NCBI GenBank assembly: GCA_020137815.1
Contig: CM035353.1
Coordinates: forward strand, 7,130,001 to 7,194,000
Length of the DNA: 64,000 nucleotides
Reading direction: 5' to 3'
DNA from: Hormiphora californensis
Lineage: Eukaryota > Animalia > Ctenophora
Numbering within the stretch: the stretch's first letter is position 1; each line of letters opens with the position of its first letter. The position numbers were made by a program, and so were the translations under genes. A model generated the notes under the pieces. That model was not told the origin of the DNA and did no database searches. It saw only the letters and a program-made list of their open reading frames with translations. Shown in pieces: positions 1-64,000 of the stretch.

Positions 1-1
1 C

Positions 2-2962
2 ATGGAGGCCCCGGTTAGCCTGGAATATCTCCGGAAATGTACAGTAAATGGCTCCTCCAACCATCTCTTGTTCGCTGATCTCGTTATTCTGACTGACAAT
101 AAGGCACTTCCAGTGCTCCTCAACTTCGCTACCACCTTCGACAGCAACCCTCTTAATGGAATCCACCCTGCTTGTCCCCTCCATATCATTCCATCATCTT
201 TCAAACAGGGCTGTGCATCATCCGGGCCCAGGACTACCAAACATAATCCATGTAAACTTCGTTTTCTTAAGTGGTGCCAAGAAACCCTGCGGAGAACAAC
301 TGTTTTTGCACCTGAAGTCACACACTGCCAGTCGTCCTGTGTGCAGAGCCTGGCAGCAAGCTTGTTTGATTGTGGGGTTGTTGTCAGTACAGAACCGTGC
401 ACTGCTGGATTTAATGGGTTAGGGATATTCACTCTACAACTATCCGTGTCCGATTGTGAAAGTCTACTTTTCGGACATCGTCTTGAAATTCCACCGATAA
501 CAGTATCTGGTGTTCAAGTGATAGGGGAACTGCCGAAATTCGCTGTTTCTACCGATATGGTGTTACATTTTATCAAGTTCCTAAAATCTATCTGTGGGGG
601 CGTGGTTGAGGTTTGGGGCGAGGGAATCACTCAGATCGCCCTATCCGATAGGATTGCTATATCAAATATGGTGAAAGAAACCTCCCTGCAATGTATCTAC
701 TTTCCCTGTGACCGGGTATGTGTTGATTACCTCCGTGTAGTGGCCCCCCTCGTACATCCCAACAGAAAGGCGATATTGTGTCGACCACCTGTCGACCACA
801 CGGTACAGCGTGCGTTCTCACGTAACTTCATCTTCGATCTGGCCACATGCCAACCAGCTGTTTCAGGACCTAAACGATCATCTGACAGGACGTTGTTGTC
901 TAATTTTGTGACCGAGTTCAGGGAATCAATCCACCGGCGGTTATCACCAACTTCGTTTGGGGTAAGCGATAAGAACGAGGACCATGGAAAGGTGCTCTCA
1001 CTCTCCCTCGCAGGTTGTACTAACTTCAGTAATGCACTGGTAACACTCCACACCGCATTGCTCGCTAAAAACATCCTAGATGTAGGAAAGTCTCTGCCAT
1101 CGCATCTCTCAGCTTCATTTGCACCCGGTACTGGTCTTGCCAACCTGTACCTAGAGGAGATAGAGCTGGAGGGGGTGTTTTCCAAATTAGGGCTAACTGA
1201 GGTTCGTTCTTGTTGTGCAGAAAGGACCCGGCCTGTAGAGAAAATAACGGAAGACGTAGTAACGTGTGCTCTGGTTTCTGGAAACGGGAACTACGATAAT
1301 CGGAAACATCCCAACACCTCTGCAACCTACCTCCTTGCTTCCCCTATCGCCCTACTGTTCGCCCTGGCTGGTTCTGTCAATGTTGATCTGGGGGATGTTG
1401 CGGAGGAGATCTGGCCGGATCGGGAGAGGCTGATACAGCTGGAGAGCCAGCAAGTTCTGCCCCGGGTTTGTGCACGTGTCTATAGGGAATTTAGGGAGTC
1501 GTGTGCTGCATTTCAGGAAGCGTTACCGGAGCATCAAGGACGAGGCAGGAGGAGGACTATCGGGCCATTCATATGGGATCCTCATTCTCATTATATTATC
1601 AGACCTCCCTACCTGGAAATACCAACAGGTAAAAAGTCGGATTTTTTGAAGTTGTCTTTATGACAATTGCTTTACTGTTTATATTGTCTAAACTGGATTT
1701 ATGTTTTCTAAATATCCTATCTTTTTTCTGTTTTCAGGGTGGTCACGAGACATTGAGAGGGCTAGGGTGCTCATGGCACTAGGTGATAATGTAACCTCAG
1801 ACCAAATATCTCCTAGCGGATCCATGTCACGAAACTCCCCTGCCGCCACGGTCAGTACCATCCCCACTATAACAGTTATAACTGTCTATTATATATATAT
1901 ATATATATATGCGTAAACGGTATTATATAGCAAGTATAAATACTTGCATATCCCTTTTACACATCTTTTATAGACACCCTTTTATGTGTTATATGTGCAC
2001 GCAAAAATGCACGATTTCAAACCTAATATATTGATCCTCAAAACACAATTTCCTTCTTCAGTATCTCTCGAACTGCAGAGTATCACCCCGGAATTACGAC
2101 TCATACGGGAGCAGGCGGGGTAATCACCACATTGTGGTTATGGGGGTGTTTTCAAAGGCTCGCAATACGGCTGTAGCTATGGCGGGCGCTTTCGCCTGTC
2201 ACTACCCCACAGGGAGGATACTGGATCTGTATGAGGCAGCTATGGTGTACCGCCAATGTAGAACTCCCACCGTTATTCTAGCAGGTAAATATGGGGTTAT
2301 TATATCTTGGTCTTATCCACAAGACTTTGGTGACAAGTCACAACTTTATTAGGGACCCCTAGACATCCTCAAGTGTGAATATGCGATAACCAATCAGACT
2401 CTCCTGAGCTGTGTAGACACTTTGTTAATTCAGAACGTGGTTCAGGTGCGAACGATAACCAATCAAACAATCATTACATTTCAGGTGCCAACTACTGTAC
2501 CGGTGTTTCTAGGGACAGTGGAGCGAGGGGTGTCCGACTGTTGGGGGTGTCTGCAGTTATATCACACTCCTTCCACCCACCACACATCCGGGAGTTAGTC
2601 TTCCAGGTAAGAAAAAATACATGTGTTTTGCAGGTTCGTTCTGCTAAAACATACATTCCGGTACCTTAAAAATAGTTTGATAATAATTCAGGTTTGAACC
2701 CATGTAATCAATTAACATTTAATAATAAATTTCCTTGATATAGGGTGTCCTTCCCATTGAATGTAAGGAGGTTGACTGTGTGGACCCCACTTCTGAGATA
2801 TCAGTATCCTGGCGTGGTCCATCATCCCGAAAAGGCAGCCTCTCCTGGCTTGGTAGCAGTGGTTGTGTTTCCAAGGTCGATGTGACCCTGTTGGGCGACA
2901 TGGACTTGTTGAAGGCGGGTGGGCTGTGTAATTGGGCCATCAAACAGCAGCAGCAGCGGTAG
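2..2962 (+). CDS. Cytosolic aconitase/iron-regulatory-protein-like gene, catalytically degenerate; exons 2-1628, 1738-1850, 2062-2284, 2485-2606, 2744-2962 (5' end may lie outside the window)
   Basis: Collinear ACO1/IRP-like motifs: AVSGPKR, LAGCTNFSN (cf. ITSCTNTSN), SFAPG, VSGNGNYDNRKHPNTSATYLLASP, EEIWPDRE, WDPHSHYIIRPPY, LGDNVTSDQISPSG, SYGSRRGN, ILAG/ANYCTGVSRDSGARGVRLLGVSAV, GVLPI, GGLCNW. GT-AG introns join in frame. Confidence 0.85.
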
Positions 2963-3259
2963 TGTGGAGAGAGAGAGGGAGAAAGAGAGGGAGAGGTAGA
3001 TATCTAATTTGGATTTTTAACGAAATCTGTACAGTGATACAGTTTCCAGTTTTTTAGTAACAAAGTGATTTTGTGATTTCTATTTTTAACTTTCATGTTT
3101 TTTACCAACTAAACGCCATCGCCGAGTTAACTTTTCTTTTCTCACCGAATATATAATGTTTTAATTTTCTGGGTGAAGCCCAACGATTGTAAAGATCCAA
3201 AATGAACACCCTGTATAATGTTTTAATAAATTCATTCAGTGTGCTGTTGTTATCTAGTT

Positions 3260-3822
3260 ATGTCCAACATATTGACGCCACGACTCTCTGGACGGTACAT
3301 CAAAACGGAGACAACAAGAATTGGAGTTGACCAGGGAGGGCTATCGAAAACTAGTGAGCTCATTTATGAGACACTAAAAAGAGATGGAATCGGCCGTGGC
3401 CTCTGGAATTCTTCTCCACTAAATATCCAATCAGGTACTGGATATTCCTCGCCACTTTTATGAATAAAGTAAACACATTTGTACACATTGTATAGCTGCT
3501 TTGTCACGTTGTGTGGATACTTTATTGTTCTCACATATCCAAAATGTTGTACAAATGTGTCCCACATGATGACTCCCACACTCTTTTGTTGAATCTCTTC
3601 AGTCTTCACCCTGTTTTATTGAATCTATTACCCCTGTTGGTGACAGACCCTTACTACTCCCGTGCATAGTGCAGTAAAACGAGGTCTGCTGTTATTGAAT
3701 CCCTTCTTGTTTATTAGGTAGCGCTCAGGAGAAAATAAACTGGATATTTCTTGTTGATACCCTAAACTTCTCTTTCTGGCCGGACGAGGGAAAAGTAAAG
3801 TTTGGAGTAAAGGATCATGAAG
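3260..3822 (+). pseudogene. Truncated duplicate of QNG1-like exons 1-2
   Basis: Same sequence as 5621-6183, but followed by the duplication junction rather than exon 3. Confidence 0.75.
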
Positions 3823-4151
3823 GTAAGTGCTCATCTCCCTAAAACTTATAAACTATTTTGGACGGGAAACACTTATAAATCAATTTTCAAACATGAATAC
3901 GTGCACACCCAGGGGTCCCACACAGCAATTGCTGCAGCTAAGGGACCCCAAAAATATGTTCCCGCACCATGAATGTCTAATAACGTACATGTGCAGCATT
4001 CCTCAATTGTATGTTTCACGGTGTGCACTGTGCAGTCTTTGCACACGATACACACACCTACACGCATATACGGCACGCTTGTCGCTTACCATACTAGCAC
4101 ATTGTGTGTGTTTTCCGCGGTATTCCTTTCCACTTCGTTCACAGTTATACA

Positions 4152-5323
4152 GTAACCTCAGACCAAATATCTCCCAGCGGATCTATGTCGCGAAACTCAC
4201 CTGCCGCCACGGTCAGTACCATCCCCACTATAACAGTTATAACTGTCTATTATATATATATATATATATATGCGTAAACGGTATTATATAGCAAGTATAA
4301 ATACTTGCATATCCCTTTTACACATCTTTTATAGACACCCTTTTATGTGTTATATGTGCACGCAAAAATGCACGATTTCAAACCTAATATATTGATCCTC
4401 AAAACACAATTTCCTTCTTCAGTATCTCTCGAACTGCAGAGTATCACCCCGGAATTACGACTCATACGGGAGCAGGCGGGGTAATCACCACATTGTGGTT
4501 ATGGGGGTGTTTTCAAAGGCTCGCAATACGGCTGTAGCTATGGCGGGCGCTTTCGCCTGTCACTACCCCACAGGGAGGATACTGGATCTGTATGAGGCAG
4601 CTATGGTGTACCGCCAATGTAGAACTCCCACCGTTATTCTAGCAGGTAAATATGGGGTTATTATATCTTGGTCTTATCCACAAGACTTTGGTGACAAGTC
4701 ACAACTTTATTAGGGACCCCTAGACATCCTCAAGTGTGAATATGCGATAACCAATCAGACTCTCCTGAGCTGTGTAGACACTTTGTTAATTCAGAACGTG
4801 GTTCAGGTGCGAACGATAACCAATCAAACAATCATTACATTTCAGGTGCCAACTACTGTACCGGTGTTTCTAGGGACAGTGGAGCGAGGGGTGTCCGACT
4901 GTTGGGGGTGTCTGCAGTTATATCACACTCCTTCCACCCACCACACATCCGGGAGTTAGTCTTCCAGGTAAGAAAAAATACATGTGTTTTGCAGGTTCGT
5001 TCTGCTAAAACATACATTCCGGTACCTTAAAAATAGTTTGATAATAATTCAGGTTTGAACCCATGTAATCAATTAACATTTAATAATAAATTTCCTTGAT
5101 ATAGGGTGTCCTTCCCATTGAATGTAAGGAGGTTGACTGTGTGGACCCCACTTCTGAGATATCAGTATCCTGGCGTGGTCCATCATCCCGAAAAGGCAGC
5201 CTCTCCTGGCTTGGTAGCAGTGGTTGTGTTTCCAAGGTCGATGTGACCCTGTTGGGCGACATGGACTTGTTGAAGGCGGGTGGGCTGTGTAATTGGGCCA
5301 TCAAACAGCAGCAGCAGCGGTAG
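4152..5323 (+). pseudogene. 5'-truncated duplicate of the aconitase-like gene (part of exon 2, exons 3-5)
   Basis: Copy of 1791-2962 lacking exon 1 and the exon-2 acceptor. Confidence 0.75.
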
Positions 5324-5620
5324 TGTGGAGAGAGAGAGGGAGAAAGAGAGGGAGAGGTAGATATCTAATTTGGATTTTTAACGAAATCTGTACAGTGATA
5401 CAGTTTCCAGTTTTTTAGTAACAAAGTGATTTTGTGATTTCTATTTTTAACTTTCATGTTTTTTACCAACTAAACGCCATCGCCGAGTTAACTTTTCTTT
5501 TCTCACCGAATATATAATGTTTTAATTTTCTGGGTGAAGCCCAACGATTGTAAAGATCCAAAATGAACACCCTGTATAATGTTTTAATAAATTCATTCAG
5601 TGTGCTGTTGTTATCTAGTT

Positions 5621-7543
5621 ATGTCCAACATATTGACGCCACGACTCTCTGGACGGTACATCAAAACGGAGACAACAAGAATTGGAGTTGACCAGGGAGG
5701 GCTATCGAAAACTAGTGAGCTCATTTATGAGACACTAAAAAGAGATGGAATCGGCCGTGGCCTCTGGAATTCTTCTCCACTAAATATCCAATCAGGTACT
5801 GGATATTCCTCGCCACTTTTATGAATAAAGTAAACACATTTGTACACATTGTATAGCTGCTTTGTCACGTTGTGTGGATACTTTATTGTTCTCACATATC
5901 CAAAATGTTGTACAAATGTGTCCCACATGATGACTCCCACACTCTTTTGTTGAATCTCTTCAGTCTTCACCCTGTTTTATTGAATCTATTACCCCTGTTG
6001 GTGACAGACCCTTACTACTCCCGTGCATAGTGCAGTAAAACGAGGTCTGCTGTTATTGAATCCCTTCTTGTTTATTAGGTAGCGCTCAGGAGAAAATAAA
6101 CTGGATATTTCTTGTTGATACCCTAAACTTCTCTTTCTGGCCGGACGAGGGAAAAGTAAAGTTTGGAGTAAAGGATCATGAAGGTAAGTGCTCATCTCCC
6201 TAAAACTTATAAACTATTTTGGACGGGAAACACTTATAAATCAATTTTCAAACATGAATACGTGCACACCCAGGGGTCCCACACAGCAATTGCTGCAGCT
6301 AAGGGACCCCAAAAATATGTTCCCGCACCATGAATGTCTAATAACGTACATGTGCAGCATTCCTCAATTGTATGTTTCACGGTGTGCACTGTGCAGTCTT
6401 TGCACACGATACACACACCTACACGCATATACGGCACGCTTGTCGCTTACCATGCTAGCACATTGTGTGTGTTTTCCGCGGTATTCCTTTCCACTTCGTT
6501 CACAGTTATACACCCTTACTATTATACATGTTTGGTTACAAAGTCACCCCTATTACGGGAGCTCGTGTTGAGGGGTAATTTAATTACCAACTCAGATGTA
6601 TCACTATAATTGGCCTAACCTAGTGTTGGCGGAACCGGGGCTGTTGATCAAACCTCCCAACAACGTGTTCCTCTCAGGTAACCTACAGACAGGATACTGG
6701 AGCCTGTGTGCGGCAGTTAACCGTGCCCTTCGTGTTGGTATCCCTGTGACATGTCCCGAGTTCATGGCATCAATGACAAAGGAACAACTCGCCACCATTC
6801 TACGTAGTGATACAGGTAAGGTGATACAAGTGGTGATAGTGACATATATAATACAGGTCCCTACCTCAATTTCATGTTTCTGGATGTTTAACCTGGTTTA
6901 TACCACCCCCTCACTACTATATACCTGTACTATATCAGGTGGGGAGATACCACTACTAGAGGAGCGCTGGAAGGCAGTAACCACAGCAGGCAAGACCCTT
7001 GTATCCCAATTCTTTGGCTCATTCTCCGTCTGTGTGTCCAGGGCTGAGAAGGACGTCCACAAACTGCTAGATATTATAGTGGATAACTTTGAATCCTATC
7101 GAGACATGTGTTTATACCGGGGCAGGACTGTGTCCTTTCTAAAACGTGCCCAGATACTTGTATCAGACATTTGGACGTGCCTCGATGGTAAGGGCCTGGG
7201 GGAGTTCCATAATATTGACCAACTAACAATGTTCGCCGACTATAGGGTTCCTCAAGCCCTTGTAGCGCTCAATGTCTTGACGTATAGTGATGAGCTGAAG
7301 GCGATGTTAAAAGGACGGGAATCTATTGATCCAGGGAGTGAGGTTGAGTGCGAGATCAGGGGAATGAGTATTGTGGCGTGTGATATGATCTGCGAGATGG
7401 TTACTGAGTTAGGTAGGGAGAGAGGGGTGGAGGTGGAGGTGTCTCCTCCTGTTGTGGACTATTGTATTTGGCTGTGGGCCAGGAAAAATAGAGATTTGAT
7501 CGAGGAGTTACCTTTCCATCGGACGAGGACCATCTACTACTAG
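5621..7543 (+). CDS. QNG1: Queuosine salvage protein (Q_salvage/DUF2419, QNG1/C9orf64-like); exons 5621-5795, 6079-6183, 6678-6815, 6939-7543
   Basis: MSNILTPRLSG..., NWIFLVDTLNFSFW, GYWSLCAAVNRAL, ILRSDT, IPLLEER, FESYRD, SFLKRAQILVSDIW, LTMFADYRVPQAL, EIRG, C-terminal PFHRTRTIYY. All three introns are phase 1 and GT-AG. Confidence 0.92.
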
Positions 7544-7944
7544 ACACATGTGTCCCCTGGTTTTTATATTCCTAACTGAGGTGCAGTGAGAGAGGTTTGA
7601 GTAACCATCGGCTTCAAGAATTGTTTTATGATGTTTGAAGTATGTTCAGAATATATCAACTATTTATAGATCAAGGTTCAAGGACTTTAGGACTTTGGGG
7701 CAGAGCGAGTAAATCGCGAGGGCCTGATAGATTATCTTGTAGGTTGTGCGCGTCACAGTTTATGTAACGCGCCGATACTTTAATACAGCGAGTTGGCATT
7801 GTTAGCAATTGTGGCACGACCGCTTTTACTGGTCTTGTTCTAGAATTTTAAGACTATCTTGTGTTGTGTGTAACCATAATGACCCTCTTCAGAAGACGTC
7901 ATGAACATGATGATTTAATTGATACTTATCATTAATTTAGCAGA

Positions 7945-8271
7945 ATGGCTATCCGGTTAAAACGACACTACAAGAACAGGCACTTGGTATTCGGTTTACT
8001 AGGTACTGTGGTTGGATTATCCATGTTAATACAGGTGAACTACACATATCCCAATTGTTAGTAAACCATTTACAAAACTAAATGGTACAGATTTGTCCCT
8101 TTTCTCTCTTATTATCAGTTGTTTTCGTTCTATTCGCCTTTACCATAGTCCATATGTTTCTAGGTGTTACCAAAGTTAAATCCGGATCTGGCTGAAACTA
8201 CACGTCCCAACAAGTACAGTCACATCAACATTGAGGAACTCAGACCTTATGATCCCAAGAAGAAATATTGA
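7945..8271 (+). CDS. 65-aa single-pass membrane microprotein, COX16-like; exons 7945-8034, 8164-8271
   Basis: Spliced in frame: MAIRLKRHYKNRHLVFGLLGTVVGLSMLIQ|VLPKLNPDLAETTRPNKYSHINIEELRPYDPKKKY*. Basic N-terminus, one hydrophobic helix and an RPYD tail resembling COX16 RPWE. The gene model is well supported; the family call is weaker. Confidence 0.55.
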
Positions 8272-8462
8272 TATGAAAAATCCACAAGGGACTGAGCTTT
8301 CATATTAATTAATGAACTGAGCTTTGTTCACTTTTTAATGTCTGTTTTTGTAAATAAGTTATTATGTCGTGGCCCGACGTCGTTAATCCTTATCAGATCT
8401 ATGTGCTTTAACCCATTTTTATCTCACTTCCCAATCTACTACTATCCTGTATTATGTAGGAG

Positions 8463-11400
8463 ATGTCAGATGATGAACATTCAGCACCTCTAAAGTTGGT
8501 ATGCCCCAAAACGCCCTCTCTTACAACCTCTGATCTGAATATCGTCCAGGCAACACAGGTAATGTTTTAATGTTTTGTTACCCTCATTTACGGAGAGGGT
8601 AGAGCAAATTTTGTTCAAACCCTTTGGCACGGGGAGGGTCGAGTAATGGTATAATGCCTGGCTGAGCACCAATTATAGTTATAGGTAGTGGTGATTCAGC
8701 AGTCAGCACTGCATAGATGATCCACTTTTTATTTCAAATACTCATCTTATCCTCAGAATGGTGTTGCAGCCCGTGTCAGGCATCTTGTTGATGAGGAGGG
8801 GTTCGATGTGAATGCACCTGATTCTCAGGATGTATCCCTTCTGCACTGGGCTGCTATCAACAACCGCCTCGAGGTAGTTACTGATAGTTACAGTCAAACA
8901 CCGATTTTCCGGGCTCCGATTTACCGGGAGGATAAAATTCCCCCGATTCAGCCCCGATATACCAAGCACCCCGATATACCGGCCACCCCGATATGCAGGG
9001 CACCCCGGTTTACCGGAAAAACTCTTTTTTCCCCGAGCATCCCGGCAAATCGGGGCCCGACTGAAGTTACACGGTTACTAATTGTCAGTTAGTTTACCAT
9101 ATATGGGAATTCGTTAATTAATTAATAAACTTGTTTAGGTAGCCCGATTCCTGCTTGAAAGGGGTGCTAACGTTAACAAAATTGGAGGGGACCTTCGGGA
9201 GAATGCAATTCATTGGGCAACAAGGTAAACAAGGTTATGAAGAAATATTCGTATCTAGATACTTGTACCATGATTTATCTCCTAAGTGAAAAAGAGAGAG
9301 AGAGCATCAACACGCACCCCTAATACTACTATAACACCCCTCAATCCACAGGCAGAATCACCTTACTATGGTGGTATTGCTGATAAAACACGGAGGTAAC
9401 TATGCGATGCCTAACCGGGACGGGTATACTCCTCTCCATATAGCGGCCGCCTTTCAGTTGACCGGAATATGTGCTTACTATCTCGCCCTTGGAATGGTAA
9501 GGTGGTGGTCATTTTGAGTAGTAACCATGGTAACCACACATACAATAAGTGACTATTTGGGTGTATATATTCTAACTAGCTATGGGTATTAATAATATCT
9601 TAGTAGTAGAGTTCCGTTACGGCAGATACTAAACGGGAGTTTTTCTTTTGTGATATTAGTGATACTTTTCACACAGGATGTCGATGTTCGTAACAATGCC
9701 CGAAAGACACCCCTAATGCTGGCCATCTCCAAACTACACCTCATGGACCCTGTGAGGTTGTTGGTCAAGTTCGGGGCGTCCCTCAGCACCTGTGACAGCG
9801 AGGGAAACACCCCCCTACACATGGCTGTACTTCAGAGTAACACTACGGTGTCTAATACACTGTTAGAGAATGGAGCGTGTATGCACACCTTCAACAATGC
9901 TGGTGACACACCCCTACAACTATCAGGTTAGTTAATTATAGGGTCGAACAAAACAAGATTTTACTGTTACACCTGATGTACAGGTAATTGCAGGTACAGC
10001 TCCAAATCTTGTTCGACCCTTCCTCTCTGTGCCCCGCCACGGTAAAACTAATGTAAAGGATCGTTAGAGCTGTACAGTCAACCCCCCCCCCCCGATTTAT
10101 TAGACTTCTCGGGGGAAGGATAATACACGTTGTAATAATAATAATAATAATAATATACATCGAGGTGTACGGTAAACAGAGGTTTGATATCGCATGAAAT
10201 AAATAAATTCTCTCTCTCTCTCTCTCCCTAGAAAAGTCCGGTAACTGCAGTATGATGCGAGTGTTCCGGAATAAGGTGAAACAAAACAGGATCGAGGAAG
10301 TGTTTACCAAGAAAGGGGTCCCTACTTTCCTGACCGTGTATCCGTCCATTGGAATGGGGCTCATCGGCTACATACTCACACTTGACCTCCCATATTTCAT
10401 GCCCGTCTTATACATCGCAGGTATGATCAGGAGATTAGTTATTATAGGAGATTAGTTATTAGTTTTTGTTATGTTCTAACCCTCCCTTTACATTTGTGAA
10501 GGTAGTGATTCGGGGGCGCGGCGCCCGAAACACAGTCTAGCCAGGCAAATTAGTTTGGTAGCTAACTAGAAAAATATAGTTCATTTCCCTTCCTCAATTC
10601 ATAGCAAGAGTAAAATTCAGCCTATATTTGCTACTATGATACTCCCCACAGTTATTATATTGGTACTGGTGCTATGTGTCCGACTGTGTCTCACCCCAAA
10701 TATTCCCCACAGTTATTATATTGGTACTGGTGCTATGTGTCCGACTGTGTCTCACCCCAAATACTGACAACCCCCTGCCCCTTGGCATCTACTTTGGCCT
10801 CATTCTCTGGCTGTATATCACTATCTACTACCAACTAGGACCCTACTACTTTGATCTTATCTTGGGGATGTGGTTTTTGGTCCTTGCCGGGGCTCACTTT
10901 CACGCCTTTTGGAAGGTTTGGTGTGGGGATCCTGGCTTCCTGGGCGGATCACATGACAATTCAAGCAAGGTTAGATTTGGAATGATATATACCCTGAACA
11001 GTGTTCACGGAACACTGAACCGATTATTTATAACTGAAAGATACATACATTTTCTGTATTCCCCCATCATCTATTTCAGGAGGTAATTCAGTTGTCCGAG
11101 GCAGGGCAGTTTGATCTGTCCAGGTTCTGCACCACCTGTCTTGTGCGGCGGCCAGTCCGCAGTAAACACTGTGTTGTATGTGACCGGTGCGTGGCGCGGT
11201 TTGATCACCATTGTCCCTTTGTAGGCAACTGTATAGGTAAGAAGGGAATTCAGAAGGGCATGCGGGTCAGGGAATTCGGAAGAGCATGGGGGCCAGGGGA
11301 TTCAGAAGGGCATGAGGGCCAGGGGATTCAGAAGGGCATGGGGGTCAGGGAATTCAGAGGGGCATGAGGGCCATGGAAATTCAGAAGGGCATGAGGGTAT

Positions 11401-12688
11401 GAGTTAACTGTTTAGGACATGCAGGAAGTTTTATGTTTGACTCAGCGCTGTTGAGTTTAGATATCCCTGTCACATAAACTCTCAAAACAGCTATGTCTGT
11501 TTTTGAGAGTTCATCTGCGAATAAACCTATTTTCACAGGACTGTACAACCACAAATGGTTCATGATGTTCCTAATTACAATTTGCTTCCAGCTCGTCGTT
11601 TTCTTTCTCGCCACCTACACCTGTAAGTAGAAAACTGTACTTCTTATCTGATTTTGCAACCCTATAGTCAGACGCACTACTTCGATCATCGTTGGTGTGG
11701 TAGTGCTCCAGTAGACCAGGGGGGGGGGGGTCATGTCCTCCTACGTTTTGTCCACTACACCTACTAATCAGACGCTTTACTTCCACTTGCCTCTTACTTT
11801 TTCACTTTCCCAGATCCCTTATAGATATGTAACATGTCACACTAATTCCTGCAGATTACATGGAGGTGTGTTACGTAGAGCAAGACAGTTGGGCGGGTGC
11901 CCTGTACATAATGTTTAGCTGCAGCCCATGGTTATCCTGGAATGGCACCCTCGCCTTCCTGACACTCTTCTGGGTGGCCGTCCTACTGGGATGGCAGATT
12001 AACCAGGTCAGTATTTGTCATACTTGGGGCAGGTTTGAATAGGCCAAAAGGTAGTCGTTTGTAAGACAAATCAGTGCTGTACACTAGGTCAGGGGGTATC
12101 ACACTCAGAGCGGGGAGAGTGGTCACGCTGCAGCGCGCTGTCTCTTTTTGCCCAGAAGATCGGTGCGAGGATCAGAGAGTGGTCAGGAGGAGTCGCTCTG
12201 CATGTGTCATGTTTTGTCGAGTAAGGGGTTACTCAACAAGTCATGTTAGTACTTTGTATTCCTGCAGATTATCCGGATGGGTGTGACGACGAATGAGTTC
12301 TGGAATGTTGCCCGCTACAACTATCTCTCCAATGATTCTCTTGGTAATAACCAAGTATCTTCTCCTTTCTCGTAAGTATATTATATCTAGCCTCTTGTCA
12401 GTAACCCCCCCCCCCCCAACTTCCCCCGTCAAATAAACAACATTTGCTGAGCCTCGCAACCAAAATGTGAAATATACATTTCTCCACAATGTTTCCAGGT
12501 TTGGTTGGCGTCAGAATCTGTCTGATTTTATTGAGGTCCAGTTGCCATGGTTACCAGCGCCCCAACACTACGATTGGACCAGTATCTACACTTGGAGACA
12601 CCCTCAGGGAGGTGCGGACCAATCATCACGACCAGCTCCCCCCGCCAAAACACTTAAAAAGGCTGCCAGCATGGAGAGTTTAGTGTAG
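8463..12688 (+). CDS. ZDHHC17: Ankyrin-repeat DHHC palmitoyltransferase (HIP14/ZDHHC17/13 family), ~12 exons
   Basis: NIVQATQ|NGVAARVR...[12 protein letters not shown]|[29 protein letters not shown], further ankyrin repeats ([15 protein letters not shown]), TM helices, [51 protein letters not shown]|[11 protein letters not shown]. Confidence 0.93.
8891..9063. mobile_element. Tc1/pogo-like MITE (CAGTC termini) in ZDHHC intron 2
   Basis: ta|cagtcaaacaccgattt...aaatcggggcccgactg, with internal ccccgat repeats; same family as 33817-34679. Confidence 0.65.
10640..10763 (+). repeat. 61-bp tandem duplication of a ZDHHC splice acceptor plus exon start
   Basis: 'ccccacagttattatattggtactggtgctatgtgtccgactgtgtctcaccccaaata' occurs twice (acceptor AGs end at 10651 and 10712). 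Confidence 0.9.
11243..11400. repeat. ~26-bp intronic minisatellite (gggaattcagaagggcatgagggcca-like)
   Basis: About six degenerate tandem units directly after the DHHC exon. Confidence 0.85.
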
Positions 12689-13552
12689 GGTGCTGGGAGA
12701 GAGATTTGGTTTACTATGCCGTGTGTTTCTATATATTATCATGTTTGGACATTATTGTGTTTAGTTTTCAGGTTTTTATAGTCCAATAATAGTTCTCATG
12801 AGTGAGGACAAGCCAAGATGATATTGTGTTGATAAAGATTATTAATTATCATCAAGTGGAGTTCTTTTTGTTCCAAATGTTCCAATATGATAGCGTGTAG
12901 GTATACCGGCTTTTGTTGATGCTCGTTTTTCTTGGAAGTGTGAAACATATATCATGTGTAAACTCATTATTACAATACATGATTTAATTGAGTATATGTA
13001 ACAGTTATAATTTGATTGGCTCAACCATGCAGAAATTGTATATTCAGTACCTAACCAACTATTACCTCCTCCTTTAACTCCCTCTCTTTCCTTTATAGCG
13101 CTGTACTAGCAGAAATTCATGGCATATAACCTTCAACTGTACATGATAATATGCTGGTGTGAGTCAACTACATGACATTGCTGGTGTGAGTCTCGGAGAG
13201 CAGTATACAATTAAATTGGAGAGACCGGTTTTCTTCTACAGCTCTTTTGAAAGGTAACTCAATACTGTAATAGTTGTGTGTTATAACACACTCACTCCTT
13301 CTTTTATATTAGGAGTGTGTGACGTGTGTGTGTGTGTAGGAGTGTGTAATACATTGTGTAGGGATAGTTTCGAGCCATTTCAAGATGGTCAGAGTATTGG
13401 CATGACCCTATTTTCATTTTTTTTCTGTTTTGCACGTGGAGTGTGCGAGAACTGTGGTCAGATCATTGGCCTGACAGTTACACATGAGTTTTTGCAGCAG
13501 ACTATAATAGGGTACTAAGAAAACTTAGAAGTTCTTAGATAACAACATAAAA

Positions 13553-13591
13553 ACATCTCGTTTTGATTCTAATAGAATCAAAACGAGATGT
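13553..13591. repeat. Short perfect hairpin
   Basis: acatctcgttttgattcta-a-tagaatcaaaacgagatgt. Confidence 0.85.
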
Positions 13592-13698
13592 CAGATAACA
13601 ACTTCTACCTCCTCTTTTGTCAGACACTGACTGTACAGTGTACCGAGGTTGCGCGGCGTACACTGACTGTACACCGCGCAACCTCAGTACACAACCTC

Positions 13699-14030
13699 TA
13701 GGGTCTGACGGTCATCAACGCCGAAATGGGGAACAACGTGTTTCTGAATGTGCTTTTCAATACGAATCCAACGCAACCGGAATTAGCTTTCTATCTTGTC
13801 GGGAAGTATCGCCCCCTGATACCCCCAAAAACGTCAATTTCATGCGCGCGAGCCTATCCTTACCTGTAATTATAGGCAAATTGGCTCGCGTGCAGCCCTT
13901 TTGCCGGTTTTTGGGGGCGATACTTCCCGACAAGATAGAAAGCTAATTCCGGTTGCGTTGGATTCGTATTGAAAAGCACATTCAGAAACATGTTGTTCCC
14001 TATTTCGGCGTTGATGACCGTCAGACCCTA
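13699..14030. mobile_element. hAT-like MITE with ~115-bp TIRs
   Basis: tagggtctgacggtcatcaacgccgaa...ttcggcgttgatgaccgtcagacccta; 8-bp flanks acaacctc / gcaacctc (7/8 match). Confidence 0.85.
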
Positions 14031-14336
14031 GCAACCTCAGTACTCGCTACACGGCCTCACGTAAAGCCGTCCCTTCTGTTATTGAATACCCCCCCCCCCT
14101 TCTCCTTCGTACACCCCCTGTTATTATAATTATTATCCCTCATTTCAATTCCGTACACCCAGCTCGCAGGGCATATTATTATATAATAATTATTATATAA
14201 TATATATATCGCTTTTAAAAATATGACATAATTTCATACACACATGACCGTTGAACTAAAAAATAGCCGTTGTAATGTTGCATGACAAGACACGTGTCTT
14301 TTTCTTCCCCCTCTCTGATTTTCTCTGTCCTCTCTG

Positions 14337-14446
<110 letters not shown>

Positions 14447-14713
14447 TCCTCTACTTGGAGTTACTCGTACTCCTTTTATTCTTTCCTCCTGTTTTGTCTC
14501 CCATGAAAATTTAAAGCTGTTATCCCTACCTGATAGAATGTGAATTGTGAAATGTGAGGTAAAGTATAGTAAACGTGTGTGAATCTTGCTTTTGATTAGT
14601 ACCTTGCTAGAGTAAGCTATGATTTCACACGCTTATCCAGCTTGAGATGCACATGACAAATCACCCCCTGTTATTATAATTATCACCCCTTCATTTCAAT
14701 TGCGTACACCCAG

Positions 14714-15733
14714 GGGGTCTTTTCTGAACTTTCTTCTTAGGAAGATTCTTAACTTTCTTCTTTATAAGAAGGTTTTGCTAAGAACGTTTCCGAACATACA
14801 GATGGGAGAAATATACAATCTTCTTAGCGATTTTGTTGTTTCTGAACCTATACTTAGGAAGAAAACTCACGCTCCAAATTGGTGTCATGTGACAGTACAC
14901 AACCAATGGGGTACTAAGATTCGAATGGCGATAACCAATAGCAATCGAGCAAACATGGGGTTTAAATTGAGGTGTGAATTAGCTGGTACACACAATATTT
15001 TGGATCTATGTAGGGCGTGGGCCATGGCCTAATCATATGTATTATGCAATTGGATATGGTTCCGGTGTCAACTCGTTCCCACCCATTTCCAACAGTTGAA
15101 AAAATCTAAAGGAGATGGAATTTTGCATTTATTGCATTTTTTGGATGCTAGAGGTGTTATAATTAGAGGTACAACATGTTAATTTTATAATTTCTTCCTT
15201 TTCATTTGCATATATTTATCGTCCTATGATGCTTTAGAGTCACAGCAAGACCCATAATTTTCAATTTTTTAAATTATTACAAAAAATACCGACTACCAAC
15301 CGATTTAAATATAGCTCTATTGGATATCACGTCAACATAAAATGGTTGTATGTTCATGTATGCTTGAGCAAATTCATCATTTTTATGATATTAGCTCTAA
15401 AAATAGCCCAAAATATATGTCTAACAGAGTAAGAATCTTCCTAAGTCGGCTTAAGTAAGGTCCGGAGCTGTCCTAACTTTTCTTGCTACTTAGGAAGAAA
15501 AAAAGAGAGCTAAGAACATTCTTAGGCCGCTAAGAAGAAAATTTCAAGGACTCACGCAGTTTTAATTCAATTATAGGGGACTTAGGAAGATAATTTAGGA
15601 AAATTCTTAACGCCCAAAAAATCTTCCTAAGTGCCATGTTCGGAAACAACAATCTTCTTAACTCTCTAACTTTCTTCCTAAAACGGCCAAAAAGTTCCTA
15701 AGAATCTTCATAAACCTGTTCAGAAAAGACCCC
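14714..15733. mobile_element. Harbinger-like non-autonomous element
   Basis: TIR ggggtcttttctgaac...gttcagaaaagacccc flanked by CAG/CTG (CWG site; not an identical TSD), with internal cttagg/cctaag motifs. Absent from the paralogous unit at ~14111-14175. Confidence 0.75.
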
Positions 15734-15743
15734 CTGATCTCAG

Positions 15744-16382
15744 GGTGTCCTCCACGAAACTAAATTCAGTTTAGTGTTGAAATTTAGAAGTCAAGTTAGT
15801 GAGCGACTAATATCTCGCTAAACTTTAGATAACCGTCCACGAACAACATGTTTCGAGGCTTGGTCCGACCCATGTGATACTGAGGTGTTATACATGTGAT
15901 AGAATGCGACACCCAATGGGCACTCTCTCTTTTCCATCACGTGAAGATATCAGCGTGACATACAATAACGTGGAACGTAATGTGTGAATTGAGATAGAGA
16001 TCCACTGGCCAATCAGGACACTTGATTCTCAATGTGCGATAATTAATAGGCAGTGCCACACCTGAGAGGGGGATAACGAGAGGAGCAATGGGCATAATGA
16101 AAGGGGGAACCGGGAATGAGAGATTGGGAGATAGGAGGGAAAGAGATGGAGTTTGGGAAAGAGGGGAGAATGAGAGGGGGAATTAGAGGGGGAATGAGAG
16201 GGGGATAATGAGCGGGGGAGTGAAAGATTGGGATATAGTGGGAATGAGAGGGGGAATGAGAGGGGGAATGAGAGAATCTCTCAGAGATGGGAATGAGTTT
16301 GGGAGAGAAGAGGGAATGAGAGGGGAGTATGAGAGGGGGGACTGAGATTGGGAGAGAGGGGAATGAGAGAGAAGGAGAGAGA

Positions 16383-16419
<37 letters not shown>

Positions 16420-17091
16420 CCGAGAGACTATAAGAGAGATATATGTACTTACTTTTGATACTTTTGCTATGATTTTGCTAGTTAAACATAATACAGGCAA
16501 TTCTATCCGGTATAATATTTCATTTTGGCCCCCTAGTACATATCTTGAGAAGTACTGTCTAATTATACTCTTTCATATATCCTCTCATATTTCTGGGATA
16601 TGCACATAAGGAATTCTCTCTCTCCCTCTTATCTCGTTCCTTTAAAATGATTTTTTCAATTTTAAACAATTTCAATATCTCAAGTTCATCATGTAAGCAT
16701 GTATGTCAAAGACAGTCGTGGCCATTTTGGCAATTTTGGGTCATTTTGGGGTCGTTTTGGGAACGCATTTCCACAATAGTAAAATTTAGTTTCAATTTAG
16801 ACAGCCTTTGCGTTGGCTAAATTCTCAGCCTGTTTAGTCTAAATTTTAGTGTTATGTTAGTGGGGCTTATATGGGTTCAGTGTGAAATGGGGCGTGAAAT
16901 CACGTGACTTGTACCACGTGGAGGGGGTTTTAGTATGGAACTAATCCCTCTCTAAAACCCTACTCAAAGCACAAAAAACAAACACTAATTCTGTAGTTCG
17001 TGGACGAAATCGATAGAGCTCTCCAATTTTCACACTCAAAAGGCCTAATTAGTCGAGATCTAAAAGTTTAGTACGGTTCGTGGAGGACACC
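15744..17091. mobile_element. Harbinger-like non-autonomous element with CAG TSD
   Basis: cag|ggtgtcctccacgaa...ttcgtggaggacacc|cag; internal GA-rich tract at ~16060-16420; empty site 'gcagggcatatt' at ~14166. Confidence 0.82.
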
Positions 17092-18616
17092 CAGGGCATA
17101 TTATATATCACTGTTAAACAAATAACATAATTTCGTTAAAAGAATCTCAGCCATTGCAATTGTATGACACGCGTCTTTACTTCCCACTCTCTCACTTTCT
17201 CGCTCTCATTTTCTCTCTCTCCCTCTTCCTCCCTTTGTCCCCCTCTATGCACATCTTTGCAAACGTGATATGCTCACTCGTTCTCTTCTCAATTTTCATT
17301 TTTTCCTTACTCTTAAATTACTCGCACTCCTTTCCACCTGTTTTGTCTCCCATGAAAACTGAAAGCTTTTGTCCCTCCCTGATGGAATGTGAGGTAAAGT
17401 AGAGTAAGAGCCGGTCAGTGCAACCTCGATTCTAGAAAGTCGGAGGAGTATTATCTTTATAATGAATGCACTAATTGTAGTGCTGCCATTTGTAGGTTCT
17501 AAACCTCCACCTTCCAGCAGGAAGTCGGTAGAGGTGTTAGTGCCTCCGTCTCTGCGGCCCATTTCCGCAACACCATCAGTTCGGGACATAATATTTCAAA
17601 TTGATACACAGTATCTTGCAGCCAAAATGAATAAGTAATAACAGATACAGATACTAAATATATCACACTACAGCTCAGTATTTTTCTGTCTCAGTCTCTC
17701 CTTTTATACGTCCAGAGCATCCGAGCCACATCAGCCACGTGTCCACCTGCAGACCACACCTCTAGTTAGTGCAGTTTAGAATAAAAGAATGCAGATCTTT
17801 CATCCTTTATCTATTCATTAGCAGCAGTGCTAAATACTACGAGACATTCCGGCCCGCCCTAACTCTAACCTATATATATGCGCCGGCAATATACTACACT
17901 AATAAACTATCGGTAATCTATGTTAGGGTCGCTGACCCTCTACCCTATGCAGTTACCGTGGTATCCAATGGCTCAGGCCACTGGATACCACATAATTACT
18001 ATTAATGAGAAAATTAGAGGGACATTTATTCGTCTGGTAAATCGAGGTTTGACAACTTGGAATATGACGAATTTTGGTTTGAAGAATAACAAATAATTTA
18101 ATTCAGACCAATGAAGTGAGGTAGATCTCCTTCAGTTTCACTTAATAATAATAATAATAAGTTTTGACAACATAGTCAACTCATGTAAAAATCTCAATTA
18201 AGCTACACCCAATTCAAATTCACGCTGTATTTTTTTGTGTTAGGCAGTACACACTAACACTTAGATCTCAGCTTCTTCTGTGACTTCTCGTATTACTCAG
18301 TCCCTTTAAATGGGGTGTCTGGCATGATATGATGTAATGGGGTATGGTCTATCCGTCGGAGAGGTATCCTGGCTGTCAGGAAACATAGATGAGTAGGATG
18401 GTGTGTGAATCTCGCTTTTGATTAGTACCTTGCTAGAGTAAGCTATGATTTCACACGCTTGTCCAGTTTGAGATACAAACGACAAATCATTAAAAATTAT
18501 TATTTATTATACTTATCAGTTATCACGAATTATTTTATATCAGTCCTTTCTCCATCATAAGCAGAATAAAGTATGAATATTTCTCGGTCTAGCAAGACAC
18601 TCACGACTCCCATTCT

Positions 18617-18867
18617 CGGCGCTCTTCAACTCCGTGCTGGTGGCGGTGCTCTTCAACTGCGTTGTTTCTTTTGAGCGTTGATAACCGTTTGTTGCAGCTC
18701 TATCACCGATAAACGGTGGCGGTCCATTTCTTCCTTGCACTTAGCGTACTCTTTCTCGAGGTTTCTTCAACTCCGTGGTGGCACGGCTGCGCTCTTCAAC
18801 TCCATGGTGGCGCGGCTGCGCTCTTCAACTCCATGATGGCACGGCTGTGATCTTCAACTCCATGGTG
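18617..18867. repeat. ~30-bp degenerate tandem repeat (gctcttcaactccatggtggcgcggctgc-like)
   Basis: About six units in two blocks. Confidence 0.7.
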
Positions 18868-19489
18868 ACCTTAGTCCTACTCCTTATCACGACTCCCGTT
18901 CTTTCTTTTCAATTCTTCTGGGCAGTATTATACAATGAACTTTCCGTAAGCATTGTTATGCGATACGAACTGTGCGATATATCACGAAACTAAATAAACT
19001 TTTACAATTATTGTTACAATTATTATTGGCTGATATATTATGGATTCAATGATAAATTAAATGAACCTAAATATTATAACTTTATATACTTAATATAAAA
19101 CTATACGTCTCCATACATCTTTCACTTGATGTGATTGATGATAAGAGATCTCACTTCCATCTTGATTTGCTTCATAGTCTTTAAAACTTTGTAGCAGTGT
19201 TTCATCTTCATCAGAAGAGCTTGGAGTGGAGTCCATGGTTGCTTGGCTGTTGTTTTAGCTTCCTTCCCTCGCTCCTTCATATTTTCTCTACCTTTCTCAA
19301 TGCCGACTCCCTCAATCAAGCACATGACGTCAAATTCACTTGGGTTACTGATGATCGTTTTTGCAGGGGGAACATCCTAAGCGTCAGAGTAATGTTTAGG
19401 GGGTTCATATTAACAATTTCTAATTACTATTGCTATTATCATAGCTAAAAAGTTTAAAATAAACTTTAAAAAAAACAATATAACAATAT

Positions 19490-19637
19490 TGCCAGGAGCA
19501 TTCAGAGGGTGCTGGAGAGGCTAGGAAGGAAGGTGAACATTGGCACACTGAATAACATCTATAGATGTTATTCAGTGTGCCAATGTTCACCTTCCTTCCT
19601 TCCTAGCCCCTCAAGCACCCTCTGAATGCACCTGGCA
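19490..19637. repeat. Loopless ~72-bp-arm palindrome
   Basis: tgccaggagcattcagagggtgc...aataacatcta|tagatgttatt...gcaccctctgaatgcacctggca. Confidence 0.9.
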
Positions 19638-20087
19638 GACCCATCGACCAGGACTACGAGTACCCTGTAGGCGGGTCGGGGTATTCCTCTGATGATTGTT
19701 GACAATCGTAATCGTCTTGGGGCCCGTAAATGGTACACTTGGAGCGGTATTCTCAACGCCGGAGTGGAGTCTGGATGCTTGGCTGTTGTTTTAGCTTCCT
19801 TCCCTCGCTCCTTCATGTTTTCTCTACCTTTCTTAATGTTGATTTTCACTGCTGCTCCGTTCACCAACTCATTTCCGGAAAAACTCACTCTCAGTGGCGC
19901 TTTCTCCACGGTTTTTAAAGCATCAGGAGGTTGTAAAAATAGTTCCGGCTTTTCTTTCAAACTATAAATAGATTCTAAAACGACTGTAATAAAATTATAT
20001 CATTAGCTACTTATTTAAAGATATGTAAGTGTACCACACGTCTCAGGTAGATTGTTAGTCAGTGGCGCTTTCTCCACGGTTTGTTAA

Positions 20088-22721
20088 CCCTTTGACGGCG
20101 AGAAGGATTGGCTCAATAGAATTGTCTAATTTTTCGTTTATAAGTAGATATTATCAACACAAAACGCCTCGAAAAGGAAATTTGTAATTCCGACATGTAG
20201 TTTTTGCTGGGCCCACTGTAGCATATATGATACTATCGTCCGTAAGGGAATTCTAGTAACAAATCTAAATTGTACAAGTTTGTGGGTGTTATGGCATAAA
20301 TTCATGCTTTCATGAGGTTTGTAGCTACAAGTTCTACAATCGTGAACGGTTTTTACCAGGAAAAGAACCCAAATTAGAGATTTGTATCATATATGATACT
20401 ATCGTCCTAAGGGTAAATTCTCCTAAAACATACATAATTCGGGCTAGAAAAGGAGCTAAGAGACAAATGGGGGCACTAAAATGTGTAGAATCATCGCATT
20501 AGTGGGGGTAGAGCACATATTTAGGTCGCTATCTGGATCCTAATTGAGATAATTGAATAATTAGCTAATTATCTGTCCTGTGCGTGTTAATTATTCATGA
20601 AACTTTGCTCTGGGAAGGAGTTATGAGACAAATGGGGGCACTAAAATGTGCAGAATCATTACATTTGTGGGGGTAGAGCACATATTTAGGTCGCTATCTG
20701 GATCCATAATTAAGATAATTGGATAATTAGCTAATTAGTTGCCCTGGAGCGCTAATAAATGAGACTTTGCGGAGTATCCAAGACAAGTAGGGGCACTAAA
20801 ATGTGTAAAATCATCGCCTTAGTGGAGGTAGAGCACATATCTGAGTTTCTATTCCAACTCCTAAATGAGATAATTTGATAATTAGCTAATTGACGGTTGC
20901 ACACCGTCCATTTTTCACCAAATCCCGTGGTTTCTAGGTAATCCTGAGCTCTTTTGCTCAATCTAAGGATCTTCTGACATCCGCTAATATACCTAAACCC
21001 CTATAACCGTGTGTCCAAACAATAAATATGGGAAACTTTAGTACATTAGAGGTTGAACGTGTTTTAGGAGCAATAGGATATAACAAGAATAACTGCATTA
21101 TGTTTCATAATGCTATGTTTCCCCTCCAACCTTTGTTTTCTGATTTTCATAACCATCTAATGGGAAGGCGGGACAGGCATTTCCGATCATCTATGAATCA
21201 GTCAAACCGTATAGAACAAATCATTGTGTTTTAGTAGCACTAAATTGCGTGCCACATTGTGCGGCTCACATTTCCTGAAAACGTGCCATTGAAGTATTTG
21301 ATGAAGGAGCAACATCGTTGTCCCTCGCAACTGAGCGGGTTACGTTACAAAAAAGCGTGACACTTCACTAGTATGTAAAATAAAATTGTCGAATTCTAAA
21401 CCCCTATGCCTTTTTACAAAAGGCATCCGGGTGAATGCCTTCGGCATTCACCGGGCGGGGAAAAAATTCTATAGGATTGTAGTTGGATCTTGGATGTATG
21501 GGAGGTCTAGGATGGAGCAAGAGGGTTCTAAAGAGCTGAAGACAGTGTCTAGGGTTGTATCGAGTGCTATAATATTGTGTAAAACGAGTCAAAGGTGATA
21601 CAAATGGGGTTAGGGGTTGTGAGAAGATCCTCAGATTGAGCAAAAGAGCTCAGGATTACCTAGAAACCACGGGATTTGGTGAAAAGTGGACGGTGTGCAA
21701 CCGTCAATTAGCTAATTATCAAATTATCTCATTTAGGAGTTGGAATAGAAACTCAGCTATGTGCTCTACCTCCACTAAGGCGATGATTTTACACATTTTA
21801 GTGCCCCTACTTGTCTTGGATACTCCGCAAAGTCTCATTTATTAGCGCTCCAGGGCAACTAATTAGCTAATTATCCAATTATCTCAATTATGGATCCAGA
21901 TAGCGACCTAGATATGTGCTCTACCCCCACTAATTTGATGATTCTACACATTTTAGTGCCCCCATTTGTCTTATAACTCCTTCCCAGAGCAAAGTTTCAT
22001 GAATAATTAGCACGCACAGGACAGATAATTAGCTAATTATCCAATTATCTCAATTAGGAATACAGATAGCGACCTAAATATGTGCTCTACCCCCACTAAT
22101 GCGATGATTCTACACATTTTAGTGCCCCCATTTGTCTCTTAGCTCCTTTTCTAGCCCGAATTATGTATGTTTTAGGAGAATTTACCCTTAGGACGATAGT
22201 ATCATATATGATACAAATCTCTAATTTGGGTTCTTTTCCTGGTAAAAACCGTTCACGATTGTAGAACTTGTAGCTACATACCGCATGAAAGCATAAATTT
22301 ATGCCATAACACCCACAAACTTGTACAATTTAGATTTGTTACTAGAATTCCCTTACGGGCGATAGTATCATATATGATACGGCGCCTTAAATGTTAATAA
22401 CTCATTCAATTTTCAATATTTTTTGATGCGGCTTTTTGCATTCAGTTGGTTATGTCGAGCACTTTTATTCCTTCAAAGGATTAGTTGTGCCCCCAAAAAA
22501 CAAAAAAATGAGAAATGTTTTAAAAAAAAGGCCGAAATTAGCCTCCTTAGAAGGGCTATAAAAAATTTTTCTTGATTTTCTGAGCTGATTTGGACGTGGT
22601 TTTAGGTTCATAATCCCTAAAACTAGCTTGTGACAAAATATGGGCCACCTAGATAAAACATAAGGACTTCCAGGCCGCCTAGAATAGACTGTAGCATATA
22701 TGCTCTGTCGCCGTCAAAGGG
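20088..22721. mobile_element. piggyBac-like non-autonomous element with ~750-bp internal inverted repeats
   Basis: ttaa|ccctttgacggcga...tcgccgtcaaaggg|ttaa. Empty site 'ccacggtttttaaagcatcagg' at ~19905 in an adjacent duplicate. Internal IR ~20222-20980 / 21617-22377. Confidence 0.85.
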
Positions 22722-24733
22722 TTAAGCATCAGGAGGTTGTAAAAATAGTTCCGGCTTTTCTTTCAAACTATAAATAGATTCTGTAATAATATTATATCAT
22801 TAGCTATAAGATATATGTAAGTGTACCACACGTCTCAGGTAGATTGTTAGTCAGGCCACTTCCCTGGCTGACCTTCACCCGGGGCGTGACAAAGGACTTC
22901 GTGTAATGATGGCACATCCCATTCTTGTGGGGTGGCACACGTTTTTCTCTGGTACAAAACTCGACTCAACGTCGTCGTCTTTGTTCCGTCTAAGTGGGAT
23001 TTCTTCGGTTTTCCGGTTTCCCATGGTGTCTCCTATCTTATCACTATTACTATATCTCTAAATTATATTATCTCACGCTCTCTGTAGATCTGCATAGTCT
23101 TAGGAGATCCTGAAGTGTGGAAAACAGTAGAGCTAGTGCATCGGGGGATGCAGCTAATTTCTTGGCCCTTGCCGGGACTCCGGATGATGCGTTCAAGAAT
23201 GCAGCGATTTCGGGGGAGAGGGTGTTACCGCGGGTGCCGCTATTCGTTCCTTTGGCGTGTACTTTGCCATTACCAGTGTTACAAAGTGATCAAGCTTGTC
23301 AAGTCTGTGGAGAGAGGGAGGAAGTGGTTAGTAGGGCGTACCATTGTATGTCTGTTACTGATATAATATATGATATATCTATTCACACAGTGTGGTACCT
23401 ACTTCTGGACGTACGTGAGCTCCCTGGGCAGCATCAGTGGGTTTAGCAGTTCTCAGCGGACCCGTATCCCCCTCGCGTTTGTAGATCTGTGTAGAGTTGC
23501 CCCTACTTCGCACGTGTGGCCGGTGTGTTCTTTTTCTTCTTCTTCTAAGAGTGTCGGGTATGATACTCTAAAGAACTATCGCGACTTTCGTCATTGCGAT
23601 TTGGTCGACACTGTGTGAGTGCTCGTGAGTGACCCCCTCGGGTGTGAGCCCTTAGGTGGAACCCTCGTGGCTAGAACCCATGAGAGTTGTGAAAGAAAAA
23701 GAAGACAGCTGCGGGCTGTCCCCGCCCGGGGCAGCCCCTTCCACCTTTCTCCTCTCGGCAGGAACAGCAATGCTGGTTCCCTTTGGAGAGGGATCTAGGG
23801 TTGGGGTCTTCACGGTCGGGGCTAGGCCGCAGCTATGTGCGTGTGCTCCTCTTGTCTCTAGTCCTGGTCTCTAGTTCTGGTCTCTAGTTCTGGTCTCTGC
23901 GGCTTGTTTCGTTGATTGATACGAAAAAAGAAAGCGACTGTGTGGGACATTAGTTGTGGGATTTAGAGGATGGGAAGAATACCGAACAAGAAATCGAATA
24001 TTAAGCGCACGTCTCTGACGATTACAATTTGTTGTGTAAAATCATATAAACAATCAACCGTGGTGGGTAGAGTGACATCACACACTGTCACAGTTCACAC
24101 TCGGATAGGTAGAGTGACTTCACACGGACACACGCTGTCACCGTTCACACTGGGTAGATAGAACGTCACACGCTGTCACAGTTCACACTTGGATAGGTTT
24201 ATTGTTAAAAAAGGGTTTCTTTATTATTGAAAACGATTACAATTCATGCAGGTAGGTGGAAGGTGTCGTGAGTTTCTAACTTGGTGAATGATACATGTTC
24301 AACTTCTCCTGCTCGTCTATTCCCTTTTCCGCCCGTTCTCTATTCAGCCTATCCTACTTCTGGACGTACGTGAGCTGAGAGCTCCCTGGGCAGCATCAGT
24401 GGGTTTAGCAGTTCTCCGCGGACTCGAATGCCCCTCGCATTGGTGGATCGATGGAGGGTTGCTCCTACCTCACAAGCTTGTCCTGTTATGGAATTCTCAT
24501 AGGCCTCGTAGTCCTTTTTTTCTAGGACGAGCAGGTCTCTATGGAATAGCATTTCCCCCGTCATCTCTAGTCTGTGTGAGTCTATGTGCTCACGAGGGGG
24601 TTGGGGTTGGTACTTCCATCTGGTCCTCTTCAAGTTTTCTTCTTTTTTCAACTTCCGTCAGTGCAGTCGTCTCTCGTCCTCTTTTGTGTCCCAGTCCGGG
24701 GTATGGTGTGGGTACCTTTTGGGTCTGCCTTAA

Positions 24734-27129
24734 GGGTACACCGACCGAAATTTTTTGTCGAGTGCAGGGCAATCTCTCACCGTAGGGTTGTAGGCCATGC
24801 CAAGGAGACCTCAAATATGCAATTTGAGCTCTCAAGTCGAATTCATATTTTTGCTACAGCTGTTTAAAAAATGTCCTGTAAATTCGTTTTTGGCATCTCA
24901 AAAAAAATGTTTAGTCGGGGCGAATCTCTCACAAAAAGAAGTGGTTGACACACTATTTGGTGAAAAGCAAATTCCGGTTGTAACCCACTTATTTTGACCC
25001 GCTGAACACGATCCCGTCCATAGGTAAGCTCGCAAAAGTGAAGAAAATGCCCAAATCGGCCACGCCCTTTTACCTGTATTTTCAGCCTGTAGCCAAAAAC
25101 ATAAATCCTCTTAGAATAGGAGTAGAGACAAATCTGAGGGCACTAAAGTGATCAGCGCCCTCGCATTAGTGGGGGTAGGTGCTAGAATTAAGTCTCTATC
25201 TCATCTGGTTAATTAGATAATTGGATAATTAGGTTTGCACATAACCGTTTTTTGGCTATATGGCTATAGCCACTTAGGAATGGTTTAGAGACTTTTCACT
25301 GGCGCCATTTTGTAGGCAATATCCAAGTTATGGGGGGTCGACGTCGGACTTTTAAGCTCTATCTCCAACCGTTTAGCCGTTATTGGGCTTAATCGATGCT
25401 CAAAATGAGCGAAAAACGGTAAAAAGCCCGATTTTGAGCATCGTTTAAGCCAAATAACGGCTAAACGGTTGGAGATAGAGCTTAAAAGTCCGACGTCGAC
25501 CCCCCATAACTTGGCTATTGCCTAAAAAATGGCGCCAGTGAAAAGTCTCTAAACCATTCCTAAGTGGCTATAGCCATATAGCCAAAAAACGGTTATGTGC
25601 AAACCTAATTATCCAATTATCTAATTAACCAGATGAGATAGAGACTTAATTCTAGCACCTACCCCCACTAATGCGAGGGCGCTGATCACTTTAGTGCCCT
25701 CAGATTTGTCTCTACTCCTATTCTAAGAGGATTTATGTTTTTGGCTACAGGCTGAAAATACAGGTAAAAGGGCGTGGCCGATTTGGACATTTTCTTCACT
25801 TTTGCGAGCTTACCTATGGACGGGATCGTGTTCAGCGGGTCAAAATAGGTGGGTTACAACCGGAATTTGCTTTTCACCAAATAGTGTGTCAAAAAATTAA
25901 GATTCGCCCCGACTAGTTTTAAAGATAGGAGCATGAAAATTTGGGGATTTGAAGAGGACATGAAGGTGAATAACCACAAAAAATTTTTTTGCAATCCGAG
26001 CTGATTTCCGGTCATGAGATGGATTTCTTTTTTTCCACTTTAACGCCCTATTTGGCAAAGTTCCGAAAACATGTGAAAGCTGTAAATTGGTGAAAAGTTG
26101 CGTCTAACGATTATCTAAGTAGCCATAAATTTTGGGCGTATCCTTATTTGAGATAAGCTGTACAGAGTTTTTTTTGTGAAAGCCGTCATTTCAGAAATAA
26201 ATAAATTCCCTGTATCTCAAAAACGGCTGATCGTAGAGACCTGAGACTATGCTTAAACGATTCAGAAGGTCCGATTTTGGGGGGGTCTTCTGAGAGACAT
26301 TTTGCTCCTACTTCAACCGTTTTTGCTGTAACTGCGAAAAACAAATTCTATGAAAAGTGCAAAAGCTAAACTCCAATATCCTGTAATTAGGGAATTTTGG
26401 CTAGGAAAGGACCGAAACGATGGAAAAATGTGTAACAAGCTAATTCCTTCACTATTTGGTCCATATGGGTCCCTATAATCACCAAAAACAAAATCACAAA
26501 AAATCCACGATGGCGAAGATGAATTTTTGTTTTTCGCAATTACAGCAAAAACGGTTGAAGTAGGAGCAAAATGTCTCTCAGAAGACCCCCCAAAATCGGA
26601 CCTTCTGAATCGTTTAAGCATAGTCTCAGGTCTCTACGATCAGCCGTTTTTGAGATACAGGGAATTTATTTATTTCAGAAATGACGGCTTTCACAAAAAA
26701 AACTCTGTACAGCTTATCTCAAATAAGGATACGCCCAAAATTTATGGCCACTTAGATAATCGTTAGACGCAACTTTTCACCAATTTACAGCTTTCACATA
26801 TTTTCGGAACTTTGCCAAATAGGGCGTTAAAGTGGAAAAAAAGAAATCCATCTCAGGACCGGAAATCAGCTCGGATTGCAAAAAATTTTTTTGTGGTTAT
26901 TCACCTTTATGTCCTCTTCAAATCCCCAAATTTTCATACTCCTATCTTCAAAAAAATTTTTTTGAGATGCCAAAAACGTATTTACAGGACATTTTTTAAA
27001 CAGCTGTAGCAAAAATATGAATTCGACTTGAGGGCTAAAATTGCATATTTGAGGTCTCCTTGGTATGGCCTACAACCCTACGGTGAGAGATTTCCCTGCA
27101 CTCGAAAAAAAAATTCGGTCGGTGTACCC
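24734..27129. mobile_element. TTAA-flanked (Kolobok-like) non-autonomous element built from two long internal palindromes
   Basis: ttaa|gggtacaccgaccgaa...ttcggtcggtgtaccc|ttaa; outer TIR ~175 bp; internal IRs 24912-25405/25432-25916 and 25922-26349/26521-26949. Confidence 0.85.
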
Positions 27130-27133
27130 TTAA

Positions 27134-27602
27134 AGTGAGAGTGGACCGAATCAGAATTGGGCAAGTTTGTTGTAGGTAGTAGAGATTAGCTTTCTGAATA
27201 TTTTGCGTTTTTGCCGCTCAAAATCGACCCACCCATCACTGAGATATTTTTGTTATGTTGGGAGAACTCCTGTTTAATCAGTATGTATAAAACAGAATAG
27301 AAAAAATCGTGGTGTTTTACTAACACATTCTGAATATAATCAGTGAGGTTGACATGTCCATGCACAGAAGCAGGGCAATGCAAGCCAGCATATTAAAAAT
27401 TTAAAGAATGTGTTAGTAAAACACAAGGATTGTTTCTATCCTGTTTGATAAATATTGATCCAGCAGGAATTCTCCCAACATAACAAAAATATCTCAGTGA
27501 TGGGTGGGTCGATTTTGAGCGGCAAAAACGCAAAATGCTCAGAAAGCTAATCTCTACTACCTACAACAAACTTGTCCAATTCTGATTCGGTCCACTCTCA
27601 CT
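27134..27602. mobile_element. Kolobok-like foldback MITE sharing a TTAA with the preceding element
   Basis: ttaa|agtgagagtggaccgaatcagaatt...aattctgattcggtccactctcact|ttaa; arms ~195 bp. Confidence 0.85.
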
Positions 27603-30199
27603 TTAAGCTCTTCCGATGGCCTGGGATCAAAGTTAGTCATAGACTGGTATTATATGAGGCAGACGCATTAGGAAGATGTCAGACATTATATGATGTGTCA
27701 AGTACGATCTGATCGTGGAACTATACATAATACTCCGCCAAAGGAAACGGCTTAGATACGTCAAGGCTACCGGCCATCGACACAAACATGTCGTGGACTT
27801 ATTACAAGCATTCAAGTGTTAAAGCCAATTCAATGAGTACATTAATCCTTAAATCCTTAAATCCCTAAAACCTTAAATCCTGCTTCGTCAGTTATTCTGG
27901 GTACGTCCCCTGGATGGTTGCTTGTTGTTATCCGATCTAACTATTGTTGATTCATTTAACCCATTTGGGTCCGAAATCAGAACTTAAATATAGCATTTAA
28001 AGTATCCGTATAATAATCAAAATAATTCATTTGTCACGGTGAAACCTGCTTCTTGTATAGCAATTACACCTGACATGGTTATTCCCATCATCAGAAAGGT
28101 GATCTCTAAAAAATCACTGTCCATCACACCCGCCACATCTAGGAAGGGTGTCCGAAGGAGACACAATAGGGGGTTTGTATCTTGGGGTGTCCAAAAGAGA
28201 CACAATCCGACTCGTCTAGCATGTCCGGGACAGCACGAAGAAGGCTGGGGCGTCACTGTCGAACACTGTCGAACACTGTCATCGTCTTCCTTATCGCCGT
28301 TATGGATGTCCAGGGGCCGCTTCCTCCAGCATATCTCGAAAGAGGGTGAGCCGGTATAATGGTTATCGTACTATCAGAACAACTGTTTCGGTTTGGGAAA
28401 GTATAACAGAAAATAATGAACAATGAATCCTCTCAAAATCATTCTATATATCCCCCTCAAAGATTACGTAGCGTCTAGACGAATGACGCCAAATAATAAT
28501 AATAATATATATTAAATTAGAAATAAGATATTTGTGCAAACCTATGTCACCGGACTCGGATCTGATGCAGCCGGGACTGCAGCTGCTGCACAGGGTTCTT
28601 CTTTCTGTTCCCCGGCCGTTGCTATCTAATCTAACTATTCATTTAACCCATTTGGGTCCGAAATAAGAAATTAAATATAGCTAAGTATCCTTATAAAACT
28701 CAATACAATTCATTTGTCACGGTGAAACCTGCTTCTTGTATAGCAATTACACCTGACATGATTATCTCCCATCATTAGAAAGGAGATCTCTCAAATCATT
28801 GTCCTAAATCAGAAAAATCACTGTCCATCACACCCGCCACATCTAGGAAGGGTGTCCGAAGGAGACACAATAGGGGGTTTGTATCTTCGGGGTGTCCAAA
28901 AGAGACACGGTCCATCATTCTGGAGGTGGGCGGTCCATCTCTAATTTACTATTTGAAGCAACCATTTTGCTATTTTTCTAACTCATTTCCCTATCCTCTA
29001 ACCAATGAATGCTTCAATTATCAGACAAATAAGCGAAATGCAGTCGTATGAAAAAGATGAAATTAAAAGAAAAACAGTGATAATATTTTCTAAAAAAAGA
29101 GATTTTTTCTAAAACCCAATAAAATATCCCAATATTAAATAATACAGTGCTCTGTAGTTTAACCACTTGCAGGCCAACCATGAAACGGTCTCGGATGACT
29201 TCTTCTTCTGCCTCGGTTGACAGGAACTTGCATAACTTTGCTTGCCGTTGAACACGGGTCAGGACACAATATCTCGGGTGAGCCGGACTCGGATCTGGTG
29301 CAGTCGGGACCGCAGCTGCCGCACAGGGTTCTTCTTTCTGTTCCCCGGCCGTTGCTATCTAATCTAACTATTCATTTAACCCATTTGGGTCCGAAATAAG
29401 AACTTTAAATATAGCTAAGTATCCGTATAAAATTCAATATAATTCACTGCTTCTTGTATAGCAATTACACCTGACATGGTTGTCACCCATCATTAGGAAA
29501 GATATGCTGTTGTAGATTCAGCAACATGCATATCCAAGCACCTTAATGAAACTTAATGAAAACACTTTATTACACAATCATAAAAGGTGTCAGTCTCTCC
29601 GACTTCCCCCTTCGATCGAACCGCTAATACCCAATCCAAGATCAAATTCCCATTCTGGAGGTGGGCGGTCCATCTCTAATTTACTATTTGAAGCAACCAT
29701 TTTGCTATTTTTCTGACTCATTTCCCTATCCTCTATCTAATGAATGCTTCAATTAACAGACAAATAAGCGAAATGCAGTCGTATGAAAAAGATGAAATTA
29801 AAAGAAAAACAGTGAATTATTTTCTAAAAAAAGATGATTTACATGGAGTCAAAAAGATGAGATGAATAAATAAATAATAATATAATATTTGACAAAATTA
29901 ATCCTCTTCAGCTAAGAAGCTAATGCTATGCTTTTTCAGTGGTAATGGTCCAACATCTTTTATTGCCTAGATATTTCCTAGACTTTCCAAAAAAATAAAC
30001 AAATTCTTCGACCATTCTTCTAGTTTTACAGAGTCCAAGGAACTCAAGAACTTGCTTCAATATTATAAAACCCACTATGATAATAACTGATAAACCTAAA
30101 ATATGTCCTATGAGCTCTGATGACCTTACCCTCTTTCTCATATCATAATAATCCTTTGACTGTGTTATTACAACATTATTTAATAATGTCATGTTATTA

Positions 30200-30611
30200 A
30201 CTAGATCCAAAAACCAAACAAGTTTGGTGGATAGTCGGGGCCACAGAAATTAAAAAACATGCGAAAGTTTTGATACATGAACTTTCGGGGCCTGGGGTGC
30301 TGTTAAATTCGCGTTTCCATGATTATGACCAGCAACATTTTCAAACTATACGCCAGGAAAACTATCGCAATGATCAAATTATCGTTATTTTTTATTCACA
30401 TTATCATACGTACAGATCCACACATGTGTCAAATATAATGTGGGCTGTTTTACAGAATAATAGTGTGTTTTAAAAGAATGGCTGACTATCATGGAAACGC
30501 GAATTTAACAGCACCCCAGGCCCCGAAAGTTCATGTATCAAAACTTTCGCATGTTTTTTAATTTCTGTGGCCCCGACTATCCACCAAACTTGTTTGGTTT
30601 TTGGATCTAGT
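30200..30611. mobile_element. Foldback MITE, ~130-bp TIRs
   Basis: actagatccaaaaaccaaacaagtttgg...ccaaacttgtttggtttttggatctagt; no clear TSD. Confidence 0.75.
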
Positions 30612-30632
30612 ATCAGGCATTTTGTTATACAT

Positions 30633-30915
30633 ACTTATCGCGATAACTAATTGCGATAAAAATTATAACGGATTCGTGATTATTTAGTTATCGCGATTAG
30701 CTATCGCGATTACCTATCGTGATTAGCTATTGCAATTAGCTATCCGCGATTGGTTATTATCATATTATTACTTACTCACGATAAGTTATGGTGGTTATAA
30801 CTATAGTTATCCGCGATTACTATTATTCATTAGTTATCAGCGATTGTTGGTTCTCCGAGATTGTTCTATGATTTTGATCATTAGTCACGGATAATTATCA
30901 CGGATAAACATTGAT
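30633..30915. repeat. Degenerate ~11-bp satellite (tatcgcgatta-like)
   Basis: Reiterated tatcgcgat/cgcgatta units. Confidence 0.65.
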
Positions 30916-33816
30916 AATCAGATATATCTGATACAATCAGGTTCTAGATGCTAATTCGCTCTTTTCTCGGTGGTTTTTAAAATCGTCTTATATTTAAGAC
31001 AGTCATAACTTTAGATATGACTAACAATTATAACTGAAAATGCGGCAGTAAACCTAGTTTAATAAAATATATATCTGATTCAATGTTAATTTAGACTCTG
31101 AATCGCTCCTTTTTAGGCGTTTTTAAAATCGTCTTAAATTTAAGACAGTCATAAAATCTAGATATGACTACCAATTATACCTCAAATTACAGCAGTTGAC
31201 ATACGTTGGCAAAATATATATGATAAAATCATGATTTATAGTTAAATTTGCTCTTTTCTAGGTTTTTTTGAAAATCGTCTTAAATCTTAATACAGTCATA
31301 TGCCTATAACTGAAGAACCGTAACTCGGATTTGCTTGAAATTTTGAACGTGTGTTCAAGATGTCAAGGCAATACCACGTACCAAGCGGCGTATTCGTAGA
31401 ACGACGGGAAGACTGTCTTAAACGCCAAAGAAAACTTAAGACTGTCATAACTTTTGTTATGACTCTCCGTTTATTCTGTCCAAGCTTTAATACAAGGTTC
31501 ACCACTAGACCTACCGACTCCCAAAGTTTCATGGCGATAGCTTTAAAACTGTGGCCCCCATCGTGTACGCAAAAAGGTCGTTACTTTACGGTCGTTCGTC
31601 ACGCTAAAAACGGACATTTTGTCCAAAACACGACCATCTGTAGCGCAAAAACCGTAACTCCAATTTGCATGAAATTTTGAACGTGTCCTCTAGGTGTCAA
31701 GGCAACACGAACTACCAAGCGGCATGTTCGTAGGACAACGGGAAGATTGTCTAAAACAAAGTTGAAATTGCCGATTTCAGACAATAAGTATAGTAGCGCT
31801 GTCAGAATTTTCAAAAATTTTCAAAAAATTTCAAAAAATTTCAAAAATTTTTTTTCTTAATTTCGAATTTCCATTTACTGGAAGGAAGAATGCTTGGAGG
31901 AGGGATATTTTTAGGGGAAGTTTGGTTGGGGGGAGGGAGGATTGGGCCCCGGGCGCTTGCCAGCGCTATGATGATATTATTAAGTGATATAATTTCATTT
32001 GAAACAAAATCTAATGAAAAGTCTTCTACATACGTAATATTAGATAAAGGCATAATATGGCTGTACGGATTAATGTAATGACTGTTTTGATCGTATCGGT
32101 TTCTAGCCATTTCTAAACTTAGTGCCAGAAAATAAGGTTTCTGTACCATTCAGCAAATTTATTCTAGCATTTTCTGCCGTAAACAGTAAACCGTGATCAC
32201 TAGTTACAACACTGTAGGGAAAGCATAACTTGCTTTCTCTAGTTGCACAGTCTTTTGTCGATATACACGATCTACTTTTGTCGCGTAACCCGTAATATAA
32301 TCGCTTTCTCGACATTTAATGTGGTAGAATTTGCCACTCAGCTCAACCAAATGGCCATCAACGTCGAGCTCGTAACAATTATCGTCCACAAAGAACCGGA
32401 CTTTAAATATGCTATACAGAACCGATGTATGGTTTAGCCGTGGGAACCACAGTTGCAGTGTAAACCCGACCTCGGTTTCTGTCGTATTCTTTTGAATCAA
32501 CTGCAGGGATTTTCGAATTACATGATAGTGTTGAGGCGAATAAAAGTTAATAGATAACAAAGATAAATTTATGAACTTGGAATGAGTATCATTCATACAA
32601 TTACCTCAACTCTACTAGTTTTATACAGAAGATCCATATTACGAGAGTAGCTGATGTTAGTGAAAACCAACCTATCTTGGTTTTTCAAATTCCATAGCTG
32701 CAGCTCGTTAACCATGTCTCTTGTTAACCGCCCGTTACCGTCAATAGACCTCATCGCCTGATACGCCTTACAGTACCACTGTACGTACCTTTCCTAAAAA
32801 TTCCGTTCATTTGATAGCAGTTAAATGTCTCATTGATATCTCATGAAATCATCTAAGGGAATCAATGTGCCTGGTTAAAGTTTACCAGTTGCAGGAGGTA
32901 CACTTCCGCTGCTGAACGACAGTCGTTACTTTCTACAATAGCAGGGAGCTCACTATTTATAATATTTGAAGCAACCGTTTTGCTATTTTTCCGACTCATT
33001 TCCCCATCCTCTATCCAATGAATGCTTCAATCAACAGACAAATAAGTGAAATGCAGTCGTATGAAAAAGATGAAATTAAAAGAAAAACAGTGATTTATTT
33101 TCTAAAAAAAGATGATTTACATGGAGTCAAAAAGATGAGATGAATGAATAAATAATAATATAATATTTGATAAAATTAATCACTAATATTCCATTGGGCC
33201 TTTTGTAAATCATTTGGTCCGTCGCACTTTCAAAACAAAAAGTAGCCAGCTCGAACAAAATACTCCTTGGGAATAATACATTCTTGAAGTTCAACTACAT
33301 CATACTCGTCCAGATTCTCGAGGCTGAAAATAGAAAATTTATTTTCAAATACCAAATATGCTGCAAATACGTTGTATAACGTCGCAAGTGATGCCTCATC
33401 TGCGGTCTTCAAAGAAGAAGAGTTGAACTAAGTTTGCTTTAACATTTTTAATTGTCCCATAAAAAACTGTCGAGGCTGAAGATAGAAAATATATTTTCAA
33501 ATACCAAATACACTGCAAATGAAACATCAAACTGTCTTGTTACCATCCGGAAATGAGGATGAATAGTATTGATCCTCCGAATCTACCTTCCAATGGTTCC
33601 TGTGGTAGAGGTCTTAGTGCCAGCTATCCAAGCTCCTCGAGGAAGGGATCCCTGGTACATCATTATGTGGTGACCCCACCTGCCTCATTACCATTTCCAG
33701 TATCACCCATCAAATCAATAAAATCAGTTATTTTTAAGCTAGAAAATAAATAGGGGAAAAGGCGGTTACAAAACAGTGGAAGTGGGTAAAAATTCTCTTG
33801 TTCTTTGTCTCACATA

Positions 33817-34679
33817 CAGTCGGACCCCGATTTAGGGACCCCCGATTTAGGGACACCCCGATTTAGGGACAGGATTTTTTTCCCCCAAAAATTTTTGAAT
33901 TTTTTTGGGAAATTTTTTGTGAGATTTTTAAAAAAGATTCCAGCCATGTCCGAATCGTGTTTCGAATCGGTGCATCTTATCGCATGTCCTTCTGCTAATT
34001 AGACGGTTCGGAACGAACCGATACGTGATCCCCATGGTGCCCATCGAATCACAAGTTCACCAAGGTCCAAGCGTCAAAATTTCGATTCGATGGGGATCAC
34101 GTTTCGATTCGTTCCGTCTAATTAGCAGCAGGACATGCGATAAGATGCACCGATTCGAAACACGATTCGGACGTGGCTGGTATACCTTTAAAAAATTTTA
34201 TAACTTTTTTGCAAAATTTTACAGTACGATTGTCAATGCTTTGATCGGTGCTCCCCATAAATTTTGAGAGAAAAAGTTATTTTGAAATTTTTATACTTCC
34301 TCACCCGCTTAGGGTGCCCCGATTCGGTATGGTATCACGTATCGGTTCGTTTTGAACCCGCTAATTAGACAGGATATCCAGTAAGTTGCACCGATTCGAA
34401 ATACAAACCGGACGGGCTGGTATAACTTAGAAAATTTTCCACATTTTTTGAAAAAGAATTATTTTATATTTTTCTTTTTCTAATCAGAAATGATCATGTC
34501 ATCAATACATGAATATTGCATATAACAGTTAGAGGTGTCTTTAGTCTTAATGATATAGCATTTTGGGCAATAAAATAGGTTTTTTGGGTCAAATATGGCT
34601 CACCCCGATTTAGTGGACACCCCGATTTAGTGGACAAGACCCTTTCCCCCGAGGGTGTCCCTAAATCGGGGTCCGACTG
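33817..34679. mobile_element. Tc1/pogo-like non-autonomous element, TA TSD
   Basis: ta|cagtcggaccccgatttaggg...ccctaaatcggggtccgactg|ta; internal inverted repeat ~33940-34180. Confidence 0.88.
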
Positions 34680-35504
34680 TATAACGCGTTATAGACTCGG
34701 TAGAATGTAGTGCTCATTGTCCTGCATACTTTATAACAGTGTCTCTCATAGTGATAAATTAGAGTTCCCACAATCTTCCCCTCCTCGAGACTTGGTAGCA
34801 CGCACCCCTAGTAACGCTCCCTGGATCTGCCCGGCCTCCCTCTCCTGTTGTCAACCTTCTTTTCGGGACCCTTGGGATTTTTGGTTGTTTATTCGCATAA
34901 TCGGTCAAGTAAAAGAGATTCACCTCCGCAGTCTTTCGTATTTGGTTGCATATGATGAATACTGTTCTTCCAATGGTTCCTGTGGTAGAGGTCACAGTGC
35001 CAGTTATCCAAACTCCTCCCTGGCCTGGTACATCATTATCCGTCAATCTTATATTATATTAGTAATGAATACCAATCAAACACAGTTTCGTTTCTATATT
35101 TGATAGAATAATAACTAACAAGATGTGATGAAAAAAAGGAAAAAAAAGATGATAAAAAGATGATTTACTGATGAGTCAACGAATTCTGATAAAATGAAGA
35201 AACAATAATAATTGACAAAATTAACCATATAATAGTCATTCGAAGTCTACTGAATTTGACTAAATAAAGCCTATCTTCTTCAGATATTCAAAACATCTAC
35301 GGCCTACACAGGAGAACTATAAGGATCTGAAAATATATCGTTCTGCAGATTTCCAATATATCCTCTTGAAATCGTTGACTCGACTTCTCTTACCGACGCT
35401 GTGATGTGGTTTTGACTCTGAAGTATCCGACTGTACTTCTGTACACTCACTTAACTCATTCTGCCAAAAGGGTACTGCCCTTTGAAGCATCTCTGCTCCA
35501 TGAC

Positions 35505-35995
35505 CACCAAGAGCCCCCTGATGTCCTTTTGTATCCTTGTTCGCCTACTCATAGATCTGATCAATAGCCATTGATGAAAACTCACGACCTGATTTGTTCC
35601 CAGTAAATTTGCCTGCTACAAACGCCTCGAATAGACCACTGGAGATTGTTTTGACTCTCCTTAGATCTTCCAGGTGGATCATTCCCCATCTTGTATAGTT
35701 TGTTCTGTTAAAAACCGCAAAGCAATGCATCATATACTGGAGAGATGCAACATACTGGAAGAAGTTTCCACTGCGTATGGAGGCCATGAACACCAAATAT
35801 GTCGTACCGAGAGATCTTACAGTGTCCCAAAACTGGTTCTCTTGGACCACTCCTTCTTTATAGCTCCGGGATATCACGCAGAGAATAACTTGGACGATGT
35901 ACGATGCTCCGGCTATGTCAGTTACATTCAAAAGAACATTTTCTGCCCCATCGATTGAAAACTCCTTGCATGCGTTGAGTATTTCTATAATTCCG
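35505..35995 (-). pseudogene. DDE transposase fragment, probably CMC/Chapaev-type
   Basis: SIRSGNF..Y..SL..M...F..FNRTNYTRW...HLEDL...F..GKFT..KS...FSSMAIDQIYE*ANKDTKG; a TAG replaces the Q of the DQxxEQxNK motif. Superfamily assignment is from recalled motifs. Confidence 0.6.
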
Positions 35996-36619
35996 CTTGT
36001 TTTAGAGGTAGAGGTCACAGTGCCAGCTATCCAAACTCCTCCCTGGTACATCATTATCCGTCAATCTTAATGAATACCATGGTATACCAATCAAACAAAG
36101 TTTCGTTTCTATATTTGATAGAATAATAAAACTAACAAGTTACACAGGATAAGTATCGGATAATTGTTTATGAGCCGCATGATAATTGTTTGTTGGGATG
36201 ATATCTCCTTCCGGCTTCAATCAATCAGGACAAAATGAAAAGCGGTGTTTTTATTAACGAACAGTTTCGATGTTACAACATCTTCCTCAGCCTACAAAAT
36301 TTGGAAAATTGGTTAAAATCAAATCACATAGCTGTACACACACTGCAATACTAATATAAGACTAAAAATAAAGTACTAAATAACTAAATAACTAAATAAC
36401 TAAATAACTAAATAAATAACTAAATAACTAAAATGGGTGGCTAATAACAAAATCTAATAATCTAAGTCTACAAATCTAAATATCTAAAATACCAAATAAT
36501 GATAACTACTCAACATCTCAAACCTGGGGAGGTGAGAAAAGATGATATTTAAACATCAACGCAGATATTTATACGACATCTTTTCTCTCTCTCTCTCTCT
36601 CTCACTCTCTCTCTCTCTC

Positions 36620-36693
<74 letters not shown>

Positions 36694-36826
36694 GACTCTA
36701 TCTCTTCCCTTCTATCTAAACTACTATCGAAAACTGGATCACGCGATCTAACTGGTAAAATAACGGACATAAAGAAATCAGATCTGAATAATTAATGAAA
36801 TACATAAATTAAATAAATTAAATAAA

Positions 36827-38745
36827 TTAAATAACTAAAAATCTGGTTAAATCTGTCATCTCTTCCTTTAAATTAATAGTCGGTTTCAATCTATGAATAA
36901 ATGACGCTTCAATAATTTTCCTGTATAACATTTTAGTCTCAGTTGCTAATATACTAAAGCTAAGATTCGGAGTGGTGTTCGGGTGGAAGGTACTGTAATG
37001 GAGTGCAAGGGCTTTCTCTCTGTACGACTTCGCTGAGGGAGAATTCGCACAGCGAAGATGCTCAGAGAGTCTTTCCTTGGCAGTCCTGCCCGTTTCTCCT
37101 ACATACATTTCGCCACATAACACACACTCAATTTTATAAACAGGGGCAATAATTTGACAATGTCCGTCTGTAAGGATAGGGCAAATTTTACAGTTCGCTA
37201 GATGGCAAGTTGGTAGTCCATCTCTAGGTCTAGAAGAGCAGAAGATCTCTCTCAACTTCCTGCCTGGCGTAAACACAATCTTGATGGGAAGGTTGTTTGA
37301 AATGACAAACCGGGTAACCTGGTCACTGAAGCCCTCAGTTATGTACGGTAGCTTTAGAATCACCTGTTCCTCTGTAGTCTCGTTCCGATGTTGATGGTTT
37401 GAGATATGGGTGTCGAAAGCAAAAGTACGGGGATCTGTGTATCCATTAGCCAGGAGCAGGTTATCCACTACTTCCCGAGACTGTTCAACATGTGATGGGG
37501 ATGAACTACGCTCTGCGGTATGATAGAAGTTTCTGGCAGTCTGGATCTTCATTCGGAGGGGGTGGTGGGATTTAAAGTGTAGAGTTATCCGTTTCCTCGT
37601 GGGCTTCCGGTAAAACTGTGACTCGATTTTATCATTCACCACCCTCACTTCCGTACCCAGGAAAGGGGTCCAATCTCCCTCCTTGTCAGGAAAATCTACC
37701 TCCCAAGCAATCAGGCCATCCGGGTCTTCCTTGCCTATGTTCCTAAACAGCTCCACCGCCTCTGTTCTAGATGATGCTAGGGTGTAGGCGTCATCTATAT
37801 ACCTCCCATAGATAGGGAGGAACTGGACATCAGCGTACAGGGTGCTTCTCTCGAACATGAAGACTCGGATGACCGCGGCGAATCTATCGGTTATCCCATA
37901 CTTTCGGGATCCCATACTCCTAATTAGAAGAAAGTATGGGATCTCGGACAATTGTTGTGGTCCCATACTTCCGAGATCCCATACTTTCGAAGTCCCATAC
38001 TTTTCGGGTGGGATTCACTAGATACTAATCCAATCAATAGAACGGTGTTTGGTATCGCTAAATTGGGTAATTTAAACCGAGTAATGTGTACATTCGTACC
38101 GTTTCACTATTTACGTTGCACATACACGGTGTGATTAGAATTTCGTGATCAGATGCTGAATGCTGATCAGATGGTAAATGAACTCGGATCACTTATGGAG
38201 TGCGATTACTTAGACAGGGTATCAGTCAATCAAGGTCTTGACAGGCCGATCAGATGGTAAATGAACCATGATTACTCACACTGCTAATAGGGCATGCCAG
38301 ATTCGTATCACATACATAATTAGAAAGTATGGGATCTCGGACAATTGTCGTGGTCCCATACTTCCGAGATCCCATACTTTCTCTCTCTAATTGGGAGTAT
38401 GGGATCCCGAAAGTATGGGACTAGGGTGATCACCGACCGCGGCGATGGGGCTCGGAGCACAACCCATGAAGAGTCCCTGGAGTTGTTTATACAGCCTCCC
38501 GTCATATGTAAAGTATGAGTTTAAGAGGACTGCATCCAGGATCTCGTGAACATCGACCAACTGTAGCCCCCTAAGATTCAAATGGTCGACGTTCTGCTCC
38601 GCGAAGTCAATGACAGATTTAATGCAGGCCAAAATATCTAGATTAGTGTAGAGAGCTGATATATCAGCTGTGCAAAAGTTGCGGCCTGATAGATCCCCCG
38701 GAGGGATCGAGCGCAGCGTATCCAGATGTTGGTGGATGTTGCTGT
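36827..38745 (-). pseudogene. Penelope RT + GIY-YIG endonuclease ORF, 5'-truncated and interrupted by a MITE
   Basis: TADISALYTN, YKQLQGLFMGCAPSPIAAV|IRVFMFE, YGRYIDD, PFLG, FYRKPT, PVYKIECVLCGEMYVGETGRTAKERLSEH, RKIIEASFI, PTIN. Confidence 0.92.
37882..38434. mobile_element. Mutator-like MITE inside the Penelope RT
   Basis: Target gaccgcggcga duplicated (37871-37881, 38435-38445); imperfect TIRs built of cccatact repeats; removal restores ...PIAAVIRVF... Confidence 0.75.
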
Positions 38746-39377
38746 TGCTCCTGGCTAATGGATACACAGATCCCCGTACTTTTGCTTTCGACACCCATAT
38801 CTCAAACCATCAACATCGGAACGAGACTACAGAGGAACAGGTGATTCTAAAGCTACCGTACATAACTGAGGGCTTCAGTGACCAGGTTACCCGGTTTGTC
38901 ATTTCAAACAACCTTCCCATCAAGATTGTGTTTACGCCAGGCAGGAAGTTGAGAGAGATCTTCTGCTCTTCTAGACCTAGAGATGGACTACCAACTTGCC
39001 ATCTAGCGAACTGTAAAATTTGCCCTATCCTTACAGACGGACATTGTCAAATTATTGCCCCTGTTTATAAAATTGAGTGTGTGTTATGTGGCGAAATGTA
39101 TGTAGGAGAAACGGGCAGGACTGCCAAGGAAAGACTCTCTGAGCATCTTCGCTGTGCGAATTCTCCCTCAGCGAAGTCGTACAGAGAGAAAGCCCTTGCA
39201 CTCCATTACAGTACCTTCCACCCGAACACCACTCCGAATCTTAGCTTTAGTATATTAGCAACTGAGACTAAAATGTTATACAGGAAAATTATTGAAGCGT
39301 CATTTATTCATAGATTGAAACCGACTATTAATTTAAAGGAAGAGATGACAGATTTAACCAGATTTTTAGTTATTTAA
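38746..39377 (+). pseudogene. Inverted duplicate of the Penelope 3' half (thumb + GIY-YIG)
   Basis: Translation identical to the minus-strand copy from LLANGYTDPR to DLTRFLVI. Confidence 0.9.
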
Positions 39378-39510
39378 TTTATTTAATTTATTTAATTTAT
39401 GTATTTCATTAATTATTCAGATCTGATTTCTTTATGTCCGTTATTTTACCAGTTAGATCGCGTGATCCAGTTTTCGATAGTAGTTTAGATAGAAGGGAAG
39501 AGATAGAGTC

Positions 39511-39610
<100 letters not shown>

Positions 39611-41409
39611 GAGAGAGAGAGAGAGAGAAAAGATGTCGTATAAATATCTGCGTTGATGTTTAAATATCATCTTTTCTCACCTCCCCAGGTTTGAGATGTT
39701 GAGTAGTTATCATTATTTGGTATTTTAGATATTTAGATTTGTAGACTTAGATTATTAGATTTTGTTATTAGCCACCCATTTTAGTTATTTAGTTATTTAT
39801 TTAGTTATTTAGTTATTTAGTTATTTAGTTATTTAGTACTTTATTTTTAGTCTTATATTAGTACTAGCGCACCCAGGGTTGCGCCCCCCCAAGCTTGCTG
39901 ATAGAATATGTCACGCACCCTACTAAGTGCGTGAGCACCCCACCCGGCTTCGCCGTGTGGTAAAAACATTTCAGTTTGATTTTTACAAATCCAAACAGTG
40001 TTCTATTTGTCGAGTGTTACCAATGGCATTGCCTTGTTTCTCACGTTTAGTTATTACCGGTAGTCACATAAATACGCATGATGGTTGAGCTTGGCCTTTG
40101 TGTTGTGGCAATTGGCAAAATTAAAATGAGCTCGGTAAAGAAATATTAAAATGAAAAGTTCAAGTACTGTACACTCAATGTCAAAATAGTAAAATATCAA
40201 TATCATCACGACTACCACAGTAGGTAGTACCACACCCAATATAATTAAAATTAATACAATCACAATGATAAATCATGACCGGAATCCTCTTCTGTTCACT
40301 CAAGATATAAAAATAAATTAAAAACACATACCTCATACAATAAAACATTCAATGTTAAATAGGTAAAACTTGTAGTTGCTGGAATAAAACAAACTAAAAC
40401 AAAGTCTCGAAATGCTGAAAACGGAATCTGTCCGAGTGCCGATTGGCCGTCAATTCAAATCCTCACTTTATTCTTCTTCATTATAGTGTTCATAATTTAT
40501 GATACCGTTATTGGCTTGGAGAATGGAGAGAAAGTATAGTCCTCTGAGTAAATAGTCTGGTAGTGTGATGAAGATGTTCCTGAAAAAAAAAGATGTTGAT
40601 GTGTTGGGGACTGGATGGGATAAAATAACCACGGGGTGAGTCGTTGTTACACTGCAGTGACATTGGGCGTAGCCTTTGGTGTGTGTGTGGGCCCCATACT
40701 ATGGGGTGTGTGTCTCATGGCCAATGCGTCATGACAACGAATGAATCCGAGTAGGAACTCCCGTGCGCGCGCAGTGCTGGAACATTGTTTTTTTCAGTCT
40801 TTTGCACGCGCGCGTTACAACTACGATAGACCACACAGAAGCTGTAGGAAGATGACGACATTATGATAACAGGAGCATGAACTTGAAAGATGTTCTACAT
40901 AAGTACCTGGTAAGGTGACATAAGTTTGTCCGCGGCTGTTAGAAGAGTGAATCAGTGGAAAACATGCTATGTGCAGATGGATGTTGAAGAATCACCTAAG
41001 GGATAAATCAATGTTAAAGACAGACACAGCAGATTAAAAACAATACCAAAGGTTGTGAACGGAGTAAGCAGAAAAAAACATTGTAGCTATTTACCGCAGT
41101 GGTAGGTGTGAAGGAGAGTATACATTTGTCTGTGACGTTGGTGACGTAGTGGTGATAATCTATCTCCGTCGTCTGGGTAGGGGAGAGAGGGACGTTTGTT
41201 ACAAAACAGAGAAAAATAGAAATTAGGCCAATTCGAATAGTTCGGATCATCGCTTACATGATAGAAATCAGATAATCGTTATCATTATCAAGGATGAGTG
41301 GTAAAAGTGGATGCGGACCAAAAGGGGAACCTGTAAGGGGAAAAGGATGCTGATAGGGTTAAAACTGTATATAGAAAATAAAAGAGAAATTGCTGGGGTA
41401 TAGAATTTA

Positions 41410-42463
41410 AACTATCTGGCGCCAAAAATATCTGGAAAGGGGAGGATTAATTAACGTTATAACGCCTGCAGTGTAAACCTTAGAAAGAATGAGGGAGCTC
41501 TGGAATTAGTAAAACCAACCTGCAACAACTGTCTCAGTGCGTTGGTGTGATAAGGCAGACGGTCCACAAAGGCAGGGACCCCATTAATTGTCTCTCGTGT
41601 AGATCGGCAAATTAACTCTTAATATTGGGGCGTACAGTGAAATCATAAACTGTATTCACAGTACAGGCGGTTCCGTTGGAAACCTTCTGAAAGGGTCCGT
41701 TAACAATGTGCACGTGAATGCCACTGAATCTCTTAGCACGTGAAAATGCGACTCCTGGCCCTGAGCTTTGTTAATGGTTAGAGCATAGGCCAGCCTTAGA
41801 GGGAATTGAAGTCTTTGCAATTTAAAAGGTAAGGCGATATCAGAGGCTGTTAACTTGATACGTGGTATGAATGCCTTCTTTCCTAAAAACGTAGAGTTAC
41901 CACTTATAACAGAAACTTCGATAACAGAGTTACCGAGTGATTCAATTCGTAGGCGGGTGCCGTTACAAAGACCTGATTTGGAGTCAAGGTTACGAAGTAA
42001 AGTCGGATTTTTTGAAATTGTCACCCCAAAATGACCGCGTATGTGAAATTTATCAATTTTGACTCGCACACCATACGTTAACATGTGATGTGACGCGCAA
42101 AAACATTCCACGCACGAAAAGGGGGGTGACAGTTTCAAAAAATCCGACTTTAACATTACAGTGCAGCCCTGTTTCAGTTTGAGACCGTGAGCGGGCATCC
42201 CACTGGGGTTAACGCTATTTAGAAACTCTGTGGTGAGGTTAGATATTTCGTTAGAGTCGTCCTCAATCACTGTATCAATACTTCGGTACTCTCTGGGAGA
42301 AGTGTTAGGCTCAAAGATGTTGAGAATCTTATCATTCAACTTATTCACATCCTGATTGAGAGGTGTTAGAACGAAAAAGCTGGTCCTGTCAACAGAAAAG
42401 TCAGGGAAAATAGAAGTCAAAATGCACTGGAGGGGATGTCAATTTGCATCCTGGTGGCATCTG
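41410..42463 (-). pseudogene. Second, diverged partial copy of the Helitron helicase 3' end and its trailer
   Basis: Similar to 52680-53215 joined to 48130-48572 (no hAT), with substitutions, a short deletion after KAQGQE and an in-frame MITE. Confidence 0.88.
42000..42150. mobile_element. 151-bp MITE, AAGTCGGATTTTTTGAA termini, TA TSD
   Basis: The empty site 'tacgaagtaacattac' is visible at ~52879. Confidence 0.88.
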
Positions 42464-42769
42464 GACAAAAAAAGGTGGCAAATTATTTTGTTAAATTATA
42501 GAGCAGAGTTGAAATTGGTGTTGTAAGTTGAACTGCCCTGAATACGCATGATATTTCGGATATTGTAAAATTGGCTGTGGCTTTAAAGGAGAGGTCAGGG
42601 ACATTTTAGTAAGATCTGTGCGCACGAAACACAGTATGCCATTGAGTACTTGTGAATTGAATTAAAAAATTCGTGTTACATTAAAATTCCACTTTTATCA
42701 ATTTTTTGAAAAATAATTACTAATTACAGAAAACATTACAGGGATTAATATATTGAGTTCACTCACGTC

Positions 42770-43364
42770 TCACATACTATAGTATGTCAGTGCCTCCTCG
42801 TCAGTGCTGTACTCCCTGTCTGATTCCGATGCGTACACATCAAACAGGGAGCACACCTCACTCTCATCATCCTCATCACTGTCATCTTCATCTTCGTCCT
42901 CATCACTATCTTCTCCGGCATCCAAATCTTCCTCTTGTTCGTCTAGAAGTGGAGCGGGAGGCGGGGAGGAGATGTCATCTGCATCGTCGCTCTAATGAAT
43001 GAGTATGATAATGTGCATCGTCGTGGAAATAATACGAAGTTTGGAAAAATGTTGTGGAAAACTGGAAATGAATATTAATACCGATGAAAAAGGGGAATCT
43101 AATATTCTCGCGGCTGACGTTGGGGAGATCATGGGAGCGGGAAGAGGGGAGCTGGAGGGAATGTCACCAACACTTGTCCCCGCAGTGTCTTCCTCATCGC
43201 TCTAATGAATGAGTATGGTATTTGGAATTGTGAAAAAATGTTGTGTAATGTGATTTTAAAAATGGGAAATAATTAATAGTTAGTACCGAAGTAAATGGAG
43301 AGTCCAAGATCCTTTCAACGGATCTAGGGGAGATTAGAGGAGGGGAGGCACCACTGCTGGACAT
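42770..43364 (-). CDS. Helitron-borne three-exon gene, 139-aa Ser/Pro-rich hyper-acidic protein; exons 43364-43287, 43201-43082, 42991-42770
   Basis: Phase-0 GT-AG introns give MSSSGASPPLISPRSVERILDSPFTS|SDEEDTAG...ISPTSAARILDSPFSS|SDDADDISSPPPAPLLDEQEEDLDAGEDSDEDEDEDDSDEDDESEVCSLFDVYASESDREYSTDEEALTYYSM*. An acceptor (ttctgtag) lies 14 nt before the ATG. Confidence 0.68.
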
Positions 43365-43534
43365 TTTTCACCGTTAAACTACAGAAATATAATGAGTAGT
43401 GTTGGAAATATAATGTTATAATACCATTAAATAGCGTCGTTTTAAAGTTTTTAATCCATCAGGAGTATTATAAAAAACGCGCAAAACGAACCGACTTTGG
43501 GAGATAGGGATCCCAAAAAAGTACACAGCGTTTA

Positions 43535-43688
43535 AAGTCGGATTTTTTGAAATTGTCACCCCAAAATGACCGCGTAAGTGAAATTTATCAATTTCGACTC
43601 GCACACCACACGTTAACATGTGATGTGACGCGCAAAAAAATTCCGCACACGAAAAGGGGGGGGTTGACAGTTTCAAAAAATCCGACTT
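43535..43688. mobile_element. AAGTCGG-family MITE copy (partial copy follows at ~43703-43765)
   Basis: ta|aagtcggattttttgaaattgtc...caaaaaatccgactt|ta. Confidence 0.85.
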
Positions 43689-44855
43689 TAAACAGTTGAA
43701 AAAAGTCGGATTTTTTGAAGTTAAAAAAATAACCGCGCATGTGAAATTTATCAATTTTGACGCGCAAATTTTACAAAAAAAAGTAACACGCAGATCTTTA
43801 TGAAAATGCGCCGCAATTGTGCGCGCGTGGTGTAGTCAAAATTTTCAAATAAAACATTTTTTTCATCTCAAAAAACCAAAACTTGAAAAGTTGGCATGCG
43901 CTGCAGACCCCAAGTGCGCACGTTTTCCAGGGCTTCTGTAGCATAGGCCAACTTGAAAAGCTTCGTTATATCACACCGCGTTTGGTTATGAAGTTGTTGG
44001 TTATGAAGTTGTCACCTCCTTTGCGCGTCACATAACATGGTTATGCGTGGTGCAGAGTGCATGTGAAAACTGGTAAACTTTACATGCACGGTCATCTGGG
44101 GGAGGGTGACTTTATGATTGGCATATTTAAGCCCTTGCCAGCACAGAGTCACATACCGACGATGGCAGACATGATAGTCATGGACGTATTTACTTTGCCT
44201 TGTGCTCGTCTGCAGTCGGTTAGCAAGTACTAAAGTCAGGGTGATTGGCGTGCCATCACCCACCGTTGTTCTTATGCTATACCAAAACTAAAATGGGCCT
44301 TGTTTCACGCGAAAGGATTTCAGACCGCCATAGCTCCACCCCCTGATAAAATAGATACTTGATAATTGTTTTGTAAGGAGATCATGTCTCTATCTCATCA
44401 GGGAGTTGAGCTATGACCGTGGGAAAACCGAAGTGAGGCTCATTTTCCGCATATAGTCAAATTTTTTAATCAAGGGATAGTAGCAGTACATTTACAAAAG
44501 CTGTTTTGCGTGCACTAAACATCTTCGCTCATATCTCCTGATCTTGATATGATAAAGACTTGGTCTTGGTTGCGTCGAAAAGGTGTTAAAATTATATTTC
44601 TAACGCTTCCGGGTTCAAGTCTTAAGATTGCTAGGAACTTTATCTCGACTATCACCCGCAAATACAAAGCGACCCCTTTGCGTGCGTGGCCCCCTGTCCC
44701 TTGATTAAAAATTCGACTTTACCTTTTTATATTCAACTGGTCCTTTCAATTAGTGGGCGGATTTGTTTCATGTGTGGTGAGTGTGTTAAAGAGTGGGGTG
44801 AGCACATACCATATATGTTGTTTGGGAGAAGCCCTTCCTGTCATAGTCAGGGTTA

Positions 44856-45005
44856 AAGTCGGATTTTTTGAAACTGTCACCCCCTTTTCGTGCACGGAAT
44901 GTTTTTGTGCGTCACATCACATGTTATCGTGTGGTGTGCGCGTCAAAATCGATAAATTTTACATGCGCGGTCATTTTGGGGTGACAACTTCAAAAAATCA
45001 GACTT
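44856..45005. mobile_element. AAGTCGG-family MITE copy, opposite orientation
   Basis: ta|aagtcggattttttgaaactgtc...caaaaaatcagactt|ta. Confidence 0.82.
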
Positions 45006-45156
45006 TAGTGAGTCTTTTATGAGTTGCTGTGGTGTATGAGTTTGTGTCATGTGTGTGTGCGTGTGTTGTGAGATGTCATTGGCTAATGCGCGCAAGTGAA
45101 ATTTTAATTCTAACGTAGGTGTGTTCTCTTCCTTACAAATATGTTTCATGTTAGCA

Positions 45157-46221
45157 ATGTCTGATTCTGATGCCAGCCCCAAGAGCCCGTCCACCGGCGA
45201 TAAGGGAAAGAAAAGAGCCGGCACCAAGCAGGACCCCGGCAGGAAGCGAAGGGCGTAAGTGTTACTTAGGGGATAGCGGGAAGAGAATAGGGGGAAGAGA
45301 ATGGGTGAGGTAGAATCAAGTTAGGTAGAAAAATGGATAAATAGGGTGATTAAATACACAATTATCTGCCATGGGTATCAACTTGACTTGGTTTAACAGT
45401 AAGATAGGATTGAGGGGGTGTGGATAAGGGTTAGCCCAAAATTAAAGTCATAATTCTGTCACCCAACGTGACATTTTAACAGTGTTAAAATGGTGCGTAT
45501 GATTGTTAATGTGGGAATAAAGATTCAAAGATTCAAAGATTCAAATTAAAAAGTACTTAACAATAATATTATTGTCGTATAACTATAAAAAAGTGGGAGT
45601 AGGAGGGGTAGAGAGAGGGCTCAGGGGGGGTTGAGAGGAGAGGTATGGTGGGCGGTGGTAGTGTGTGTATTATGGGTTGATGATGGTGTGAATTAGGTGA
45701 GAGGAATATAGGGGATATAATTTTGGCAGCCGCCGGTGTGTCTGGAAAACTAAGATTTTAATTTTGCCGTAGGTGTTGCAGGTGACATGCTTTATATGAG
45801 AGGAGGAGGGGGGGGGCTATGACGTACAAACAATGCGATGTATGTCGGAAGGGGCGGGGGTCACAGCAATAAAAATCAGACTTCAGGGAGGGCAGTGTTT
45901 TAAAACTAAGTAAACGTACAGTTCCCCTGTTCTTGGAAAGTACAGTTTCTCATCAAAATGTAACACATATACACTGTTTCAGGTACATAACGAATGTATG
46001 CCCGAACTTCCTGCATGGGGTCTCATGCTTGGTGCCGGGGTGCGCCTTTGTCCATCCCCTTGGTAAGTGAATATGCGTAAACGTAGGTGTAATGAAATGG
46101 GTTTTGGAAATGGCTGTTGCAATGTTGATGTAGGGTCATTGTGGGAGGTTAATGGAAAAACAAATGAATTAACAACCTACCCATTTCAGAGGAGTTCGTG
46201 ATCAAAAGAAGAAGGAAATAG
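45157..46221 (+). CDS. Helitron-borne three-exon gene, 69-aa basic CCCH zinc-finger microprotein; exons 45157-45254, 45983-46062, 46190-46221
   Basis: gtaagt donors and tttcag acceptors, phases 2 and 1 compatible: MSDSDASPKSPSTGDKGKKRAGTKQDPGRKRRAYITNVCPNFLHGVSCLVPGCAFVHPLEEFVIKRRRK* (C-x8-C-x4-C-x3-H). An acceptor (atgttag) lies 2 nt before the ATG. Confidence 0.72.
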
Positions 46222-48572
46222 ATTTATTATTGATTAATTATTGATGTATTATTATTTGTATTTTTTTTGTTCTCTTTTGTAAATTTTATGTGCTTTTATT
46301 GTGAAGATAAAATTAGTTAGGCCCCTGGTACAGGTAGAAACGCAAATTCATGCTTCATTAATGTTAACTGACATTGGGGTCTAACTAATGGTCGGAAAGG
46401 GGCTGATAATTTACTGAGATCTGAAATCGTCTGTCTCTTAAGAGAATTCAGCCGATTTTTGGGATGTGTTGCTGAATATGAAATCTTGGGACGGATCTGG
46501 CGCGCGAAATGTTGTGATGAAAGCACACAAACGTTTCATTGACAGTAACAGAAAGAGGCGACGCGCACTCCCAAAGAGTAGATGTGAGATGGGTGGTTGG
46601 AACTAAAATGAAAGGAGTGGTAGGTGTCAATCAAGTCAACCTAATACATTTTACGGAGCGCCAGGGTAGATGCCACAATTAGCAGGTCAATATTAAACAT
46701 GCGTGTTTATGTCCCATCCGGTGCGAAGTAAATGACAACTTCATGTGGTGGATCTTGGCGCGAAAAACAGTCTAACTTGGCAATTATTGGACATAGGACT
46801 CAGTGAGGTGCATAGTAGGTTACATAATCAGCGTTATATCCAGCGACACATCCCACAAATCATTTAAATACGCATGATGTCAGAGGGACGTTCGAACATG
46901 AATTAACTTATACCTATTACGAAGAATAGTATCCTGAACAAAGGCGGCTACCATCAATTCGCTGACGTTGGTGAAAGTAACGAATCTGAAAGTAGTTGGA
47001 GGAAGGTAGACAGAAATACCGGACAAATTGGGAACGAAAGAGACAATACTTGGGGTGTATGTGTGTAGAATAGCTTATTACAAAGTAATAAGTTACCTGT
47101 GGAAAAGATGAAAAAGCGTAAAGTTGGAACTGTTTACAGCCAGACTCAGGTTGATAAACGGAAATCTGAAAAGTCACGGGAGTAGCAGATAGAGAAGCAT
47201 TTTGAGCGGGGAAGTAAAGAGTGGTAAGCGATGAACAGTACGACACTTACACATGACAGGGCGGAGGTGCAGTACAGAAATAAGATAATTGAACAGTCAG
47301 GGTAAGTGCCGTGACCTGAAAAGGAAATATGAGTAGCAGCAACACGACACTTATGAAAGATTCATGGGACGTGAGACTATTTATGTGGGAGGGGAAATGT
47401 ATGAGTGTGTAATGTGCAATGCTTGAGAATTGGGATGTATTCGTAGAGAATAATGAGTTACCTGTCAGAATAGTAGAAAGGGAAAGAGTTGAAACTGTTT
47501 GTAGTTTGGGTCATGGTGATAAAATGACATCTGAAAATACATGGGAGTGGAAGGTAGAGAAATATATGGAAAGGGGTGGCAAAGAGTGGTGGAAAGTGTA
47601 ATACTTACAAATGAATCGGTGAATTGCTTCAGTACGGGGTAGAATTGTTGAACAGTCAAGTGTTGTAATCTGAGAGGGAAATTGTGAGATTAAAATAGAT
47701 GTAAGGTAACATATGCACTTTATAGTCCAACAAAAAAGATAAGATGAAATCAATACCGGTGAAATGTAGTAACTGGTAGAAGGTGACGTGACGCAGGTTG
47801 CTGTTGGCAGTGTACTGTTGGCAGTTGTTAATGAATCAGATGAAACGAATATGATCTGAAATCGGATGAAAGTGAACAACACGTTGAAACAGAGCGGTAG
47901 AGAGGAAGGAAATGAGACACGAAACTTACAAAAGAAATGGTGTGGTTCCGGAAGAAAAGATAAACTGGCTAAAGTAGTGACTTCAAGATGTTCTATCTGA
48001 GAGGGAAGGTACAAATGAGTAATGTAGGTGGGAAAAACTGGTGCTGTGAAATCTGAAATTTTGCAAATTTCCGTTCCATTACCATGTAAAGGTTGTAAAG
48101 AGAAGCAGCGGTAGCTGTAGATCGCGTTAAAAATTATCTGGTGCCAACAATATCTGGAAAGGGGAGGTTTAATTAACGTTATAACGCCTGCAGTGTAAAC
48201 CTTAGAAAGAATGAGGGAGCGCTGGAATTAGTAAAACCAACCTGCAACAATTGTCTCAGTGCGTTGGTGTGATAAGGCAGACGGTCCACAAAGGCAGGGA
48301 CCACATTAGTTGTCTCTCATGTAGATCGGCAAATTAACTCTTATTTTTGGGGCGTGCAGTGAAATCATAAACTGTATTCACAGTACGGGCGGTTCCGTTG
48401 GAAACCTTCTGAAAGGGTCCGTTAACAATGTGCACGTGAATGCCACTGAATCTCTTAGCACGTGAAAATGCGACATATAACTGCCCATGGGAAAACACGG
48501 GGGAGGGAAGGTAAATCCCGACAGTTTCAAACTCCTGGCCCTGAGCTTTGTTAATGGTTAGAGCATAGGCGA

Positions 48573-49448
48573 TAGAGTGTTGGGTTTTGAAATCATTTTT
48601 TTGGCATAGCAATGACTAGACGTATTTTTTCACGCTGATTCCGAATCTGTCATCAGATTTGATCTACGATAACGTCATCCCTTTCCGCGGTCCTTTTAAA
48701 GGAACTTCTATTGCGCTGCGTTTTAGTGCTGGCACTATATCACGTGATCTCTCGCTAATTAGCTGCGCTCTCGATCTTACACGCGAGCGCACAACTCGGG
48801 ATGTGTGAGAGCCCCGTTACGGTCAAGATTGATCGGGACATAGCCGACTATTATACCAGTAGTTTGAGCTATATATAAAATTTCCGTTTCAATTGCCTTT
48901 TCCGGACTGTAAAAATGATCCAAGAGAGTGAAATGGGCAATTAAGCCCACACAATTTCCTGAAACTGAACCTGGGATCAAGATCTAATAAACCGGATGTC
49001 TTCCAGTTGGGCTATTACAAATCCGTTGGGTAAGTAGGATGTACCCAATCTTAATCACTTTGAGCCGGGGCTATATGTCTCAAACACGTGACATACCACG
49101 TGTTATGAGATCGGGATTTGTAGTTGCAATGTTTGCTCGAGAAGTTATTCACAGTTTGACAACCTCTATGACGTTTGGAACTTTTAACGATTTTATTGGG
49201 TGCGACAGGATTGACCCATTGCAGCCACATCTTGTAATAACCAAGCGGAACGCTCTTGCCCATTACCTTGCTGTTTTGACTGAGGATCAGCTCGCCTCAG
49301 GAAATAATCGAGTGCCAACTGCCAATGCTCTTACCCAGACTGCACATGTTGTTTTGGAGCTTTTTTCAAACAACGGTGCAACTACCGTGACAGAGAAATC
49401 CATTAAAAAGTAAGGGGGAACATGGTGTCTGATCGAAACTAAAACAGA

Positions 49449-49529
<81 letters not shown>

Positions 49530-51324
49530 TGAGAGTGTGTGAGAGAGAGAGAGGGCGATGGAGAGAGTATTACTTTTGATCATATTTTAGGTCCTTGACC
49601 AACTTGATTAACGAGACCAAGAGAGCAAACAAATGGAGATGTAATCAGAAGAAAAATCAGTACGAAATGGATTTGATGTCAGATCTATTTATGTCTAGCA
49701 GTCCGTTCTTTGCAAAGGTATATATTATACATGTTATCAGTTTGAATCAAACTTGAATTAATGCTGTAGTTGTTGTTAAACATCCTTTACTTTACTTGGT
49801 AATGTTATTCTGTTATTCAGACAGTGCCACGAACTAAATCACCCATTGTGACCCCTACATCTGCATCCAGTCCTTCCCAAAGCTTCAGTTCAACAGATAC
49901 TCCTAAGAGTATTAGATTCAGGCCCGCTCGTTCTTACGTTACAGATGTAAGTTGCCAACTAGTTACAGTATTGTTGAAACGCTTATAAGTTTGAAACTCT
50001 TCAATACTATATAAGATGTATATGTTTAATACCCGTTTAATAGTCTAGCCTTATCTTACTATCTGAAAGAGATAATGAATCAAATCTCTAACATTGTTGT
50101 CTCATCTCAGGTGGAAGATAAGGTTGATGATAGGGACCATAATTCTGCCAAGGACCCGGAGTTCAGCTATACCGATACATCTTCTGAATCTGATCAGGGC
50201 AGTAGTGACAGTGACATTAGTGATTCTGAAAATAACTTACAGACCACTCCTAATAAACGATATTCAAAACGACGTTTACAAAGCACGCCTATAGTTAAAC
50301 ATGATTATAAATATTATGCTAGGGTAGCTGCTGTTGCCATGCGATTTGGCAACAGCCCCGAAAATGCCGCCCAATACTGTACAGAAATTCGTAGGACGGA
50401 CGCTCTAGCAAATGGGGACCCGTTCTACGAAGTGGTGACGTCAGACAAAATGAAAAATGCCATGGAGTTTGTCCGAACTGGAGCAGTGAAAGCGCTAGTG
50501 GGAAAGAAAGTATACGGTAAGTGGTTTTACTAATAGTAAGTGGTTTTACTAATAGAAGAAGAAGAACTATTCCCTATTACTTCCAACATTAACCCCTAAC
50601 TCCCTGATTTATCGCACCTTTATTTGTTTCCATCAGCTATATACGCTGATTGTAAAGAGGATAAGCGAACTGCTGTTCTGAACAAGCAAGATAACCGAGG
50701 AAGGGTCGAACACACTGCAGAGACACACGTGACAGTAGTTATCTATGCTGGAGATGAGAAAGGTGATGTTCAGCGAGTCTATTGTGGCTGGGCAGTTCCA
50801 AAGCCAGCTGAGAGAGCACCTTTGAACATGAAGCGAAAGAAGAAGAAGGGTGAAAAGTCTACCAAAGCTGAGAAGAGATTGGAAAAAGCTAATAGCATCA
50901 CTGGTAAGTTAAAGCAGTTGTTTTTCCACTTCAAACAGTTTCACCTTAACTCCTTTTCACTCTATTATATACTTTTGTATCAGTTTTATGTGTTTCTAAT
51001 CCGAATTTATCCATACAGGAAGCAGAATCGCTGCGGAGTTGGTAAACTACCTAGAAAGTTTGAGCCTGGACTTGTCTGACGTGCGGGTAGTCGGTTGTGA
51101 TGGTACATCAGTCAATACAGGTTAGTTGAATAACATACTATTTTAATACTAAACATTAGTCAGGGCTGAATCTATCGATCTCAGTATTTGTTTAATCGTC
51201 CTTATTTCCTCGAGGTATTCATAAGGGGTTCATGACGGAGTTACAAACAATGGTAGGCCGAAAACAACTCCAGTGGTCTGTGTGTTTACTCCACCAATTC
51301 GAACTCAACATGAGGTATTACAAA

Positions 51325-51409
<85 letters not shown>

Positions 51410-52672
51410 TCATTTTAACATGGATTTATTTAACCAGGGCAGTGTTTGAAACGCTTGATAAACCGGCAGATGGACCAGATTCATACCCCGGAACCGTTGG
51501 AAGGCGCATTGAGAACGATGCTGAGCTACAGCTCCATGGAATACCAGTCAGGGGGGATTTCGTCCCTATTCCAGTGGAGTTTGCCCTGATGCCGGATGTT
51601 GTTCTCACAACCCTAAATCAGGACGCTCAGAAGCTGCTGAAAATGTGCCACTATGTGACGCAAGGTAAATTAGAATTATAGATTATTTGAGTAGCAACAA
51701 GTTGAGAAAGTTCTAATTTTTTATTGTTTCGCTGACAAAATCTAACTACAATACTTGTGTTCACAGATCCGGCAGCATTCCCCCAAATTCTGGCAAGGCA
51801 AACTATCGGTAATGTCCACTCTGCCAGATGGATGAATCTTGGGACCAGACTCATCCGCCTGTATGTCACCATGACTCCCTCAGATCCAGATTACACTGCT
51901 GTTCGGGACCTTGTGACGTTTATTACCAGCTACTATGCTAAGGTTAGTCGGTCATTAATTGGGACGTATAAACCAATTATTCACGAAGCTCCAATCAGAT
52001 AATACAATTTCATAATCTGGAGTCTCCATTTGGTAACAAAATATACTGCTTCAGCTGTTTTCGAGTGTGATGTATAACTGGAGAATAGAACAGGGAGCGG
52101 CCCACATTCTACGGGCAGTTCAGCTATCACGGGAGATGGAGAATGTTCGTCAGAGGAAAGCAGTTCAACATTCTCTCCAGAATAACCCATACTTTGGACA
52201 CCCAACTAATGTACTGTTAGGGATGCTAGGTAACAAACAAAGTGCCAATTGATTTACACATAAAATTGTTAATGATAAATACATCGATTTGTTTGTGTCA
52301 CTGTCATTACTATAATTTTTCACAGGTAATGAAGATGTTGCAGTCAGGCGACAGGCAATATTGATAATAGAGGAAATCCGAGCGCTACCAGTAAACCGGA
52401 GTGACAGGAAATTCCATAAACCTAAACTGAATTTTAAGGCAGAATCACTTTTTGACCTTACTATCCTCAAGAAGGTATGTGACAACATTAACATTAATAT
52501 ATGTTTAGTAAAAACTAATTAAAACGCAGCGCAATAGAAGTTCCTTTAAAAGGACCGCGGAAAGGGATGACGTTATCGTAGATCAAATCTGATGACAGAT
52601 TCGGAATCAGCGTGAAAAAATACGTCTAGTCATTGCTATGCCAAAAAAATGATTTCAAAACCCAACACTCTA
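48573..52672 (+). mobile_element. hAT-superfamily DNA transposon (4100 bp), ~150-bp TIRs, 8-bp TSD ATAGGCGA
   Basis: ataggcga|tagagtgttgggttttgaaatc...gatttcaaaacccaacactcta|ataggcga. Confidence 0.93.
48800..52474 (+). pseudogene. Multi-exon hAT-type transposase, 3'-truncated (5' exons approximate)
   Basis: Spliced motifs IYADCKED, VVGCDGTSVNTG, LQWSVCLLHQFELNMR, GPDSYPGTVG, HSARWMNLGTRLIRLYV, NNPYFGHPTNVLLGML, RRQAILII. The last donor (52475) runs into the TIR and no catalytic Glu exon is visible. Confidence 0.75.
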
Positions 52673-55600
52673 ATAGGCGAGCCTTAGAGGGAATTGAAGT
52701 CTTTGCAATTTGAAAGGTAAGGCGGTATCAGAGGGTGTTAACTTGATACGTGGTATGAATGCCTTCTTTCCTAAAAACTTAGAGTTACCACTGATAACGG
52801 AAACTTCGATAACAGAGTTACCGAGGGATTCAACTCGTAGGCGGGTGCCGTTACAAAGACCTGATTTGGAGTCAAGGTTACGAAGTAACATTACAGTGCA
52901 ACCCTTTTTCAGCTTGAGACAGTGAGCGGGCATCCCACTGGGGTTAACGCTATTCAGAAACTCTGTGGTGAGGTTAGATATTTCGTTAGAGTCGTCCTCA
53001 ATCACTGTATCAATACTTCGGTACTCTCTGGGAGAAGTGTTAGGCTCAAAGATTTTCAGAATCTTATCATTCAACTTATTCACATCCTGATTGAGAGGTG
53101 TTACAATGACAGAGCGGGTCCTGTCAACAGAAAAGTCAGGGAAAACAGCAGTCACAATATCATTAGTTACATTGCACTGAGGGGGGATGTCAATTTGCAT
53201 CCTGGTGGCATCTGGATGGGTACTACACAAAGTACCATCACCAAGCTGCAAAAGCCAATCTTTAAACTCGAGTTCAGACGGATCTGCTCTTACATTTACC
53301 GTTAAGTCCAGGGGTTTCACATGATTCCATAGTGGGGAATTGAATGCACAGTTCTCTAATATGCCTTTAACAGATGATTTAGGGGTCACGGGTAGAGTCT
53401 GGCGAAAATCACCTGCAAGAACAATTAGTTTGCCTCCAAAGGGAACACTGTTGCCAGTGATGTCCCGGAGGAGAACATCTATTGCACGAAGGGCATGAAG
53501 GGGGATCATGGACGCCTCGTCAATGAAAATCATACTCAGAGATCGAAGATATTCTGCCTGCTTGGAGGTAGGTTTAACATCGCATACAGACGTACACGTA
53601 ATTGGAACAGGTAACTTGAACATGGAATGAGTAGTTACCCCATCTTCCAACAGAGTGGCAGCAATCCCAGTCCATGCACAATTTCCAAACTTAAGACTGT
53701 GTCCTTTACAGTAGGTAGACAATGTGTTGGCGAGGAATGTTTTTCCACAGCCACCGGAAGCGTAAATGAAGTATAGACGGGGTCGGTCCAAACAACATAC
53801 ATTACCATATGAGTCGAGCTCGTGCTTTAGCGTATCTGCAATAAAACGCTGGTCTGTGTTAAGCATGTCCCAAGCGTCTTCAGCATCTAACATGTAGTCA
53901 AACTCGTCTCGGCTGTCATTATCAATAGCTTCCAGAGACGGCATAAAATCAGGTGATACAATATTAAAATTAGATAGGGGTACCCTGTAATTTCTCATTA
54001 GTAGGTTGTTCATATCATAGCGTGCCCTGCGAGAAGCTTCACGCTGTGTCAAACCGTGAAAATGCACATAGTCCTCACTGAGGTCATCTTGAAACCAATC
54101 CCACAAATCTTTGGCTTCAGGGGGGTTGCAGTTGGCCAATAAAGTCACAAACAGGAACCGGAGTTGGGCAGGCATTGCAGTAACACTGGCCTCCTCCAGA
54201 CAGTTGAACCACTCATCATTGGACTCCAAGAGACCATGGGCACGACACGCCTCTTCAAAAGTGTAGTAAACGGTATCATTATACGTTCTCAAATCTTTAA
54301 AAGAGGTCGCTCCCCTCACACGGAGGAGAAGTAAACGAAGGTAAAATCGCTCAAGGTCACGGGGGGTAACATAATACATACGGGGGATAATTTTCAAAGA
54401 GTCAGGATCCCCGATATTATTCTTACGCTTAGTGAAGCCCTTGGCACGCTCATAAGTATAGTGATAGGGTATCTCTACGTACAGGTACTGCCGGGCAACA
54501 CTATCCTTAGCATTTAGTGAAAACCAATGGGTTAGTGTTGTACCTTGTTGTCGATCCAACACATCTTCGGGTAACTCATTGTCCCTAAAGTACACAACTT
54601 CCTGATTAGGCAGGTGAACAGCAAGTCGTTGTACAGCATGGCTTCTCGAGGCCAGAGACAGTTCCCTAATACGCCACATAGCTTCGGGAGCACTGATATA
54701 TCTGCAGTCAACAAACTCTTTTATTTCGTCAACCTGATCACGGGAAGACTTTTCAATGTGGGCACAATCATAACCCTTGTGGATGTATTTAAACATGTAT
54801 TTAATGGTCTTTACAGACATACACGCCTCAACATTGATATGAGCATTAAACTTGTAAAGGAGGTAAGGGTTATAAGGAACAACATGGCTGTTGTTGAATT
54901 CTTTACCATTCTTAACAACAGTTCTACCGTTATCAGGACGCTTGTACTGAACACGTCCGTCATTGTTAAACGTAGTCACATCGGAAAACATTTTCGGAAA
55001 ATCTTTGGAGCACTTTCCGTCTTGCTTACACCTTGTATCACTACACTCATGGAGCATAGACGTAGTAACAATTTTATGTAATTCAGGTTCTGTAACGGGG
55101 TCAGGAATGTCAGCCCTGATATACTTATCGATATGCTCTACAGCTCTGAACTTGTAGCCATCCTTTAGCCAAACCGCAATGTGGGTGTGAGGAAGGCCAC
55201 GCTTTTGAAATTCAATAACTCCAGATACAGCTTGCTGCTCTCCAAAAGCGACCTTAAGGTCCTCATGAAACTCTTTTAAATGGAGGTTAAAAGCGGCCGC
55301 TACAATATCAGGCCTATCAGACGCAGTAAGGGGTGTGTCACTGCTCACACGATGGACAGTGGAGGTTGTACCATCTTCATTCTGTACCTGGAATCCCTCG
55401 TTACCAAGATTTGTTACAATATCAGGGTGTTTGGGGTTACATGTAAACGTGATAAATAGATCAGGCTTAGAAAACTTGGCTGTCATGGCCATTGAGTCCT
55501 GGTACTGTTGCTGCATCCAGCGCTTACCTCCTGTAAAGGACGAAGGCAGTACAGTGGGAACGCCAGCAGACAATCCAGTAGGGTTTATCTGTTCGGATTC

Positions 55601-55809
55601 GTGATGTTCCATATAACCTTCAGCAGTATCCTTACGGTAACTGAACTTATCTTGCATCTTAGTGCTGCGCAAATAACCCAACCTGCCAGACTCGATTCGT
55701 ACCTGACAATCTACAACATACTGTTGAAACAGTTTTCTACTGTAGTGTAATGGTGAGAATGGTGTAGCTCTAAAAGCAGTGCGATACTGAGCAAAGTCCA
55801 ATTCAGTAA

Positions 55810-56032
55810 GGGTCCAGTTAGAGATTTTGCGACTGACGTTAGTTACAATGAAGCAGGCCCCTGCTGACACTGCTGACACTGCCGCGCGTGCTACTTTAGA
55901 TGCAAATCACATCGAAAACCCTGCTAGTCAACGAAGATTTGGCGCGCACAGGGACTCTCCCAGCTTGCGCCAGTTGCAGACTGGAGGCTGGCGCCAGAAA
56001 CTGGAGCCAGCCTCCAATCTGCAACTGGAGCG
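55810..56032. mobile_element. PIF/Harbinger-like MITE with TAA TSD inside RepHel
   Basis: taa|gggtccagttagagatt...aatctgcaactggagcg|taa; excision restores RGKVTELDFAQYR. Confidence 0.8.
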
Positions 56033-58221
56033 TAACCTTACCACGGTTACGTCGGTGGATATCGGTAGTCCACCCCTGCTCACCTTGGGGAAATAAAAGG
56101 GGGTAAATCATAGGGTCAAGATGTTGACTACAATGGCTTATTTGACTCAAAGAGAAATCAAGTTTCAAGGGGAATTGAGTCCTAGAGAACGGCACAGATT
56201 GACACACACTGTTAAACGTCTGTCGAGGAACAGAAACAGACTTATTACCACGATCAAATGAACATTGGACAAAATCACGACTAATACTTTTAACAGTCAA
56301 ACGTGTGTTAGTAGTCACGTTAGAAACACCGGGTATTAATGACAACAGTCGAACACAACAACCAATTTTGAGTGTCAACTTGTGTCGTGGTATGTCGGCC
56401 AGGTCCACCCGGTGTAAATCATCAACAGTTGCGCCGGTGGAGTGGGGTCCACAGAAGGCGTCATCACTGAGTTGTACATAGGAGTCCTTTTTAATAGAAT
56501 CCAGAGCATGTTCAGCATCGGTATACACCGTAAATCCTGGCATTTTCGGCAATCCAGAGCTACCATCAAATACCGCCGCCACATCCCCTTCATGGATTGG
56601 TTCATTGTATCTCTTCGGATCGCTTCCTCGGCGGAAGTACATAAAGACTGATTTAGATTCAGTATCACCGGCTCGTGCCTTCATATCTCGCTCAATGTCT
56701 GCCATTCGAATGAAGGCGGCTCTATACGGGTTATCAACATTTGACAACACTCGAGAGACCAACGACATGAGGCTCTTTGAGCAACCACTGTTGAAAGGGT
56801 TGTTCACACGTGCTTGTTCAGCACCACTGCCCTCAAGGACATACAACTGGCAGTACGACGGATTTGAATCGTGAAGGGTACTGACACAGTATCTAATATC
56901 TCCGTGAACACGGAACACATACGGACCTGGCCCCAGTAGTCTGTCTTCGTTACAGTTCATAGACGCAAAGGCGAATGCCGAATTAAAATTTCTAATAAAG
57001 TCATGAAACTTACGGGGATGAACAGTAAACGCTGGGTCGGTATTATACCCGAGCAATAGGTCCTTAAGCTCCTCTGGATAGGGCTTCAAAATGGAAGGAG
57101 TCGGGATCAGTGTCTTGCCATTGCTGCAACACGTGTCGCTCCTTCCCAACTCACGTTCAAATAGCAGCGCGCCACAGTCTTTTGTGCAGGGCTTATCACG
57201 TAAACCTGTAGTAAAAGGGTCGGGGCGGTTATTAATATCAACAGCACCCCTTTCAAGCTGATCAAGTAAAGAACGTCGCTCTCGCGCTCGTCTCAAATCC
57301 CTTTGGCGGGCGTTTCGCTCGGCACGCTCTTCAACCGTTAGGGCAGCTGCCCGTACACGGCGGGTGGCGTTAACAGTGACGGCATTAGCCGCATGATACT
57401 GCCTTTGATACTCATTTGTTGCGTCGGCAGTAGTAGCACGGTTCTCCCTCCGAGACTCGTTGATACTCTCGGCATTTTCAGCATGATGCTGCCTCCGCGC
57501 CTCATTATCAGTATCGGCATTTTCAGCTCGCCGTTGTCTCCTGGTGGAATTGATAGAGTCAGCGTTTTCAGCATCACGGGCTCTCCGGCCACTATTCAGT
57601 ACTTCCCTATCGCTATCACTCATGCTATCAGAAGAGTCACTATACTGTGCTCGACGGGACTCCAATTCCAATCTGCGGTCAGTACTGGTCTGCCGTTCAC
57701 GGCGCTTAGCATGTGTACGCTGTTTTTCACCGCGTCGCAATTCTAAAAGAATGTTATTCAGCACATTCTGATGGTTAGGGTGCTGGCCAATCTCCTCATC
57801 ATCGGAAGAAGAAGAGCTCTCGATAACATTGGCTGCACTCCGATTGTTTAAAAGATTTCTGCTGGTTGTAGGTTGTTCGTCATCGATGTCGGTGTCTGGC
57901 ATTGTTTTAAAACGAAACAGGATGACTTTTTTGTGTTTTTGAAACTTTTTGAGTGAAAAAAGTTTTTTTTGGAAAAATTGATTTTTTGATATTTTTGACT
58001 GCGAGCGCGCGGCGCTAGGCTGTTAAAAAACGCGCGCGCACGTTTGCGTCGTATTACCACGCACTTCGCGTGTGCGCGCAAAGTTTGCTAAAGGAGCAGA
58101 CTGTCGCTTAGATACCGCCTAACGAACGGCCACCACTTCGACGTTCATCTCCAAATTATAATAGAGATTGCAGTGTGTGTACAGCTATGTGATTTGATTT
58201 TAACCAATTTTCCAAATTTTG

Positions 58222-58262
58222 TAGGCTGAGGAAGATGTTGTAACATCGAAACTGTTCGTTAA
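58222..58262 (+). ncRNA. Candidate minimal type-I hammerhead ribozyme in the Penelope terminal repeat (second copy on minus, ~36254-36294)
   Basis: CTGAGGA-a-gatgtt-gt-aacatc-GAAAC followed by aataaa, in sense orientation downstream of the GIY-YIG ORF. Stems I and III are weak. Confidence 0.5.
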
Positions 58263-58869
58263 TAAAAACACCGCTTTTCATTTTGTCCTGATTGATTGAA
58301 GCCGGAAGGAGATATCATCCCAACAAACAAAACTAACAAGATGTGATGAAAAAAAGGGAAAAAAAAGATGATAAAAAGATGATTTAATGATGAGTCAACA
58401 AATTCTGATAAAATGAAGAAACAATGATAATTGACAAAATTAATCATATATAATAGTCACTCGTTACGTCTACTGAATTTGACTAAATAAAGCCTATCTT
58501 CTTCAGATATTCAAAACATCTACGGCCTACACTCGATTCTCTCTTTTCTCACGTGGATTATTAATTATTTATTCAGTCTAAAATAGATCCTTTTTTGATA
58601 AACGCAACCGTGTGAAGGAAACTCGCACATAGTTTCATATCGTTACTCCTCTTTGTGTATATTGTGTCAAGACATTAAGCAAATTGTCTCTCTCCACCAG
58701 CATGTCAATATCCTTATTAAACTCGGAAAGGCTTTCCCGGGCGTGAGTTCCACACAGGACCATGTCCGAGTGTTGGTCGATTTCATAGTATTGAAAGTGA
58801 ATTTCATTGATATAAAGAAATTATAAAGGCTTGGTAAGGCAAACACATCATAGTAAACATATTGCACCA

Positions 58870-59511
58870 CTAAATATACAAACATACCGTTTTTAATTCG
58901 ATATCAATATCCCCTCTTACCGATGACAAATCATCCTCCACCATAGCTGGGAAATCATGCGGGAGTGGCAGTTCCCAGATGGACATCAGGCACGCCACCC
59001 GGAGTGACTCCTTAATCCCTCCTCTTCCTAGGAGCGCCTCTAACTCCTCGTCCTCCCACGGGAACAGTTCCAGGTGCCTCGCTGCTTGGCCGGCCATCCT
59101 GAAAGACGAATTAGGTTTAGCTTTCAATACATCCATCAAAACTCTGTGAATGTTTACTCTCCATAGCTGAATCTTTTCCTTAAGGAGGGTTGGTCCATTT
59201 ATTATAATTGCCCTCCTTGATGACAGACTCCACTGCCTTCCCACGTCAGGAGACTCAGTACTATGACCATGATATCTTCAGATAAGACATGGCTTTAATG
59301 CATATATATATATATATATAACCTTTATATGTATAACCTTTATATTAACTAAATTAATTAATCATAACATAATTGGATCTAAATCTTTTCCTTCTGGGAG
59401 CCGGGTGGTCCTCCTTGTTCTCTTACAGACTGAACTGCATGATAACAGCTCTTCCCACGTAAGATAACTCAAAATTATCACCAAGATCTCTCCGGGCAAG
59501 AGAATTAACAT
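58870..59511 (-). pseudogene. F-box gene remnant(s)
   Basis: MLILLPGEILVIILSYLTWEELLSCSSVCKR (59511 downward), a second eroded copy LSEDIMVIVLSLLTWE at ~59240-59290, then an ~110-codon open segment. Confidence 0.65.
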
Positions 59512-60540
59512 ATTGGCTCTGATGCATGACGGAGTAAATTTAGACGGTTTCAGTGTTACCTGGCAATAGAGCAGCTCGACCTTGTCGCAAATAAAAAACA
59601 CACAATGTCCATAGCCTCATGAATGAGGTCCTCCTGTCGTGCCCCCCAAGTCGTCTTCTACAATGGCTCGGGTCCTCTCTGGGATTACTAGCCCCCTGCG
59701 CGAGTTACTTCTATTCTCACCCTCGTCCTAATATCGTAATACTGTTTAGCCTGGGTTTTTACGGACCTATTCACAGCAGTCATGTTATTTATTATATTGT
59801 TTAACGATAATATTTCTTTGGCTACATAGTTTAAGGGGAAAAAAGTGTTCGCGATCTTGAGAACTCCGTCAGATTCCATTTTCAGACATCGGATGCCTCC
59901 TACTGCTTCGAGCGTTAGATATTCTGCTGGGGGTAACAATGTCCGTTTCTATCCAGAATAATTCATTTCTGTACCGTTGAGGTGTATTATTTTAAGGGAA
60001 AAGTGAGGGTTGGGTATTCGTGCCAGTTATCCAAACTCCTCCCTGGTACATATCATTATCCGTCAATAGTAATGAATCTTAATGAATCTTAATGAATACC
60101 AATCAAACAAAGTTTAGTTTCTCTATTTGATAGAATAATAAAACTAACAAGATGTGATGAAAAGAAGAAAAAAAGATGATAAAAAGATGATTTACTGATG
60201 AGTCAACAAATTCTGGTAAAATGAAGAAACAATAATAATTGACAAAATTAACCATATAATAGTCACTCGAAGTCTACTAAATAAAGCCTATCTTCTACAG
60301 ATATATTCAAAACATTTACGGCCTACACTGGACTATCTCTTTTCTCACGAGGATTAACTATTTATTCAGTCTAAAATGTATTCATTTTTTAATAAACGCA
60401 ACCGTGTGAAGAAAACTCAGCATGTCATTTTCCAGCATGTAATTTTCCAACATGTCAATATCCTTATTAAACTCGGAAAGGCTTTCCCGGGCGTGAGTTC
60501 CACACAGGGCCATTTCCGAGTGTTGGTCGATTTCATAGTA

Positions 60541-61734
60541 CCGTGTGGGGCAATAAAAATGCCCCCCCCAAGTCTACCATAGTTCCAGATATCGTGTAGT
60601 GCTAAAATTTGGTACATTAACTCTATGAGACAAATAAATAACTTGGCCAAAATTTCAGACCTCTAGCTCAAAATTCATTTTTTTGTTCGGAATGAACATT
60701 GCCATTCATTCTAGGAAAAAAATATTTTCCGGTCCAAAATTTAACTAACTAGCGCACCCACCGGGTGCGCCTCAAGTAAGGGCTGTTGACAACCCACCCG
60801 GCTCCGCCGGGTGGTTCTCTGGGGCGCTCTTCATTCACATACTTAACGCCAAAATTATGGTTGTCATGGCAACTGAAGCGGTAACTATGGGGACTAAACC
60901 CGGACTGAATTGTTAAAATTCATCCGAAAGTATTCACAAACTCCCAAAAGTGTGAAATACAGCTTTACAGCTTTGGTCACATAAAGTATTTTATGAAGGA
61001 GCAGTCTGTCGCTTAGATACCGCCTAACGAACGGCCATCACGACGTTCATCTCCAAATTATAATAGAGATTATGTTTGGCTATCGATTTGCTTTCCAATG
61101 GGACCAAGATCAGCTAAATTGGACAAACACAAGAGACACAGTGTCATGTTGCTTTAAGTTAGTCAGGTCATGTGATCTTCACCGAATCGTTGAGTTTCCG
61201 GGATTGCTAATCGGGCCAATGGGCAAAGGAATCTCGTATCATGGCCGCTAATTGGGTATGTGTACCAATACAGGGTGATTCGAGGAAAGAGGACATTTAT
61301 CAAAGAGCTACAGATCTCATGACCAATCAGCATCGTCATCCCTCATTAGCAGATGTGATACGTGATTCTCTACCACTTAGACCAATTCGTAATACTGAAC
61401 ACGATCAACGATTCAGTGAAGATCACATGACCTGACTAACTTTAAGAAACATGACACTGTGTCTCTTGTGGTTGTCCAATTTAGCTGATCTTGGTCACAT
61501 TGGAAAGCTAATCGATAGCCAAACATAATTGGTTAAATTTTGAACCGGAAAATATTTTTTCCTGGAATGAATGACAATGTTCATTCCGATCAAAAAAATT
61601 AATTTTGAGCTAGAGGTCTGAAATTTTGGTCAAGTTATTTATTTGTCTCATAGAGTTACTGAACCAAATTTTAGCGCTCCACGATATCTGGAACTATGGT
61701 AGACTTGGGGGGGCATTTTTACTGCCCCACACGG
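60541..61734. mobile_element. Tc1/pogo-like foldback element, TA TSD
   Basis: ta|ccgtgtggggcaataaaaatgcccccc...ggggggcatttttactgccccacacgg|ta; empty site 'tttcatagtattgaaag' at ~58781. Confidence 0.85.
60749..61069 (-). mobile_element. 321-bp non-autonomous Helitron of the same family as 39864-58167
   Basis: Shares the ~75-bp 5' end (TCTCTATTATAATTTGGAGATGAACGTC) and a gcgcacc...ggtgcgCTAG 3' hairpin; A|T insertion; the opposite foldback arm (~61520-61545) shows the empty site. Confidence 0.9.
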
Positions 61735-62688
61735 TATGTATACTGAAAGTAAATTTCACGCTCAAATCATTGTCCTAAAAAATCACTGTCCATCACACCC
61801 GCCACATCTAGGAAGGGTGTCCGAAAGAGACACAATAGGGGGTTTGTATCTTCAGGGTGTCCAAAAGAGACACAATCCGACTCGTCTAGCATGTCCGGGA
61901 CAGCCCGAAGGAGGCTGGGGCGTCACTGTCGAACATCGTCTTCCTTACCGCCGTTATGGATGTCCAGATGGTCCCAGGGTCCGCTTCCTCCAGCATATCT
62001 CGTAAATTTCATTGATATAAAGAAATTATAAGCCATAAGGGCTTGGTAAGGCAAACACACCATAGTAAACATATTGCACCACTAAGTATACAAACATACC
62101 GTTGTGTCCTAAATACAGCTGTATTATTTCGGTGTGGATTTTAGTTCGATATCAATCAGATGTGGTAATCCAAGTACTGGCTTTGTTATTACCTTGCCGG
62201 TGCGTGAAGCACGCCAAACGAAGGCCGGGAAGCGGCCTGAGTGTGAGGTGTCTTTTTTCAGTGCAGTCATCCAGGACAAAAACTGCCTTTTGATCCGGTG
62301 CGCTCCTTTTCAGCTTCCAGATATAATAATTACATTAATAATAGTAATAAGATATGGTTTGTTTACTTTCTTAAAGTGGTCTTTCACTTCTTCCTCATTG
62401 CTCCAGTGAGTTTTGTTAAATGACAGTGTTTCTCCTTCTCTTTCTGCTATGCCGTACAGATATAGATAGGATTGGTACAATTGGTCATGCTCGTAGCCAT
62501 CATCAGTATGTTCCTCCTTAATCTCCTCCTTCATGGGATGCATGTTATATGTTAGAATGTAATGTACACACAACAGAGGGAGAGAGTGAGCTTGCATGCA
62601 AAAACTGGGATCCAAATACAATTTATTGTCCCTACAATTTCACAACCGAATTCAAGCACTATTACATGTTGGTGACAAGAATTCCATT

Positions 62689-62820
62689 GTAACGGGAAGA
62701 GTAACGGGAACTGTAACGGGAAGAGTAACGGGAAGAGTAACGGGACTGTAACGGGAACTGTAACGGGAAGAGTAACGGAACTGTAACGGGAACTGTAACG
62801 TGAAGAGTAACTGGAGTAAC
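62689..62820. repeat. 12-bp tandem repeat gtaacgggaa(ga/ct)
   Basis: About eleven units. Confidence 0.9.
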
Positions 62821-62829
62821 TGATTGATT

Positions 62830-63180
62830 CTGTGGGGAATTTTTTTATTTTAAGGCTCATATCACGTGACATTCAAGAGACTCTCCAGAGCTTGTCGTCA
62901 TGGTGATGTTTGTACACAAACATGTAAAGTATCATTTTCGAAGTCTCACTCTCAAAAGTAAACTTCCGATAAACATCTCACTCGTGCTAAAACAAGAACC
63001 GCTTTCCCCCTCAATTCCATAATCGAAGCAGCAAACTGCCTCTATTTCTGGCACCGGGCCACACTGTCCACATTGGCAGTACTGCAGGGGGTCTATAACA
63101 GTTTGGGGGACTTCAGGAACTGTCTGATCAGTCTGAAGATCATCAACTGAATCGTCGTACTCTGAATCATCGTCCGTTTC
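62830..63180 (-). pseudogene. Cys-rich P2RX7-C-terminal/KolX-like fragment
   Basis: Acidic stretch followed by YCQCGQCGPVPEIEAVCCFDYGIEGESGSCFSTSEMF, then a frameshift/stop and ...KIKKFP; fits CxCGxC-x(n)-ExxCC-x(n)-C...IRxxFP. Confidence 0.55.
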
Positions 63181-64000
63181 TATCCACTTACTAAATTTGG
63201 TGCCAGAATAATTCGTTTCTGTACCGTTGAGGTGTATTATTTTATATTATTTTATTGAAAGGGGGAAGTTATGGTTGGGTATTCGGGGAATGTTTCGAGA
63301 GGGAAGACAGGGTTTCTAATAGATTGAAACTCGTAATATCCGGTCTACATCTAGAGGAGACTGGGGGCGCCCGGTACCGACAGGGGTGTAATATCTCTCG
63401 CTCAGAATTGTTTCCAACTCCAGGTCTATGGGGTAAGCAGTCGCCGGCCATATTTAGTTCCAATCCTGATCCATATCTTCCTATAGTGAGAAGTTGGTTT
63501 ATTTATCACACTAATTTTTGAAGTGAATAATAGGCCATGATCGCTGGTTATCACGCTATAAGGAGAACGCCGCCTACTCTCCTTTGTTTCAAATGTTTGG
63601 TGCCACCTGTTATAGTGGACTTTCTCCATGTTGGTGGAGCCCGGGACGTGTGGTTATATTTATTGATATTATTTATTTATTGTTTATAACGTTCTAATTT
63701 TTCCATGATAAACAATATGCATTGTTCCGTTTTCCACTATTTTCCTGGCCTATCTGCTGTAGGAGGTAAACTTCTGCTGTCGAATGGCAGTCGCTATTTT
63801 CGGTAATCGCAAGCAGCGATCGCTGTTTACGATGGTGAAAGCTAATACCGCTTTCACGCTGTTACGTCTTAAACCATTCACCTCTTTTTGGTCGGCACGT
63901 TGGTTTCGTGATGGACTGATGGGGCGAGATTGCAATTGCCTTTTGGAGAATGTCTGACATTTCAGTAGACCTTCTGTTTCCTATACCATGTACTAGTGTC

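Follow-up and report, generated by a model that had tools for sequence, protein, structure and literature searches.

Two small spliced frames lie head to head inside a Helitron of the ctenophore Hormiphora californensis (assembly GCA_020137815.1, contig CM035353.1). The question is whether they are genes and, if they are, whether they serve the element or are sequence that it picked up from its host. The whole stretch of DNA that we analyzed (the window) is 64,000 nucleotides long and consists of repeat-rich animal DNA. It also contains a queuosine-salvage gene; among named proteins, its nearest relative comes from Bolinopsis microptera (53% identity), and those that follow are 40 to 43% identical. 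The original prediction had described two stop-free three-exon frames in divergent orientation; their lengths, coordinates, and open frames are as given, and the four junctions (43287/43201, 43082/42991, 45254/45983, and 46062/46190) were placed correctly, all four introns running from GT to AG. These frames are referred to below as genes A and B. Taking all of the evidence together, we hold with good confidence that both are real genes.

The Helitron and its other parts

The Helitron is 18.3 kb long and lies on the minus strand (58167-39864), with a 5' TC at 58167 and a 3' CTAG at 39864. These ends conform to the 5' TC and 3' CTRR termini of Helitrons, and the element is inserted between a host A and a host T without target duplication. 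By eye, an inverted repeat rich in GC can be read immediately before the CTAG, in the subterminal place of the Helitron 3' hairpin. The element sits in one arm of an inverted repeat, the arms of which are 98 to 99% identical. Because an empty site is seen in the other arm, near 36349, the insertion is exact and recent; the exact boundaries originally claimed agree with both the termini and the empty site. A search of Rfam over positions 39000 to 59000 returned no matches. From 5' to 3', RepHel is followed by a unit that we call unit C and then by gene B, which is encoded on the opposite strand; beyond the divergent interval come gene A, a partial helicase copy, and the 3' region.

The RepHel gene (48320..57902, minus strand) comprises an exon at 57902-56042, an intron at 56041-55861, an exon at 55860-52673, and a remainder that runs from 48564 to a stop near 48325. 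It encodes an HUH Rep and a Pif1 helicase, with Pfam matches to PF14214 (E=3e-43) and PF05970 (E=9e-47) and also to PF21530. Its only lesion is a 4.1-kb DNA transposon (48573..52672, plus strand) with identical 153-nt terminal inverted repeats (TIRs) and an 8-nt target duplication, which we take to be hAT-type and whose spliced transposase frame is open over nine exons. After removal of this element, RepHel has 1759 open codons. Contigs from sequencing runs join RepHel across the hAT site, and an uninterrupted RepHel therefore exists.

A second, partial copy of the RepHel C terminus (41409..42465, minus strand) has decayed, having lost 16 and 58 nt in two deletions and gained a MITE at 41998-42153. 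Its 9 synonymous and 19 nonsynonymous changes in 229 codons indicate near-neutral decay, while the adjoining frames of genes A and B are still open. The statement that the neighboring RepHel copies are disrupted thus applies to the partial copy but not to the main one, which is open apart from the single hAT insertion. Since the main RepHel is otherwise open, the contrast between intact microgenes and a decayed RepHel is weak evidence of selection, and this copy of the Helitron may simply be young.

Unit C (46920..48085, minus strand) follows the RepHel stop and is a predicted array of small exons in a tandem-like arrangement, with seven candidate introns. The candidate exons gave no long frame when joined.

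Structure of gene A and the evidence that it is coding

Gene A lies on the minus strand. Exon 1 (43364-43287; 78 nt) starts with the ATG at 43364 and holds the first copy of a repeated motif, exon 2 (43201-43082; 120 nt) holds the second copy, and exon 3 (42991-42770; 222 nt) encodes an acidic tract and a hydrophobic tail and ends in TGA. The coding introns are all in phase 0, and the predicted product is a stop-free protein of 139 amino acids (aa). Its composition (41 D/E, 29 S, 14 P, and no K; net charge, -37; 7 SP/TP and 13 CK2-like sites) bears out the earlier description of a 139-aa protein rich in D/E and SP. The repeated motif reads ISP...RILDSPF and is flanked by SP and CK2-like sites. 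A 5' untranslated region (UTR) intron of 46 nt is predicted at 43379..43424 on the same strand (donor in the top 8%, acceptor in the top 11%).

Evidence of coding comes from the internal duplication, in which the duplicated unit closes exons 1 and 2 and extends over the intron position. In the 26 codon pairs compared, mismatches at codon positions 1, 2, and 3 numbered 5, 6, and 19, respectively, which corresponds to a pS of 0.90 versus a pN of 0.22 (Fisher p=2e-7); for the 19 exonic codons alone, the values were 0.87 and 0.16. The synonymous excess runs on across the duplicated intron position. Among the five other frames of the repeat, a bias was found only in the antisense frame that shares third positions, where it was weaker (p=1e-4). 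The acidic tract shows a similar pattern: G occupies position 1 in 23 of 28 codons and A occupies position 2 in 22 of 28, all four bases occur at position 3, and variation is mostly at third positions. From these substitution patterns, gene A very likely is, or was, translated under purifying selection. The selection on the repeat is old, its synonymous sites being near saturation, and it could predate capture, having acted in a host gene.

Splice sites were ranked with a matrix trained on the hAT and RepHel introns of the window (11 donors and 10 acceptors). By this small matrix, the coding donors of gene A rank in the top 20 to 39%, and its coding acceptors are weak TAG sites ranking in the top 63 to 70% of AGs. 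Weak acceptors are what would be seen if one or both frames were chance GT-AG matches that are never spliced. However, the frame-specific synonymous excess of gene A spans the duplicated intron position, and retention of intron 2 would end the frame at an in-frame TAG; we consider chance matches highly improbable. The final 18 nt are identical between the two introns even though synonymous sites are near saturation, an identity that would fit either constraint or gene conversion.

We also considered whether gene A is the front of a fusion gene, in which a donor at 42777, within its last codons, would be joined to an acceptor at 42461, at the start of the helicase fragment, so that the 2B/2A half of a helicase would carry an acidic head. 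The donor ranks in the top 4.3% and the acceptor in the top 1.8%, their phases are compatible, and a contig from a second sample (run X5; 42821-42436) bridges the junction region, linking the 3' end of gene A to the helicase fragment. In this copy, however, a frameshift and then a stop follow about 14 codons past the junction, and the fragment has evolved near-neutrally. The fusion was largely rejected on these grounds, and we give it hardly any credence.

Gene B and the interval between the genes

Gene B lies on the plus strand, with exon 1 at 45157-45254 (ATG at 45157; basic, with clusters resembling nuclear localization signals [NLS]), exon 2 at 45983-46062 (a CCCH-like finger), and exon 3 at 46190-46221 (a basic tail ending in TAG). 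A 40-nt 5' UTR intron is predicted at 45115..45154 (plus strand; donor in the top 10%, acceptor in the top 24%). The predicted protein has 69 aa, 15 of them K/R, a net charge of +9, and one C-x8-C-x4-C-x3-H motif; no other C-x7/8-C-x4/5-C-x3-H occurs in any of the window's six frames. RNA or single-stranded DNA (ssDNA) binding is usual for CCCH fingers. Proteins with such fingers mostly carry them in tandem, which makes a single finger unusual.

The splice sites of exon 2 are strong (acceptor in the top 3.2%, donor in the top 0.8%). When a looser motif was sought that is flanked on each side by a splice site in the top 5%, 3 of 400 Markov-resampled Helitrons contained one, under thresholds set after inspection of the data; this rate is small but not negligible and is a second point in favor of chance matches. 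Exon 2 matched the Pfam family zf-CCCH_2 (PF14608; E=0.003) with 18.5 bits, below the cutoff of 25.8. A search of 1.84 billion representatives gave one match, a tandem CCCH protein with several fingers (P0145), with an E value of 1e-9 that is summed over 7 stretches. Solved structures gave weak matches to the fingers of Nab2 and MEX-5, and CCCH clusters were matched in the Atlas with scores as high as 0.85, which are a lead only. The description of a 69-aa, K/R-rich protein with one CCCH finger accordingly stands for length, charge, and spacing, but the profile score falls short of the Pfam cutoff. Gene B resembles the known CCCH families (the Nab2/ZC3H14 type, PF14608, and the TIS11/MEX-5 type, PF00642) in the C-x8-C-x4-C-x3-H pattern and in the usual aromatic and glycine positions; it differs in having one finger in 69 aa, in its score below the cutoff, and in a spacing between those of the two types. 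From the motif and its splice sites, gene B is probably a real gene, on weaker grounds than gene A.

The two ATGs are 1792 nt apart (43365..45156), in line with the spacing of about 1.8 kb first reported, but only about 454 nt of this interval remain when three inserts of one TIR family are left out (43533-43691, ~43700-44722 with approximate ends, and 44852-45007). About 1.3 of the 1.8 kb is thus inserted repeats, and the bins that contain them have very high contig depth. CGCG motifs occur in the interval at 43478 and 45088. Motifs of this type are concentrated in the Helitron, which has 44 of the window's 57 overlapping positions; they are found upstream of RepHel, gene A, and gene B, a distribution compatible with shared promoters.

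A second motif, TACTCAT, is located 13 to 24 nt before all three acceptors of gene A and before two acceptors of unit C. These sites account for five of the six minus-strand occurrences in the Helitron, although two of those in gene A are mutual duplicates. The shared motif hints that gene A arose inside the element, growing by exon duplication.

As a separate candidate, we considered gene A as a ligand of the Rb pocket AB groove, for which the motif is LxDLFD (LxxLFD in a 2011 list) in the portions of the sources covered (PMC10767929, PMC3245074). The protein has only a partial match, VCSLFD at residue 112, with neither LxDLFD nor LxCxE, and the candidate was rejected. E2F-like sites number four in the Helitron and six in the window, with none in the interval between genes A and B.

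Distribution, origin, and possible role of the pair

The stretch or part of it was found in six of seven sequencing runs, which represent two samples. Sample S1 (runs X1 and X4) yielded variant contigs as well as contigs that match the window exactly across gene A (in X1, over 42712-43329); the window may itself derive from this sample, which therefore does not count as independent support. Run X5 represents sample S2. At positions 42803 and 42806 (gene A, exon 3) and at positions 46120 and 46124 (gene B, intron 2), X1 and X4 carry both the window letter and a variant, and X5 carries the variant alone. Among the variants listed (40 of 337), these two changes in exon 3 are the only ones in the coding sequence of gene A, both being synonymous, and none lies in the exons of gene B. 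Variant depths in X5 are similar (~330 to 430) at the tail of gene A, the gene B intron, RepHel, and the 3' end, a weak hint, as depth is not copy number. The contigs are short, with gene A, gene B, and RepHel on separate contigs rather than on one molecule. Coverage by X5 is missing at 42940-43263 and 46828-47475, and the depth of X1 at 42940-43263 is that of the window's own contig; we draw no conclusions from stretches that lack coverage. Run X7, which we guess to be RNA, gave five short partial matches with less than 95% likeness, which speak neither for nor against expression. The second sample carries diverged relatives of the 3' end of gene A and of the gene B region, and from these both genes probably belong to the Helitron family.

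Over the tail of gene A, the match of the X5 contig ends at 42821 with 33 letters over, the end being assigned by convention, and upstream of this point gene A may differ in other copies. This departure would be expected if the exons were slowly decaying remnants of longer genes (for instance, of genes for a tandem-CCCH protein reduced to one finger and for a disordered protein preserved in part), with accidental starts and stops. The lone finger and the other decayed pieces in the Helitron point the same way. Both frames, however, begin with an ATG, end at a stop, and are closely preceded by a plausible 5' UTR intron, and in these features both genes look complete; the coding variants, as far as listed, are also synonymous. 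We judge decaying remnants to be quite improbable.

Homologue searches were made with single exons and found no homologue of gene A and none specific for gene B. Exon 2 of gene A had no relative at E<=10 among 107 candidates of 71 to 2000 aa, in a search that is weak because the nearest named host protein is just 53% identical. Exon 3 had no usable match in the Atlas, and its Pfam matches were of the composition type (E>=0.16). Scans of viral contigs and prokaryote genomes revealed no relatives. Five of the six exons of genes A and B had no Pfam match to an OB-fold, OTU, or endonuclease domain, and exon 3 of gene B (10 codons) is too short for the comparison. For distant Helitrons, we used 80 of 177 metagenome loci (32 to 43% identity, mostly short). 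None of the 80 had the strict CCCH pattern or a tblastn match better than E=0.67, and the pair was absent from all of them; it is therefore not a general Helitron feature.

A complete head-to-head pair of host genes may instead have been captured by an ancestral Helitron, in which case genes A and B would be passengers whose constraint dates from their time in the host. The saturated synonymous sites in the gene A repeat imply a long coding history. Helitrons are known to take host genes and fragments, as the covered portions of two papers describe (PMC6431247, PMC12001565), including 19 captured fragments in Xenopus Helitrons (PMC12001565). On the other hand, capture of a full-length gene is exceptionally rare according to the part of PMC6431247 covered, the weak search with exon 2 of gene A found no relative, and the introns of gene A share TACTCAT with those of unit C. 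Capture of a host pair is the chief alternative but unlikely in our assessment; if it proved correct, it would be a rare case of full-gene-pair capture.

The explanation that we tentatively favor, with slightly less than even confidence, is that genes A and B are accessory genes of the Helitron, inherited with the family and kept for the benefit of the element. The original prediction had likewise preferred an accessory module to captured debris. The constraint on gene A, the CCCH-like gene B, and the relatives in the family fit this preference better, but the contrast with RepHel on which it drew is weak. Under the accessory explanation, a single compact promoter of about 450 nt could drive transcription of the two genes in both directions. 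Protein B, a small basic zinc-finger protein, would be imported into the nucleus through its basic clusters and would bind RNA or ssDNA. Protein A may be a disordered, phosphorylated acidic adaptor with the repeated motif as a conserved binding or docking element; the motif and the acidic tail might recruit a host factor, as a free activation domain would. The cassette would then raise the expression of the element or shield its single-stranded intermediates. That its specific role is to boost the element's own expression is possible but doubtful. More speculative still, and rather unlikely, is the evolution, in a clade of ctenophore Helitrons, of a virus-like regulatory cassette whose two genes share a two-way promoter; in it, protein B would bind element RNA or ssDNA and the lysine-free protein A would hijack a host regulator by its tandem motif, the two jointly switching the element on. 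If this were true, the literature covered would contain no earlier case of an animal Helitron with an accessory system dedicated to regulation or to countering silencing.

Rolling-circle replicons offer a parallel in the geminivirus protein AC2/TrAP and the acidic regulators of small DNA viruses, which combine a basic NLS, a zinc finger, and an acidic region. Here, in contrast to TrAP, these features would be split over two spliced genes, and the likeness is an analogy. The pair is a real feature and falls in a known class of Helitron-borne extra genes. In the sections covered of a report on Pleurotus (PMC4289320), HELPO1 elements carry expressed orphan cap genes. Like genes A and B, the cap genes are complete orphans that follow RepHel in copies of the autonomous type and have few or no database matches; unlike them, they are fungal and shown to be transcribed, and those sections describe no divergent pair of acidic and CCCH genes. 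The part of PMC6431247 covered lists RPA-like ssDNA-binding proteins (plant, cnidarian, and fish Helitrons) and OTU and AP-endonuclease domains (Helentrons), which resemble the present case as coding capacity beyond Rep and helicase. Genes A and B differ in having no such domain match and in being tiny, spliced, and divergent. VANC21 and VANC6, from VANDAL elements, are the model anti-silencing proteins of transposons and, as in this Helitron, are accessory proteins that a DNA transposon encodes besides its transposase (PMC6719617, in the part covered). VANDAL elements differ from the Helitron in superfamily and kingdom, and a Pfam scan, as distinct from a direct VANC alignment, gave no VANC-related match for the exons of genes A and B. 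Searches of the open-access literature turned up no work that deals with ctenophore Helitrons or that reports an accessory gene of the CCCH or acidic kind encoded by a Helitron.

Self-regulation and avoidance of silencing by Helitrons are a largely open field. Genes A and B, which are small and should be easy to express, are candidates for the study of regulators encoded by transposons in an animal lineage that branched off very early. Spliced microgenes of this size escape ORF finders, and one of the two is clearly constrained, which suggests that such cassettes are systematically missed.

The RepHel gene and the element that interrupts it

RepHel, the Rep and Pif1-helicase gene of the Helitron, encodes a second, N-terminal Pif1-2B-like module (56430 to 56150, minus strand; residues 532 to 623 of its protein, P0001). 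Self-comparison within RepHel showed this module to be 33% identical to the protein's own C-terminal one (E = 5e-10). The same test was passed by 6 of 120 RepHel relatives, and because all 6 fall within the 11 best hits, the module may be a clade marker. Interrupting the gene at 48573 to 52672 is a TIR element that resembles hATm-type elements and has duplicated 8 nt of its target. Its transposase frame comprises nine exons, is open for ~580 codons, and reaches into the right TIR region.

Small exons, inserts, and motifs elsewhere in the Helitron

On the 3' side of the RepHel stop lies a unit (48085 to 46920, minus strand) with seven candidate introns, whose donors are mostly good, and tandem-like candidate exons of 61 to 99 nt each. 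No long reading frame resulted from the phases of these exons, and the unit is possibly a spliced 3' UTR, a noncoding RNA, or a decayed gene.

Around genes A and B, the head-to-head three-exon frames, a single TIR family of very high copy number accounts for four inserts within 3 kb (41998 to 42153, 43533 to 43691, ~43700 to 44722, and 44852 to 45007), with TA/TTAA at their flanks. A 16-nt internal motif of the first, a MITE, recurs at 45089, upstream of gene B. Close to the 3' end of the Helitron, CCAAT and two CGCG clusters (40700 to 40830) are similar to those upstream of gene B; no clear reading frame was found behind them.

Other features of the window

The arms of an inverted repeat at 36349 to 39863 are 99% identical. 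Each contains a GIY-YIG-like frame (E of ~2e-4, below the cutoff), which suggests a Penelope-like element. The interval from 20218 to 27607 holds several nested inverted repeats that are long (arms of 200 to 460 nt) and almost perfect. The host lineage was inferred from a queuosine salvage gene (PF10343) at 6584 to 7543 on the plus strand, whose frame spans 319 codons.
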